A stretch of DNA of 64,000 nt from Thecamonas trahens ATCC 50062 (taxonomy: Eukaryota > Protista > Apusomonadida), in assembly GCF_000142905.1 (NCBI RefSeq), contig NW_013657647.1, forward strand, positions 165,142 to 229,141. The letters run 5' to 3'. The translations under genes were made by a program, and so were the position numbers. Below, one piece after another: positions 1-64,000 of this stretch (positions are counted from its first letter, which is position 1; every line of letters starts with the position of its first letter). The notes under the pieces are model-generated. The model was not told the DNA's origin and searched no databases. It worked only from the letters and a program-made list of their open reading frames with translations.

Positions 1-813
1 CAGGGCCTGCGGCACGAGCGGGTTGGCCTGTGCCTCGACCAGAAGCTCGTACGGCATAAATGGGTAGCGAATAGTCTCGTAGAGGGCAACGACAGCATCC
101 TGTGGAACGGGGACGCCAGCAGCATCGCGAGCGGAAATGTACGCACCGATGGCGTCAAAGACTGTCTTCTCCGACTTGACAGCCAGCCATGGATCCTCCA
201 TGATGTCGAGGAATAGGTCTGGCGGGAGGAAGGAGAGATCCGCGTCTGCGAGGATGTGAAAGTTCTTTGAGACGGTACGGAGACAGAGCGGAAGGATGGA
301 AGACTGCGCATGGAGAATAGCTTGCTTGAGGAAGGCCAGGACCGAGTCTACATCGATAGCCTTTGCCAGATGAAGAAGAACCTTTGCCCGAAGCGGTTCG
401 ATGAGGAGCAAGTCGGCCATAGCCAACAGCGCCATGGCATTGTCCTCTTCCACAGCCACATCACCCTCATAGAGAAAGCGGAGAACAAGCGGAAAGACAC
501 CACCATCATCATCATCATCATCATGATCATCAACATCATCATCATTGTCATGATCATCAACATCATCATCATCACCCTCATCATCATGGCCGCCATCGCC
601 ACATCCCAGGTGAACCACACGAGTTTGTGCTTCTGTAAAGGACGAGGCAAACGAAGTGGCAAAGAACTCGGAGCCCTTTGCCAGAATGAGTCGATGGACC
701 TTGTACCGCCGCCTGCCCACCACCACTTCAGCGTCTGCATGCTCGCCTGTCCGGAGTACCTGTCCGAATCCACGTCGGAAGACCCGTACCGACACGTCGA
801 CCTCGCTCTCCAT
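1..813 (-). CDS. BTB/POZ-BACK domain protein (3' end runs off the window)
   Basis: Manual translation from the ATG at 813: MESEVDVSVRVFRRGFGQVLRTGEHADAEVVVGRRRYKVHRLILAKGSEFF...FPLVLRFLYEGDVAVEEDNAMALLAMADLL (BTB), then LAVKSEKTVFDAI...LYETIRYPFMP (BACK). The frame is open to base 1 and is absent from the ORF track. Confidence 0.88.
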   Translation of the reverse strand, partial: MESEVDVSVRVFRRGFGQVLRTGEHADAEVVVGRRRYKVHRLILAKGSEFFATSFASSFTEAQTRVVHLGCGDGGHDDEGDDDDVDDHDNDDDVDDHDDDDDDGGVFPLVLRFLYEGDVAVEEDNAMALLAMADLLLIEPLRAKVLLHLAKAIDVDSVLAFLKQAILHAQSSILPLCLRTVSKNFHILADADLSFLPPDLFLDIMEDPWLAVKSEKTVFDAIGAYISARDAAGVPVPQDAVVALYETIRYPFMPYELLVEAQANPLVPQAL

Positions 814-1222
814 CTTGGTCAGCCGACAGTACGCCTGACTGGGTATGTGGGTGGAGTGGGGTGGAGGGTGGGGCGTGAGGGACGGGGAGGGGGGGGGGGG
901 GGGAGGACGAGGGAGCTCCGTGCCTGTGTCGCTGGTGCTGTCCCGCGACGAGCCGCGGGCGCTGGCATTCGGTCGGTCGCCGACTGATCTAGGGTGAGCC
1001 AGTCATCGTGGCGTGATTTGCTGTGCTTCCGTCGCCAGCTGATCTGGGGCGCTTGCCCGTAAAGTCAGTCACGACAGGGGGTGGTTGCCAGCTGATCTGG
1101 GGTGAGGCAGTAGGTGGTGGCGAGAAGCTGATCGGAGCGAGGCGCGGCGCTCACGGCTCGCGATCACTACGCCCTTCAACACATGACAGACCTCGCCAGA
1201 AAAACCAACCTTGTTCATTCGA

Positions 1223-2878
1223 TTACACGACAGACATGGCGGCGGCCCTAAACTTGGCGTAGTTCGGCGAGCCCCAGCCGGTGACGAGGTCAAAGCCCTT
1301 GATTGCCTCCCATCCGTGGCAGAGTCCATCAGAGTTGCGGCCCGAGGTAATGTCATGGAACGCATCGCCATGCGCGTAGACAATGGGCGGGAGGAAGCCC
1401 AGCGGCGGAGTGCCAGCGGCGAGGCGGTCGCCGTTGACAAGCGCAAAGATGGCGGCGGCCATCGGCGCCGAGCAGCTCGTCCCGGCCACGCCCTGGTTCT
1501 CGCCGTTGACCACAATGATGACGTTCTCACCGTACGCCGAGATGTCCGGAATTGCCCGCTTAGTCGCGTCAAACTCGTGCGCCGGTGGCTTGGACGGCAC
1601 CGCCGCCAGATACGCCTTGACCGCCGCCTCCTGCCACTGCGGCATCGGCTCGGTTCGTCCAAACCCACCACCCGAGAGCGTCGCGCCGACCTCGGTTCCC
1701 GACGAGTCAAGGTACGTCGCACCGACAGAGAGCACATACGGCGATGACGCCGGGTACTGCACATCCTCGCGGAAGAGCTCGCAGCTCGTCCCGTGGTCGC
1801 CCGACGAGAAAATGATGCTCACGCCGCGCGAGCCAAGCTTGACAAACTCGGCGTCGATCTGCGTCTTCAGGCCATCAGGCGTGTTGGTGTTGCCCAACCC
1901 GTATGAGACCGAGTTGACCAGCGGCGGCGCTGCCATGGCAGCAAGCTCGCTCGCCCACCCGTGGATGAGCTCCGCAAAAGTCGAGCCCTGCGTCCCGTAC
2001 ACAAACCACGTCGGTGTCGCAGTCCCAGTCCCGATGATCGTCTGGACGTCCAGCGACGCCTCCACGCCCACCGGCCCATCATCGCCGCCCACAATCTTGG
2101 CCACGGTCTGCGGAGGCAGGTCGTTGTTCGCAAGGAATGTCGCAAGATCCGACGGCTCAAAGTACTGACCCGAAAATTCGGCCACAGCCTGCGTGTTGTT
2201 GGCGTGCCCGGTTGCGTTGCCCACCCCGTAGTTGGCCTTGATCACCTTGGGGGTGATCGGCTCGGCGGCACGGAGCGCCCCGAGCTCGAGCACCTTGAGG
2301 TCCGACCCACCGAGCGCCACATCCTCAACGCCAATGGCAAAGACCAGTGCCTTGCGTGCGGCGGCAGCCACTCCCGGCCACGTCGCAGCCTCCAACGGGC
2401 GCATCATGATCACGCCGGCCTCTTTGTGGGTGAGGACCGCAAACGCCGCGCCAGTCAGCGCCTCGGCCTCAGCCACGGTCATCGTCGCCGTAACTGCATC
2501 ACCGTAGTCTGAGACTACCGCGCTCGCGCCAGGCGCCGCCGCAGTCACCGCCGCCTGCCAGCTATCGATGACGGCCTGCTCCACCCGGGTGTAGCTCGCC
2601 ACCTCCTCCTTGGTCAAGTACTGCCCATAGCTCGGCGAATACGGATCCGAAACCTTGGCCAGCACCTCCTTCAGCTCATCCAGCCGCGGAGCTGCCAGCA
2701 ACAATCGGATCTCCACCATGCGATCGCCCTCTTCGCCCGTCCGCGCCCTCGCCACAAACCCAGCCGTCTCCACCTGCGCCACGCTCACAGCCTCAGCTCC
2801 CACAGCCGCCAGCACAACCACCACAGCCACAGCCACAGCCACAGCCGCACTCTTTGTCGTCGTCCACGCACCGCTCAT
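1223..2878 (-). CDS. Secreted/lysosomal sedolisin (peptidase S53, tripeptidyl-peptidase I-like) with prodomain
   Basis: Signal peptide; prodomain VSDPYSPSYGQYLT; catalytic EASLD, oxyanion SSGDHG, nucleophile GTSCSAP; Ca-site GFDLVTGWGSP. Confidence 0.95.
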   Translation of the reverse strand: MSGAWTTTKSAAVAVAVAVVVVLAAVGAEAVSVAQVETAGFVARARTGEEGDRMVEIRLLLAAPRLDELKEVLAKVSDPYSPSYGQYLTKEEVASYTRVEQAVIDSWQAAVTAAAPGASAVVSDYGDAVTATMTVAEAEALTGAAFAVLTHKEAGVIMMRPLEAATWPGVAAAARKALVFAIGVEDVALGGSDLKVLELGALRAAEPITPKVIKANYGVGNATGHANNTQAVAEFSGQYFEPSDLATFLANNDLPPQTVAKIVGGDDGPVGVEASLDVQTIIGTGTATPTWFVYGTQGSTFAELIHGWASELAAMAAPPLVNSVSYGLGNTNTPDGLKTQIDAEFVKLGSRGVSIIFSSGDHGTSCELFREDVQYPASSPYVLSVGATYLDSSGTEVGATLSGGGFGRTEPMPQWQEAAVKAYLAAVPSKPPAHEFDATKRAIPDISAYGENVIIVVNGENQGVAGTSCSAPMAAAIFALVNGDRLAAGTPPLGFLPPIVYAHGDAFHDITSGRNSDGLCHGWEAIKGFDLVTGWGSPNYAKFRAAAMSVV

Positions 2879-3081
2879 CTCCGTTCGTTCTTGTCCGGTG
2901 AGTCAGGTCTGTGTCGGTGACTGTGGGTGGTGGTGGTGGCCCTCGGTGGCGTACGTGACACGACTCGGTCGGCGCAAGCCGATGTAGTATTTTTTTTTGG
3001 CGACATCTGGCATAGACGGCTGTCCCATCCGGCGAAGAAGTCGTGTGGAGGTTGTGAAGGAGAGCTGGGTAGAGAGCGAAG

Positions 3082-3549
3082 NNNNNNNNNNNNNNNNNNN
3101 NNNNNNNNNNNNNNNNNNNNNNNNNNNNNNNNNNNNNNNNNNNNNNNNNNNNNNNNNNNNNNNNNNNNNNNNNNNNNNNNNNNNNNNNNNNNNNNNNNNN
3201 NNNNNNNNNNNNNNNNNNNNNNNNNNNNNNNNNNNNNNNNNNNNNNNNNNNNNNNNNNNNNNNNNNNNNNNNNNNNNNNNNNNNNNNNNNNNNNNNNNNN
3301 NNNNNNNNNNNNNNNNNNNNNNNNNNNNNNNNNNNNNNNNNNNNNNNNNNNNNNNNNNNNNNNNNNNNNNNNNNNNNNNNNNNNNNNNNNNNNNNNNNNN
3401 NNNNNNNNNNNNNNNNNNNNNNNNNNNNNNNNNNNNNNNNNNNNNNNNNNNNNNNNNNNNNNNNNNNNNNNNNNNNNNNNNNNNNNNNNNNNNNNNNNNN
3501 NNNNNNNNNNNNNNNNNNNNNNNNNNNNNNNNNNNNNNNNNNNNNNNNN
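3082..3549. other. Assembly gap
   Basis: Run of N. Further gaps at 13148-13247 and 34808-34907. Confidence 0.99.
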
Positions 3550-3823
3550 GAAGATGAAGAAGAAAAAAAGTCAGCCATGTATTTCATCCAGGGAATAAAA
3601 AAAAACGCCACCATCAGCAAACGGTGCATGTTTGAAGCCACGTGGAAGACAGCAACAGTTGTTGCCGTTCGCCAACTTGCCGACCAACGACACGACGACA
3701 AGCTGTAGCGGGAAAGGGGAGAGCACCTCACTCTCTTGCGAGTTGAGAGGGTACCACACATACACAAGAGAGTCAAAAGAGAGAGATAGACAGAGACAGA
3801 GAGAGTGTGGGTGTGCTGCGCCC

Positions 3824-6800
3824 ATGTCAGCACCACCGCCGCCTCCGTCACGGACGGCGCGAGCCATGGAACGAGCCACTGCTTTGGCAAGGACGTCGGT
3901 GGCCGACCCGACGAGCATGATGACCTCCGCCATGTCGACGTCTGCTACTTCTGCATCTACGGGAACGTCTACTTCTGTTGTCCTTGGTGGTGATGGCTCT
4001 GGGCATATGACCGAGCCAAGGAGGCAGCCAGCCGCTCTTGATGCTGCTGCGACGGTAGAGTCGGACGAATCGCCGGCTGCAAGCCAACAGACATGCCCAG
4101 TCGATGAGCCGGTCGGTCATCTTGTGCTACCAGGCGGGAACAGTGTCGAGTCGATGAACACGTCGTCATCGTCGTCTTATTTGGCGTCATCAAGTTTGAG
4201 TGGCCCGCCAACACCCACTGTTCCGGAACAGGCTCCAGCGCGCACCGCCGACAACGACTCGTCGTACTGGACCGTGGAGAGCGCTGACGTCGGTGGGCTG
4301 GAGACAGGCGACAATGACGCGAGTGTGGCGGCTGGAGGCGAAATTGATGGTCTGGATGAGCTCGAGTTCTCATGCTCGCCGTTTGTTCCGCACAAGGCGT
4401 TGCACACCGCTGAGGCTAATCTCGGCCAAGCTGAGGCTGCGCTCTTCTCCGTCTCGCTTTCGCCGTCGCCGGCAGCACATCCGCAGTCTCGGCTGCAAGG
4501 CGAGCCCGAGCTGGAGCTACAGCCGCGCGATTTGTCGCCGCCACCGCTCCCGCCCGGCGACAACGGGTCGTCGCCACCTGCTGCTGCCACTCGTCCGGCG
4601 GCAAATGTCGCTGGTGGTGCGTGTGACAACGCCGCTGTAGCATACGGCACCCTCGGTCAGATTGGCACCCTCGGGCCGAACGAGCTGTTTGGCGTCTCGT
4701 CGTCGGGTGAGGGCGACGGCGGGCGGGCCGGTACCTTTGGCCGCGGCACCGGTGGCGAGCGGTCGCAAACCCCGTTGGGCTCGGGCGCGTCAGCGGTAGC
4801 TCGGGCTGCTATGCTGCGCGGCGGCAGTAGGACACCGGCGGGCCGAACTGGGACCTTTGGCTCGCGCCCGCCCGCAGGCCGGACTGGAACCTTTGGCTCG
4901 CGCCCGAATGCCGCGTCGACGGCGGCCACGCCGCTCTCGCCGCAGGACCAGGCCCGCGCTAACGCGCTTGCACGCATTCGTGCAGAGAAGCAAGCCAAGG
5001 CGCTATCGCCGGGTGCCTCGCCGGGTGCCTCGCCGGGTGTCTCACCGGGTGCCTCGCCGCCGATCTCGCCACGGCCGACGCCTGTGACGGCTGCTGGAGG
5101 GACGCGGCCGGCGCTGACGGCTGCACTGACAGTACTCGAGGACCGCGAGAAAATGCTCAACCAGCTGCAGGCGGTGCACGAGGCACTGGTCCGCGAAAAA
5201 GTCTTTGCGCGCGAGATGGAGCTCCTTGTCGACGGCTTTGGGCGGAAGCTCGGCGGGCATGGCATGCTGACGCCCAAGGAGCACATGCTTGTGTTCTCGA
5301 TGTTTGAGCCGATTCTGGCGTTGGCGCGAAGCCTTGTCGATGTGCTGATGAAGTACAGGTCGTCGCCGGAAGGAGTCGAAGAGTTTGGCGCGCAACTGGC
5401 GGCGAACCTGTCGATGGCGTACCGGTCGTACGTGACCTCGCACATCAAGGCGATTGCCACGCTCATGTCGAGGTGTGAGGAGCACGAGACGCTCTCGGCG
5501 CGAGTCGAGCACCTCGAGGACTCGCTCGGGGCCTTTCTCGTTATTCTTCTTGTGCGGCCGGTCCAGCACCTGCGGCGGTATCCGCACATGGTGCGAAACC
5601 TGATTCGGGCGGGTGGCGACGGGCCAGCCACGGCCGGCCTCCGGACTGCGCTTGACTCTGTCCAGCAGACGCTGGGCGTTTTTGAGGAGTCAATCAAGCG
5701 GGCCAATGCGCGGCTGAAGCTCGAGTCGGTGGCCGCGGTCATTGACGCATCTGATGCACTCAATCTCGTCTCGCCGCTGCGTCGCTTTGTTCGCGCCGGC
5801 TTTATGCGCAAGTTTAACCGCGGGCGGGCGCAGAAGCGGCACTTTTTCCTTTTCAACGACCTCCTCGTCTACTGCAAGGCCAAGCTCAAGGCCGGCAAAT
5901 GGGTGTGCCAGGGCTCGATCCCGCTCGCCGAAGCCGTGGTCGCCGACGTGCCGCCGAGCAAGCGGCCGTCGACCCACTTTTACCTCACGCGCATCGGCGG
6001 CAAGCGGTACGAGCTCGACGCCGCCTCGTCGCTGGAGAAGAAGCTGTGGATGGATGCGCTCAAGAAGTGCATCAAGGACGCAGAGTCGTCAGTTGTTCAG
6101 CAGTACGAGTACGAGACCGGGAGCGGATTCAGCCGTGACGAGTCAACAGGCTCGATCCACGCCGACGCCTCGGCAGCAGCCTCGGGCGCGCCAAACGCCA
6201 CTGTGGGCACGGGTTCGGCGCCAGTCCTTGTCTCGCCGCGCGGCGGTGATGACGACGACGACGACGAAGTCGATCCCGAGCCCGAGCCCGAGCCTGAGGC
6301 TGGACCATTGCCGCTGGTTGGGGAGTTTGCGACTGCTGCGACGACCGCGCCCGACTCGCGTGACCTGGACGCAATGATCCAGGCCGAGGTCGAATTCCAG
6401 ATGACCAAGCTTGACGCGACCGATGTGCGGACGTGGGCGGCGGTGGATGTAGGTGTGTGGCTCGATCACATCGGATGCGGTGAGTTTTCGGATGCGTTTG
6501 TGGAAAAGGGCGTGGACGGGACAGCGCTCGGTGTGCTTGACGAGGATATTGTGCGGCTGCTCGGGGTGGAGGACGAGGCACAGGTTGATGCTATTCTCTC
6601 TTACTCGGCATCGATGACCGGGCGGTCTCCTTCGATCCTCAAGCTGACATCATCGCAGTCGCGGTCGTCGCTGATGCTGAAGCTCAAGCATGGACGCAAC
6701 TCCATGTCGACGTCGGCCGGCGAGGCGGCGCTCCTGCAGCGCAAGATGATGCAGTCGCGGCGGACGTCGGTCATTGACTCGCTTGGCACCGACGAGTTTG

Positions 6801-7042
6801 GTAAGCTCGACGCGGCACTCGCGGCTGCAGCGGCAGCGGCGGACGAGCCCGCATCGGATGCACCATCGCCAATGCCGTCGTCCCGGGCCGCCGACTCGCC
6901 GTTGGCGCGCAACCACCAGGTCCGGCTCTCGTTCGCCTCGCTCGGCAACGTCGGCTCGAGCTCGCTCCGCGAGTCTGAGAACATCATGAAGCAGATCTTT
7001 GGCGACGATCTGGTACTGGTCGACCCGTGCGCTGGCTTCTGA
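3824..7042 (+). CDS. RhoGEF (DH-PH) with C-terminal SAM domain and long disordered N-terminus
   Basis: DH-like ALVREKVF...LLVRPVQHLRRYP; PH RRFVRAG...KRHFFLFNDLLVY...EKKLWMDAL; SAM TWAAVDVGVWLDHIGCGEFSDAF...VDGTAL. First ATG at 3824 (the track starts at TTG 3632). Confidence 0.9.
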   Translation: MSAPPPPPSRTARAMERATALARTSVADPTSMMTSAMSTSATSASTGTSTSVVLGGDGSGHMTEPRRQPAALDAAATVESDESPAASQQTCPVDEPVGHLVLPGGNSVESMNTSSSSSYLASSSLSGPPTPTVPEQAPARTADNDSSYWTVESADVGGLETGDNDASVAAGGEIDGLDELEFSCSPFVPHKALHTAEANLGQAEAALFSVSLSPSPAAHPQSRLQGEPELELQPRDLSPPPLPPGDNGSSPPAAATRPAANVAGGACDNAAVAYGTLGQIGTLGPNELFGVSSSGEGDGGRAGTFGRGTGGERSQTPLGSGASAVARAAMLRGGSRTPAGRTGTFGSRPPAGRTGTFGSRPNAASTAATPLSPQDQARANALARIRAEKQAKALSPGASPGASPGVSPGASPPISPRPTPVTAAGGTRPALTAALTVLEDREKMLNQLQAVHEALVREKVFAREMELLVDGFGRKLGGHGMLTPKEHMLVFSMFEPILALARSLVDVLMKYRSSPEGVEEFGAQLAANLSMAYRSYVTSHIKAIATLMSRCEEHETLSARVEHLEDSLGAFLVILLVRPVQHLRRYPHMVRNLIRAGGDGPATAGLRTALDSVQQTLGVFEESIKRANARLKLESVAAVIDASDALNLVSPLRRFVRAGFMRKFNRGRAQKRHFFLFNDLLVYCKAKLKAGKWVCQGSIPLAEAVVADVPPSKRPSTHFYLTRIGGKRYELDAASSLEKKLWMDALKKCIKDAESSVVQQYEYETGSGFSRDESTGSIHADASAAASGAPNATVGTGSAPVLVSPRGGDDDDDDEVDPEPEPEPEAGPLPLVGEFATAATTAPDSRDLDAMIQAEVEFQMTKLDATDVRTWAAVDVGVWLDHIGCGEFSDAFVEKGVDGTALGVLDEDIVRLLGVEDEAQVDAILSYSASMTGRSPSILKLTSSQSRSSLMLKLKHGRNSMSTSAGEAALLQRKMMQSRRTSVIDSLGTDEFGKLDAALAAAAAAADEPASDAPSPMPSSRAADSPLARNHQVRLSFASLGNVGSSSLRESENIMKQIFGDDLVLVDPCAGF

Positions 7043-7116
7043 GACTACGTGCTCGAACAAGCCGGTGGCGGTGACGTTGATGTGGACCTGGCTAGCAGCT
7101 AGCCTCGTTCATTGGC

Positions 7117-7806
7117 TTACTCGCACTCAGTCACCTCTTCGACGTGCTGGCCGTGGAGGACACGGGCAACAAGCAAGAGTGCAGTGTACCACACGACGAT
7201 CGGTCGGACAGAGCCGGGGAGCGGGGGGCGAGAGAGGCCGAGCTTGGTACGCAGCTCAGCAAGATGCACGGCAAAGGTATCAGGAACAACATCGTTGCGG
7301 CGGGCCTTGGACTCGGCCCACGACGAGGCGAGCAGCATGTCCCACGCCGTGCCCTTGGCGGGAAGATGCGGCTCTGAAGCGCGATGCGGGAACATGACGT
7401 TGTCGATAAACAGCAGCCGCGGCATGACAACCTCCTTACGCCCAGCCGTGCCATCCACCAACGGAGCAGCAAGCAGCTCGAGCTCAGCCTGAGTAACATC
7501 AAGATACGCCAGGTGTGGACAGCCGTTCAGCAGTGACTTGACTCTCGACATAGAGGCACGAACACGATCATGCAAGCAGCGAGTATCCTCTCCATCACCA
7601 TCACTGTTCCCATCATCATCGCCATCATCATCATCGTCGTCGTCATAACTGTCATCATCATCGTTCCCACGTGGCGGTGCCTCCCACAGATCGTCCAGCT
7701 CGTCGAGCTCGTCAATGTCGCCCATGGCCACAAACTCGTCCATTTGTGCAAGGACCAGGTGGGCAACACGCCCAATGGAGGCCTCGGCGAGGTTGGTTGC
7801 TGCCAT
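7117..7806 (-). CDS. Hypothetical protein with Asp-rich tract
   Basis: MAATNLAEAS... open frame with coding-like composition; no family recognised; start uncertain. Confidence 0.5.
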   Translation of the reverse strand: MAATNLAEASIGRVAHLVLAQMDEFVAMGDIDELDELDDLWEAPPRGNDDDDSYDDDDDDDGDDDGNSDGDGEDTRCLHDRVRASMSRVKSLLNGCPHLAYLDVTQAELELLAAPLVDGTAGRKEVVMPRLLFIDNVMFPHRASEPHLPAKGTAWDMLLASSWAESKARRNDVVPDTFAVHLAELRTKLGLSRPPLPGSVRPIVVWYTALLLVARVLHGQHVEEVTECE

Positions 7807-8017
7807 GTTGAGTGAGTGGAGTGGGTGGGTGGGCGACCGGGGTGCGGTGGCCAAGCGTGGGGCTGCTGATACAAGGCCGATGGCGGGCATTCTGCAGCAG
7901 TTGATGCATGTGAGGGAAAGTGGGGAGGGATCAAGGGAGAAAGGGCAATTGCGATGGCTTGCAATCACGCCGGATGGGGGTTATATGACCAGGAAGATCA
8001 TCATCGGTGCCTGTGCG

Positions 8018-8055
<38 letters not shown>
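8018..8055. repeat. (GT)n microsatellite
   Basis: Direct inspection. Confidence 0.9.
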
Positions 8056-8056
<1 letters not shown>

Positions 8057-8087
8057 CCGACAAGCGGGTCGTGATGAGGAGAAGATG

Positions 8088-8385
8088 ACCACGATCATGG
8101 CCACTAATACCTGATCGATGGTCTGTGGCTGCGTCAGATGGCCACTGTGGGTCCAATCACTGCCTCCTTCTGCCATGGCCACACCATGCCCCTCCTTCCC
8201 TCCACGCGTGCGTCCACGACTGTGACCATGCCCATGACCGAGATCACTACCACGATCATGGCCACGAATACCTGATCGATGGTCTGTGGCTGCGTCAGAT
8301 GGTCACTGTGGGTCCAATCACTGCCTCCTTCTTCTACCATGGCCACACCATGCCCCTCCCCGGACCTCTCTCCATCCACGCGTGC
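8088..8385. repeat. Imperfect direct duplication, offset 161 bp
   Basis: accacgatcatggccac...gatggtctgtggctgcgtcagatgg...ccacaccatgcccctcc begins at both 8088 and 8249. Confidence 0.85.
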
Positions 8386-8488
8386 ATGTCTGTCCAACGA
8401 GCAACAAGAGAGAGTGGCCACGGACCACCTCCTCCTCCTCCTCCTCCCCCACCCCCCACCACTTGACTGTACACAGCCACAGTTGCCT

Positions 8489-11400
8489 ATGGCAGCAACA
8501 ACTACACACCCGTCAGAGCAGCCATGGGTGGTCTTTTTGGCTATTGCAGGTAGGTGGTCTGAAGGGGCGGGAGGGGGGGGGGGGGGGGGGGGGGCGGGGG
8601 CACCCTTGTTTTTCAATAACCAGAATGGTGTTGTGTGGTGTGGGGGGGGGGGGGGGGGGGGGGGGGGGGGTATGGGCTGGTGGCATGGTGTTGGTATGGA
8701 CTGGTGCTGATACTGTGGTGGGTGGGTGGGCACGGGCTGGTGGCATCGGTTGGTGCGCATGACTTGATATCGTGGTATGGGCTGATACTGTGGTGGCTGT
8801 GGGCTGATGCCATGGTGGCTGTGGACTGATACTGTGGTGGCTGTGGACTGATACTGTGGTGGCTGTGGACTGATACTGTGGTGGCTGTGGACTGATGCCA
8901 TGGTGGCTGTGGACTGATACTGTGGTGGCTGTGGACTGATACTGTGGTGGCTGTGGGCTGATACTGTGGTGGCTGTGGACTGATACTGTGGTGGCTGTGG
9001 ACTGATACCATGGTGGCTGTGGACTGATACCGTGGTGGCTGTGGACTGATGGGGGTGCGCATGGGCTGGCGGGTGCGATGGTTGTCATCGGCGGACGGTG
9101 GAGGATAGAGTTTGATATTCTTAAGGGCAACACAATTGGGGCTCGCTGGCCACCGACGGCGTCGCTGGTGATTGACGATGAGGTGCTGGCATGTCTGTGC
9201 TTGCCGGACGGTGCTCATATTCACGAGGAGGACAAGACCATGTTCTTGATTCATCCGACGCCTCCTGACTCTGCCGCTGCTCCGCTGCCGTCGGTTGTCC
9301 ACTCGGTGCGGGTCTCGTCGCAGACGCCGCTCTTTGCCACCTCGGTCTTTATCAACATAGCTGACGAGAGCGTGGACCGCGGCGCCATCCAGCTGTCGAT
9401 GGTGGCGGTGGCGCGATGCCCACTGTTTGCCGAGTTTGGTGGCATCCTGCGCCACGCGGTCGCGCTGGCTGCCGACCTGATGCGCGGCCGCGACGTCGGC
9501 CTTGACGGTATCCACTCACGCCAGGACGTGCTCGCCGCTGTCTACCGCGAGCTCAATCGTGCGCTGCAGCGCGAGCTTCAGGTCAGCGTGCTCGGCAAGA
9601 CCTTCCATATCGGGACGTTGCTCGATGGAGGCAGCGCGAGTGGCAACTCGCTGCCTCTCAGCACGGCTTCCAGGGAGTCAAATGCCGAGCCCGTCCATCT
9701 CGACGAGACGCTGAGCGCCATCGCAGCGTCGGCAGACGGTGGCTCGGCGCCTGCGACGCCCGAGCCCGAGTGGCCGGTCGCTTCGTACACAGGGATCTCG
9801 CTCTCGGCGCTAGTTCGCGCATTTGGTCCGGACACCATGGTCCTGTGGTACGCGCTCCTGCTCCGGCGGCGGGTGCTGTTTACGGGCCAGCCGGCGCAGG
9901 CGGTGTGCAATCTGGTCCTTGCGGCGCCGCTGCTGGTTGCACCGCTCGAGTCGCTTGCGTCGCGGCTTGCGCCGTATGTCTGTCTGCAGGATACAACGCC
10001 GCTGGATGTTGCCGGCGGCGTGTGCGGGTCGACCAACCTCCTGTTTGCTACCCGAGAAGAGTGGTACGACGTCCACGGCTCGCTAACAACCGGCTCGGTT
10101 GCATGCTCGTCAGCGTCGAGCCTCAGCGCCATCAAGCCGGGCTCAGGCGATCGCAAGTTCATCAAGAACGTCCTCGCCGGCCTCTCCGAGTCGCGGTCCG
10201 AGGCCTGGATCCGAGTCCAGTTTGCAAATCACACCCGTGCGTTCCTGGCAGGCGTCGAGGCCGACACTCTCCGTGGAACGCAAGCCAAGTATCTCTCGAG
10301 CTTTGTCTCAGATGAGCTGTATCGGGCGTACCTGGTGCAGGAGGCCCGCCGGGCAGCGGTGGCCGAAGCAAACGGCAGCGCAAGCGAGGCGGCGGTGTCC
10401 GTGGCTGACATTCGGGCGCTGGTGGCAACGCTGGCCAAAGGCGATGCCGACGTGGCACCCGTCCGACTGCAGCACATGCTGTTTGAGCTCGACAAAGTGC
10501 TCTCGGACGTGCTGCACCTCGAGGAAGTGGTGCGGCTCGGCGGCGTGTCTGCCGTCACCCCGTTCCTTTCTCACGGCTCGGCGCAGGTGCGCAAGTACGC
10601 GGTCTCGGTCCTAGGCAAGCTTGCGGTCTCACTGCCTGGTCAGCTTGCGTTGCTGCAGCTTGACGCCGTGGGCGACGTCCTTGCGCTTGTCGACGACTCG
10701 CGGGCCAACGTGGCGGACGCGGCGGCCAAGTGCGTGCTGCGGATGGCGCAACTGTTTGTGGGCGCGCAAGCTCTTGTCCGCGCCTCGACGCTTGACATCT
10801 GCACCCGCCTAGTGCTCGCCAAGAAGACGCCGCTGACGGTGCGGACGTCGGCAGCGCGGGTCCTGCTCGAGATCTACGAGCAGGTGCCTGGCGTGCCGGT
10901 GCCTGCGGAGGAAGTCATCAAGGCATTCCACTTGCAGCTCTACCTCGAGTCGCCGGAGCTCAAGGTTGCGCTCTACCTGCTGCTAGATATGTGGGGCGCG
11001 TCGCTGCCGGCGTTGCCATGGACCGAGCGAGTCAACCGGTTCCTCAACGCGCTGTGTGTCGAGGATCAGCTGACAAGGACGGATGCCTCGTGCCACATCC
11101 TGGCGCAGCTCGGCGAGAGGCGCGAGCTCGCGCTCGAGTTTGTGGCACGCGGCGGCATCGAAGTTGTGCTCCAGAACCTGCGTCCTGTCGTCAACATTGA
11201 CATTCTTGTCACCGCCTCGTTTTGCCTCCTCACCCGGCTGGCAGCGACCGCCCTTGGGCGCCGCCGCATGCTGCACCTGCTCATTGTGCCCAAGGCGACG
11301 ACCGCCCTTGGCGAGGTCAATCCCGCCCTCGCCTTTGTCGCCGCCGAACTGCTGGAAACGCTCTCGCAGTTTGAGGAGACTGCCGAACTCGTGGTAGCCG

Positions 11401-11723
11401 ATGGCGGGCTAGAGGCGCTCGCTGCCGCTGTTGTCCGCGCCCTCGCCGATCCGCACGTCCGCGCCCTCGCGCTTCCGGCCCTCACTGCGCTCCGCAACAT
11501 CGCACTCTTTGTCCCGTCAGCTCACCCGCTGCTCGCGGAGCACACCGCCGGCCAGGGCTTTGAGCTCGGGCGTGCTGGCGACAACAAGCAACTCGACGCC
11601 CAGGTCAGCGACATCCTTGCATCCGTCTGCGCCCTCGTCGACGCTGGGCCTACGCCAGCGCCCGACCTTCGGCGCAGCCTCGTCCGCCGTATCCTTCTCG
11701 ACAAGGCCAAGACCGTCAACTGA
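8489..11723 (+). CDS. Afi1/MesA-like (DENN-related, SPA domain) protein with C-terminal ARM repeats; exons 8489-8549 and 9109-11723
   Basis: A GT-AG intron at 8550-9108 gives VFLAIAEFDILKGNTIGARWP (Afi1-like N-terminus). LWYALLLRRRVLFTGQPAQAVCNLVLAA resembles the SPA domain. C-terminal helical GGV/GGI/GGL repeats are ARM-like. Confidence 0.78.
8783..9050. repeat. 22-bp minisatellite (tgatactgtggtggctgtggac), ~12 copies, intronic
   Basis: Head-to-tail units without unique spacers. Confidence 0.92.
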
Positions 11724-11797
11724 GCGAGCTCTTCGTCACATAAAGGACAGGCGGGCTACGGATTGTCTGCTTTCATTCCAAGAGTGGGCAACGGGGC

Positions 11798-12990
11798 TTA
11801 GCCGCGGGCCACGCGGCCAACAAAGTGCATGATGAGGACGCTGGCCACAAAAATGGCGCAGCCCATGACGACAAACGCCGGTGTAACCTTGAACCCGTTC
11901 GAGTCGTCACCAGGGCGCGAGAACGAGTAGCCGGTGGAGCCGCCATCGCGGCGGCTGTGTTGTCGGAGAAGGCGAGGAAGGAGGGTGAGGTAGGGGGGGG
12001 GGGGGGGGGGAACAGGACATCAACAAGGAGGTGGACTGTCGGGCGAGGCAAACGTTGATCACAACCAGCACCTGCGCCACGGTCACAGCCAGCGAGCGCG
12101 GGCCACAGTCACGGCCACAGTCACAGCCACAGTCACGGCCAAAGTCACGACCACAGTCGCAGCCACAGCCACAGCCAGCGCGGGCGGAAGCCAACGAGCA
12201 CAAACCACAGCCAAACGAGACACCGATGCAGCCACAGGCACCGGCGACCTCCCCAGCAGGACCATGACCACCTTGTACACCTTGACAAATACCATAGATG
12301 CAGAGTATATAAGGATTATGTGTGACGGGCGTGTGCATGGCGGGCGTGTGCATGGCGGGCATGTGTATGGCGGGCGGGGGTGTGGCGGGCGGGGGTGTGG
12401 CAGGGCATGAACGTAGGTACGCATGTACGCATGAACGTATATCCCGTATGTCCCGTATGTTCCGTATGTCCCGTATGTTCCGTATGTTCCGTATGTCCCG
12501 TATGTCCCGTATGTCCCGTATGTCCCGTATGTCCCGTATGTCCCGTATGTTCGCATGTATGCCTTTGGTCAACGAGTGCCAGAGGCAATGGCGAGCTGCT
12601 GGCCAACCACCACAGCCGCGAGAGAGCGACAAACAAACAAAATGACTCACAAACCACCACCACAAGGGGAGACAGCCAAGCCAGGGAGGAGGTGGTGGTG
12701 GACGTAGGTGGGAGAGACCAGGCGCAGAAAAAGTAGAAGGGGATGAAGGGGGGAGGGAGGGAGGGAGGGAGGGAGGGGGAGGGGGAAGTGGGGGGGGGGG
12801 GGGGGAGAGAGGGGGAATGGGGAAGGGGGAGGACGTACCGGCGTGCGCGGGAGGAAGCCTTGCCAGACTGGAGGTAGGGGGGGAGGGGGAGGAGGGGGGA
12901 GGGGTGAGTGGTTGGGACGGTGGAGGGGGGGGGGAGGGAGGGGGGGTTAAGGGGTGTATGGGAGAGTATGTGTATGCGTATGCGTACCAT
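11798..12990 (-). CDS. SEC61B: Protein translocon subunit Sec61 beta; exons 12990-12988, 12867-12839, 11954-11798 (62 aa)
   Basis: Two GT-AG introns with matching phases give MSGKASSRARRRRDGGSTGYSFSRPGDDSNGFKVTPAFVVMGCAIFVASVLIMHFVGRVARG, which has the DDS-G-K-x-P plus tail-anchor pattern of Sec61beta. Confidence 0.85.
12436..12552. repeat. 9-bp tandem repeat ((c/t)ccgtatgt), ~12 copies, inside Sec61beta intron 2
   Basis: Direct inspection. Confidence 0.9.
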
Positions 12991-13496
12991 TGTTGTGTGA
13001 GAGTGAGGTACGTGGGAGGGTTGGGCTTGGTGGTGGGTGGTGGTGGTTGACTCACAGGTCAATGGTGGGTGAGGGAGGGTGCGACCGAGTGTCTTGACAA
13101 TGGTCGTTCATTCGTTTTCGGATGGTCCTCAGGCCGAGGGGGGGGTANNNNNNNNNNNNNNNNNNNNNNNNNNNNNNNNNNNNNNNNNNNNNNNNNNNNN
13201 NNNNNNNNNNNNNNNNNNNNNNNNNNNNNNNNNNNNNNNNNNNNNNNTAGGCAAAGAATGACCCATCTTTCCCGGACGGGGGGTAATAGTGTGGGTCCCC
13301 GGAGGGGGGTAAAGGGGAGGGAGGTTTCCCGCCATTCCGGCCGCCTTTCCTGCCTGCCCCCCTGCCTCCCCGTTAACCTTCCCGCCACGCTCCGCCCCCC
13401 GCCCCCCCCCCCCCCCCCCACCACCCCGCCAACCACAGGCAGACAGGCAGACAGTCAGACGATCAACGTCACACTTGACTCCGACAACGACAACAC

Positions 13497-15893
13497 ATGG
13501 GAGTTCTTCAAACGGTTGTCATTCTCGTCGGAGTAGCTGCTGCTGCTGGGTACTTTGTCTTTGTCTCGGACTTGGTGGTGACAACTTGGTCGCCTGTAGT
13601 GGCTGGCTGTGAGCTGTCGCTGGAGCGGACAGCCCGTGGCAACTCAGTCATGTCTATCCATGCTGACTCGGATCGATGTGCTGCTGTGGGGCAGGGATGG
13701 GCTCATGCTATGGATCGATTGGTTCAGATGTGCTTTGTTCGTATCCTCACCACCTCTCGCTTTGGGGAGGTCTTTATGGGTGATGAGCCCAAGGTGATGG
13801 CCATCGATGCAGCCATCGCCGCTATGCGTCTGCCCGAGGTGGCCGAGGAGGCCTACACCGTGCTAGACGAGCATTCCAAGGAAATGCTCGAGGCTTATGC
13901 TCATGGCGTCAACGCGTACATTGCCGATCATTGGCGACCTTTTGAGTTGGCTCTCGTCGGCTACGATCCCGAGCCGTGGACTCCGCAAGACACGCTCATG
14001 ACCCTTAACCTCATGTCGGTGGTCGATCTCGCAGACGCCCAGTTGATGATGGAGAAGTTTGTTGTTCAGGCAGTGGCGGGCGGCGCTCCTCTGGCGCCGC
14101 TGCACGCGCTTCTTGGTCCGGCCGTCGCAGGTCTCGACGACGAGCTTGCTGCCGAGATCAAGGAGCTCATTCTGTACGACCTCCCTGTCCCTGACATCCT
14201 GTCCATGGTCGCCGGCGCGCCGGTCAAGGGGCTCGGCTCCAACAACTGGGTTGTTGACGGCTCGGTGACCGCGTCGGGCAAACCGATTATGAGCTCGGAC
14301 CCGCACCTGCAGACTTCGCGCCTGCCGGCAGTGTGGTACGAGGTTGTCGTCTCGGTCCGCGGCGGCACGACCTGGGCCGGCATCGGCATGCCGGGCCTGC
14401 CGGGCCTAATTATGGGCCGTACTGACGCACTTGCCTTCTCATTCACCTATGGCTTTGCCGACCAGTTTGAGCTCGTCATCGAAGAGATTGTGGATGGCAA
14501 GTACCGTGCCGGCGCCGACAAGTGGCTTCCGCTCGCGGTGCGGACGGCGACACTGAAGCAGAAAGGTGGCAGCCCGGTGACGGCAACCTACTACTCGACG
14601 CGCAACGGCCTCCTCGAGTACGATCCGCTGGCGGCCCAGCCGCCAGCGGACGGCAAGTACCTCGCGCGAGTTTGCTCAATCTCCGGAGCCGGCATTGCGC
14701 AGACCATTGCGGCAGCGCTCCGGGCCTCCGAGGCCCAGACAGTGGCCGAGGCTCAGGCGCTGCAGGCGCAGTTTGCGCCGTCGTTCAACTTTCTCACCGC
14801 CGACACTGCAGGCAACATCGGGTACCAGCAGTCTGGCGAGGCGTTTGCCGGTGGCCCGTCGTTTGTCCCGCGCAACGGCTGGAAGCTCGCGTCGCCGCTG
14901 GCGACTGCGGAACGGATGCCTGCGTCCGAGCTAGTGCGCGTCACCAACCCACCGAGTGGAATGATGGCAACGGCTAACAACGACGTGTGCGCCGACATGC
15001 CGGGCGGCGCCGGGCGGGAGCAGTGCATTGTCAACCTTCACATGGGCCCTGACCGCGCGTCGCGGATCATGGCCAAGCTCGCGCATGAGGCTGCCAAACA
15101 CCCGCTCACCGCTGCGGACATGAAGGCTCTGCAGCAGGACATGTACTCGCCGTTCATGGCGGCGCTGCTTGATGGCTGGCTCGGCACTGAACTCGGCAAG
15201 CTCGCTGCCGCCGGCAACGTCGGCGCCCAGGCTCTTCTTGCCTGGGACCGCCGCTACACGCCCGATTCGGCTGCAGCCTCGCTCTCTCACGACATCCTCC
15301 ACGCTCTTCTCGACGCTACGTACTCTCTTGTGTTTGGCCACGAGGCGTGGCATCGTGTGGTCACCGAGACGCCGCTCTACGCCGACTTTGCACACCTGTT
15401 TAACGCTGCGCTACTCGATGTCTCGACCGACAAGCTTGGCGTCTTCTCGTCGCCTGACGCCAAGGCATCGGCGCTGGCTGCAGCCGCGGCTACCGTGCTT
15501 GCGCCTGTGGCCGAGCAGGATGCTTTGGCAACAGTCGAGGCGTGGGGCGACCGGATGGCGTTTACCCAGCTCAATATCTTCTTTGACGGCCACATGGCGT
15601 TCCTTGGCCTTAACAACGGGCCGATCCAGATGCGCGGCTCGCACGGTGTTGTAGTCCAGGGCGCGCTCACCACCATCAAGGGCCGCGCTTCCAACTGGTC
15701 GCAGTCCTGGCTCATGGTCACCGATCTGGCGTCGTCTTTCATGGAGACGCTCCTTCCAGGCGGTCCGTCTGGCCGTCGCTTTTCATGGCTCTACCTCACC
15801 GGCATCGACGACTGGATCAGTTACAACCACAAGACCATCGACGTCTTTTCAGCCTCATCCACCGCCGATGCCGCCGCCAAGACCGATCTGTAA
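13497..15893 (+). CDS. Penicillin acylase / Ntn-hydrolase (peptidase S45)
   Basis: GQGWAHAMDRLVQM, LEAYAHGVNAY, nucleophile GSNNWVVDG..TASGKPIMSSDPHL, ADTAGNIGYQ, GGPSG; N-terminal signal or anchor; C-terminus KTDL. Confidence 0.93.
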   Translation: MGVLQTVVILVGVAAAAGYFVFVSDLVVTTWSPVVAGCELSLERTARGNSVMSIHADSDRCAAVGQGWAHAMDRLVQMCFVRILTTSRFGEVFMGDEPKVMAIDAAIAAMRLPEVAEEAYTVLDEHSKEMLEAYAHGVNAYIADHWRPFELALVGYDPEPWTPQDTLMTLNLMSVVDLADAQLMMEKFVVQAVAGGAPLAPLHALLGPAVAGLDDELAAEIKELILYDLPVPDILSMVAGAPVKGLGSNNWVVDGSVTASGKPIMSSDPHLQTSRLPAVWYEVVVSVRGGTTWAGIGMPGLPGLIMGRTDALAFSFTYGFADQFELVIEEIVDGKYRAGADKWLPLAVRTATLKQKGGSPVTATYYSTRNGLLEYDPLAAQPPADGKYLARVCSISGAGIAQTIAAALRASEAQTVAEAQALQAQFAPSFNFLTADTAGNIGYQQSGEAFAGGPSFVPRNGWKLASPLATAERMPASELVRVTNPPSGMMATANNDVCADMPGGAGREQCIVNLHMGPDRASRIMAKLAHEAAKHPLTAADMKALQQDMYSPFMAALLDGWLGTELGKLAAAGNVGAQALLAWDRRYTPDSAAASLSHDILHALLDATYSLVFGHEAWHRVVTETPLYADFAHLFNAALLDVSTDKLGVFSSPDAKASALAAAAATVLAPVAEQDALATVEAWGDRMAFTQLNIFFDGHMAFLGLNNGPIQMRGSHGVVVQGALTTIKGRASNWSQSWLMVTDLASSFMETLLPGGPSGRRFSWLYLTGIDDWISYNHKTIDVFSASSTADAAAKTDL

Positions 15894-15954
15894 CCACCCG
15901 TACACAAACACACACAGAGAGAGACACACACACAAGCGCGCGCACACGCACGCT

Positions 15955-18381
15955 ATGTCAAACGCCTTGAGGGCGTAACCATCCACGCGATCACATCCAA
16001 CAACAGTCGCCTTCCGCGAAGCACGCTCTTCGGGGACAACGAACGATCCCCCCCCCCCCCCCCCCCGCGGGCCCGCCCTCCCCGCCCCCCCACTCCGAGC
16101 ACCTCCTTGGCCACACTCCACGCCCCAGCCATAGCGGACGAGGCCATGCTGTCGTCCCCCCGAAGCGAGTGTTCCAAGCGCAACGCGGAAGGCCTCTTCT
16201 CAACAAGCGGAATGTAGTCCTGGGCATGGTCGCCCTCCTCGGCCTCTACCTGGTGAGCAACCTGTACAGCTCGGGCGGTCTCGCTGGCACGGGTCGTGGG
16301 CAGAGCGGAAGCCACCTGGACAAGGATGCCCGCATTGTCATTCTCGGTGCTGGTGTGACTGGTCTCGGTGCTGCCTACCGTCTCAATGAGCTCGGTCACC
16401 GTGACTGGGCCGTCTATGAGATGGCCGACAAGCCCGTTGGCCTCGCTCAGTCGGTTGTCGATGACCAGGGCTTCACCTGGGACATCGGTGTCCATGTCCT
16501 CTTCTCGCACTTTGGCTACTTTGACACGCTCCTCGGTAGGTGCCCTTCTCCCCCTCCCCTGGCGTCGCCATCTCCCCTCTGATTCCTCACTCACACCGAT
16601 CCACAGACGCCCATCTGCCGGTCGACGAGTGGCAATACCACACTCGGTCGTCGCCGATCTACATGCGCGATCGGTTTGTGGGCTACCCACTGCAGAACAA
16701 CGTGTGGCGGCTGCCGCCGGCCGATGCGGAAAAGTGCCTCGTCGGCTTGCTCGAGGTCCACGACGATGCCGTGGGTGGCGTGACCAAGCCCAAGCCGCAC
16801 ACCTTTGCCGAGTGGGTCGATCAGTCGTTTGGCTCGGGCATCGCCGAGGTCTTTATGACTCCGTACAACTTCAAGGTATGGGCCCATCCCACCACCGAGC
16901 TCAACCCGACGTGGGTGGGCGAGCGGGTGGCAACCATCGACTTTAAGCGCATTCTCTCCAACATGGTCAACGAGTTTGAGGACGTCCACTGGGGGCCCAA
17001 CGCCCGGTTCCGCTACCCATCGCGTGGAGCAGGCAAGATCTGGGAGAATGTCTACCGCGGCCTCCCGCGATCGCGGTTTAACTTTGAGATGGAGGCTCTC
17101 GAGATCAACGTCGACGACCCGAACAACAAGTACGTGGCCTTTGCCGATGGGACCCGCGTCCCGTTCGACGCACTCATCTCGACCATTCCCATGGACAAGC
17201 TGCTCACTCGCATTGCCAACCGGCCGGACCTCGCCGCGTGGGGCTCAGAGAAAGGCGCGTTCAAGCGGCAGACCGTCAACCTGGTTGGGGTCGGGGTCGA
17301 AGGCATCACGCCCGCAGCGTGGAACTCCTCGCACTGGATCTACTTTCCCGAGGAGATCTACCCGTTCTACCGCATCACGCTCCTCACCAACTTTTCGCCG
17401 TACATGGTGCCCAAGCCTGGCGAGCAGTACTCGGTCCTGGTCGAGGTCTCCGAGTCCAAGTACCGCAAGGTCGATCAGGCGACGCTCGTCGACGACGTCA
17501 TCGCCGGCCTCAAGCACGCCGGCGTCATTCCGGACGGCGCGCCGATTGTCTCGCGCTGGCAGGAGCGGTTTGACTATGGCTACCCGGTGCCGTACGTCGA
17601 GCTCACCGAGCACGTTCTCCGTGCCAACGACGAGCTGCTCCAGCTCGGCATCTGGTCGCGCGGTCGCTTCGGCAACTGGCGATATGTGACGGGCAACCAG
17701 GACCACGTGTGCATGCAGGGCGTGCAGGCCGTGGACAACATCCTGTTTGGCGACTACGAGGAGATTGTGTACGAGCCCAACGTGGTCAACGGCAAGAAAG
17801 GCCAGCGCAAGATTCTTCCGCCCAAGATCAAGGACCATTGGGATGTGGTCATCCCAGGCTGTGCCTCCCATCTCGCCACCTGGCTCACACCGCTCCTCGA
17901 CGACCTCGCCGCCGCTGACATCGTCCCGCGGGTCTTTGTCTACTCGTCGTGTGAGTCTGACGACAGCCTGCCGGACACGGTCACTTCCAACTACGATATT
18001 CGGATGATGTCTGCCCCCGAGGCGTCATCCCGCACCGCCAACCTCGTCACCTACGCCTCGCACGTCCTCGCTAACTACGATGACCTCAACCCGATCACCT
18101 TCTTCCTGCCCGGCGCTGCAACTATGGGCGCCTCGCTCACCCACCCCTCGCCGCACGACTTTGACATCACCTCGTCGTACGAGAACCGCGGCCACTTTAT
18201 GTATCAGAAGGCCGATGGCGTCACCGACCCGCACTTCTGCACCTTCTTCGAGGCCCTCTACGCTTTTGATGGCCTTGACTGCCCGACGGTCTTTGACTCG
18301 GCAGCCGCCTTCCACATCTCGCGCGGCACCCTCCTCCACCTCTTGCCGCAGGACTATCAGGACCTACTCAAGCACGCCTAA
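15955..18381 (+). CDS. glf: Eukaryotic-type UDP-galactopyranose mutase with N-terminal TM anchor and C-terminal DUF3431-like domain; exons ~15955-15974 (tentative), 16129-16535, 16607-18381
   Basis: GAGVTGLGAA (FAD), DIGVHVLFSH, YPLQNN, WVGERVA, WGPNARFRYP, FYRITLLTNFSP, GRFGNWRY..GNQDH. The intron at 16536-16606 restores FDTLLDAHLP. The first exon uses a weak GTAACC donor. Confidence 0.88.
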
Positions 18382-18398
18382 TGCTAAACAGCGCCGCT

Positions 18399-21300
18399 TT
18401 ACTGCTTGCCTAGGCCAAGCCGGAACTTGTGCTTCTGCTTGACCTTCCCGTGTCCGCCGTCACCACCAGGAGCCGGTGCCGCCGGAAGAGCAGATCGCTC
18501 CTCTGCGCCAGGTGAAGGAAAGAAGCCCTCAGCAACCCAGGCCGCCACGTACGCATCGACCAGCTGCTTCGATACCGGCGGACATCTTGCTGAAATCAAC
18601 TCCTTCGAGTTCGGCACCTCAAACTTGGGATACAGCTCAGGCGGTGGCAGCTCACCGGCCAAGCCCGAGATGTCGCCCGACTCTTCAAAGAAGAGCAAGA
18701 CAGGGAGAAGAACGCCATCGTCGCTCCGCCGCGCATGCTCCAGCAGCGTCCGGAACCATCCGTCGTACGATGACGGGTACAACTTGTACTTGGCCCGCCG
18801 CAGCAGCTTCCACAGCCGCGTCAGCGGCATCGGACTTGGATTGAGAATGTGGAAGTCGCGCCCGAGCCCACGCCCAGAGAGCGCCAACTCGACCACGGCC
18901 TTGGACGCGTAATCCACGGGCGTAAAGTCGACGAGTGTCTCCAGCTCGGACGGCACAAACTTGGTCTCTACACAGCCCTTGAGGACCCTCGTCAGCAGGT
19001 CATCATGCGAGCCAGCGCCTGTCTGCGAGTGGGGCGCAATACGTCCGAGCCGGTAGATCGAGGCCGGCACGCCGCGCTCGCAGCGCGCCAGTGCCACAAT
19101 CTGCTCGCCAACCCACTTGGACTGCGAGTAGCCCGAGACCAACCGCTCCCACCGTGGGAACACATCAGTTTCAGAAATAACCCGCGCATCAGTGTCCAGC
19201 GTCGAGAGCGTCGAGATAAAGTGGACCGGGGTGGCGGCATCGCCGCCGATCGCCCCAAAGCACGCCAGCCGCAGCACCTCCTGCGTCCCAATCACGTTTG
19301 GGCCCTTGAGAGCAGAGTACGGGTACACAAAGTTGACTCCCGCGCCGTTGTGAATGATGACGTCAACAGACCGCGCGAGAACCGAGAACGCGTCCGATGT
19401 CAGCCCAAACATGTGCGGCCCGAGCTCGCCGACCACGACGCGCACCCGCTCGCCGTAGGTCGCCGCTGGAGGAGGCAGCCCAAACTTGGACGCGCCCACG
19501 TCAAGTCGCGCTCGCCCGCTTGCTTCATCACTTGCTCGGACCAGGCACTTGACCTCGGCCCGCGTGTTTGCCAACAGCTCGGCAAGAAGAAACGAGCCCA
19601 CGAACCCGGTGGCGCCTGTAAGAAAGACCACCGGTGGCGCAAGGAACGATCCAGCGCCGCTTGCCCGCGGCACCTCGCCGGACGCCGGCGCGCAGATCTC
19701 CGACGGCAGCACAACCTCGCCCGCGAGGTCAATCTTGACCACGCTCTCGTCCGCTTCGGCCACGCCTGTGGCCCGCGCCACCACGTTGGCTAGCGCGCTC
19801 ACCGTTGGCGCTTCAAACACCTCACGCATCCCGATCCGCACCCCCAGCCGCGCCTCGATAATACCTACGAGCTGTGCTGCGAGCAGCGAGTACCCACCGA
19901 GCTCGAAAAAGTTGGCGTGGATGCCCACAGACGCCAGCCCGAGCACCTGAGCCCATGCCGCAGCCAGCTCAGCCTCAACTTCGGTCCGCGGTGGCGTGTG
20001 GTCCACCCCACTAGCGCCGACTCCCGCAGCATCCTCCGCTGTTGGTGCAGGCAGCGCTCGCACATCAACCTTGCCGTTGGCCGTCAGTGGAAGCGGCCCG
20101 CTCAGCACCACAATTGCCCGCGGCACCATGTACTCGGCGAGCTTAGCTGCTGCGTGAGTGTACAGTTCCTGACGCAGCAATTGCGTCGCCCGCTGCGGTG
20201 CCACATACGCCACAAGCATCTTCTCCGCTGCGCTTCCTGCCCCGCACGCCATCGCCACCACAGCCGCGTCCGCAACTCCTGGTGCTTCCCGCAGCACCAC
20301 CTCGATCTCGGCGAGCTCGATGCGGAAGCCGCGGATCTTGACCTGGGCGTCAATCCGGCCCAAGCACGCTAGCGACCCGTCGCCACGCCAACGCACCACA
20401 TCACCTGTCGCATACATCCGTCCGTCACCATACAATCCGCTTGCAACCTTCAGCCCGAGGCTCTCGGCCACGCTGCGCCACCAACGATCGTCTTCAAACA
20501 CCGACGCCGTCTTCTCTGGCAGGCCAAGGTAGCCGCGAGTCACACCGGCGCCTCCGACTAGAAGCTGTCCACGCATGCCGCGCCGCACCAGCGTTCCGCG
20601 CTCGTCAGTCACATACGCAAAAGTGTTCGCAATCGGCTTCCCGATCGGTGGCGGCCGCACGTCACCGTGTACCCGCCCAACTGTGCACCCAACCGTGGTC
20701 TCGGTTGGGCCGTACATGTTGTACAAGGCCAGTTGGTCGCCGTACATCGCCTGCCATGCCTCTGGTAGCACCATCTTGAGCTTGTCACCGCCAGTGTTGA
20801 TGACACGGAGCGCAAGTCCGGCTGGAGGTGGCTCTCGGAGCACAGCCTCGGTCATAGGCGTCGCCATTGCCTGCACCGTCACCTGCGCATCTACCCACCA
20901 CTGCAGCAGCGCGCGCGGCTCGAGCCTAGAGCTCTCCGGTACGATGGCCACCTCCGCCCCACAGCAGAGTGCGGGCCAGATCTCACAAAAAACAGGATCA
21001 AACGACACGCCAAGCATATGGCCCGACACATCGCCGGGACCCATCTCGTAAGCCCGCAGCCACCACCCAATCATGTTGAGCAAGCACCCGTGTGGCACGC
21101 AAATACCCTTGGGCGTGCCAGACGTGCCCGAGGTGTAGATAACGTTGGCAACTGCAGAGGGGCCAGCTGGTGCCCGCACCAGCCGCGCGCTCGACACACC
21201 CAGCGACTCGCCGCCCCGCCCCAGTCGCGCGTCGTCGTCAAAGCTCAGCACATGCCGCTTGGTCCCCGGAGCCGGCGGACTCAGCTCGGGAAGCTCGCCA

Positions 21301-24300
21301 CGGTACAGCACGCACACAGGCGCCGAGTTCTCCAGCATGAACGCGATGCGTCCATCCGGAAACGTTGGATCAACTGGCACATACGCACCGCCGGCCTTCC
21401 ACACTGCGAGCATGCCGACAACAAGCTCCAGCGACCGCGGCAAGACCAGGCCGACGACCGAGCCCACAAACACGCCGCTTGCGCGTAGGATCCTCGCGAT
21501 GCGATTGGCCCATGCGTTGAGCTCAGCGTACGTCATACTTGTGCCGCTGCCGTCGACCACTGCCACCGCGTCAGGTGTCTCCGCCGCACGCGCCTCGACC
21601 AGCTCATGGACGCCGACTGCCGCACGCCTTTCGCCGCTGCCGTCACCATCGGCGTCGTCGCTCTCGTCATCCCCTGCGGCGACAAGGACGCAGGTCGGCG
21701 GAGATTCGTCAAACATGACGTCCTGGTGGGTTTCCGTCAGCAGCTGTGCCTCTTCATCAGCCGTGAGAACCGGCATGGCCGCCGCTTCGGCCGACGGCTC
21801 AGCCAGCGCAGCCTGAACAAGAGCAGCAAACCCGCCAGCGAGCGAGGAGATGGTCGCCTCGGCAAAGATCTCGGTGTTGTACTGGAAGAACGCGCGAATG
21901 CCGTCGTCAGCCTCGGAAACCACCAGCTGGATCTCATACGGCGCCGTGCGCTCCGCAAGCGGCACCGACTCCAGAGTCAGCGACGAGCCGAGACTCAGCG
22001 AGTGGCCGCCAACGCCCATGACAAACGCGTCCAGCTCCTTGGCAAGCTTGCCATGCGGCCGTTCAAAGACAAACAGTGCCTGGAAGACTGGCGATCGCGA
22101 GGTCTCGCGTTCCGGTGCCACCGACTCGAGCACAAGCGTGAACGGGTAGTCGGCGTGCGCAAGCGCACCGAGCGTTGCCACCCGCACTCGCCGCAGTACG
22201 TCTTCAAAGCTCTCGCCCCGCCGACACGTCGACCGCAATGCAACGGGATTGGCCAAGAAACCAACTAGCCGCTCGAGCTCGATCCGCGACCGACACGCCA
22301 TAAGTGTACCTACAACCACCTCGTCCTGCCCGGCCGCGCGATGCAGTAGCAGCGTGTACAAGGCAAGGAGCGTCATGAACATCGTCGTGCCTTCGGCAGC
22401 ATTCAGCTCCCGCAGCGCAGCCGTCGTCGCCCCGTCGAGCTCAAAGGCATAAGTTGCACCGGCCGATGACAGCTTGGCAGGCCGTGGATGATCCTCAGGC
22501 AGCGTCAGCGCCGGAAGCCGGCCGGCCAGTTGCTGAGTCCAATAGGCCTCGAGCTGGTGGCCCTCAGCTGTGCTCAGCCGGGCAGCTTGCCATCGGTTGT
22601 AGGTGTGCAGCTGCAGCGCCTCGGCACGCTCCGCTGCAAGCCCGAGCGCCACAAATCCCGAGTCGGGACCGCTGTTCTCGGCCAAGTCGTACATGCGGCC
22701 GAGATCCTCCAGCAGTACCACCATCGACCACAGATCACAGCAGATGTGATGGGTAACAAAGGCTAGCCAGAAGTCCGCGCCGTCGTTGACCACCGTCATC
22801 GACGTCAGCGGCCCAGTTTCAAGCGCAATGCAGGCTTCAACGGCGTCGCGGAGAAGCTTTTCGGCGCTAGGCGAGTCGCTTGCAGCCAGGACCTCAAAGC
22901 CAAAGCCAAAATCAGGGTCGTAGTACATGAGCGGAACCTGGCCACCGGCCGCAGTCTGGTACCGGGTGGCCAGACCCGGATGTAGTTGGACCAAGAGCGC
23001 CATCGCCCGCTGCAGCCGCGCTACGTCAAGCCTGTTTCCAGCCTTGGCCACAAACGACACGTTGTACGTGGTGTCACTCGGATTCAGTAGGTAAGCGTAC
23101 CACAGCGAAGCCTGGTTAAGCGAGACCGGGTGCGGCTCGTGGAGCCAGTCATCGGCACCGAGCGCCGACTCACCGACAGGCGCCAGTGGAACATGATCGC
23201 GGTCGCAGACCTCGCCGCCGACACCGGCCTTGGCACGCGCCTCTAGGTACGACGCAAAGCCGGCGATGGTCGGGTTCTCAAACACCGCCGAGACCGAGAT
23301 CTCGACGCCAAAGGCAACCCGAGCGCGTGACGCGACCTGCGCGGCCGCCAGTGAGTGGCCACCAAACTCGAAAAAGTCGCAGGAGATGCCGACCTTGGTA
23401 ACGCCCAGCACCTCCTTCCAGATGTCGGCCACAATGTCCTGTGTCTCGGTCACCGGAGCATCGTCGAGAACTGTGCCGGTGCCGTCTTCGGGCTCATCAA
23501 CGAGGCTCACCCGCTCTTCGCCGCCCGCCTCATCGAGCCACTGAACAAGCCGCCGCCGATCAGTCTTGCCGTTGGCAGTTGTGGGCAGTGATGCCAAGCC
23601 CCACACCACAAACCGCTTCGGCACCATGTACTCGGGCAGCGATGCTCCAAGGGCGACCCGCAGAGATCGCGCCGAGACGTGAACATCGGTGCCGCCGGCC
23701 GCAACCACAAACGCCACAAGGTGCTTGCCCAATGCCGAGTTGTCGGAGACCACAACTGCAGCCTCAGACACGGCCTCGACGCTCGCCAACACCGTTTCGA
23801 TCTCGCCAAGCTCGATGCGGAAGCCGCGGATCTTGACCTGGTGGTCCTTCCGCGCCGCGTACCACAGCTCACCGTGCTCGTCAAATCGCACCACGTCGCC
23901 AGTCTTGTACAGACGTGGCGCCCAGGTGGCCGATGAGAACGGGTTGGCCACAAACGACGCTGCAGTTTTCTCCGGCAAGTTGAGGTAGCCACGTGCTACG
24001 CCGAGGCCACCAACGTACAGCTCACCCCACACCCCGAGCGGGACGGGTGCCATGAGCTCGTCGAGAACGTACACAACCTGATTGGTGACTGGGAAGCCGA
24101 TCGGCGGCGGAAGAAGCGTGCGCGGCGGGAGCGGGCCGGCAGCACAGCTCCACTCGAGCGCGACCGGATCCTCGGGCGTGATGTGTGCAACGGCAGAAAT
24201 GACTGTGTTCTCGGTCGGACCGTACAAGTTAATGACCTTGAAGGCCGCGGCTGGGTCTGGCCGGGTGTGCACCACGTCACCACCGGTGAAAATGTACCGC

Positions 24301-27300
24301 AGCGGCAGCGCACAGCATGCGTCGCGCTCACGAAACATGGCCTCCATCAGCGGCGTCGGCGCGAGGCAGCAGGTTAAACTATGGGTGGAGATGAACGTCA
24401 TCAGCTCTAGAACGTCGAGCCGCTTGCTGTCATCAACTGGCCAGAGCGAGCCTCCAGCGTAGAGAATAGGCCACATCTCGATGACGCAGGCATCAAAGCC
24501 AACGCCGCACGACATTGTCGCCCGGTCGGCAGCAGACAGAGCGTACGTCTCGAGCATGTGAACAACGAGGTTGTTGAGCGAACTGACCTCAATGCACACA
24601 CCTTTGGGATTGCCGGTTGTACCCGAAGTGTAGATGACGTACGCAAGCGAGGCAGACGAGAAGCCACTGCTAGCAGGCGCAAGAACGCCTGGCCGCGCCG
24701 GATCGTAATCCTCTGCACCAACGCAGCCGTCGATCTCGAGCCAGTGGCTGCAGTGCGGCATGACTGCTCGGTCGAGGCTTGCCACCAGCTCGGACGTCTC
24801 GGCGTGAAAGAGGCAGATCGGCGCGCGAGAGTCAGCCAGCATGTACTCCAGGCGGTGGACCGGGTAGTGGTAGTCCATCGGCATGTAGGCAAGGCCGGCG
24901 CGCATGATGCCCACCATGGCAACCAGCGAGTCGATGGACCGGTGCATGCAGACACCGACAACAGTGTCGTGGTCCACACCCGGCACGTCTAGGAGCATAG
25001 ACGCAACTCTGGCCGATGCCCCCTCGAGACCGGCAAAGGTCAGGCGCCGCGGCGGCGAAGACCCCACCTGAGTCCGTCCAGCCTCGTCCACAGCCACAGT
25101 CTCGGGCGGAAGCTCAGCGGCGTGTCTAACTAGGACGTCAAGGAGCGAGTGTCGGTCATCGAGATCGAGCCGCTCCGGCTGAAAGGCGTGCATGACAGTC
25201 TCAATCTCGACAGGGGGAGCGACTTGAGCCGATGCAAGAACAGTGCCTGGCTCGGCAATCCAGGACGAGGCCAAATGGACAAACCAGTCTAGCATCCGTT
25301 CCATCCGCGCCGGTGCAAAGACATCGGCGTTGTACTCGAGTGAGAGCGCGGTGCGACCGTCAGCCAGGCGGGCGGCGACAAGAGTGAGGTCAAACATGGC
25401 GGCATGCCTAGGCATCTCGCAGCCAGTTGCGGCAAAGGGACCAAAGTCGACCCGAGTCCCGGGTCCACCCTCGCCGAGCAGCAGCGCACCAAGTGCATTG
25501 TGCTCGATTTGGGTCTTCTGCAGGACAAAGGCGGCCTGGAAAATCGGCGAGCGAGACGAGTCGCGCGCTGACGAGTCCATGCACTTGGCCACCATTTCCG
25601 AGAACGGAAAGTCTTGATGGTCGAGGGCTTCCAAGACCGAGATCTTGACCTGGTCAACGAGCCGGTACAAGCTTGTGGACTTGGGCTGCACCACGTCGCG
25701 GATGGGAACCATGTTGATAAAGTAGCCGACGGTGTCCTCAAAGCCCGGTTCGGAGCGGCCAGCCATAGGCGAGCCGACAGTGACGTCGGTCTGGTGGGTG
25801 ACTCTCACCAGAAGCGCCTTGAACAGCGCGAGCAGGACGACATACTCGGTGGCGGAGCAGTCGCTTGCCAGCGATGCTAGCGCTGCGGTTACATCGGCGC
25901 TGAGATGCGTTCGGACAAGTCCACCAGCGTGCGAGGCACTGGCCGGACGGACATAGTCGGTCGGGAGATCCAGGGCCTCGACGCCGTCGAGCTTGCGCTT
26001 CCAGAAGCCCTCGAGACGCGAGCCCTCTACGCCGGCGAGGATGGCGGCCTGGTGGGTAGCAAAGGCATGGTACGGCTTGCCGGGCTGGGCGAGGCCAACA
26101 CCAATGAGCTGCGGCGCGACTGGTGCAGGCTTCGACTTGTGAGTCCCGTACCGCGCCGCGAGCTGGCTGACTATGAGAACGAGTGACCACAGATCAACGG
26201 CAATGTGGTGAACAGCAAATCCGAGCCAGAGTCGGGGCCCAGGGCACGACACGGCGCGACAAGCTAGGAGCCGGCCACTGCCAAGATCAAACGGCAGGAA
26301 TGCGAGAGAGTCGAGCGCGGCGCGAGCAGCGGATGCACTGCTGGCCTGCACGCGGGAAAAGAGTGGGATGCCAGCGTCATGTGCAGCCTTGCGCAGCTCG
26401 TTCACATTTCGAGACCGCGGTGCATTTCCAGCGTAGGCCGTGCGCAGCTGTGGATGCGCGTCGAGCACATCGTAGAGCGCGAGTTCAAAGGCATCAAGTT
26501 CAAACACACCTGGTGCCTCAATCTCCATGGCAAATGTGATCGAGTATGCGGCAGTAAGGAGCTTGCCCGGAGTAGAGTCTGCACCAGCGCCACTGGCAAT
26601 CTGGTCAAGGAACCAGAGCGCGTTCTGGTTGTACGACAGCAGCATCAGCTGCGTCGACGGGCTTGATGCGGGAAGTATCGGCGACGGGGGATCGATGGAG
26701 TGGCCGACGCACACGCCAACAGTGCTGCAGCGACACCGGCAATCGTCGGTGCGTTGTAAAAGGCTGATAGCGGGTAGTGAACTAGACCAAACTCGCGACG
26801 GAGCCGGGAGACCAGGCGCGTGGCGGTCAGCGAGTGGCCGCCAAGATCAAAGAACGAGGTTGTGGCCGAGAGAGAGGTCATGGGCAGCGCGAGCATGTCA
26901 GCAAAGATGGCTGCGACGAGGGACTCAGAGTCGGATGCAAACGATCCTGGCGCCCGTGGTGAGAGGCGTGCGAGAGCGCCAGTCGAATCGGCTCGTGGGC
27001 CTTGGCCAGCGTTCCCGCCATGGCTCGCATGCTCGATGAGTGCATCGTGCGTTGGCGGCGGCAGCGCCTTGCGGGCAACCTTGCCTGACGGAGTGAGCGG
27101 AAAGTGGTCCATAAAGACGAACGCCGACGGGACCATGTACGACGGCAGCGAGGCAGCCACGTGGTCGACCAGATCCGCTGGCGTGACCGCCGGATCGCCG
27201 CCAGAGCCAGACAAAGCGGCAGCGACAAGGTAGGCAACCAGAATACGTGACGCTGGTGAGCTAGATGTCGAGCCCGGTGCGTCTTGAGCGACAACGACGG

Positions 27301-30300
27301 CTGATTGAATCGCTGGGTGGGTGCCGAGAACAACCTCGACCTCCCCAACCTCGACTCGATGACCACGAATCTTGACCATGGCCGACTTGCGGGCGAGGTA
27401 CTCGAGCTCTCCAGACGCCAGCTGGCGGACCATGTCGCCAGTGTGATAGAGACGGGCGCCAAGCGGAGCGGCGGGCGTCAGGGTGTCGGGCACAAAGGCT
27501 GCCGCGGTGAGGTCAGGTGCGTGGAGATAGCCGCGGGCGAGAACGTCGCCGCCGATGAGCAGCTCGCCCGGAACACCGGGCGGAACAACAGCTCCGCTGG
27601 CATCAACTATGTAGCAACGGGCCTTGGCGATGGGAAACCCAATCGACGGAAGTGCGGGCCAAGCCGCTGGATCGCCGTCAAGAACCGCAGCGGTGACCAC
27701 GTGGGTCTCGGACGGCCCGTAGTGGTTGTGCAGCGAGGACTTGGGCCCGAGACCAGCAAAAAGCGCGCGGACGGCGCGGGTGCAGAGGAGCTGCTCGCCG
27801 GCGGTGATGACCTGGCTGAGCGCGCGCGGAAGGAGCCGAGTCTCGAGCGCCATCTCGGCAAGCGCCTGCAATGCGACGTAGGGAGAAAGACTCGCTCAAC
27901 GCGCGCAGTCTCCATGACTGCCAGCAGCATTTCAAAGTCTTTGCGGACCATTTCGGGGACGAGAACTAGCGAACCGCCTGTAGAGAGCGCGGAGAAGAGT
28001 TCCTGAAAGTGGACATCAAACGAGAGCGAAGCAAACTGAAGAGTAACTGCCGGGTGCGCGCCGAGCGTGATGTGCTGCCAGGCGATGAGGTTAGAGAGTA
28101 CACCCGAGACCATGGCGACGCCCTTCGGCAAGCCAGTTGAGCCCGACGTGAAGATGACGTAGGCCAACGAGTCTGGCGAGCGCGGCGTCAGCTCGAGGTT
28201 GGCGGCACAGGTCGAATCCGAGGTCTCAGGCTCAGGCTCGAGCGGAAGCTGGATGATACCAGCCATGCTGGCTGCGGCGTCGGCCATATCAGGCTCAAGA
28301 AAGCGGGAAGCTGTGGCGTCCGAGACCAGGGCGACTGGTGCACACGAGGTCTTGAGCATGTATGCCAGGCGCGAGGCTGGATATTGCGGGTCGAGCGGGA
28401 CGTACGCGCCGCGAGCCTTGAGAACGGCGAGCACAGCTACAACCATGTCAATGGAGCGCGGAATCATGACGGCCACACAAACGTCAGGGCCAACACCAAG
28501 GTCAACAAGCTTACGGGCAAGGATGTTGGCAGCAGCGTTGAGCTGAGCGTAGGTACAGGAGGCCGACGGCGTGTTGGAGACGTCGGTTTCAGCATAAAAC
28601 GCGAGCGCGAGCGCGTCCGGAACGCGGGCGACAGCAGCCTCGAACATGGCCTCGACCGACGAGGCGGCGAGACTGGCGTACTCGCCAAGCTCGGTCGGCT
28701 GCAACAGCGCTGCCTGGTGATGCGGCGGAGCGACGGCGAGCTTGCCCACAATGTGGTTGACTTCTGCGTCAGTAAGAAGGGAGATCGAGGTCAGATCAAG
28801 AGTCCCGGGCTGAGCAGCGGTGGCGAGGCTCTCCAGCACGCGAACAAAGTGGGTCGCGAGGCGGGCGACGGTGTCTGATGCAAGCGAGGCCTCCGCGCAG
28901 TGTACAGCGCCACCAAGGCTGCCGTCGGGTGCCTCGGCAAGGACGAGTCCGACGAGCGCAGCATGAAGCGAGAGCGGAAACGGCGCGGCGAGGTCGGAGC
29001 CGGTGACGGTCACGCCCGGGCCGGGCTCCCACTCGGACTCGGGCCCGCAGACACCGGTGAGGACCAGCGGTGGCGCAGTGGCGCGACCATGAGCGCGAAC
29101 AAAGGCAAACGCCGCGTTGGTCTCGGTCTCGCCGCGCTGAACAATGCCAAGGGCGGCGAGCTTGTCGCGCAGCAAATCGGCCGGATACTCTTGGTGCTCC
29201 GAAGCAAAGACAAGCGCGTCGCGGACGGCTGCGACAAAGGTGGTCAAGGTAGCGTCGCCATCCGGGACGGTGAGCAAAACAGGGACCGAGTTGGCAAAGG
29301 CACCGACAGTGAACGCGGCGCGCGAGCGCCGAGCGCGCCCGGAAAAGACAGTGGAGACCACCAGCTCTTCCTGGCCGCCAGCGTAGCGTGAGAGGACCAG
29401 CGCGTAGGCCGCAAGGGCTAGAGCCTTCAGATCGACGCCGAGTGAGCGGGAAGCACGGTCAAGGGCTCGGACGGTGGCGCGTGGGATAAGGAAAGTGGCC
29501 GGTGGCGGCAAGGGCTGAGCATTGTGTGTCTGCTCGCGGGTGAGCTCCAGCGGCGGCAAAAGGTGTGCGCCCGCACCGAGAGCTTCGTACCAGTTGGAAA
29601 ACAGGGCCTTTCCACGGTCTGAGTCGAGGTAGCCGGCCAGGTGTGTGGCGTAGCGCGGGTACTCGAGATCGACATCACGAGAAGAGGCATGAACCCGGGC
29701 AATGAGCCGGGCATGCTGAATCTCGGTCAGCATGTAGCCTTCCAGTAGATGGCGGAGAAGGATGAGGCCCGAGAGCTCGTCGGCAACCAGCCGAGAAGCG
29801 ACAATGGCAACAGTCCACGCAGCGTCATCACGTGTATCGCGGCAGTAGACAACCCGGAAGAGCGGCGCGGCTGACGGCGGGTGGAGGTCTCCTCGGAAAG
29901 CGAGACGAGCAAGCTCGTCGCGGCGATCGCACTCCTCGACCAGACACGAGTGCGCAGCGGCGACCCACTCTGAGTGCGGTGGATGGACAAAGTAGGTGGC
30001 GGCATCAAGGGCATCGGAAGCGAGGTCAAAGGCGGCGCGAAGCATGGGATGGCGCGCAAGCAGCAGGCTGGCGGAGGCCTGAAGGCGCGAGAGCTCAAAG
30101 AAAGCGCCGTCGTGAAGCCTGATGGAGGCGGCGACAACCAGATGCGGAAGTCTGCGACCGGCGCGAACGACGGCGGCTTGCTGGAAGCTCAGCGGCGCCG
30201 GCTCATCGCCAACAATAGCTGCGACTGGGAGCGCAACAAGCGGCGGCGAAGACGATGAGAGTGACGGCGAGTAGGCCGAGGTCAGCGGTGACGATGAGGC

Positions 30301-30714
30301 CGACGACGGAAAGGCGGGAATGCCCTGGGCCCGCACAAGCGGCGAAGGCATGGCGTCAAAGTAAGAGGTGAACGATCCGACAAACGAGCCGGCTGCAAAC
30401 GAGGGCGTGGCGATGGCCGTCGGTGACTCGGCGGTCAACGGAGCGTACGACGACCTGACGGCCGGCGAGTACAGCAACGGTGACGGAAGAGGAGCGCCGG
30501 GCGAAGCCACGGTAGCCATGAGCACAGCAGGTGGTGGCTGGACAACAGCTCCATCTCCAGCTCCAGGAGCAGTCGACGAGACAGGCGGTGATGCGGCCGA
30601 AGCGAAGCGGAGCGACGATGCGGCCGAGGCAGCGAGGACATGGGCGTGGAGCGAGGAGCGGACCGACGAGGCGCGGAACGACGATCCGGTAGAGAGTGAG
30701 CCAGGTATGGTCAC
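18399..30714 (-). CDS. Three-module NRPS C*-A-T-C-A-T-C-A-T-R (~4100 aa), broken by two -1 frameshifts (~27882, ~26688)
   Basis: Three A domains (Y/FTSG...PKG, YGPxE, TGD), three T domains (GGHSL, GGHSL, GGYSL), C motifs HHIAVD and HHICCD plus a degenerate first C, terminal SDR (TGATGFVG, YSQSK). Joins track ORFs 27607-30714, 26645-27871 and 18399-26714. Confidence 0.92.
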
Positions 30715-31459
30715 GCGCAGTGGAGAGGAAGGAGCACTAGATGTATTGTTGCTGTTTTGCTCGTTTCGGTCAGTGTCTGAGGCTCAGTCGCGCCTCGCGA
30801 TGACTGCCCATCCTCCACCTGGCCCACATCGACCCGGTTGGCATGGGGGGGGACGGCCGCCTGCGACAGTGCTGCCGACATGCCCGACATGGTAGGCGGT
30901 GCCTTGCGCCCAGTGCCACGCCCACGGCCTACGCGGCGGCAGTCAGCCATGGTAGATGTGGTGAAAGATAGAGATGTGGTGCGGAGAGAGTGGTGGGTGT
31001 AGGGGTGTGGGGAGGGGGGGGGGGAGGGGACGGAGGAAGAGGAGAGCGAGAGCGAGCGGGGGAGAGGGCAGTGGAGCCGTGGCGGAGGGGGGGTGTCACG
31101 GCGTAAGGATACAATTTTGGCTTGAAAAGCTCAACCGGCCATTTCGTTTGGCAAACCGGCCCAAACAGGCGCTAACGGAAGGCGAGGGGAAAGCGAAGAG
31201 GGTTACAACTAGGAAGTAAATGGTATCACCCTGCAAGTCCAAAAGGTCAAGGGAATCCTGGCCAAGTACTTGAAGATGGAGGAGGAGAGGGAAATGCGCG
31301 GGTGATGGGGGGGATGTAGACCACGTGACCTGACCGGGGGGTTTTCGGGATATTGGGAGGGGGAGGGGAGGGGAGGTTAGTGAGGCCGAGGTGGAGAGAG
31401 AACGGCGTCGACCGAGGTAACGTCTCTCTCGTCGATTCAGCAAAACGTCGTCTTTAGGG

Positions 31460-33188
31460 ATGGGACGCGGGGGGATGGCGCAGGAGAAAGGATCAGTCAA
31501 TGCATCTGGAGTGATGAGCGAGTCGTCTGCACTGCTTGGCCATGTCGAAGTGGTTGAGGGAGGCACGGCCAATTCTGACCACGACGGCCACGGCCACGGC
31601 CATGGCGGTCATGCCCAGGCCTCAGTCCCTGCTTCTATCTTCAACCTCATGAACACTATGATTGGAGGTGGCACTGTTGCCATGGGTACGGGGGTCGGGG
31701 GGGGGGGGGGGGGGCGGGAGGGGGCGGGGAAGGGGGCGGGGGAGGGGACGGGGAGGGGACGTGGGGGGGGAAGGCGGGGGCGGAGGCATCCACAGTCACC
31801 GCAGTCACATGAGAGGGGATAGGGCCCGGGTGGGAAGAGGGAGGAGGGAAGAGGGGGAAGGGGGAAGGGAACTTATAGTGTGGAGGTGTTGGTGTTATCG
31901 ATGTGGAATCCGGGTTCGACTGGCTTTGTGGTGGCCGACCCTGCATGGTCGTTGGTGCCTTGCTGTGGCTGGCTGGCTGGTGACTGGTGGTGGCTGGTGA
32001 TGGCTGTTGGTCGTCATCATGGGGGGATGATGGAGAGTACAGCCGTTTGCTTTCAAGAGCGCCGGCATCGGGTTGACGCTCATCTTTATGCTTATTATTC
32101 TTGTGTTCTGCGACTACACGCAAAAGCTGCTCTTCCGCTCCTCGCGGATTGCGGGCAAGGCCGGACGGACGTACGAGGACCTGGGGCGTGTGGCGTTTGG
32201 TGAGCGTGGGGTCAAGGTGACCCAGATTGTGGAGGTGCTCAACACGTTTGGCGTGCTCATTGCATACCAGGTCATCATTGCAGACCAGTCTGACATTCTC
32301 AAGCGGTGGCTCTCGGACGACTTTATCCTGCTCCGGTGGCACTCGAAGCTCTTCCTCCTGGTGGCTGTGGTGGCTGTCATCATGCCGGTTTCGATGGCGC
32401 GGACGATGAAGTTCCTAGCCATTCCGTCAATGCTCTCCCTGCTGGCGATTGGGATCACGGGCGTGGCCATCATTGTGCGTGGCATCGAGCATGCCGGCTC
32501 GGCGACCAAGAGCTCGCAGATCCCGTCGTGCAGCGTCGAGTTTTTCAAGTTTGAGACTAATCTGCTCCTCGCACTGCCGATCGTGACCCTTGCCTTTACC
32601 TCGCATATTAACTACCTGCATACGACGGATGCGCTTAAGCGCCCGACGCCTGGTCGCGTTGCGCTCGTCTCGCACACCTCGATGATCCTCTCGGCCGTCT
32701 TCTACATTGCGGTCGGTATTCTTGGCTACTCGACGTTCTGCGACTCGACGCCCTCGGACATTCTTGTCGGCTACTCGCCGAGCGACGACCTCATCCAGGT
32801 CTCGCGGGTCCTCATGATCATCTCGTTTATGTTCTCGTACCCGCTCCTCTGCTTCCCGTGCCGCAACGCGGTGACCCAGATCTTGTTCAAGGGCAAGCCG
32901 TTCTCGTGGCCCCGCCACATCAGCATCACCCTCATCATTGTTGTCCTCACTTACCTGGTCGCCATCTCGGTCCCAAACCTCGGCGTTGTTGTCGGCTTTA
33001 TCGGCTCCATCACTGCCACCGCCCTCTCGCTCACGCTTCCGACCGCGTACTACCTTAAGATCGCCGACGGCCCGATTACGTCGGCCGACAAACTTCCGGC
33101 GCTGGCAGTCCTCATTCTCGGCACCTCGTTTGGCATCGCTGCAACGGCAGCATCGATCTACAACATTACCCAGGGCAATACCGAGTAG
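31460..33188 (+). CDS. AAAP/SLC38-family amino acid transporter; intron ~31685-32042
   Basis: SIFNLMNTMIGGGTVAM|PFAFKSAG, YEDLGRVAFG, AFTSH, YPLLCFPCR; about 11 TM segments; N-terminal ExxxLL (ESSALL). The donor region has one G too many for an in-frame splice. Confidence 0.9.
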
Positions 33189-33232
33189 TAAAACACGACG
33201 TGTCGCGATGGTTTGACGGACGGCTCTGAAGC

Positions 33233-35021
33233 TCAGTCGTCCTCGATTCGCCCGATGACGACGTCGATGACCTCAGCCATGATCTCGCGGAGCTCCTCAA
33301 GATCGATCGTGGTGTAGTCGCCATTCTCATCCTTGATGTGGTTGGCCGGAAACGCGGTGTTGGTCCACGACGCGTAGTGGATGCCTGACCATTGCGAAGT
33401 CCTCGCGTACATCGGCGGCGAGTCGCCGACCGGCCGCAGCTCGACGAGGGCTGCATGATCGGGGAGGAAGAGCGAGTGTGTGAGCGCAGCGCCATGCATG
33501 CCCACCAGGACATCAGTCTGCGAGACAATGTCAAGCTGGTTGGAAAAGGCGTACTGCGAAAAGTCGACGACGTCAACAACCACCGGCCGTGTGCGGAGGC
33601 TGCGCGGCGACGGTGGTGGCGGTGGCGATTGCACCACTCGGCGATGCGAGCGCGGCTTCGCCTCTGTGGCGTTGCCTGCGTGGCTCGAGCGAAGCGGTGG
33701 CGGTGGGCTGGACGGAGGGGGCGGGCTAGGCGATGGGAGCGGTTTCGGCGGCTTGCCAAGCGCACGCAGCATGTCGACCAGCTCGGCCTCGTTGGCGATT
33801 TGGCGACCCATGAACGAGTGGTCGACAAACGAGTGGTACGGCCGGCGTGAGATAAAGGTGATTCGCAGCGGAGTCGACTTTGGCGCACCGGTCAGGTCGC
33901 GCATTTGAAGCCCGAGACCGTTGAGAACATAGGTAGCGTAGGCACGGAGAAGCCCGACCCCGCCGGTGCACTGCGGGTTCTTGTCAAAAAAGATCGAGGT
34001 GTAGCCAGGCGGCGAGAGAGCAGCGCGCGCAAAGCGAACGACCTTGCCGCCGGCAAGCCGCATAGCGTCATTGTAGAACGTCGACGTGCGGACGAGCTTG
34101 CGGAAGAGACGTGCCCAGAGATGGTCATATGGCCCGGACTTGTGGTTGTCGAGAAAGACAACATCGACTTCAGCCGGATCCCAGCCGTTGACATAGCAGC
34201 TGATAAAGGCGTTGACAAGGTCGGTCGTCGAGTGGTACCAATTAAAGTGCTCGCCGCGTTCACGGGTGACCAGCACGACCGGCGTCTCCATATCGAGATC
34301 CACGACCGGCATCTGCTCCGACGAGCTGGCGCCAGCAAAGGCCAGGGCGTAGTCGCGGAGATGATCGGCCGGGAACATTCTCGGCTGAAAGTCGGATGTG
34401 GTGAGGCAGAGCGACGACCAGCCGCCGTTGCGTTTGAACTCGAGGAAGGTCGGCGTGCCCGCGCACATGTAGCCAGGCCGAGACCGCGGGCACTGGATGG
34501 CGCGCGCCGTCTGAAAGTCGACAACCAGATTCGAGGCTGTGCAGAGAACGTGAGGCGCAGTCGGTGCCGGCATAAACGGATGCCTGGTTGATGCGCATTC
34601 GAGCCGGCCAGCCAGATGTGGAAACGCTGGCGCTTCAACAGCTTCTTCTGACGCTGTTACGTTGTCGCCGGCTGGCAGTGGCGGTGGAAGCACCACGCTC
34701 GAGTCGAGCGAGATATGACCTTGCGGGCGCGACGGCTTGAGACCGAGCAATTGGCGACGGCTGTCTTGCCTGGTCTGATCTGAAAGGGCGGGCGGCGGCG
34801 GCGGCGGNNNNNNNNNNNNNNNNNNNNNNNNNNNNNNNNNNNNNNNNNNNNNNNNNNNNNNNNNNNNNNNNNNNNNNNNNNNNNNNNNNNNNNNNNNNNN
34901 NNNNNNNCCCCCCCCCCCCCTCCGCCTTTCCGCCTCGGTTTCTGGCTCCCATCGCTCCGCCACCAACACCCCGCCAACACCCCACCTCCGGTACCGTACT
35001 GGCCACCATAGCTAAAGCCAT
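33233..35021 (-). CDS. Glycosyltransferase family 61 (EOGT-like); 5' end interrupted by a gap
   Basis: FNWYHSTTDLVNAF, ITFISRR, RQIANEAEL, DVLVGMHGAALTHSLFLP. Confidence 0.85.
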
Positions 35022-35361
35022 TCAGACCACCTCACACCACTCACACACACACACACGCGCGCACACACACCAACCCACCCTCTTCCCTCCTCCCCTTCCA
35101 TCCACCACACCTTCCACGCCTCCCCCCCCTACCCGGACACACCTCCCGCTTCCTGTCCCCCTCCCTCCCCTCCCTCTCACCCTCTCTGTCGCTGCTGACA
35201 ACGGATACTGCTGTTGCTGCTGCTGGCTCTGTCTCGGTTGGGTTTTTTTCGTGTCGGGCACTTTGGAACGGCTGAGAAAATAGCGCTTGTTTTTTCACTC
35301 CTAAGAATATCGTCCACACACACACACACACACACACGCTGATACACGCTGACAAGACCAG

Positions 35362-36849
35362 ATGACGGATTCTTGGCTGACTGCTTCCAAGGGCGTTGCC
35401 GACTCGATGATCGATGATGGTGAAGACGAGCTCGTTGTCGAGGTCGTCGACGACTACTTTGACTGCTCAGAGGTCGACTCAGAGTTTGTTGCCGTTGATC
35501 GTGTTCATTCGTCAGGCTCTGCCTCGGCTTGGACTGCTTCCCTGTCGTCGGCCTCAGAACAGGTCGAGGACGACGGGTTTGGCGCGCCGACCACCCTTGG
35601 GCTCGACGATGTCGAGCTCGATCAGCTGGCGGCCGAGGCCAATGCCCGCCCGCAGCGCGAGAGCGACGGCTACTCGGACGACTCGTTCTTTGACGAGGAC
35701 GAGGACGGGAACAAGGACGACGTCAACGTCTCTGCCGCTCCTAACAACGACGCCTACCCCCCCGCCAGCCCGCCGCCGCAGCCGACGTCGGATCCGGCGT
35801 CGGACCCGGTTGATGGTGCAGTGTACTCGTTTGTGACCAGCTCGGACGACCCACACGAGCCGCCGCTTGGCGCTGCGGTGCTCGGTGGCGCAGCAGTCGG
35901 CGCCGCAGCCGGTTCGATGGCCGCCCGCGGGCGGACGAGCTCGAAGCGAGGCCAGGGCAAGTCGAGCAAGCTCAACAAAAAGACCAGCGTCGAGTGGGGG
36001 CTCGAGTCGGACAACGACGAGTCGGCGCTCTCAGACGAGTACGTGTTTTTTGAAGGCGACGGTGCCGGTCGCTTCAATTGGTCCAAGTACCGCATCGGCT
36101 CACGGACCGTCCGTGTCTCGTCGTGGCGCTGCTGCGGGCGGCACATCGACACGCTGGAGACCGACAACGTCCTCGACGTGGGCCTTTTTCAGAACTGCAT
36201 CCACCGGCGTCGTGGACGCGGCATCATCACCCTCGCCTCGCACGACCCGACTACTCCCATGCTGCGCCTCAAGGTCGACAACGCCATCCCTATTTTCCTC
36301 CGCCTCCGCGAGTACTGCGCCACCAACTGCGACCCCGAGGTGCTGGAGATCATCAAGTCCGACCGCAACGTTGAGCACTTTGAGCAGGACACCGACGCCC
36401 TCTTCTCGGGTGAGTACCTCTCTTGCTGCTACGGCCGCGGCTGCCCGTGCTCCTCGTGGGCATGCTGCTCCTGCTGCGAGCCGGTCGAGCGGTTCTCGGT
36501 CAACAACTCGCACATCCGCCTCGAGAACAAGTCGTGCTGCTACTCCAAGTTCTCCTCCGTCTTTATCGACTGGGCCTACGACATCAAGCTTCAGAAGCGA
36601 TGCATGTGCTGCTGCACCCGCTGGTGCGAGTACGGTATCATCTCCATCTACTCGTTCGACAACGAGGTCCCCGAGCTCAACATCCACGTCAAGGCCGGCC
36701 GCGGCACAAACCCCAAGGAGATCATGGATGGCATCGCCTCCCGTATGGACATCACACAGGCCACCCGCGACCACTGGCTGCGCTCGCGGACCCAGACCGT
36801 CGTCAACGAAGCTTTCAAGTCCATGGTCAAGGGTCGCATGCAGGGCTAG
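35362..36849 (+). CDS. Acidic N-terminus plus two Cys-rich bacterial-type PH (bPH_2-like) domains
   Basis: YRIGSRTVRVSS...VLDVGLFQ...GRGIITLASHDPTTPMLRL and a second copy FSVNNSHIRLE...YDIKLQ...YGIISIYSFDNEVPELNI. Confidence 0.7.
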   Translation: MTDSWLTASKGVADSMIDDGEDELVVEVVDDYFDCSEVDSEFVAVDRVHSSGSASAWTASLSSASEQVEDDGFGAPTTLGLDDVELDQLAAEANARPQRESDGYSDDSFFDEDEDGNKDDVNVSAAPNNDAYPPASPPPQPTSDPASDPVDGAVYSFVTSSDDPHEPPLGAAVLGGAAVGAAAGSMAARGRTSSKRGQGKSSKLNKKTSVEWGLESDNDESALSDEYVFFEGDGAGRFNWSKYRIGSRTVRVSSWRCCGRHIDTLETDNVLDVGLFQNCIHRRRGRGIITLASHDPTTPMLRLKVDNAIPIFLRLREYCATNCDPEVLEIIKSDRNVEHFEQDTDALFSGEYLSCCYGRGCPCSSWACCSCCEPVERFSVNNSHIRLENKSCCYSKFSSVFIDWAYDIKLQKRCMCCCTRWCEYGIISIYSFDNEVPELNIHVKAGRGTNPKEIMDGIASRMDITQATRDHWLRSRTQTVVNEAFKSMVKGRMQG

Positions 36850-37172
36850 TGAATGAACATACTTCCCATCCCCTCCTTCCTCGCCTCTGTTGCCGCCAAT
36901 TTCCCCATTTCGCTCGAAACCAAAAAATTCGTCCTTCGTCCAAGAACCCCTTTCCTCCAAAAAAAAGGCCTTCGGTCAGCTCCCCTTCCCCTCCCCCCCC
37001 CTCCCCCAAACCACGCGCACACCGCCATTCACTTCTCTCGACCACACATACATGTACGCCCCTCCCCCCTCCCCCCCCCCCCCCTCCCCCCTCCATTCCT
37101 TCCCCTTCTCTCCATTCCCACTCCCTTCCCCTTCCCCACCTCACTACATCCTTCCATGTGTCAGTTGCCAGG

Positions 37173-40100
37173 ATGGTCACGTGGAGCCAACGCGGCGGCC
37201 ATTCGGCCGCATTTGTGGCACTGGTTCTTTTTTGCGTTGCCCTCGCCGCTGGACCAGTGGGAGCAGCAACGATCGCTGAAGTCATGGCAGTCCCGCAGTG
37301 CGATACTGAAGGCAACACGCCGATGGTTCCAGATGCTGGCTTTCCCATCACCGCCCGCGTCATTGCTGACATGGACGGCAACGGCATCGACGAGGTCCTA
37401 GCTGCTGACGGATCAACCGTCTGGATGCACTCGCACGCGGGCGCTTGGTCGTCCATAGTGGCAGCTTCGGCTATTGGCACCGTCGGCCATATCATTGCAC
37501 CTGACATTAACGCCGATGGCTTCCTGGACATTGTCTTTGTCGTCGGCACCAGCGCGTACGCTGCTATCAACGACAAAGTCGGCGGCTTTCACGGACCCGC
37601 CGTCCTCCTGCCCACTGCGGCACAGGATGACTTTCTGCGCAAGGTCGACTGGAATGGAGACGGCGTTGACGACATTGCTGTAGTTACTTCTACTAAGACC
37701 ACGATGTACGTCAACGACGGTTTGGGATCGTTCACCGCGAGTGGCGATGCGCCGTTCGGCCGAGGCCAGTCGACTGGCGACGGCGCCGTCCATTTTCTGG
37801 ATCTCGACAACGATGGCGATCTTGACATTGTCGGGTATACTGGTACTTTCGTCGCCTACATCTTGCGCGACGGGCTCATGCTTGCAGGTCAGCCGACTCT
37901 GCTGCACTCGGTCGCCGTCCTCGATGCACCGCCCAGCACCCTTGCCGACCTTGACAACGACGCCAAGCCCGAGTACTACTTTGTCCTCGACAACAGCGTG
38001 ATGAAGATCACGTACCTGGACGGCATCATCGGCATTGTTTCTGTACGGGAAGTGTTTGGGCTCACTGACCTCACACCAGTTGATGCCGATCGGGACGGTG
38101 ACCTTGATCTTTTGGCTGCTACCGCTGGAGGCTCGTTGGTCTGGATGGAAAACACTGGCGCCAAAGACAGTCTTGTCCGCCAGCGCACCATCACACACGA
38201 ATCGAGTTCTGTCCTGGTCGGCAACGTCTACACGGCTGGCCCGCACGACATTTATCTCATTGGCACTTCCGTTTCCAAGCTCAGTTTTCCATCAACGCCG
38301 TATTTCGACGACACCACGTGGACCTTGAACACGCAAGAGGTTACCGATCCCAGTGGGATCAGCAACTTCAACAACCTCAAGCCCGGAGATATCGATGGTG
38401 ACGGCCTGGCCGATCTCATCGTAGGCGCCACTGTTCCAGGCTTTCAAGGTGCTACCACATTCTGGGTCAGGACAACTGCACTGCAGGGTCAACTGGGTAG
38501 CGTTACCGTCATCAACCAAGTCACCAATGTTGTGCTTCTTGTTGTTGATGTTGACAACGATGGCGACATGGACGTTATCTCTAGAGCGTCATTCGCTGAC
38601 GGTAACCTTGCCGCCGACATCAACGCGGATGGTGTGGGTCAGACCTGGCAACACCGAATCATCTCGTCGGAAAACAACATGTTTACCTTAGAGTTTCTCG
38701 ACATTGACAGTGACGGGCACAACGATCTCCTAGTGCTGGACACAGCCGCTCCCATAGTCTTCTTTGGGTTAGGTGGAGGTCACTTTGTCGCCACCTCTGT
38801 CCCCATTCCACTTTCAGTACCTGCCGGGTATCCATTTTCACTTCAGCCGGTTGCCATCATTGACATCGATGGCGACGGTGGCCGCGACCTGATCGCTTCC
38901 GGCGGAGGCTTCCGGGACATCGGAGTCCTCAAGTGGGTTGGCAACATTACCTACAACGAATATGCACCAATGGAGACGGTATGCTGTTTTCATCGTATCT
39001 CAACTGTCCGTGCCAACAACGATGACCTGGATGACATCTTTTATCAGTCCGATAACGACTTCACCGTCCGCCTCAACGATGGCACGGGCGGCTTTTCGGC
39101 GCCAATCATCATTCTCTCTCTCGCTTCAGTCTCTCAGGCGGTGGAGATGACATATCTTTACGACGGCCGCATTGCTGTTGTGTTCATGCCAAATTTTTCC
39201 GCTCTGCGCATCGCCATCTCGACATCTCCTTTTCTCGTCGACCTCGGCGAGACCATCGTCGTCTCAGACGGTGACGACACCAGGGGTATGGTTGTTGGAG
39301 ACTTTGATGCCGATGGCAGCCTTGACATTGTCTGGCCAGACCATCCCAATCTATCATTTCTCTCCATGGCCTACCGTAGCGCTTTGTTTGCCTACTCCGG
39401 GCGGACGCTGGCCTACCAGGCCGCTCTTCCGGGCTGCGAGTACGGTCCGACGTCGTTTGCCTGCCTCGTCGCCAACATCGCACGCATCCAGGTCTGCTCC
39501 GACAACGTCCTTCTCCTTCCGCCGGGCTCCTACCAGTGCCGCAGCGAGTCGCACCTCCAAGTCGTACGCCCTGTCTACTTGCGCGCGGAGATCCCAGGTA
39601 CCGTTACCTTTGATTGCGCTGACGGTGACAACGGCGCTGTTCTCTTCCGTGTCATGCCCAATACCATCACCCCAGTCCTCGACTCGAGCCTCGTTCTCGA
39701 GGACATCGCCATCACCCGCATGGCCGCCACCGACGGCAGCATCTATGGCGCGCCAGGCATCCGCGTCGAAGGCGCTGGCGCCTCTCTCACTCTCAAGAAC
39801 TCCAGCATCACCCACAGTACGAGCACTCCTGTCGCCTCGCCCAAGCCCATCCTCGACGTCGGCATCGGAGGCGCTGTGCTTGTCGGCGAGGGTGCGTCGC
39901 TCGTGCTTGACCGCGCGGTGCTGAGCGACAACACGGCGTTTTCCACCGGCGGCTCGATCTACGCCCGCGCAGCCGGCACGACCGTCACCGCCACTGCGTC
40001 CACGGTCACCAAGTCGATTGCGGTTCAGGGCGGCGCCGTTGCCATTGTTCAGGGTGCAAGCCTGGTGATGACCGACTCGGTCATGAGTGCCAACACTGCA

Positions 40101-41632
40101 ACTGGTCTCGGCGGCGGCGGCTTGACCGTTGATGAGTTCTCGTCGGCATCGCTGACCCGATCGCGCGTCCGCGACAACATGGCGAGCAGCTGCCCCGGCG
40201 GCGGCCTGCTTGTGCGTGATGGAAGCGCTGTGTCGCTGGTCGACACCGTTGTGACTCGCAACACCGCCCGGTTTGGCGGTGGTGTTGCAGCCGTTGCAAC
40301 CGAGCTTGTCTCGCGCGTCAACGCCGCTGAAGCCTCGGCACAGCTTCCCATCGCCACAGGCGCGATCGCAGCGCTAGCACCAGCGGATGGGCGCGCCGCT
40401 ACCATTGTGCTGACCAACTCGAACGTGACTCACAACGTGGCCCAGGCCAAGGCCGCCGGCATCCTCGCCTGTGGTGCGCCGGTCGCCGTCGCTGGTCCAA
40501 CATCGGCTGTCCGCGACAACCGCGACGAGACGAGTGATGCTCGATCCGACGTCCTGCTCTGCACCGCGGATGGCGTGGCGGCCGGCTATGCCTCGGCAGC
40601 TGAGCTCACGTGGGTGCGGGTGAGCGACGCCGACTTTGCGACTGCGCTTGCTGGTGCCACCATCGGTGGACCGCTCGCGCGCATCGAGTGGGTCACACCT
40701 CCGCCAGCCTCGCTCGAGTCTTCGCGCACCTTTGGCGGCGTGGTCCGCGGCATCGACACGATGGGTCGCACCCATGTCGAGCACGCGCAAGAGCTTGTTC
40801 TCGGGTTGGCCTCGGACGATGTGGTGGGCGTGGGTGTGCCCGAGGCGCCGCTAGCGTCGGCGCTCGCACTTCCGCCTGAGATCCGGGTCCAAGCCAAGAT
40901 GGACGTTGCAGACGCGCTGCCCATCGAGGTGCAGTACACTCTGGCGGCGGCTGGTACGCCCAGCATCGCGCTTGATGGCACAATCACACTTATCAGCTGT
41001 CTGACTGGGGCAGGGTCCACGGGTGTGGCCAACGGAATCGAGGTTCTCGAATGCGCGTGCCCGATGAACACCGTCGTCTCGACAGGGAGCATCAACATCA
41101 CGGCTGGGACGTGCGTGTGCGTCGCTGGCACTTGGTCGCCGAGCGGTCAGCCCAATGTGCCATGTGCGCCGTGTCCAGTCGGGGCTTTGTGCGATGGCGT
41201 GCTGTCCAAACCGCGGGCGGCGCCGGGCTACTTTCCTGACAGCGGCGCGTTTGTGCGGTGCCCGACGACGGGCGCTTGCCTCGGCAACGGCCGATGCGCG
41301 CCGGGATACACCGCCCGGCTGTGCGCCAAGTGTGTCCACGGGTACTATCGGCTTGGTGGGAGCTGCCGCAAGTGCGATACGAGCAAGAACGGTATCGTCG
41401 CTGCCCTTGTTGTCCTTGCCGCCCTCGCCATCACCGGTGCGCTGTATGTCTTTTCGCTCGCCGAGAGCTTGCGGTACAAGTTTGTGGCGGCGATGATCGG
41501 CGTCAACGCGCTTCAGATCTCAGCCATGTACGGGCGGCTCGACCTCGATTGGGGTCCGGTGGCCGACGTGTACTTTGACTTTGCATCGTCGGTTAACCTC
41601 AACTTTGAGCTCACCTCGCCCGAGTGCACAGT
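37173..41632 (+). pseudogene. FG-GAP/VCBS repeat + beta-helix + Cys-rich multi-TM receptor-like gene, interrupted by the LTR retrotransposon
   Basis: Signal peptide, many DxDxDGxxD repeats, GGA/N.A..GG repeats, CAPCPVGALC...CAPGYTARLCAKC, TM helices. At 41633 the frame enters the LTR and stops at 41786. Confidence 0.85.
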
Positions 41633-41778
41633 TGTTTCAGGAGTTACGTTTCCCCAGCGTGGCGAGGACGTCGACACACGTCAGACGGTCCAGGCGGAGT
41701 CAAAACTCCGCGATCCTCCTGCCAGAAACAGTCTAGCATTGAAGGTATCCGAAACTGTTGATCCGGACTACTGCAGCA
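41633..41778 (+). repeat. 5' LTR
   Basis: tgtttcaggag...ctgcagca; identical to 46468-46613. Confidence 0.97.
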
Positions 41779-41801
41779 TCTTTTAACAAGGGCACCGATG
41801 T

Positions 41802-44800
41802 GTGGGTGCTCAAGTGGGTGCTCTCGCTGCTGCTACCGGTGTTACCAGCACCCTCATGAATCGACTCCCCGACCTGTCGGACGAGACGGCGCTGAGGGCG
41901 CTGCAAGCACTTGCCAACGCACTCGGTGAGTTCGCCAACGAACTTGACGTCTACGGAAAGCACATGTCGAGGGCAACAAGGCAAGCCATCATGAGCAAGG
42001 CGAACAACGACAGCCGAGTCGAGAACCTTATGGTTCGCGCTACGGCGGTCGCGACGGATCAGGCCGCCTCACCCCTAAAGGAGGCGGCGGGTGACGTGAC
42101 GGACACTGAGGAAAACAGATACGGCAGTTTGGCTGTGGACCCCTCAGCATGGTCGGCCGTGACGTCGGCTTTGGGCCGGAATGGCCTGGAGGAGGAGGCC
42201 CTGCGAGAGCACGGCTTACTGGCGACCGCGCTGTTCTTTGCGACCTTCATCAGCGAGGGCAACGTGATCGGGGCGGAGCGCGCTAAAGCGCGCGCATACC
42301 GCAAGAACATGACTCCGGAACAAGGGGAGTCGCTCATGGCGTACTGTTCACGCATACGTTCGTGGTTTGACAACATCCCGCCACTGAAAGGGATGCCGTC
42401 GGAAGAGTCGGTCATTGACCGGCTGGGCGAGACACTGGAAAAGCACCTTTTGCATGCACAATGGATCGAGCTCAGCCGGGAAGCCGGCTACACAGGGTTC
42501 GAACAGCCCTCCAGTCTCAACGTCATCGTCCGAGCGGCCTCTCGCATGGGGCACCTCGGCATCGTCCTTCGGCGCGAGGCGCCGAAGAAGTCCCGCACCG
42601 CCGGGGCACAGGCAGCCGCGGCAACGGCGAACCCGGCGACAACCCGGCGCGCGCGCCCTGACACCAGAACGTGCTACAGGTGCCACGAGCCGGGGCATAT
42701 CCGGCGAAACTGCCCGCAGAAGAGGCGCACAAAGCGCTGCGGGGCTTGCAACTCGACGGAACACGCGCTCGCCGCATGCCCGATCCTGGCAGCAGGTCGC
42801 GCTGCCATGGCCAGCGCGGACATTGAAAGCGCCGACGAGTATACCGGAGAGCAACACGGAGATGCAGAGCCGGAAGGGGAAGACGAGGAGGAACCCAACC
42901 AGTGGATCTCGGCGCGCCTCTCAGGCCCGCTGGGGTTCTACGAGGCAAATGGACTCATCGACTCGGGCAGCACGTTTTCGCTCATCTCCATGCGGACGGC
43001 ATACTCGCTGGGCCTCGACATCGAGGGGAATCTAACGGCGCTAGAGCGCTCGACCGTGGACATCGGAAAGCGAACGCTCCTCATCATAGGCGCCGCCACC
43101 CTCCCCCTCGTACTAGCGGACGAGGCAAGACGCCAGCACACGTTCCTGATGCGAGTGCTGGTGGTGCCGGACATGGTCGCAGACTTGATCATTGGATGGC
43201 GGTTTTTGAAAGACGAGAAGGCATTCCCGGTCGCTCACCAGGACACGCTTGTGATCACGGGTAAGGGAAGCGAAGACATCAGGATCCCGATGCATACAGG
43301 GATCGGTCGAACGGCGGCGGTGGCGACCCCGACGATCGCCAGGAAGACCGTCACCAAGGAGGATGTGACGTTTGGAAAGGACGTCACGCGCGAACAGCGC
43401 GAGCGCACTCTCCGGGTACTGAACAAGTACCCAGCGCTAGTGCTCGGCACGACGCCACGCCGGTTTACCTCGCTGGAGAAGGCGACTGTCGTGCTCATGG
43501 AGGGGGCCGAGCCGTTTTGGCGAGCAAGTAGGCCACGCTCGGCCCACGAGCGAAAGATTCTCCAAGCAGAGCTGGACGCACTGGAAGACGCAGGCTACCT
43601 GAGGAAAGTCCCCGAGTCGGAGCGTACGATCGATTCCCATCCGTGGTCGTTGCCCGTGTTCCTGGTCAAGAAGGCGGGGAAGGTGACAAAGTATGATGAC
43701 AACGGCAACCCACTCCCAGGCTCAATGCGGGTGGTGCAAGACGCCCGAGAGCTGAACAAGCGGTGTGCGAAAGAGTACAACGAAAAGCTTTCCGTGCGCT
43801 CCGTGCTAGACGCGGCAGGCAAGAGGCGCTACTGGACGCGGATTGATTTTGATAAGGCCTTTCACCAAGTCATGTTACGAGAGGAAGACAGGGCCAAGAT
43901 GGCCTTCTCGCTTGACACGGGCGAGCTTTACGAGTTCGTAGCGATGTCGATGGGATGGATTAACGCGCCATCAGTGTGGAACCGAGTCATGGCACGAGCA
44001 CTGGGCCCGATGCTGCAGCGAGTGGCATTCTGGATGGACGACGCCGTAATGGGCTGCGACGACATCGACGAAGGCATCGAACAGCTCGAACAGCTGTTGA
44101 AGCGCCTGGACGAGGCGGGGCTTACGATCTCGCTCCCCAAACTGGAGCTCTTTGTCGATGAGACGGAGTTCGTGGGTTTAACGATCTCGGAGGAGGGCAT
44201 CGGAATCAAGGAGACCGCCAAGGACCTTTTCCGGACGATGGAGCGTCCCACTACCACAGCGGCGCTCCGGTCGTTCCTGGGAGCGGTGCAGTGGTTCGCG
44301 GCATGGATACCACAGGCATCAGCCAAGTCGAACATACTCTCGATGTGCATGCGCAAAGGTCATCGACTGGAGTGGAATGCGGAGCGCATCGCGGCGTTTG
44401 AGTCGCTGCGCGACGCCATCGCAGACGCGGAGCCGCTCGCGCACGCAGCGGAGCTAGAACGCGAGGGCACAACGCCAGTGGTAGCGACGGACGCATCCGT
44501 ACGGGCAGTGGGAGCCGTGCTGTCCGTGAGAGATGCCAAGGGCACGTCGCGGGTGGTGGCTTACGCCGCACGAGCTTTCGCGGAGCGCGAGCTATCAGCG
44601 GGCGTGCCGGACAAAGAGCTCGCGGCAGTGGTCCATGCGCTTACCAAGTTCGAACCGTACTTGGACGGGCGACGCTTCGAGCTGCAGACTGATTCACGGG
44701 CCGTCAAGGGGATGATCGAAAGCGAGGACCCGCCCCCGGACAGGAAGCGGGCGCGCTGGTTGGCATTTATCCGCTCTTTCACCTTCAACGTCGTGCACGT

Positions 44801-46411
44801 ACCTGGAGAGAGCAACGGTGGTGCCGACGCCCTCTCCCGGCTGATCCTCAACCGCCCCGACCCAGAGTGGGAAGCCATGGCGGCAGAGGAGGACACGCGC
44901 GTGGAGAGGCGGATCAAGCGCTCTGTGGCCGCCCCAGTAACGACGCGCAGCCAAACGGCGTCACGCGACAATGCGCACATGGAGACAGTCATGGCGGCGC
45001 TGCTTTTCGACTCGGACGACGAGGAAGAGACGGACGAACCTCAGGCAGGCTCTCCGGAGCCCGCGGTGCGGGCACAGGAAGACACGGCGCTAACCGCGGC
45101 GTCGCAGACAAGACGCAGGCGGCAACGGGCAACAGCAGGCCCCCACCGTGGGCCACGCACCTTTACGGGCGAGTGGCGACTCGGGCCCGTACCGCCGAGG
45201 ACGACGCTGACATACATCCGGAAGCTCAAAGAGGACCACGCGAGACACCATCTCGGTCGAGATGCGATGGTGCACCGGGCCGTGGCACAAGGTTGGAGTA
45301 GGCCGGGAACACACAAGTGGGCACAACTTGTCGCCGACGGTTGCGCAGGCTGCCTGGCGTCGAAGCCATATCGATCGATGCATGGCGCGCCCGGGGCAGC
45401 AGTGACCGCAGGGGTTGAACTGCCAAACCAACGCTGGTCAATAGACCACGCGGGCCCTTTCACATGGGGGGCGGAGCAGCACAAGCACTGGGTGCTGGTC
45501 GCGGTGGACGCTTTCTCGGGATACACGATGGTCGGGCTGATCGCGGAGCGCACGGCGCGGGCGGTGATCGACGTGCTGGAAGGAATGTTCAACGCAGAGA
45601 ACGTACGGACACCGCGCTATCCAGCGAAAGGCGCCCCGCGTCGAGCGGAAGGTCTCCGCGGCCCAGATCACATACACGCTGACCGGGAGAAAAGCTTTAT
45701 GTCAGCGGAGATGAGGCGATGGGCCGCGCAACCCGAGCGCGCAATCCTCGTCACGGCGGCAGCAAAGGGCCACCCCAAGGGAATGGGATGGCTGAGAAGC
45801 ATGTTCAGAACATCAAGCGGGCCACCATGGCCTCCGGTTGGCACAAGCCGCTAACAGACACGCCGCATTCCTGGTTCGCAGTGATCCGGCAGGTTGTGAA
45901 CGAGTACAACTTGACGCCACGCGAGTACGACCGCCGGCCGGGACACTCTGTCGTTTCCACCCCGTACGCGCTTTTCAAGGGCTCGGATCCACAGGGGACA
46001 CGACACGAGGCAACAGTGGCAGATCGCCGGGCAGGAGTAGTCGCGGCTAGGCGGGCCCAGGAGATCGAAGGCGGCGGTCTAAACGCCGCGTCCCGCACGA
46101 CGAAAGCGTTCAAGGTTGGCGACGAGGTGTGGTGGCGGACACCCGAGGGCGCAACACATGGCCCGCGATCGCTCAAGAAGTTCAAGTACGAGGGTCCCTA
46201 TATCGTCACAAGCATCAAGACGAGGCACGATCAGACAGGTGGGACGGCCCCACCGAGAGTACCGCTCACGTATGTCATCCGCCATGCCTACGTGCGAAGC
46301 TCGCGCGACGCAGACGAGCACAAGGTGGTGAGTGTCCAGGATCTGCGCCCCGGCGCGACGATGCGGCTGGCAGGGTATCTCACAGAATTGCAGGCACAAG
46401 GAGCACAGTAG
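41802..46411 (+). CDS. Gag-Pol polyprotein with a -1 frameshift at ~45775 inside integrase
   Basis: Zn knuckles CYRCHEPGHIRRNC and CGACNSTEHALAAC; protease LIDSGST; RT DFDKAFHQ and FWMDD; RNase H TDAS/DKEL/TDS/ADALSR; integrase H..H..CAGC, WSIDHAGP, HADR, (Q)GNGMAE, GPY. First in-frame ATG at 41856. Confidence 0.93.
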
Positions 46412-46467
46412 TGCGACATCGCGAACGATCGCGTAGGTAACGGCATACCGACGCGATGGGGGCAGAT

Positions 46468-46613
46468 TGTTTCAGGAGTTACGTTTCCCCAGCGTGGCGA
46501 GGACGTCGACACACGTCAGACGGTCCAGGCGGAGTCAAAACTCCGCGATCCTCCTGCCAGAAACAGTCTAGCATTGAAGGTATCCGAAACTGTTGATCCG
46601 GACTACTGCAGCA
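46468..46613 (+). repeat. 3' LTR
   Basis: Identical to the 5' LTR. Confidence 0.97.
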
Positions 46614-47192
46614 ACAGTCAACTTGGCCGGCCGGCTCGAGTCGCTGCTGGAAGACTTCGAGGAAGTTATTCTCTTGTGTCATTCTCACGGTGCTGTGCTT
46701 GCTACGCACGCGGAGTTTTACTTGCGTGTTGACCTCGCACGTCGTATTCGGTGCGTCGTCCTGGGAGGACTGGGACCCGCGGCATTTTCTGGCGTGAACT
46801 TCGTGTCGCGCCAGGACTACTTTCGACGCGTCGGAACTTTTTGTTGCTTTTGGCGATCAGACTGCCGGTTGGATCAGCCATCAGTTATGATGCTGGATCC
46901 GGATGCCAGTCACTCTGCCCAGTCCTGGCAGGAGCGTCACTCTGTCAAGTTCTATCTTAACTTCGAAGAGGTCAGAAGTGCAATCATGGAGCCCCCCTCG
47001 GTGGGGTGGACGTTCTGGCTTTGTTATGTTCTTTACGGTCCGCGTTCACCTAAGGAGGCTCGTGTGGAGGCTATTGGTGGATTGTTCCTTTTTCTATTCG
47101 TCGTGATGTATCCTCTGTTGGCAATGTCTCTGCTGGTCACGCTGACGGTGGCTTCGTTCTGTGCTTCCCTCTACATGTTGCAGTCGAGGTAG
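46614..47192 (+). CDS. Alpha/beta-hydrolase-like fragment with hydrophobic C-terminus
   Basis: EEVILLCHSHGAVL resembles a nucleophile elbow; the frame is continuous with the interrupted upstream gene across the target duplication. Confidence 0.45.
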   Translation, partial: TVNLAGRLESLLEDFEEVILLCHSHGAVLATHAEFYLRVDLARRIRCVVLGGLGPAAFSGVNFVSRQDYFRRVGTFCCFWRSDCRLDQPSVMMLDPDASHSAQSWQERHSVKFYLNFEEVRSAIMEPPSVGWTFWLCYVLYGPRSPKEARVEAIGGLFLFLFVVMYPLLAMSLLVTLTVASFCASLYMLQSR

Positions 47193-47239
47193 CGAAGGAC
47201 TTCGCCATCATCCGTCGGCCGCAAGGTCGGCAAGAGGTG

Positions 47240-47385
47240 TGATGCAGTAGTCCGGATCAACAGTTTCGGATACCTTCAATGCTAGACTGTTTCTGGCAGG
47301 AGAATCGCGGAGTTTTGACTCCGCCTGGACCGTCTGACGTGTGTCGACGTCCTCGCCACGCTAAGGAAACGTAACTCCTGAAACA
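47240..47385 (-). mobile_element. Inverted solo LTR of the same family
   Basis: Reverse complement of the 146-bp LTR with 4 mismatches; flanks AGGTG and AGACT do not form a target duplication. Confidence 0.93.
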
Positions 47386-47536
47386 AGACTCAACTCCTCG
47401 ACGTCTGCAGTCACTCTGGCTAGCGCCAGCCACAATAGTACCAACGCGAGCGAGCCGGTCGTTCGGAGCAAAACCCAAGTCGATCTCGCTGTCTTGAGGA
47501 GCATGTGATGACATGTGATTGTTAATACTCAAAAAG

Positions 47537-47920
47537 ATGAACCCGTCCTGTGAACCACCCACGCGCACGCATCTGCTGCGGAACCTGCAGGCCGCGATTG
47601 AAGAGCTGCACCTGCAGCAGGTAGTCGCTCGACGGCGAGTCATGGCCGCTACGGTGGCTACGCGATGGTGTGAAGATTTTCCCGAAGTTCGGCAAGACGT
47701 TGCCCGATGAGGACTCCCAAACATCTTCAAGAACGATGAGGAGGAGGCGTGGGCGCTGCGTCAACTACAGCGTCTTGCGACACAGTAGTACGACGTGGTG
47801 GAAGACTGCGTCGCCGACGACGTGGAACACATCTCAGTGCGATGTCTGCCCAAGGAATCCGGGGGTAACGACGAGCGACGTTTTCGGTTGATAGTGAGGA
47901 TGGGTGGACAGATGGTGGCC
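47537..47920 (+). pseudogene. Possible degraded ORF with two in-frame stops
   Basis: One frame MNPSCEPP...QDVAR*GLPNIF...LATQ*YDVVEDC... joins track ORFs 47519-47710 and 47795 onward. Confidence 0.3.
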
Positions 47921-50671
47921 TCACTGGGTTGTGATCTGTGGTGGCTTGAAGCGCTTGAGCCAGAGCGACGACGCAACCACCGAGACAGACGAGAGCGCCA
48001 TGGCTGCGCCAGCCACCAACGGGGGCAGGGTGATCTTGACTAGCGGGTAGAAGAGGCCGGCGGCAATGGGGATGCCGACGCAGTTGTAGAGAAAGGCCCA
48101 GAAGAAGTTGTGCCGGATGCGCGCGTAGGTGACACGCGCAAGGGAGAGCGCCGTCACAACGTCGCGAAGATCAGACTTCATCAGCACCATGTCGGCCGAC
48201 TCAATGGCGACGTCGGTGCCGGCCCCGATGGCGATGCCGAGATCGGCCTTGGTCAGCGCCGGCGCGTCGTTGATCCCGTCGCCCACCATCGCCACATGCA
48301 GGTCCGCGTCCTGCAGCTCGGCGACCTTGTCAGACTTGTCGCCCGGGAGAACCTGCGAGAAGACCCGATCGTGCGCAATACCAAGATCGCGCGCAATGGC
48401 CAGCGCTGTCCGCTCGTTGTCGCCGGTCACCATCCACACCAGCACGCCAGCAGCCTCCAGATGCTCGATGACAGGCCTTGCCTCGGCCCGCGCCGTGTCG
48501 GCCACCGCCACCGCACCGGCCATCTGTCCGCCCACGGCCACAAACATCACCGTCTTACCGTCGCCTTCAAGATCCACCGCAAACCGCTCCAGCGCGTCTG
48601 GAAGCATCACCGAGTTCTCGCCCATCCACTGCCTGTTGCCGATAACAACCCGCAGCTCCTGCCCGCCATCGGCGCCCGATGCGGCCAACGTCGCCTCGAG
48701 ACCGCGGCCGGAGACGGCGTTGAAAACCGACGTCTCAAGGCTGAGCCCGCCCCGCTCTTCGGCCTCGGCCCGAGTCACCATCGCGCGCGCCAGCGGATGC
48801 TCGGACATGGACTCTGTGGCGTGGACAATGGACCAGAACAGCGCATCGCCGAGCGCGTTGGCGGCTCCGTCGAATTGCCAGGCGGTGAGGGGGAGGATGG
48901 ACGCGTCTGTGACGATGGGCGTGCCGTGGGTAAGTGTCCCAGTCTTGTCAAAAAGGACGGCGTCGATGGTGTGCGCGGCCTCCAGGGCGGTCCCGCCCTT
49001 GATGAGCACGCCGTGAGCAGCCCCAACACCAGTGCCGACCATGATAGCGGTGGGCGTGGCAAGGCCGAGCGCGCAGGGGCAGGCGATGACGAGGACCGCG
49101 ATGCCGAAGAGGAGCGCAAAGAGAAAGTTGGAGCGATTGGCCGGAACCCACGAGTCTGGGATCACGCCCGAGTAGAGCAGGATGAGCCAGACGATGAAGG
49201 TAGCGATGGCAATGGCGATGACCACGGGCACAAAGTACGAGGAGACCTTGTCGGCAAAGGCCTGGATGGCCGGCTTGGACGTCTGCGCGTCGTGGACAAG
49301 CTGCACAATGCGCGCAAGTGTCGTGTCGGCGCCCACGCGCGTCACCCGCATTTTGATGCTCCCGGTCTGGTTGATGGTCCCGCCAATGAGTGGATCGCCG
49401 ATGGCCTTGGAGACAGGCAGCGCTTCGCCGGTCACCATCGACTCGTCAACTGCCGTTTCGCCGGCAATTAACTCGCCATCGAGCGGGACGTTCGAGCCGG
49501 GGCGGACACTCAGCATATCGCCAACTTCGACAAGTGCCACGTTAACCTCGACGATCTCGCCATCATCGCGGACAAGGAGTGCCGTGTCCGGCTGCAGCGA
49601 GAGCAGCGACTCGATGGCGGCCGAGGTCCGGCCTTTGGCCACCGTCTCGAGATACTTGCCGCCGATGATAAAGGTGATGAGGAGGGCGGCGGTCTCGTAG
49701 AACAGGCCTCCCTGCTTTGTGTTGGTCACGCTCGCTTCGATCACCACAAAGAGCGAGTACAAGTACGCCGTGGTTGTGCCCATCGCCACCAGCACGTCCA
49801 TGTTGGCCGACTTGTTGCGCAGCGCGTGGTACGCGCCCACGTAGAACTGGCGGCCGACGCCAAACTGGACCGGCGTGGTGAGGACAGTGAGCAAGAGTCC
49901 CTCCCACGTCAGACCTCGCACAATCTTGCGCATCAGCATCCGATGCGTGGGTGGGATGAACATAAAGACCATCGAGATGAGGAAGATGGGCAGCGAGAAG
50001 GCAAACGCCAACCAGAACAGCTTGCGCCACTTGGCCAGCTCGCGCTCGCGCATGGCCGCCAGCGATCGATCATGCACATCGTCCGATGCTAGCGATACGT
50101 CGTAACCAAGTTGCTCCACAGCCTCAACTAGGGCCCTCGGCCTTACCTTGTCCACCTCGTACTCCACCCGCGCCTGGCCGGACATGAGGTTGACGGACGC
50201 GCCGGTGACGCCAGGCAGATCCTTGAGCGCAGCTTCCACACCTGCCACACACGACGAGCACGTCATCCCCTCCACCATCAATCTGATCTCGCCAGCTTTG
50301 CCTCTGCTCAGTTCCCTGGCATCATACCCTAGAGCGCTGATGGCCTCCACCACCTGCTCGGCCGTCACAGACGCCTTTGCACGGACCGCGGCTTCGCTGG
50401 CGAGCAGATTGACGGCAATGTCCATCACACCCGGAAGGTTGGAGACGGCCCGCTCGACGGCAGCCACGCACGAGGCACACGTCATGCCCTCCACCAAGTA
50501 CTGTGTTCTGATCAAGTCGTTCGAGTCCTGAGCGTCCGTGTCGGTCTTGTCCATGGCTGGGGCCACATTGGACTCGAGATCGCCACCGCCGCCACTCGCC
50601 GCATCTGCGTGAGTGGATGTATCGGTAAGGTCCCCATCTGAGGAGTAGTCCGAGTATGTGTAACTACTCAT
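47921..50671 (-). CDS. Cu(I)-transporting P1B-type ATPase (ATP7/CCC2/RAN1-like)
   Basis: Two GMTCxxC HMA domains, TGE, CPC, DKTGT, SEHP, GDGIND, YN, MALSS. Likely start MSSYTY at 50671; the longer track ORF overlaps the neighbouring gene. Confidence 0.96.
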   Translation of the reverse strand: MSSYTYSDYSSDGDLTDTSTHADAASGGGGDLESNVAPAMDKTDTDAQDSNDLIRTQYLVEGMTCASCVAAVERAVSNLPGVMDIAVNLLASEAAVRAKASVTAEQVVEAISALGYDARELSRGKAGEIRLMVEGMTCSSCVAGVEAALKDLPGVTGASVNLMSGQARVEYEVDKVRPRALVEAVEQLGYDVSLASDDVHDRSLAAMRERELAKWRKLFWLAFAFSLPIFLISMVFMFIPPTHRMLMRKIVRGLTWEGLLLTVLTTPVQFGVGRQFYVGAYHALRNKSANMDVLVAMGTTTAYLYSLFVVIEASVTNTKQGGLFYETAALLITFIIGGKYLETVAKGRTSAAIESLLSLQPDTALLVRDDGEIVEVNVALVEVGDMLSVRPGSNVPLDGELIAGETAVDESMVTGEALPVSKAIGDPLIGGTINQTGSIKMRVTRVGADTTLARIVQLVHDAQTSKPAIQAFADKVSSYFVPVVIAIAIATFIVWLILLYSGVIPDSWVPANRSNFLFALLFGIAVLVIACPCALGLATPTAIMVGTGVGAAHGVLIKGGTALEAAHTIDAVLFDKTGTLTHGTPIVTDASILPLTAWQFDGAANALGDALFWSIVHATESMSEHPLARAMVTRAEAEERGGLSLETSVFNAVSGRGLEATLAASGADGGQELRVVIGNRQWMGENSVMLPDALERFAVDLEGDGKTVMFVAVGGQMAGAVAVADTARAEARPVIEHLEAAGVLVWMVTGDNERTALAIARDLGIAHDRVFSQVLPGDKSDKVAELQDADLHVAMVGDGINDAPALTKADLGIAIGAGTDVAIESADMVLMKSDLRDVVTALSLARVTYARIRHNFFWAFLYNCVGIPIAAGLFYPLVKITLPPLVAGAAMALSSVSVVASSLWLKRFKPPQITTQ

Positions 50672-51080
50672 GCTTGATGCAGATGATGTAGGTGTTTGGG
50701 GAGGATGAGGTGAGTCAGGTGACTTCCTCGGATCGTTGGTAGTCATGCTGTCGGTCGTTCTCCACATTGGTTCCACTTTGCTCCACCTGCTCCACACTCC
50801 ACATTCGCTCCACATGGCAATCGTTGGAATAAATTGAACGTTGTTCTCGCCTACCCCACATGGATCCAGTTCCGCTTGATTTGTGGTTGAATGCATCCCT
50901 GATTGTCGATCTGAACACCAGGAACTACAGCTGGTGTCAGACCTGTAGGACTGTTGGGCCGCGGACGATGCAAAGAATTCGCTGTGTGCTCCACCGGCTC
51001 CACCACGGCGGCTTGGTGTGCAACGGACGCCAGCGTAAACAAATTGAACCAACGTACCTCTCTCATGGCATCGGGCGGCA

Positions 51081-52589
51081 ATGGGGGCGTCGATCAAGAT
51101 GGACGTGGGCGTGGCGGGTCTCGGGGTCGTTGTACTCTGGTGCGTGCTTGCGGGCGTGGGCGCCATCCGCACGAAACCCTCGTCGTTCGTGAGGATGCTC
51201 AACGTCCGGCGGGCCGAGGTTGTGTTTGGCATTGGCGTGCTTGCGTACCTCGCTCTTTTCGCCGCCACGGCGACGTGGGTCGGCGTTGGCGACGGGCACA
51301 AGGTCGTCTCGGCCGACAAGAGCAGCTATCTCGGGCCGTTCGTCCTCGGCAAGCTTGCCAAGCTCTGCCTCGCGCTCATGTACCTTCCTGTGCTCCGCTA
51401 CCCCGGCCTCGACCGGTGGGTGGCGGGGCGCGTCCTGCCGTTTGAGCGGCGCCTCAAGTTCCATCGCGTGTTCGGCGCTGTTTTTCTGACAGTCGCGAGC
51501 GCGCACGGGGCGTGGATGGCGATTCGCACGAAGTTCGGCCATTTCTCGGTCGGCGGGGTCTCGCTTGCGGGCGCGGTAGCGCTCGGCTTGTTTGCGGTCA
51601 TGGGTGTCGGGGCATTGCCCACCATTCGTCGCCATCACTTTGGAGTCTTCCGTGCCCTGCATTGGCTCCAGGTCCCCGCCGTGATCGCTGCGCTCGTGCA
51701 CGTCCCAGGCATCGCGCTCTACCTCGCCGTTCCTGGATCGCTCTGGCTCGCTCTCCTATTGGCCCGCACAGTGCGCGCGTGGCGTGGACGGCGGCGTGCC
51801 AAGCTCTCGGTGCTTCCCGGCGAAGCAACAGAAATATCCCTTATGTGGCCCCACGAGTGGGCCGCACCGCGTCCGGGAAGCTATGCGTTCCTTCGCGTCG
51901 GTTCGGTGGCGTGGGCGGCGTGGCATCCATTCTCGGTGGTCGATTTCGAGCCGAGCACTCGGCACGTCCGGTTCATCGTCAAGGTGGTCCACCACACGCA
52001 TGCCCAATCGTGGACGGCGAAGCTGCACGCGCTCGCGGAGCGGGGCGCTAGTCCGAGCATCTGGATCGACGGGGCATATGGCGAGCTGAGCCTCTCGCAT
52101 GCCGCACTCGCGCAGTGCAGCCACGTGGTGCTTGTGGCTGGCGGAGTGGGCGTCACGCCCATGGCTAGCATTCTGCAGCACGTCGCGGACACTGAAGCAG
52201 ACTCTGTGCAGCGCGTGACGTTTGTGTGGACGTCGCGCTCCATGGCCGACGTGTGCACGCCGTGGATCGGCTCCACACTCGAGCACGCAGGCCGGGTTCT
52301 CGGCCCCCGGCTCACGACCTCGTTTTTCCATTCGGCGCCGCCGCCGTCACGGTCGATCTCGTCGTCGTCGTCTGACTCGGCCTCCTCGTCCTCGTCCGCC
52401 ATCGCTACCTTCGAATGGACGCCTGGTCGACCCGATTTGGACCGACTGCTCGCCGAAGTGCAAGCCACTGGCTCGCCTGCACGGGCCGTCCTTGTCGCCG
52501 TGTGCGGGCCGCCGTCGCTTTGTGATGCTGCCATTGCAGCAGGAACTGAGCATGGATTTACTGTTCATGTTGAGACCTTTCGATTCTAG
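51081..52589 (+). CDS. Ferric/cupric reductase (FRE/FRO-like)
   Basis: Heme His pairs FHR...AHG and LHW...VHV; WHPFS; DGAYG; AGGVGVTP; GRPD; VCGP; HVETF. Confidence 0.92.
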   Translation: MGASIKMDVGVAGLGVVVLWCVLAGVGAIRTKPSSFVRMLNVRRAEVVFGIGVLAYLALFAATATWVGVGDGHKVVSADKSSYLGPFVLGKLAKLCLALMYLPVLRYPGLDRWVAGRVLPFERRLKFHRVFGAVFLTVASAHGAWMAIRTKFGHFSVGGVSLAGAVALGLFAVMGVGALPTIRRHHFGVFRALHWLQVPAVIAALVHVPGIALYLAVPGSLWLALLLARTVRAWRGRRRAKLSVLPGEATEISLMWPHEWAAPRPGSYAFLRVGSVAWAAWHPFSVVDFEPSTRHVRFIVKVVHHTHAQSWTAKLHALAERGASPSIWIDGAYGELSLSHAALAQCSHVVLVAGGVGVTPMASILQHVADTEADSVQRVTFVWTSRSMADVCTPWIGSTLEHAGRVLGPRLTTSFFHSAPPPSRSISSSSSDSASSSSSAIATFEWTPGRPDLDRLLAEVQATGSPARAVLVAVCGPPSLCDAAIAAGTEHGFTVHVETFRF

Positions 52590-53267
52590 TCCTGCTAGCC
52601 AGATCAAGGAGAAAGTCGTAGATGAGCGGGGGGCCTATTTTGGTCTCGAGCCACCTCTTGGGGGAAATTGAGGTCCTGTCCTCGGCTACAACTCTCGCAT
52701 CTTTGCGAACCATGTCCGCAATTTTTTCCCGCTCCATCGAAATCGACTGTGTCGACGAAGGCACACTCGAGAATCTCGAGTCCGGGATGACTGACAGCGT
52801 GGCGACGGCGGACGGCGAGGAGGTGTCGGCCGACTTTGGCTCGCATTCGAGCTCGAGCCAGAACGCTCTCCGGTTTTTCTGCTTTTCGGCGGCACGCTTG
52901 AGACGAATTGAGGTCAATCTGGTGCGAAGCGAGGTGATGAACGAGCTCGGAGGAGTAGTGATGGGCGTTCTCGGCGAGTGTGTGGCGGAGGCGCTTGTTG
53001 ACCTCGAGCTCGCATTTACCTTCCTTTCGTGGAGCAAGCGCGCCAGCGGGCTGCAGCGGCAACAGGGGATGCCGGGCAGGTTGCAGTGTCGGGAGGATTA
53101 CGTCGCGCAGTGGTGGCTCGGCCAAGCAGCAGAAGCAGTCGCGGTTGTTTGGCAAGTGTGCGACCAGCACTTGGCTGGTGTAACATCGCCGCCCTACAGG
53201 CCGACAGCGCCAAAATCCTCCAGCGCTTCGAGAAGGCCATCGTTGTGTTCCAAGCACGCCGCTAGTC

Positions 53268-55981
53268 CTACGGCGCAAAGCTCTCCTCGTGGTACTCGGT
53301 GTGCGGCAGCGCCCGCGCCGCCGCCCGGACATCGTCCGCGAGCGACGCGATGCCGCAGTAGAACACGCCCAGCGGCGTGGTGGCCGTGTGATGTGCTGCA
53401 GCGTAGCCGAGCATGTAGGGAAACTGAGGACGCCCGGCGGCAATGACCGCGTGCGCCGCGAGGCTCGTCGGAATATCGTCTGACGACGGCGGCGACGCGC
53501 CTGAGACAAAGATCCGGATGTCGGTGACGAGCCGATGTGGCGACGGCGAAAGCGCGGCATTGGCCTGGCTCGCCAGCTCAGCAAGCAGCTCAAGCAGCCA
53601 CTCATAGTCGTCAAGCGAGCGGGTCACCCACCAGAACGAGATCGTCTGCTCGCGCGCTAGCTCTCCACGCTGAGCCCTGTGGATGAGGTCTGAGACAATC
53701 GACGCGTACGGCGTCACCCCGATGCCCGACGCGATGAGGATTGCGTGTGAAAACGCGGCCACGTTGCGCGAGTCAGTTCGGAACGGCCCGGCAACCCGGA
53801 TCGAACGCCCAATCACACGGTTTGCATCCTCAGCCACCGCCTCCACTACTCTGCACGTCCACGATGATGCGCCGCCGACGGCCTTAACGTACAGCGTGAT
53901 GTCGTCCGCCAGCGGCGACGACGCGATGGAGAACGGATGCCACTCGCGCCGCGCCAGCCACGGCAGGTTGATCCAGACAAAAGTGCCCGGTGCGAGGTGC
54001 TTGTGCATGGCGGGCGTGGCGCGGAACTTGATGGCAACCACCCGGCCAGCAGTAAGCGCCGCGCCAGAGATGGCGTGCGCTTTAAGCGAGGACGCGACTG
54101 AGATCATCCGGTGGACAATGTATGCGCCGAGGCCAAGGCCCGCAAACCAGGCCGTCCGGGACGTTGTCGGGTGTACAGCGGCGATGGCCGTAGCGAGGAA
54201 GACCAGGTGGTGAACGCCGTAGAAGAGCTCAAACCAAACCTTGCGGACGAGCGGGATAGAGAAGAGCGCCACTGTGGAGAAGAGCATGAGGAGGAGAAGG
54301 CCCGAGAAGCCAAGCCACGTGGCCAGAATCACCTCAATGGCCGAGTCAGCTGTCCGATACGTCGCCAATCGCGACCTTGCCGGGAACGCCGACTCACGCT
54401 CTGCCGCCGTCGCTGCGCCCACGCGCGTTGCGCTCACCAGGTGCGCCACGCCGTGGACAAGCCCGAGAAGTACGATGGCGCTCCCGGCCAGCCGATGGAA
54501 GACAGTCAGGTGCCGGCGCGAGGGGATGAGTCCGCGGAGGAGGGTGCCGCGCGGATAGATCCGGCTGAGGAGGTTGGCCATGACAGTGAGTGGCGCGTCG
54601 AGGAGCGGGAGGAAGACAAAGAGGAGGAGCGCACGGATCGCCCCGCCACACGCCTTGGAGACCACCAGCCAGCCACCGAGCAGGCCATGCGCCGGGTCGG
54701 TGAGGCCAGCCACGACCGAGTGGTTGATCTCAAAGAGCATCGTGATGGCCACCACCGCCGCCCAGAGGACAGACGCCGGCTGCGTCGCCAGCCGTTGGTA
54801 CGCGGTGTAGGCCCAGACCACACCCGCCGCCACCATCGGGAGCGAGGCCGTGGCCGACGACATCCGCGGCGCCACGTCGAGCGCCTCCATCCGCGCCATC
54901 AGCGCCATCGGGATGGGTACGATGGTCGGCAGCTGCTCCCACAGATGCTGCGGGAGCTGGCGCACATCGCCGACGGAGCCGAGCGCGTGGACGTGCCAGA
55001 GCGTCGCGCTCAGCGCCCGGAGCTCGGCGCTCTTGGTGTAGCCAACCGCCGTCGCCGCCGCCGTCACTGCCACAATCAGCGGATCATCATCGGAGAAGTG
55101 AACCGCCACCGATGCCGGCGTTTGTAGGCGAAAGACCTTGCGCCAGGCCGCCCACCGACCGTGGCCGCTCCCTAGCACCAGGCCCATCCTTGTCTGGCTC
55201 TCCGCCGTCCATCGGCTCACAAACCTGGCGTATGCCTTCCACGTCAGCTCACCTTCGCTCTCAGCCCGCACCAAGAACGCCCGTAGCGTCCGCTTCACCA
55301 GCGCTCGCCGATTGGTGGTCGGCGAGAACCGCGCATGTCGCGAGCCGATCGGCGTCATATCCATGATCTCCCGCGCCCCGTCCGCCCGCGCCTTTGTCTC
55401 AGCCCTGGTCCCAGCGCTGATGTACCGCAGGAGGAAGAAGACAAAGGCCGATCGCAGCGCCCGCGGGCACCGCAGCGACCACGCCCCGGCGAAAAGGCAA
55501 AAGCCACCAGTGGGATGCCCTCGGCTTCGTCCGCGGCGCCGCTCAGATCGGCCAGAAACGCATAAAGAAGCGACGATTGGCCCATGGCGACGGCGAAAGC
55601 GGAGGGCCCGACGACGGCCGAAGACAGGATGGGCAGGATGTCTCCTTCGGCAAGATCGGCGGCGGCTGGGAAGAGCGCAAAGGCAAACTCGCGGGCAAAG
55701 ACGGTGGCCACGTGCGGCGGGATACCGGTGGTGGTGTAAAGGTCGCTGGCAAAGCCGTCGCTCAGCTCAATCGTCGTCACCACCGCCAAAGTTGACGCCG
55801 ATCGCCGGGCGAAGAGCGTGGCGAGGAGCGTGGGCCCAGTGCCACCGGCCGATGTCGCGCTCCACCGCGCGATGAGGTCCGGGATCCGACGGTGAAGGGC
55901 GCGACCGGGGACGCGCGGGACATTTTCAGCGTCTGAGCCAAAGGTGGCGATGTGGCCACTGGTGCAGTATCGTGCTCGTCG
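53268..55981 (-). CDS. NOX5/RBOH-like NADPH oxidase domain with a degenerate EF-hand-like N-terminal region (frame break ~55493)
   Basis: FHRLAGSAIVLLGLVHGVAH, FELFYGVHH...AVH, EWHPFSIAS, AGPF, ASGIGVTPY, GRP, GVFYCG, HEESF. The core 53268-55364 is secure; the upstream extension is inferred. Confidence 0.85.
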
Positions 55982-58900
55982 TCACCCTCGTCATCGCTCT
56001 CATCGCTGCTCCAGGAGACAAGGCTGTCGAGCTCGGCGGCCGATCCGTCGCCGCCGTTGTAGCGGGCGAGGAGGGCCGAGGCGGCCGTCGAGTGTTTGAG
56101 CCAGAGGCGCGCGCCCTCGATGACCGAGGCGACGACCGAGGCGAGGAGCAAGACGATGACGAGAGCGACGATAACAGTCGCGCGTAGAGGCTGAGGTCCG
56201 ATGGCGAGAAAGAGGATGCCGAAGAGAGCGGTGAGCGTGGCGGCCATGTCGTATGCCGTAAAGAGCGACGACGCGTAGGGCGAGAAAAACCGAGGAGCGC
56301 CACCGATGCCGCGCCAATGAGGAGGAGGGCGGCGGCGAGGCTGATTCCGGTGTGGAGCGTGGCGTGGAGCGCAGCGTGGCCAATGTGGCTGGCGTAAAAG
56401 ACGAGAACATACCACGAGTGCGGCGGGACGTGCCGGTGGACAATCTGCATGTGGAGCGCCGGCCATGTCGCCGGACGCGCGAGGGCCATGGCGGCCGTGG
56501 CTGGGAGCCCGATGACCACTGCTATGCCGACAATGAGCACGACCGGGAAGTACGACCACCACTCGGGCGTGTAGCAGAGCGCGCCTGGGTGGCCAAGGAC
56601 CGACCGATCGGGTGAGCCAGGCACGGCTGAGGAGCAGATGGTGAACTCGAGGAGACGGACAGCAACCGGGAGGAAGGAGAACTCCAGGAGACTGTACCAG
56701 ACCCGGAGCGAGGCCCGGATGAGATCGATCGGCGCGATGGAAGCCTGGGTGAGGGTCCGACCGAGGATGGTCGACGCAGCCCAGATGGGATGAGTGGCGG
56801 CGAGGCGGGTGCCAACGGTGGGGATCCAGATCTTGATCCAGGCGATGCCGAGGGCAGCGGCGAGAGCGGTGGCGAGGGCGATCCAGAGCGGCGATGAGAT
56901 GGCGATGAGCCAGTTGGCAAAGTACGCCGAGTCGCCAGAGATGCCCAGGCCACACTCGGCGTCGACGACCGAGAGCTCGAGGCGAAAGATGGCGAGGAGC
57001 GAGAAAGCGCGAAGATCAGCGTCGCTGGTGGGCACTACCGTCGAGCCGTAGAGTGCCAGAAGCTGGAGCGCACCCACAGTGATGTCGATGGCGACCGCAA
57101 ACTGTGGGACAATCCGGGTGGAGAAGTACAGCACAGTGGAGGCGACGATGACGGCACCAATGACCACCGCCGCAGCCCACCCGTTGTGCGCGGCGCACGG
57201 GGTGCACACGCCCTGGAACCACCGATAGCCAGGCGCGCATGCTCCACACAGCCGCCCGCTGTACCCGATCCCGCACGACGCGCTGGCGTTGAGCCCGGGG
57301 CAGGCGGCGGTGACCCTGCAGCGGACAAAGGTGCGGCTTGGCCCTGATCCCACCGCCATGTAGCCCGGCGCAGCGAGGAGGCTCGCTGTTCCGCCGGGGC
57401 AGATGGCGCCTGTCGGGCACGGCGCGCAGTCCGGTCCGGTGTGACCCGGCGCGCACACGCAGTCGGCGATCGAGGTTGAGAGCGGCGGCGCGTCGCGGCC
57501 GGGAGGACAGGCGATGCACGAGCCGAGGCCGCCACCGGCGTACGATCCCTGGGCACAGCCGATACAAAAGGTGGCGTTGGCGTGTGGCGCCGTGCCTGGC
57601 TGGCAGAGCAGCCGTGTAATGGCAAGGACCGGTGCCGAGAGCGCCGACTTGTGCCCGCGCCATCGCGCGAGTACTTGGAACATGTACTCAGTGCCCGGCG
57701 TGAGGTCAGAGAGCTCGATGCTGAGCCGCGCCACGGCTTCGGCTACTAGCATCGAATTGGCGTAGACGTCGTAGACGAGATCGTCTGGCGCCTCGCTCTC
57801 GCTCACCCTGGCCGCCTCCCACGCCAACAGCCCGGTGGTGTAGCTGACCGACACCGCAAGCGCGCGCGGTGGGACAATGTGCGGTGTGACGCCGATGACG
57901 ATCTCGGTCGTCCGAGTCGGCGGGCCGTACTCGAGCACCAACGTGGCGTTGGAGCCGGGCGACGGCGTGTAGATTGGCTCGAAGACGAGCGTAGGGCCGT
58001 TGCTGTCGAGCGTCGCTCCGGCCACCGCGCTCGACAGGCAGAGCTCGAGCAGCGATGGATCAACGCCGGGTGCGGACGACGAGAGCGCGAGCGAGACGGC
58101 AATGCGGTCACCGATGGACACTGTGAGCGGCTCTGTAGCGTTGATCGAAAGCTTGGCGTGGCTGTTGTAGACGGGAGTGAGAGCATCGCGGACACGGACG
58201 ACGGCGAGATGTGGCGCGAGTGTGGCGATGCTGACCGGGCCGTCGTCGCTGCTCGCCAGCGCCAGTCGGCGCGGACGGCCAACAACGGTGGCAGTCGCTG
58301 CGCCCGGGGCAGTATGCACAGCAATGATCGTCGAAAGCAGCGACGACGACGACGCTGTCGCACGGTAGACAATGACTGCACTGGCGAACTCCGGCTCAAG
58401 CGGCGGAAAGACGGCCAGGTTCTCAAGCGCGGCGATCGGGACGGGCATGACCGGATTAAGTGGTGTGAGATCGCCGGCGGCGGAGAGAAGAAAGAGCTGC
58501 GTCGGTGAGGCGAGGAGAACGAGTGACGCTGAGAGCGGCTTGGGTGCGACGATGGCCGATGCCGGGACGACGACACTGGCGATGGTGGTCCAGTCGTGGG
58601 CGGCGATGAGCACGATACTGTCGCCAGGCGCAGCCGCGGCAGTCGAGGCAAGCGGGCCGACGACGATGGCCGATGGGAGGACAACGGCACGCACGATGGG
58701 CCCGGACGAGCGGTTAAAGCTATGCGGGAGGCTGAGCGAGGTGCCAAGGGGGACTGATGCCGAGATAATGAGCATGCCGTCGTGCGGCGAGGTTGTGAGT
58801 GTCGTACCGACAAGCATCGGACCGTCGTGTAGCGAGAGGATAACCGCAGCAGCTTCGGCAGCGTCGCCGGCCACCAGTGCAACAAGCCCGGCACTGCCTG

Positions 58901-59519
58901 CGCCCGGGAGGGCGGCGAGCGTGAGGGCGGGGCTGCTCGCCGCACCAATGACCGGAACGTGAGCATCGGCGGCGGCCAACACCATCGCCTCGGCCATGCC
59001 CTCGGCTGGCGAGGGGACGACGATGGCGTCTATAAAGACAGAGCTGTTGCCCGCCGTGGCATAGACAAGATAGCCCGGGAGCAGCGAGGTCGGTGGAAGA
59101 AACAGAGCCGACGAGGGGACGATGTGGCGGGAGGACGGGCTCGGCGCCGCGCACGACCATGATGCGTAAGCGCTCGAGCTGTTGTTGACCGTGCAGACTG
59201 ATGTGGTCAACTGCACTGGTGATGACGTCGTGGGGGAGGAGGACGAGGAGGAGACGACGAGCTGTGTGTCCGACATACGCACCATACGCTCGACACTCTG
59301 TCTGTGAACACCATCACCGCATGTCGCCGACGTGGAAATTTGCCACACACCCACGCTGCCCACACCATCATCACCATTGTCGCCATCAATATGTGAGAGA
59401 CATACATGGGAGGCCATCGCACCAGAGCCCGAGCCTGAGCCCACGTCATGGCTCAGACAGAGGACCACCATGACAGCCACCACCGCCAAGAGCTTTGCTA
59501 TCACCTGCCGGTGGACCAT
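55777..59519 (-). CDS. Signal peptide + FN3 + Cys-rich + ~9-TM receptor-like protein (frame break ~56280); probably fused to the NOX domain
   Basis: FN3 PPRAL...LAW...Y.VY...LSDLTPGTEYMFQVLA; CxxC repeats CAPCPTGAICPG...CGIGYSGRLCGAC; hydrophobic helices continue in the next frame (YDMAATLTALFGILFL, VIVALVIVLLL). Confidence 0.8.
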
Positions 59520-60066
59520 AATATAATCAGACTGCGCAGAAAGGGGAGGGGGGGAGGGGAGGGGGAGGGGGGAGGAGGACGGGGTATGGGTAAGGGCAGA
59601 GGGAGGTCCTGGGGGGTCAAGTGGACCTATGCCGGTAGTATGGGTGTGGAGACTGGTCGGCTGGTGGTGGCGGTAGCTGTCGTTGGTCGCTGGCTTTGGT
59701 TGCTAGTGCTTTGGCTCTTGACGCACGCGTTGAATGAGTTGATCGTCTTGACCACAGGTGTACCCAACTCGGGCTGGAAAGGCTACGTTAGACACGTAGA
59801 GTAGAAATTTGATCGACTACTATATAGCTAGTGGTGGTACGTATGTACATGGGTGGGTAATATAGGTAACCCGGCTTGTACATGGCCGTACGAGGTGCAG
59901 GTGGACCGGATGTCACTCATGTGAACGGTGCGGCGAAATCGGCGAGATTGGCACGTTTTTTCGTGGGAAATGAAAAAGGTGCAAGCGGAGCGTGTGGAGC
60001 GTGTGTAGGTGTGGGACAGGCAAGGCGGATTGAGGTTGGGAGGCAATACTCGTCGATAGCAGGAGC

Positions 60067-61701
60067 ATGAGTAGCACTGAAGAGTATGAGTATGACTTGG
60101 TGGGGATGTCGGTAGCGACGGGGCAGCTCGGTGGCATCGTATTGGAAGAGGTCGGTGGCTATGGAGGAGAGGCTCGAGGTGGTGCGAACAACGCCGTTGG
60201 CCACGACGACGGCCAGCATGATGGAAGTGATCAAGATGATGATGTGCGGAGACGGCTCGAGTCCGAGGTACAGGCCTTCCGCAGGCGCGCCGTCCGATTC
60301 GCTCCGCCTGAGGATCCGGAGGGACTGGACCACGTGGTCATGCTGCGATGGGAGGGGAAGGAGCGAAAGCAGTTTGGCGGTGACGGTGGCAGAGGCGGAG
60401 GAGGAGAAGAGCAGGGATCGGTGCTCGCTCGGCTGAACAACACGTCGTTTGCGCTTGCGCTCGGCCTCTGCTCCAATGCTGTCCTCCTTCGCGCGCTGGA
60501 CAACATCGGCTTGCCGACGGCATCAGGCTTTGCTACCCTCCCGGCCGGGCTGGCCACCTTTGGCTGGGTGGTGGGCTTTCTAGCCCTCGCTGCTGTTGCC
60601 TTGCTCTACGCGGCCAAGGTCATCGTCTCACCGAGTACTGTCTCGCGCGAATTCCGCAATCCGGCGCGCATCAACCTGTTCTTTGCGCCGATGCTCGCCA
60701 GTGTGCTGCTAGCCATCGCGGCACCGGACGACACCCGATCAGGCCCTGTCATGGTGGGGATGTGGATGCTGGCGGCGGCGTATCAGCTCGTTTTCTACAT
60801 GGTTCTCGTCCATCGATGGATCTACACGGCGACGGCGCGGAACGTGCACATGCTCAACCTCATGTCTGTGGTGGGCTTTTTCCTCCTCACCACCTTTGGC
60901 AGCACCATGCCGCGCGACGAGGCCGTCTCGATGCGGCCGGCACTCGAGTTTACCATGGTTGCTGGCTCCATTGCCCTCGTCGTCACCTTTCTCCAGCTCT
61001 TCATGAACCCGTTTGAAATCGGCGCCGAGGAAAAGTCATCGCCCATCATCTTCCTCTTCCTCGCCCCGCCGTCGGCCGCCGCCATTGCCGCCCGCTCGCT
61101 CTCTGATTTGTACCAGACTGCCGAGAGCGGCGCCGCTGCAGCTGGTGAAGCCGCCGGCGTCCACTGGGTCTTCCGCATTTACTTCTACTTTGCCATCCTC
61201 TGCTTCTTCTGGGTCATCCCGGGCGCCGGTGCGTTCTTCAAGACCAAGACCTTCAAGGTCTCCTTCTGGGCCTATCACTTTCCCGTCACCGCCTTTGCCA
61301 CTGCCTTTCTCACCTACGCCGCCAGAGAGACGCCCACCACCATCGTCCGCCTGCTCGCCGCCCTCGCCTGCGCCTTGTCGTTTGTCACTCTCTTTGCCAT
61401 CCTCGCTCGCACCATCTACCACGTCTTTGTCACCCTCTGTGGCTCATCGGCGCCGCCGTCGTCATCGTCCGCTCGCTCTGCCATCAAAGATCTGGCAGCG
61501 TATGGCGAGAGCGAGCGCCCGATCGACAGCTCGGTCCCGCGCAAGGCTCGCAAGGTCCGAGTCCATCGTCGGCGGCGGGTGCGTCGTGTGGAGCGCGCGC
61601 GGCCTTTGGAGGGTGGACGGCATGGTCGTGGTGAGGAAGGGAAGCTCAAGGAAAGCCTGGAGACCGAGAGCGTCGAGACTGGCGAGACCGGCTCGCTGTG
61701 A
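60067..61701 (+). CDS. SLAC1/TDT-family anion channel
   Basis: REFRNPARINLFFAP, FLFLAPPSAAAIA, FKVSFWAYHFP; about 10 TM segments. Confidence 0.9.
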   Translation: MSSTEEYEYDLVGMSVATGQLGGIVLEEVGGYGGEARGGANNAVGHDDGQHDGSDQDDDVRRRLESEVQAFRRRAVRFAPPEDPEGLDHVVMLRWEGKERKQFGGDGGRGGGGEEQGSVLARLNNTSFALALGLCSNAVLLRALDNIGLPTASGFATLPAGLATFGWVVGFLALAAVALLYAAKVIVSPSTVSREFRNPARINLFFAPMLASVLLAIAAPDDTRSGPVMVGMWMLAAAYQLVFYMVLVHRWIYTATARNVHMLNLMSVVGFFLLTTFGSTMPRDEAVSMRPALEFTMVAGSIALVVTFLQLFMNPFEIGAEEKSSPIIFLFLAPPSAAAIAARSLSDLYQTAESGAAAAGEAAGVHWVFRIYFYFAILCFFWVIPGAGAFFKTKTFKVSFWAYHFPVTAFATAFLTYAARETPTTIVRLLAALACALSFVTLFAILARTIYHVFVTLCGSSAPPSSSSARSAIKDLAAYGESERPIDSSVPRKARKVRVHRRRRVRRVERARPLEGGRHGRGEEGKLKESLETESVETGETGSL

Positions 61702-62602
61702 TTGGAAGCTGCTGTCGAGGGCGAGGAGGCTCGATGAGGAGAGCTTCACTTCCGGTTTGGATTGAATGCGCTCCTGGTGTGCGTTCAGCAGGCGGGGCGT
61801 GTCATGCGCGGGACAGGTTGAAGCGGCCAGGCTTATCGCCCACTACAGGCCGGGTCGCTTGACGGCCGTCACGCGTCTCATGTCGGGCGTGGTGGACCGA
61901 GCGGATCTTGAACTTCTCTGCCGATGGCACCGTAGAGGACTTCGCGGCACACCCGCTCGCGGGAAGGCCACGCGGCGGACAAAGGCAGCCATGGCCACCA
62001 AGACGTTCATCTCGGGCGCCGCCGGGCGCCGCGGGAGCGCCCGTGAGAGCATCGATCGCGCGTTGCAGGTCGATGGTCGTTCCGCTTTCGCCCACCAGCT
62101 TGAGCATGGGCTTGCAGTGGTCGTGGTCGACCGTGACGGCATCTGCTCCGCCACCCTCCGCCACATGGCCCGAGCCCACAATCACAAGCAGTCATGTCTG
62201 CACCTGACCTGTCCCCCCATTTTCTTCCCGGCAGCTAGCAGGTACGTAGCGGGACTCTCCGTGCATTATGCCCCATGCCTCCCTCTGCGTTGATATGCGG
62301 TGTCGTAGTCTCCATCAACCCGTTTCCGGCTCGCGTTTTCTCGCCCTCCAGTGGGCACCCCATACCGAATCCCCTTCTCCTTACCCGCTCGACACTCTGC
62401 TATGGTTCCACGCTATGGTTCCGCAGAAAGCTCACATCGTGCCAGCACAAGCCACCTCTCTTTGGCTGATTATCTCCCTCCGCACGTGCCCTACACCCAC
62501 GGGTGCAATGGCCCTCGCATCGTTGATCCAAGAAAAAACGAAAACATAATCTAACTCACTCCTGCTTCGGTTGGCACAGCACGCGACAACATCCTCGAGA
62601 TC

Positions 62603-62944
62603 ATGGCTTCCGGACACCTCTCGATTGAAACACACTCAAATGCATGTCCTCATCCGCCTGAGCATCCTGTGTTTGTGGTCTTGGTCGAGGCCGACGAAGC
62701 ACTACAGTTGACGCTGGTGCAGCGCGACGAGGCCGGAGCCATTTTGCCGATCGGCTCCGACGCGGACAACCCGGGCTGGTATCTCAAGCGCAACTACAGT
62801 CGTGTCTTTGGCCATTCCAGTGTCTTGGAAATCTACCGTGGCTTCCTCAAAGCCGACGAGCTCGCTACTGCAAGCCCTCTCCACACCCAGCGATACCAGG
62901 CCGGTGGTGACATGAATCACCACACCATCAAGATCACCGCGTAA
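62603..62944 (+). CDS. Small hypothetical protein (113 aa)
   Basis: Coding-like ORF preceded by CTAAC...CAG (branch point and acceptor, ~62551-62580); possible donor GTACGT near 62242. Confidence 0.45.
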   Translation: MASGHLSIETHSNACPHPPEHPVFVVLVEADEALQLTLVQRDEAGAILPIGSDADNPGWYLKRNYSRVFGHSSVLEIYRGFLKADELATASPLHTQRYQAGGDMNHHTIKITA

Positions 62945-63918
62945 GCCTGAGCCGCCCCCGTCACAACCCAAGCACATCTGACAATGTTAAAGCGCACACA
63001 CGCACGCACGCACGCACCAGCTGCCTCGATTCCAGTCCCCGCCACTCATGTGACTCTCGGATTCGCCCCTTGTCGTTGCTCATCATGCCCGTCAACGGCG
63101 CCACCACCGACAAACTCGTCCATTGCCGCCAAGATCCACAACGCTATCAACCTCTCGACCAAGCGCCTAGTGTTTATCGTTGTCAAAGACAAGCTCCGTG
63201 CCCGCGCAACTCGCTCATGCTGCAGCCATGCGACGCCGATCGGTGGCGGTGCGCGACAACGAGTCCGAATGACCGCACCGTTGATGGATACGGGCTGCGG
63301 ACTGCCTTGAGGACAGAAACAATGAACGTGGCGGCCCCAGCAAGGACCACGCATCCGTTTTCGAGGATAAACGTGAGTGTCATCAGTGCCATCGACGTTA
63401 ATGCTGTTTGTCTCCTCTGCGCTCACTCCTCAAACACTCGGTCCGCCAACGATTCTAGGCCAGCGTCCATGTCGACCCGCACGTGCCGCATGTGTTTCAG
63501 CAAGCGCGCTTCTGATCCAGCTGTTAATCACTGAAGTACGCTTGGGGCATGCTGACCAGGATGACAGAAAGGCTGTGCGTTAGATGCCATTTCTACAGGT
63601 ACACACGCATCACCGTGACACCCGACCAACTGCAACCCCAACCCGCACCGTCTCCAAGACAACGTAAACACCCAACCATTGTCCCCCCACATATGATAAC
63701 TTTGTCCTGTCTGCTTCCATATGTGAATACGGCCCAAAATGAGCTCTCCATACCACCTACACTGGCAAAGACCACTGACAAGCAACGTTTTCGGTCAACA
63801 CACAAAGGTTTCTCAACTAAGTCATCTGGTCAACCCTCAAAGCCACCACCACCACCACCCACCACCACCACCACCACACGGCACAGCAACGGAAGGACGG
63901 ACAGTACACCTCACCCTC

Positions 63919-63934
63919 CACACACACACACACC

Positions 63935-63981
<47 letters not shown>

Positions 63982-64000
63982 CACGACGACGACGACGACG
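63919..64000. repeat. (CA)n and (GAC)n microsatellites
   Basis: Direct inspection. Confidence 0.9.

What the first reader, a model, noticed from the sequence alone, without database searches (positions are those of the whole stretch)
18399..30714. Intronless three-module NRPS with terminal reductase in a protist-like genome; predicted Pro-hydrophobic-X peptide aldehyde or alcohol
Seen: architecture C*-A-T-C-A-T-C-A-T-R. Hand alignment to the GrsA positions gives the codes A1 DVQFIAHVVK, A2 ~DAILFGLVIK and A3 ~DPCANGMVGK. The first C has SRLVADE in place of HHxxxDG and follows ~170 aa of Ser/Pro-rich sequence. Known: DVQxIAHVVK is the proline signature; R domains release aldehydes, alcohols or cyclic imines, and peptide aldehydes are often protease inhibitors; multimodular NRPS are sparse outside bacteria and fungi. 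Inference: an uncharacterised tripeptide product, an unusual A3 pocket, and a bacterial-type origin.
Basis: partly seen in the sequence, partly recalled or inferred. Interest (0 to 1): 0.82.

Follow-up and report, generated by a model that had tools for sequence, protein, structure and literature searches.

The report
Bacterial-type three-module peptide synthetase in Thecamonas
The free-living flagellate Thecamonas trahens carries a real, bacterial-type, three-module peptide-making enzyme gene that probably builds a proline-first tripeptide released as an aldehyde or alcohol. Its two apparent breaks look like sequencing errors, not decay.

Summary
On the minus strand at 18399-30714 lies a C*-A-T-C-A-T-C-A-T-R non-ribosomal peptide synthetase. 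It is read as three open frames separated by two frame breaks.

The genome is Thecamonas trahens ATCC 50062, an apusomonad. GenBank already holds a 4002-aa model of this gene, which bridges the breaks with implausible introns of 26 and 86 nt.

- **Breaks:** both are "one base missing" at short homopolymers. The essential Prp8 gene of the same assembly has the same defect, so the gene is most likely intact, at about 4040 aa.
- **Catalytic motifs:** all are present except in the first C domain, which reads SRLVADE in place of HHxxxDG.
- **Substrate codes:** A1 carries the proline code DVQFIAHVVK. A2 (DAI[C/L]FGLVIK) and A3 (DPC[M/A]NGMVGK) match no assigned code.
- **Eukaryotic context:** the gene is contiguous with an intron-bearing eukaryotic UDP-galactopyranose mutase gene, so it is not contamination. 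An Sfp-type PPTase gene exists elsewhere in the genome.
- **Relatives:** all named relatives are bacterial, at about 34% identity. One collinear orthologue at 43-70% identity lies on a Tara Oceans protist-fraction contig. It has the same dead first C domain and nearly the same codes.

No paper in the searched library links Thecamonas to NRPS. Verdict: a new member of a known kind, of moderate interest. The scan's index showed no earlier NRPS note on other DNA.

The parts
18399..30519 (-). Whole NRPS gene. The ATG is at 30519 and the stop codon at 18399-18401. That is 12121 nt in the assembly, or about 4040 codons if one base is missing at each of the two breaks.
   Evidence: The GenBank model P0001 (4002 aa) maps to 30519-27892, 27865-26735 and 26648-18402.
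30208..30519 (-). N-terminal low-complexity leader of about 105 aa. Ser, Ala and Pro make up 55% of it.
   Evidence: A Pro/Ser/Thr-rich leader also precedes the same domain on the Tara contig.
29155..30099 (-). C*, a condensation-domain homologue (Pfam core). The whole domain spans about 28795-30207, starting at PLSFQQ (30195).
   Evidence: PF00668 E 2.4e-21, profile positions 39-339. Alignment with C2 and C3.
29776..29796 (-). SRLVADE, in the place of the catalytic HHxxxDG motif. Both histidines are absent.
   Evidence: Of 392 aligned C domains, 383 have HH at this position.
27080..28644 (-). A1 adenylation domain, split by break 1. Its code is DVQFIAHVVK (proline).
   Evidence: AMP-binding profile positions 1-293 fall in frame 1 and 281-384 in frame 2. 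TIGR01733 positions 1-230 and 228-409 split the same way. Code. Published Pro codes are in PMC2866473, Table 2.
27880..27883 (-). Break 1. One base is missing at a C-run/T (GGG on the + strand), inside the conserved VFLPYVALQ segment.
   Evidence: The Tara orthologue reads IFLPYVALE through this point without a shift.
26720..26917 (-). T1 carrier domain (FFDLGGHSL).
   Evidence: PF00550 E 4e-14.
26686..26690 (-). Most likely site of break 2, a run of five C (GGGGG on the + strand) in the Pro/Ser-rich T1-C2 linker. The shift must lie between 26648 and 26846.
   Evidence: The shift is again of the 'one base missing' kind.
25206..26549 (-). C2 condensation domain (HHIAVDLWS).
   Evidence: PF00668 E 6e-60. 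Motif.
23565..25124 (-). A2 adenylation domain. Its code is DAI[C/L]FGLVIK, which is unassigned. The pocket is hydrophobic.
   Evidence: The code is identical on the Tara orthologue.
23244..23435 (-). T2 carrier domain (FFEFGGHSL).
21738..23129 (-). C3 condensation domain (HHICCDLWS).
   Evidence: PF00668 E 5e-76. Motif.
20070..21596 (-). A3 adenylation domain. Its code is DPC[M/A]NGMVGK, which is unassigned and unusual.
   Evidence: The Tara orthologue reads DPA[M/A]NGMVG-.
19782..19970 (-). T3 carrier domain (FFELGGYSL).
18522..19628 (-). Terminal thioester reductase (R) domain. TGATGFVG and YSQSK are both present.
   Evidence: TIGR01746 scores 275.5 bits against a cut-off of 213. PF07993 E 5e-57. 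MxaA (4u7w) E 7.8e-68.
16226..18381 (+). Convergent neighbour: a eukaryote-type UDP-galactopyranose mutase gene with a 71-nt GT-AG intron at 16536-16606. Its stop codon lies 17 bp from the NRPS stop. It is listed as evidence of eukaryotic context, not as part of the pathway.
   Evidence: 4dsg E 5.8e-91.

Best explanation
This is a genuine nuclear gene of the apusomonad Thecamonas trahens. It encodes a bacterial-type modular NRPS of about 4040 aa with the order C*-A1-T1-C2-A2-T2-C3-A3-T3-R.

The two frame breaks are most likely homopolymer under-calls in the assembly, so the gene is one uninterrupted, intron-free ORF in the organism.

Inferred mechanism:
1. An Sfp-type PPTase, encoded elsewhere in the genome, primes the three carrier domains.
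2. A1 loads L-proline.
3. C2 joins it to the residue loaded by A2. The A2 pocket is lined with hydrophobic residues.
4. C3 adds the A3 residue, whose pocket is unusual and unassigned.
5. The MxaA-like NAD(P)H-dependent R domain releases the tripeptide from T3 reductively, as an aldehyde or, after a second reduction, an alcohol.

The N-terminal C* domain lacks both catalytic histidines, so it probably does not acylate the proline. It has been kept in this dead state in the marine orthologue as well, which points to a structural or partner-docking role.

Shown here: gene, domains, motifs, context, relatives. Inferred: intactness, substrates, product.
For: **Identity and domains**
-.

**Breaks look like assembly errors**
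- Both shifts are -1 and sit at C-runs. Break 1 falls inside a motif conserved residue for residue with the orthologue.
- The annotated introns of 26 and 86 nt delete conserved residues.
- In the same assembly, the PROCN domain of the essential Prp8 gene is split by a -1 shift in an A-run.

**The enzyme looks functional**
- There is no in-frame stop in 12.1 kb other than at the two shifts.
- All A, T, C2, C3 and R motifs are intact.

**Substrates**
- The A1 code equals published proline codes.
- The codes are conserved in a 43-70% identical collinear orthologue.

**Release and priming**
- The R domain's best solved match is MxaA.
- An Sfp-type PPTase gene is present.

**Eukaryotic context**
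- There is no N between 13248 and 34807.
- The neighbouring UDP-galactopyranose mutase gene has a GT-AG intron.
- An Aa_trans gene lies upstream.
- GC3 is like that of the host genes.
Against: - The assembly as it stands does carry two frameshifts. I found no independent read or transcript contig that spans them.
- Homopolymers are also hotspots for real mutations.
- There is no expression or chemical evidence.
- The A2 and A3 substrates cannot be named.
- Position 4 of each code depends on the alignment.
- Whether the R domain stops at the aldehyde cannot be read from the sequence.
- A C domain without the HH motif could still have a non-canonical activity.
Confidence: 0.62

Rival explanations
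1. Recently inactivated pseudogene. The two frameshifts are real, and the bacterial-derived NRPS is decaying in T. trahens.
For: There are two frame breaks in the only available assembly. No fragment from other sequencing runs bridges them.
Against: - Both breaks are the same -1 homopolymer type that also splits the essential Prp8 gene in this assembly.
- There are no other stops in 12 kb, and every catalytic motif is intact.
- The residues on both sides of break 1 match the orthologue exactly.
Confidence: 0.15
2. Bacterial contamination or a mis-scaffolded bacterial contig.
For: All named relatives are bacterial. 100-N gaps lie at 13148-13247 and 34808-34907.
Against: - Within the same gap-free 21.5-kb stretch, the gene ends 17 bp from a eukaryote-type UGM gene with a 71-nt GT-AG intron. 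It also lies next to an Aa_trans transporter gene.
- GC3 of 0.70-0.72 is in the host range.
- It has a Ser/Ala/Pro-rich leader and linkers.
- No bacterial genome or metagenome contig found is close to it.
Confidence: 0.02
3. The gene is intact but the chemistry differs from a simple free-amine tripeptide. C* may still accept an acyl or peptidyl donor in trans, which would give an N-capped product. Or modules may be skipped or used iteratively, so the product is not Pro-X-Y.
For: - C* is a full-length C-domain homologue kept in at least two lineages.
- It groups weakly with N-terminal C domains of bacterial synthetases (support 0.53-0.63).
- Known peptide aldehydes are usually N-acylated (my own knowledge).
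Against: - Both catalytic histidines are missing in T. trahens and in the orthologue.
- No acyl-ligase or extra carrier protein gene lies upstream.
Confidence: 0.15

Closest known systems
Bacterial multimodular NRPSs with a terminal thioester reductase, for example the unnamed cyanobacterial protein P0006 (Hapalosiphonaceae MAG) and AusA or MxcG as NCBIfam models
   Same: Same domain kinds and order logic: N-terminal C, C-A-T modules, terminal R. Identity is 30-35% over 83-98% of the 2771-aa piece. There are partial matches to the AusA and MxcG models.
   Different: - No NCBIfam equivalog cut-off is reached.
- This gene has three modules rather than two (AusA) or four (P0006).
- The first C domain is dead here but keeps HH in P0006.
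- The host is a eukaryote.
- No shared neighbour genes were found.
MxaA terminal reductase of the myxalamid synthase (PDB 4u7w)
   Same: Best solved match to the R domain, E 7.8e-68 over about 400 residues. The TGxxGxxG and YxxxK motifs are aligned.
   Different: MxaA ends a PKS/NRPS hybrid and makes an alcohol (my own knowledge). Whether this R domain performs one reduction or two is unknown.
Proline-activating A domains of bacterial lipopeptide synthetases (iturin and syringopeptin codes)
   Same: The A1 code DVQFIAHVVK matches DVQFIAHVxK (Pro), and the family shows F/Y variation at position 4.
   Different: Sequence-level match only, with no assay. Here proline is the first residue, behind a dead C domain.
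Tara Oceans protist-fraction contig (L005 / P0009, study PRJEB4352)
   Same: Collinear orthologue:
- C*-A1 at 40-43% identity, A1C-T1 at 56-57%, C2 to A3 at 51%, A3 core at 70%.
- The same dead first C domain.
- A2 code identical. A1 and A3 differ at one position each.
- Each C domain pairs with its counterpart at full support.
   Different: - The contig is cut at both ends, so its R domain and its organism are unknown.
- It has its own frame break in a G-rich stretch.
L-aminoadipate reductase (Lys2)-like A-T-R gene of the same genome (L088:5874-9947)
   Same: Same A, T and R domain families, and dependent on the same kind of PPTase.
   Different: It has a single module and no functional C domain. 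It is a primary-metabolism type and is not closely related.

Membership tests
Modular (type I) non-ribosomal peptide synthetase | Condensation domains with the catalytic HHxxxD motif | tested here: met
   C2 has HHIAVD and C3 has HHICCD, with PF00668 E 6e-60 and 5e-76. The first C domain does not meet this (see the starter C row).
Modular (type I) non-ribosomal peptide synthetase | Adenylation domains with core motifs (SGxTGxPKG, YGPTE, YxTGD, GK of A10) and Asp235 | tested here: met
   All three A domains meet this. TIGR01733 scores 722.7 bits for A2+A3. The A1 halves cover model positions 1-230 and 228-409.
Modular (type I) non-ribosomal peptide synthetase | Carrier domains with the GG(H/D/Y)S serine | tested here: met
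   GGHSL, GGHSL and GGYSL. PF00550 is found three times.
Modular (type I) non-ribosomal peptide synthetase | One continuous reading frame per synthetase | tested here: inconclusive
   There are two -1 breaks at homopolymers. The same error type occurs in the essential Prp8 gene. No independent reads were available.
Modular (type I) non-ribosomal peptide synthetase | An Sfp-type phosphopantetheinyl transferase in the genome | tested here: met
   L003:568-2016 has AASDHPPT_N (E 2.9e-21) plus ACPS (E 1.5e-10). Activity on this synthetase was not tested.
Terminal thioester reductase (R) domain | SDR fold with TGxxGxxG and a catalytic YxxxK, placed after the last carrier domain | tested here: met
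   TIGR01746 scores 275.5 bits, above the 213 cut-off. TGATGFVG and YSQSK align with MxaA.
Proline-activating A domain | Specificity code DVQ[L/F/Y]IAHVVK | tested here: met
   A1 reads DVQFIAHVVK. Published Pro codes are shown. Substrate activation itself cannot be tested with these tools.
Starter (lipo-initiation) C domain | An N-terminal C domain with an active HHxxxDG motif that acylates the first residue | tested here: not met
   It reads SRLVADE. The orthologue reads ILMDHDS. It groups only weakly with bacterial N-terminal C domains.
AusA-type aureusimine synthetase (NF047350) | Score above the equivalog cut-off, and A-T-C-A-T-R order | tested here: not met
   923.5 bits against a cut-off of 2500. 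The gene has three modules plus an N-terminal C domain.

The most novel reading that the evidence does not exclude
The Thecamonas gene may belong to an unrecognised lineage of protist C*-A-T-C-A-T-C-A-T-R synthetases that share a catalytically dead but conserved N-terminal C domain.

Evidence for such a lineage:
- The Tara protist-fraction orthologue has the same order and the same dead domain.
- P0051 has the same domain order and also lacks the HH motif. It lies on a eukaryotic contig, beside RNA polymerase I RPA2, a WW-domain protein and a GH38 mannosidase.
- P0049, from a JGI metagenome, has the same order and also lacks the HH motif.

If these share one origin, a bacterial NRPS was taken up early and kept in several heterotrophic protists. 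It would make small reduced peptides, perhaps protease-inhibiting aldehydes used against prey or competitors, with the dead C domain acting as a docking platform.

FastTree groups their C domains (support 0.96), but a fast IQ-TREE run does not. A common origin is therefore not excluded and not shown.
Probability: 0.25. Interest if true: 0.65.

Novelty: new member of a known kind. Interest (0 to 1): 0.45.

Why it matters
Multimodular NRPSs are rare in eukaryotes outside fungi. I found no paper in the searched library that links apusomonads, a close outgroup of animals and fungi, to NRPS.

- **A candidate new natural product.** The gene appears intact and long retained. It points to a small proline-first peptide aldehyde or alcohol from a culturable bacterivorous flagellate.
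- **Transfer and retention.** It is an example of a large bacterial gene being taken up and kept: codon usage is host-like, and an orthologue exists in a marine protist-fraction metagenome.
- **A practical correction.** The GenBank model removes conserved residues by inventing two introns. The assembly's homopolymer errors will mislead annotation of any long gene in this genome.

Tried and rejected
- **Introns at the breaks.** Rejected. The annotated introns are 26 and 86 nt and delete the conserved VFLPYVALQ and the end of T1. The only clear intron nearby is 71 nt with GT-AG ends.
- **Independent fragments spanning the breaks.** A word search with the 408-aa middle piece found no near-identical protein from Logan, EukProt or other sources.
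- **Full-library HMMER search with C*-A1.** The top 150 were dominated by giant synthetases. Only P0001 and P0009 stood out as specific, so it gave no further orthologues.
- **Pattern scans of metagenome and prokaryote genome collections.** Only generic NRPS hits, with 24-45% identity in the best segment.
- **Shared cluster partners.** The cyanobacterial homologue's neighbourhood shares nothing with this window. The penicillin-amidase gene nearby is separated from the NRPS by the UGM gene, and I found no link.
- **Naming the A2 and A3 substrates.** A literature search for code strings was unproductive. Nearest codes among 1139 bacterial A domains matched 6 of 9 and 5 of 9 positions.
- **R-domain tree.** Only 9 sequences, so uninformative.
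- **IQ-TREE.** The ultrafast-bootstrap run failed on thread limits and then timed out. The fast run did not reproduce the FastTree grouping with P0049 and P0051.
- **Second frameshift control inside the window.** Pfam continuity gave no clear case, so I used Prp8 instead.
- **Organism behind SRR23287145.** Its RPA2 has no close named relative.
Full report
**What is there.** Three long minus-strand open frames cover 18399-30714.
- Frame 30714-27607 (1035 aa) holds a Condensation homologue and the first three quarters of an AMP-binding domain.
- Frame 27871-26645 (408 aa) holds the rest of that AMP-binding domain, AMP-binding_C and a PP-binding domain.
- Frame 26714-18399 (2771 aa) holds C-A-T-C-A-T and a terminal NAD_binding_4 / thioester-reductase domain.

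The split A1 domain matches the Pfam profile at positions 1-293 and 281-384. It matches TIGR01733 at positions 1-230 and 228-409. It is therefore one domain cut by a frame change, not two genes.

**Whose genome.** A word search returned a 100% identical 4002-aa GenBank protein, 'amino acid adenylation domain-containing protein [Thecamonas trahens ATCC 50062]'. T. trahens is an apusomonad. The assembly is 28.7 Mb in 131 scaffolds, and the window is C33:165142-229141.

The window's other genes are typically eukaryotic:
- a RhoGEF-PH-SAM protein;
- an Avl9/DENN protein;
- an AAAP amino-acid transporter;
- a Ty3/gypsy element;
- a P-type Cu-ATPase.

**The two breaks.** The GenBank model maps to 30519-27892, 27865-26735 and 26648-18402. 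It bridges the breaks with 'introns' of 26 and 86 nt.
- The first 'intron' removes VFLPYVALQ, a conserved A-domain segment that contains specificity position 278.
- The second removes the end of T1 and part of the linker.

At break 1 the minus strand reads GTC TTT CTC CCT ACG TCG. The upstream frame gives VFLPT. The downstream frame gives SPYVALQ. The marine orthologue reads IFLPYVALE without a shift. One base is therefore missing at the C-run/T at 27880-27883.

Break 2 lies between 26648 and 26846 in a Pro/Ser-rich linker. It is again a -1 shift, and that region contains a run of five C at 26686-26690.

First-stage notes on other windows of this genome report many 'one base short in a homopolymer' shifts. 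I treated these as a lead and tested the idea on an essential gene. The PROCN domain of Prp8 (G000:C45) is split at about 289505. The profile is continuous across the split (positions 2-143 and 141-407). The shift is -1, and the split falls at an A-run: the assembly reads ...TTKERKS and then, in another frame...KSRFGNAFHLCRELL. Prp8 cannot be a pseudogene, so this assembly does contain such errors.

Apart from the two shifts, the NRPS has no stop in 12.1 kb. I conclude that it is most likely intact in the organism, at about 4040 aa. A real, very recent inactivation remains possible, at roughly 15%. A search for independent fragments that span the breaks found none.

**Not contamination.** No N lies between 13248 and 34807. 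In that gap-free stretch the NRPS stop codon (18399-18401) is 17 bp from the stop codon of a convergent gene (18381). That gene is a eukaryote-type UDP-galactopyranose mutase. Its best solved matches are 4dsg and 3ute, at E about 1e-90. Its FAD-binding first exon is joined to the rest by a 71-nt GT-AG intron at 16536-16606.

Upstream of the NRPS lies a divergent Aa_trans gene. The NRPS GC3 of 0.70-0.72 falls inside the range of the window's host genes, 0.66-0.84.

**Catalytic state.**
- **C2 and C3:** HHIAVDLWS and HHICCDLWS.
- **A domains:** all three keep the core motifs and the A10 lysine.
- **Carrier domains:** all three keep the serine, as GGHSL, GGHSL and GGYSL.
- **R domain:** it passes the TIGR01746 cut-off. 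Its best solved match is the myxalamid reductase MxaA, E 7.8e-68, with TGATGFVG and YSQSK aligned.
- **First C domain:** it is a full-length homologue that begins with PLSFQQ at 30195. It reads SRLVADE at 29776-29796, so both catalytic histidines are absent. Of 392 aligned C domains, 383 have HH there.
- **Leader:** a roughly 105-aa Ser/Ala/Pro-rich stretch precedes the first C domain.
- **Upstream region:** no further NRPS module or acyl ligase lies upstream.

**Substrate codes.** I read the codes from motif anchors.

| Domain | Code in T. trahens | Code on the Tara orthologue | Assignment |
|---|---|---|---|
| A1 | DVQFIAHVVK | DVQFVAHVVK | proline |
| A2 | DAI[C/L]FGLVIK | identical | none; hydrophobic pocket |
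| A3 | DPC[M/A]NGMVGK | DPA[M/A]NGMVG- | none; unusual pocket |

Forty bacterial A domains of the same DVQ..AH type in the hit set show RLFLPF, RLYLPF or RLFVPP at position 4. Counting F at that position reproduces published proline codes: DVQFIAHVxK for iturin and DVQYIAHVTK for syringopeptin (PMC2866473, Table 2).

In A2 and A3, position 4 depends on where a one-residue length difference is placed.

Among 1139 bacterial A domains from the hit proteins:
- Nothing but the marine orthologue matches A2 at more than 6 of 9 positions. The nearest are Gln-like DAW-FGLxx scaffolds.
- Nothing matches A3 at more than 5 of 9 positions.

The pocket is much better conserved between the two orthologues than the proteins overall. 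This argues for selection on substrate choice.

**Relatives and origin.** Apart from the protein itself, every named hit to the 2771-aa piece is bacterial, at 27-35% identity. The taxa include myxobacteria, cyanobacteria, Acidobacteriota, Gemmatimonadota, actinomycetes and Paenibacillus. The A1C-T1 piece is 48% identical to Longimicrobium fragments.

Solved bacterial structures match far better than the one fungal synthetase that appears. LgrA scores 4e-64 against 4e-18 for PsoA, and MxaA scores 8e-68 against 3e-11 for the PsoA R domain. 'Bacterial-type' is therefore supported. No donor group can be named.

The one close relative is P0009, on a 9.5-kb contig from the Tara Oceans study PRJEB4352. 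That study sampled the protist size fraction (PMC7488429). The contig is collinear from C* into A3. Identity is 40-43% for C*-A1, 56-57% for A1C-T1, 51% for C2 to A3, and 70% in the A3 core. It is unbroken at both Thecamonas break points. It has a Pro/Ser/Thr-rich leader and GC3 of 0.80, and it reads ILMDHDS at the first C motif.

In C-domain trees each Thecamonas C domain pairs with its counterpart on that contig (support 1.0). C2 and C3 are each other's closest relatives, with aLRT 100 for the four-member clade. The module duplication therefore predates the split of the two organisms.

**A lead that stays open.** Two further proteins have the same C*-A-T-C-A-T-C-A-T-R order and also lack the HH motif of the first C domain. 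P0049 reads ASGIACD and P0051 reads APRPLVD.

P0051 lies on a 50-kb contig from run SRR23287145. That contig also carries an RNA polymerase I RPA2 gene, a WW-domain protein gene and a GH38 mannosidase gene, so it is eukaryotic. Its RPA2 has no close named relative.

FastTree placed the C domains of these two proteins next to the Thecamonas/Tara clade (support 0.96). A fast IQ-TREE run did not. They are only 31-33% identical to the Thecamonas protein. A bacterial protein, P0050, also has a degenerate first C motif (RSLCAD). A common origin for a protist NRPS family is therefore possible but not shown.

**Supporting machinery.** The genome has an Sfp-type PPTase gene with AASDHPPT_N plus ACPS domains (L003:568-2016). 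It also has two AcpS-type genes. The only other Condensation hit in the genome is a Lys2-like A-T-R gene (L088:5874-9947).

**Literature.** No paper in the searched library holds both Thecamonas and NRPS, 'nonribosomal peptide' or 'peptide synthetase'.

**Verdict.** This is a real, probably intact, bacterial-derived trimodular NRPS with a terminal reductase in an apusomonad. It is already present in GenBank as a mis-modelled protein and has not been studied. The proline-first reduced tripeptide is a reasonable inference, not a result. I file it as a new member of a known kind, of moderate interest.

Noticed in passing
window 30519-18399 (GenBank model P0001): The public 4002-aa gene model invents introns of 26 nt (27866-27891) and 86 nt (26649-26734) to step over assembly frameshifts. 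In doing so it deletes conserved A1 and T1 residues.
   Followed up: yes
L089 (G000:C45:286001-295000), about 289505: The essential Prp8 gene is split in its PROCN domain by a -1 shift in an A-run. The open frames over the locus step f1, f0, f2, f1, each a -1 change. This suggests several such errors in one gene. Only the first was checked residue by residue.
   Followed up: partly
window 13497-15893 (+): An uninterrupted 798-aa penicillin-amidase (Ntn-hydrolase) family gene: PF01804 E 5e-115, with weak PDB matches to cephalosporin and penicillin acylases. This is an unusual family for a eukaryote. It lies 2.5 kb from the NRPS end, but the UGM gene separates them. Its origin and any link to the NRPS were not tested.
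   Followed up: partly
window 16226-18381 (+): UDP-galactopyranose mutase gene with a 71-nt intron. It also has an extra C-terminal extension of about 190 aa (query residues 398-590) with no match in the PDB search.
   Followed up: partly
window 32073-33188 (+): AAAP-type amino-acid transporter (PF01490) gene, transcribed divergently from the NRPS. Its first exon or exons must lie in the roughly 1.5-kb shared upstream region.
   Followed up: no
window 41802-45854 (+): Uninterrupted 1350-aa Ty3/gypsy-type polyprotein frame (zf-CCHC, RT, RNase H, integrase). It directly follows a 1787-aa FG-GAP/beta-helix protein frame (36423-41786).
   Followed up: no
window 51081-52589 (+) and 53268-55364 (-): Two ferric-reductase/NOX-type genes (Ferric_reduct, FAD_binding_8, NAD_binding_6) lie close together, next to a heavy-metal P-type ATPase gene (47921-51319).
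   Followed up: no
L088:5874-9947 (G000:C32): Lys2-like (C-remnant)-A-T-R gene of 1357 aa. It is the only other Condensation-family hit in the genome. It implies an aminoadipate-type lysine pathway and a need for the Sfp-type PPTase.
   Followed up: partly
L090:2093-15115 (Logan run SRR23287145): A 4340-aa intron-free NRPS with the same domain order and a dead first C domain. It lies on a GC-rich eukaryotic contig beside RNA polymerase I RPA2, a WW-domain protein and a GH38 mannosidase. The organism is unidentified.
   Followed up: partly
L005:8743-8908: The Tara orthologue contig has its own frame change, inside a G-rich repetitive stretch of A3. No intron signals were seen. It is probably an assembly error in that metagenome.
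   Followed up: partly
C-domain tree: C2 and C3 of this protein, with the motif HHxxxDLWS (Leu in place of Gly), fall in a C-domain group whose bacterial members sit mostly at the very N-terminus or right after a loading region of about 690 aa. The meaning for C-domain subtype is unclear.
   Followed up: no

What the first reader, a model, noticed from the sequence alone, without database searches (positions are those of the whole stretch)
53268..59519. Candidate receptor-NADPH oxidase fusion (FN3/Cys-rich ectodomain, ~9 TM, EF-like region, NOX) hidden by three -1 frame breaks
Seen: four overlapping minus-strand frames follow each other, each one base back: A 59519-55926, B to 55777, C open 55981-55355, D open 55766-53268. 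There is no intergenic space. Frame C has no ATG before 55585 yet looks coding (TSGHIATFGSDAENVPRVPGRALHRRIPDLIARW...). C+D read GIPLVAFAFFAGAWSLRCPRALRSAFVFFLL...ESEGELTWKAYARFV, which resembles degenerate EF-hands. Known: NOX5/RBOH have cytosolic EF-hands before the NOX core, and DUOX adds an ectodomain plus one TM. Inference: this is one ~2080-aa DUOX-like protein carrying a multi-pass receptor instead of a peroxidase. An odd TM count after the signal peptide would place the EF-like region in the cytosol. It could be a ligand- or contact-gated ROS generator; I know of no described example.
Basis: partly seen in the sequence, partly recalled or inferred. Interest (0 to 1): 0.88.

Follow-up and report, generated by a model that had tools for sequence, protein, structure and literature searches.

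The report
Receptor-like membrane protein fused to NADPH oxidase
The three frame breaks are single bases missing from the Thecamonas trahens reference assembly; the real gene is one intact 2084-codon gene that joins a surface-receptor-like nine-helix membrane module to an NADPH-oxidase core, an architecture that no paper in the searched library describes.

Summary
Four overlapping minus-strand frames run from 59519 to 53268. Contigs from two samples labelled as the organism, and from one marine metagenome, all carry one extra base at each break (behind 56284, 55966 and 55503). One metatranscriptome contig carries the extra base at 56284. With those bases the ORF is 2084 codons with no stop.

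The organism is Thecamonas trahens. GenBank already holds this gene as hypothetical protein AMSG_06522 (1934 aa). That model sits on the same faulty DNA and differs from the read-corrected protein at each break.

The protein, in order:
- signal peptide
- beta-rich ectodomain
- FN3 domain
- Eph-receptor-like Cys-rich domain (DUF7630)
- nine TM helices distantly related to the fungal TRP-like family PF06011
- acidic linker
- about 385 aa N-extension without EF-hands
- complete NOX core (four haem His, the His-119 equivalent, HPFS, GIGVTP)

The receptor module belongs to a family of at least 80 genes in this genome. The 17 paralogues whose 3' ends could be read all have short tails. The closest NOX relatives are unfused.

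Function is inferred: superoxide made on the ectodomain side, possibly gated by contact or stretch. The scan noted this stretch before (s1-747636) and the same artefact at another Thecamonas locus (s1-743413).

The parts
53268..59519 (-). Whole gene (T. trahens AMSG_06522 locus). It is 2084 codons plus a stop once the three missing bases are restored.
59448..59519 (-). Signal peptide, aa 1-24 (MVHRQVIAKLLAVVAVMVVLCLSH). It is absent from the public model, which starts at M82.
   Evidence: Hydropathy peak at 6-24; comparison with the public model
57885..59447 (-). Ser/Ala/Val/Pro-rich ectodomain, aa 25-545, with six N-x-S/T sites. It has no Pfam family; there are only weak Ig-like leads.
57627..57872 (-). 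FN3-like domain, aa 550-631.
   Evidence: Pfam fn3 E 0.0019, 18.8 bits, below the gathering score
57192..57608 (-). Cys-rich module, aa 638-776 (17 Cys): Ephrin_rec_like plus DUF7630.
   Evidence: Pfam; all 19 sequences of alignment A1 (this protein plus 18 paralogues) match DUF7630; the AF2 model matches the EphB2/EphA2 and CaSR Cys-rich domains at Z 5.5-6.1, 28% id
56113..57182 (-). Nine-helix membrane module, aa 780-1136. Conserved extracellular Cys at 856, 962 and 982. A His-rich stretch at 1023-1056 is unique to this member.
   Evidence: AF2 helices; family alignment A1; PF06011 TRP hits in 6 of 19 members, one above the gathering score
56284..56285 (-). Break 1. One T (minus strand) is missing from a T5 run, at aa 1078.
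   Evidence: X1, X5, X2 and RNA contig X19
55967..56112 (-). Cytosolic acidic linker, aa 1137-1185 (ends DESDDEGDDEHDT).
55966..55967 (-). Break 2. One base is missing, the third position of Thr-1185 (ACA or ACG in the reads).
54813..55966 (-). Cytosolic N-extension of the NOX part, aa 1186-1570. From about aa 1342 it aligns with the N-extensions of the unfused relatives P0002, P0003 and P0004. There is no EF-hand.
55503..55504 (-). Break 3. One T (minus strand) is missing between G and C, at aa 1341.
54123..54812 (-). NOX six-helix haem domain, aa 1571-1800. H1676 and H1690 fit the H-x13-H spacing; H1771 and H1784 fit H-x12-H. H1694 is the His-119 equivalent, and Ser-Gly sits at the Thr-178/Gly-179 place.
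53271..54122 (-). Dehydrogenase domain, aa 1801-2084: FAD_binding_8 (HPFS), NAD_binding_6 (GIGVTP), and a conserved Phe near the C-terminus (F742 of the 744-aa NOX piece).

Best explanation
Shown:
- The locus is one uninterrupted 2084-codon gene of the apusomonad Thecamonas trahens.
- The three -1 breaks are bases missing from the reference assembly.
- The protein is a cis-fusion. Its N-terminal 1136 aa form a member of a very large Thecamonas family of surface proteins. That family has a variable ectodomain, an Eph-like Cys-rich DUF7630 domain and a 9-TM module distantly related to PF06011 'TRP-like' proteins.
- After a 50-aa acidic linker comes a complete NADPH-oxidase unit. Its closest relatives are stand-alone NOX proteins of 900-1030 aa, followed by EF-hand NOX5-like enzymes.

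Inferred:
- With N-out and 9 + 6 helices, the NADPH/FAD domain is cytosolic. The outer haem then faces the same side as the ectodomain.
- The enzyme would pass electrons from cytosolic NADPH to O2 at the cell surface or phagosome lumen and make superoxide.
- The EF-hands of its ancestors are lost. The most likely control is therefore intramolecular: a change in the receptor/channel-like module (contact, ligand or membrane stretch) passed through the N-extension to the dehydrogenase domain. This would parallel the way EF-hands act in NOX5 and DUOX.
- Thecamonas is a gliding bacterivore, so a role in prey contact or killing, or in surface signalling, is plausible.
For: One gene:
- There is an insertion at every break in three DNA data sets and one RNA contig.
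- The corrected ORF has no stop.
- The polymorphism at break 2 is synonymous. Three of the five other differences from the reads are synonymous.
- Dispersed old mini-copies carry receptor TM, linker and NOX C-terminal pieces in the same order.
- GenBank's caller also made one gene from the locus.

NOX part:
- Pfam finds the triad.
- The best PDB matches are NOX5, DUOX1, csNOX5 and NOX2 at E about 1e-26.
- The haem His, HPF, GxGxTP and a Phe near the C-terminus are invariant or nearly invariant across the 46-sequence alignment and are present here.
- His-119, the NOX-versus-reductase marker of Zhang et al. 2013 (PMC3591440), is present.
- 8 of the 10 next-nearest relatives tested carry EF-hands.

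Receptor part:
- At least 80 paralogues.
- DUF7630 in 19 of 19 sequences and PF06011 in 6 of 19, one at 29.1 bits against a cut-off of 28.5.
- The AF2 model has pLDDT 77 and 7 TM helices before break 1.

Topology: conserved Cys lie in the loops predicted to be outside, and Arg-rich loops lie inside.

Fusion specific to this lineage:
- The tails of the 17 paralogues whose 3' ends could be read are about 50-260 aa.
- P0002 is a separate gene on its contig.
- No fused relative appears among the 150 best of 1.84 billion representatives or among long proteins.
Against: - No enzymatic, localisation or full-length transcript data exist. The only RNA evidence is one 154-nt metatranscriptome contig.
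- The library type of X1 and X5 is not on record.
- This member's TM module is divergent (about 25% identity to paralogues). It gives no PF06011 hit itself, and the family's LRYGFLVARF motif is replaced by a His-rich stretch.
- Ser replaces Thr-178.
- Gating by the ectodomain is untested.
- An internal start (M1313 or M1387) could also yield a stand-alone NOX.
- Contigs drop rare variants, so a frameshifted minor allele in the culture cannot be excluded.
Confidence: 0.7

Rival explanations
1. The frameshifts are real in the reference strain. The locus would then be a pseudogene, or two genes: a truncated receptor of 1197 aa and a NOX starting at an internal Met. The intact form would exist only in other strains or alleles.
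For: The window and the GenBank model share the three deletions. The window also differs from all reads at two synonymous sites, 53823 and 53838, which look more like an allele than like errors. Contigs cannot show absence of a minor variant.
Against: All three DNA sources, including two labelled with the organism, carry the bases in single unbroken contigs across all three sites. Frame breaks are noted at 266 places in this assembly, and another was traced by a follow-up agent to a missing base. This pattern fits an assembly-wide indel problem.
Confidence: 0.07
2. The fusion is real, but the flavocytochrome works as a ferric or cupric reductase for metal uptake rather than as a dedicated ROS generator.
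For: The neighbours are a Cu-type P-ATPase with HMA domains and a 502-aa ferric-reductase-family gene. This member has a His-rich segment at aa 1023-1056. Ser sits at the Thr-178 position. Pfam cannot separate FRE from NOX.
Against: The His-119 equivalent is present, and it is said to be conserved in most of the NOX group. The haem spacing is H-x13-H and H-x12-H. The nearest characterised relatives are NOX5 and DUOX, and 8 of 10 near neighbours carry EF-hands. No EF-hand FRE forms were observed by Zhang et al. (PMC3591440).
Confidence: 0.2
3. The fusion is real, but the receptor-family half only anchors or targets the oxidase, for example to the ventral surface or phagosome. Activity would be constitutive or controlled by other factors, not by the ectodomain.
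For: The TM module here has lost several family-conserved motifs. The unfused paralogue P0003 has the same EF-less N-extension, so this NOX subfamily must be regulated without a receptor.
Against: Nothing tested argues directly against it. The ectodomain keeps its Cys pattern and its N-x-S/T sites, which argues only that it is still a functional surface domain.
Confidence: 0.3

Closest known systems
DUOX1/DUOX2 (dual oxidases)
   Same: The layout is the same: signal peptide, large ectodomain, extra TM segment(s) giving an odd count, a cytosolic regulatory region, then a 6-TM NOX core and a FAD/NADPH domain. DUOX1 is among the best solved matches to the NOX part (E 1.6e-26).
   Different: The ectodomain is FN3 plus Eph-like Cys-rich, not peroxidase-homology; no An_peroxidase hit appeared in the frame-A scan at E<=0.01 or in the scans of aa 1-540 and 774-1078 at E<=10. 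There are nine extra helices, not one. There are no functional EF-hands.
NOX5 / fungal NoxC / RBOH-like EF-hand NOX (the 'NOX-EF' group of Zhang et al. 2013)
   Same: The catalytic core is closest to this group: 8 of 10 next-nearest relatives carry EF-hands, and NOX5 is the best PDB match. The closest relative P0002 keeps one canonical EF loop.
   Different: No EF-hand is detectable here. Instead there is an N-extension of about 385 aa and an N-terminal receptor module of about 1136 aa.
PF06011 'TRP-like' membrane proteins (S. pombe Pkd2, S. cerevisiae Flc1-3, A. nidulans TrpR)
   Same: These are also signal peptide plus extracellular domain plus a multi-pass domain. Paralogues of the receptor half hit PF06011 over the same helices (profile 196-399), one above the curated cut-off. 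Atlas neighbours include clusters named 'TRP C-terminal domain'.
   Different: The ectodomain is DUF7630/Eph-like. This particular member gives no PF06011 hit. No solved structure exists to compare the fold. None of the named members of that family is known to me to carry an enzyme domain (own knowledge).
T. trahens 'NADPH oxidase' XP_013754789.1 (P0003) and environmental P0002 and P0004
   Same: They have 28-36% identity over the whole NOX part, including the N-extension.
   Different: They are stand-alone proteins of 900-1030 aa with no receptor. P0002 is a separate gene on its contig.
Oomycete FRE with extracellular DOMON domains, and oomycete GPCR-enzyme 'bigrams'
   Same: These are conceptual parallels. 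One is an extracellular module fused to an FRD protein (PMC3591440). The other is a multi-pass receptor fused to a cytosolic enzyme (own knowledge).
   Different: The domains and lineages differ. Neither combines a multi-pass receptor module with a NOX core.

Membership tests
NOX group of the ferric-reductase-domain superfamily | 6-TM domain with two His pairs (TM3 H-x13-H, TM5 H-x12-H) that ligate two haems | tested here: met
   PF01794 E 9e-11. H336 and H350 are invariant and H431 and H444 nearly invariant in 46 sequences, and all are present here. The spacing patterns were found at aa 1676 and 1771.
NOX group of the ferric-reductase-domain superfamily | FAD-binding HPF[ST] and NADPH-binding GxGxxP motifs, and the cytosolic dehydrogenase domain | tested here: met
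   PF08022 E 3e-8 and PF08030 E 5e-16. HPFS, GIGVTP and a conserved Phe near the C-terminus are present.
NOX group of the ferric-reductase-domain superfamily | NOX-versus-reductase markers His-119 and Thr-178-Gly-179 (Zhang et al. 2013) | tested here: inconclusive
   The His-119 equivalent is present (VHGVAH). Ser-Gly, not Thr-Gly, is invariant in this subfamily.
NOX group of the ferric-reductase-domain superfamily | NADPH-dependent superoxide or H2O2 production | not testable with these tools
   This needs expression and an assay.
DUOX | Extracellular peroxidase-homology domain, one extra TM and two EF-hands | tested here: not met
   No An_peroxidase and no EF-hand hit in the scans run (frame A at E<=0.01; aa 1-540, 774-1078, 1186-1339 and 1343-1559 at E<=10). 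There are nine extra helices.
NOX5 / NOX-EF | Canonical Ca2+-binding EF-hands N-terminal to the core | tested here: not met
   No Pfam EF-hand at E<=10 in aa 1186-1339 or 1343-1559. hhalign against EF-NOX aligns only the core.
DUF7630 / Ephrin_rec_like Cys-rich receptor family of Thecamonas | Cys-rich DUF7630 domain directly followed by the conserved 9-TM module | tested here: met
   Identity is 22-28% to 17 paralogues (18% to one that is mostly withheld letters) over the Cys-rich part and TM1-7, with 27 invariant columns including 17 Cys. Own-genome E values reach 2e-35. DUF7630 scores E 1.5e-4 here, below the gathering score, but above it in many paralogues.
PF06011 TRP-like (Flc/Pkd2) | A match to the PF06011 profile at or above its gathering score | tested here: inconclusive
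   This protein gives no hit. Paralogue L024 scores 29.1 bits against a cut-off of 28.5, and five others score 17-23 bits over the same profile region.

The most novel reading that the evidence does not exclude
A self-contained sensor-effector. A TRP-like or receptor-like nine-helix module with an adhesion-type ectodomain would directly gate a NADPH oxidase in cis. This would replace the Ca2+/EF-hand control of the ancestral NOX, so a phagotrophic protist could fire superoxide exactly where its surface meets prey or substrate.
Probability: 0.2. Interest if true: 0.8.

Novelty: new variant of a known kind. Interest (0 to 1): 0.5.

Why it matters
NOX enzymes are known to be switched on by cytosolic subunits, Ca2+/EF-hands or phosphorylation. 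DUOX is the only well-known class with its own large ectodomain. A NOX core joined to a receptor- or channel-like multi-pass module would be a further, independent solution to coupling outside events to ROS output. It occurs in Apusomonadida, a sister lineage of Opisthokonta, which is relevant to the origin of phagocyte-type oxidative killing. If the fused protein can be expressed, it offers a single-polypeptide system for testing how an extracellular or membrane signal reaches a NOX dehydrogenase domain.

Practically, the public model AMSG_06522 lacks the signal peptide and 38 aa at the end of TM7 and through TM8, which gives the wrong TM parity. The Thecamonas reference carries many such one-base errors, which fake introns conceal.

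Tried and rejected
- **Programmed -1 frameshifting or editing.** Rejected. A DNA metagenome contig and two organism-labelled data sets carry the bases.
- **Introns as the cause of the frame changes.** Rejected. The corrected ORF is continuous, and the public model's three skips coincide with the breaks.
- **P0006 (2323 aa) as a fused orthologue.** Rejected. It is three tandem NOX units with no similarity to the receptor half.
- **Long-protein search with the NOX region of P0154.** It returned only two plant gene-model fusions.
- **Word-based search with the receptor region.** It returned only Fabomonas P0001. That tool did not return the Thecamonas paralogues either, so the blank says little.
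- **EF-hand homology by profile-profile comparison.** Only the NOX core aligned.
- **BLASTP of the frame-C piece against P0002 and P0003.** Not significant.
- **Fold search of the TM module.** Foldseek gave no hit at E<=0.001. VIA-align gave all Z<=6.1, and only the Cys-rich part matched meaningfully.
- **The '6353-aa ORF' paralogue on C71.** The long frame is a run of N.
- **AF2 model of the NOX part with its N-extension.** The job was interrupted twice and the machine then stopped answering. No model was obtained.
- **Handling of the joined protein.** The joined, read-corrected protein was built only inside scripts. It was never sent to the search or fold tools; its pieces were searched apart.
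Full report
**Observation**

On the minus strand, ORF 59519-55926 (1197 aa), ORF 56955-55777, open frame 55981-55355 and open frame 55766-53268 overlap, and each is one base back from the last. The last frame holds Ferric_reduct, FAD_binding_8 and NAD_binding_6. The first holds weak fn3, Ephrin_rec_like and DUF7630 matches. The description is accurate.

**What the breaks are**

I laid public contigs on 53560-59540. Four runs were used:
- X1 and X5, both labelled with the organism, from different samples (2010 and 2020)
- X2, a marine metagenome, whose 5557-nt contig covers 53975-59528
- X19, a metatranscriptome

Every DNA source has one extra base behind 55503, behind 55966 and behind 56284. 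A 154-nt RNA contig from X19 (56217-56364, no mismatch) has the 56284 base.

- **Corrected ORF.** Adding the three bases in a script gives one ORF of 2084 codons with no stop.
- **Polymorphism at 55966.** The sources differ here, T or C on the plus strand. That reads ACA or ACG, both Thr, so it is a synonymous polymorphism in the corrected frame.
- **Other differences from the reads.** Three of the five are synonymous.
- **Chance.** Composition alone makes 442 stop-free codons between the two halves very unlikely, about 2.5e-5 by my estimate.
- **Assembly-wide pattern.** Earlier notes list 266 frameshift remarks in this assembly. One followed-up case had the same cause.

I conclude that the breaks are assembly deletions. 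A minor defective allele cannot be fully excluded, because contigs drop rare variants. The library type of X1 and X5 is not on record.

**Identity**

A cluster look-up shows the locus is Thecamonas trahens ATCC 50062 AMSG_06522 (KNC51171.1, 1934 aa, 'FAD-binding FR-type domain-containing protein'). That model reads the same faulty DNA. Compared with the read-corrected protein, it:
- starts at M82, so it loses the signal peptide
- skips aa 1073-1110, the end of TM7 and all of TM8
- mistranslates or skips roughly aa 1186-1213 and 1340-1373

**Anatomy (aa of the corrected protein)**

- **1-24:** signal peptide.
- **25-545:** Ser/Ala/Val-rich ectodomain with N-x-S/T sites and only weak Ig-like leads.
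- **550-631:** FN3-like domain.
- **638-776:** Cys-rich Eph-receptor-like/DUF7630 domain. The AF2 model matches the EphB2/EphA2 and CaSR Cys-rich domains at Z 5.5-6.1.
- **780-1136:** nine TM helices. Seven are in the AF2 model (pLDDT 77). Two more come from hydropathy and the family alignment.
- **Loops of the TM module:** conserved Cys lie in the loops predicted to be outside, and Arg-rich loops lie inside.
- **1137-1185:** acidic linker.
- **1186-1570:** cytosolic N-extension.
- **1571-1800:** six-helix haem domain.
- **1801-2084:** FAD/NADPH domain.

With N-out and 9 + 6 helices, the dehydrogenase domain is cytosolic and the outer haem faces the ectodomain side.

**The NOX half**

- The best solved relatives are NOX5, DUOX1, csNOX5 and NOX2, at E about 1e-26.
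- In a 46-sequence alignment, the haem His, HPF, GxGxTP and a Phe near the C-terminus are invariant or nearly invariant, and all are present here.
- The His-119 equivalent, which Zhang et al. 2013 give as a NOX-versus-reductase marker, is present. Ser replaces Thr-178.
- A full HMMER scan of 1.84 billion representatives puts three stand-alone proteins closest: P0002 (1027 aa, 36%), P0003 (the Thecamonas 'NADPH oxidase', 899 aa) and P0004 (951 aa).
- These three share the N-extension from about aa 1342 onward.
- Next come NOX5-like enzymes, and 8 of the 10 tested carry EF-hands.
- This protein has no EF-hand: Pfam finds nothing at E<=10 and there is no PS00018 match.
- P0002 keeps one canonical loop, and the Thecamonas protein has a gap in that stretch of the alignment.

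**The receptor half**

- It belongs to a family of at least 80 genes in this genome, with ORFs of about 630-2700 aa.
- Alignment A1 holds this protein and 18 paralogues. All 19 carry DUF7630, and 6 match PF06011 (TRP-like, Flc/Pkd2) over the same helices. One scores 29.1 bits against a cut-off of 28.5.
- Atlas neighbours point the same way.
- The 17 paralogues whose 3' ends could be read have tails of only about 50-260 aa after the module.
- An apparent 6353-aa member is a run of N.
- The fold of the TM module has no solved counterpart.
- This member is divergent. A His-rich stretch (aa 1023-1056) replaces a family motif.

**Is the fusion shared?**

No fused relative was found among the 150 best NOX matches or among long proteins. 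P0002 is a separate gene on its contig. Within Thecamonas, a dispersed repeat of about 2 kb has copies that are 89-95% alike. It carries pieces of aa 903-1043, 1109-1395 and 1913-2084 of this gene, in order, at 67-84% DNA identity. The two halves were therefore already joined when that element arose.

**Mechanism**

The shown parts are the intact fused ORF, the complete cofactor motifs, and an odd TM count predicted from the model, hydropathy and alignment. The rest is inferred:
- NADPH-to-O2 electron transfer to the ectodomain side.
- Control in cis by the receptor/channel-like module, given the loss of EF-hands.

Three rivals remain:
- A metal reductase. The neighbours are a Cu-ATPase and a small FRD gene, and there are the His-rich stretch and the Ser at position 178.
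- A mere anchoring role for the receptor half.
- With low odds, a truly broken allele.

**Literature**

No paper in the searched library combines Thecamonas with NADPH oxidase, or NOX with ephrin-receptor-like domains. Two NOX evolution papers do not mention apusomonads.

**Verdict**

This is a real and unusual NOX architecture. It is already deposited as a mis-modelled hypothetical protein, but I found no description of it. The frame breaks themselves are ordinary assembly errors.

Noticed in passing
G000 C60:216920-218165, C48:310700-311988, C102:8169-9416, C73:25240-25655 (loci L005, L007, L010, L013); also C34, C61, C96: A dispersed repeat of about 2 kb with at least 7 copies that are 89-95% identical to each other. 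It carries a mosaic of this gene's fragments (gene nt 2864-3129, 3386-3664, 3735-4121, 5747-5942, 6077-6252) with stops and frame changes. It looks like a mobile element that captured gene pieces.
   Followed up: partly
G000 C105:2-1351 (L002): A 99%-identical copy of the last 450 codons of the gene lies at the very start of a small contig. It is either a haplotig or a recent duplicate.
   Followed up: no
window 56352-56453 (aa 1023-1056): Nine His occur in 34 residues around TM6 of the receptor module, including an H-x13-H-x3-H pattern. The stretch replaces the family's conserved LRYGFLVARF...RK motif. It may bind metal.
   Followed up: no
window 36423-41786 (+) and at least 80 loci genome-wide: This is a very large Thecamonas family of surface proteins with variable ectodomains (here FG-GAP repeats and a beta-helix), a DUF7630 Cys-rich domain, a 9-TM PF06011-like module and short Pro-rich tails.
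   Followed up: partly
window 47921-52589 and 60067-61701: The neighbours are a Cu-type P-ATPase with HMA domains (minus strand), a 502-aa ferric-reductase-family gene (plus strand, convergent with this gene) and a SLAC1-type anion channel (plus strand, divergent, 547 bp from the start codon).
   Followed up: partly
window 18399-30714 (-): Three long overlapping ORFs (18399-26714, 26645-27871, 27607-30714) look like one gene split by the same kind of one-base assembly error.
   Followed up: no
runs X2, X10, X12: Marine and estuary metagenomes hold this stretch almost word for word. This organism or a very close strain therefore occurs in the environment.
   Followed up: partly
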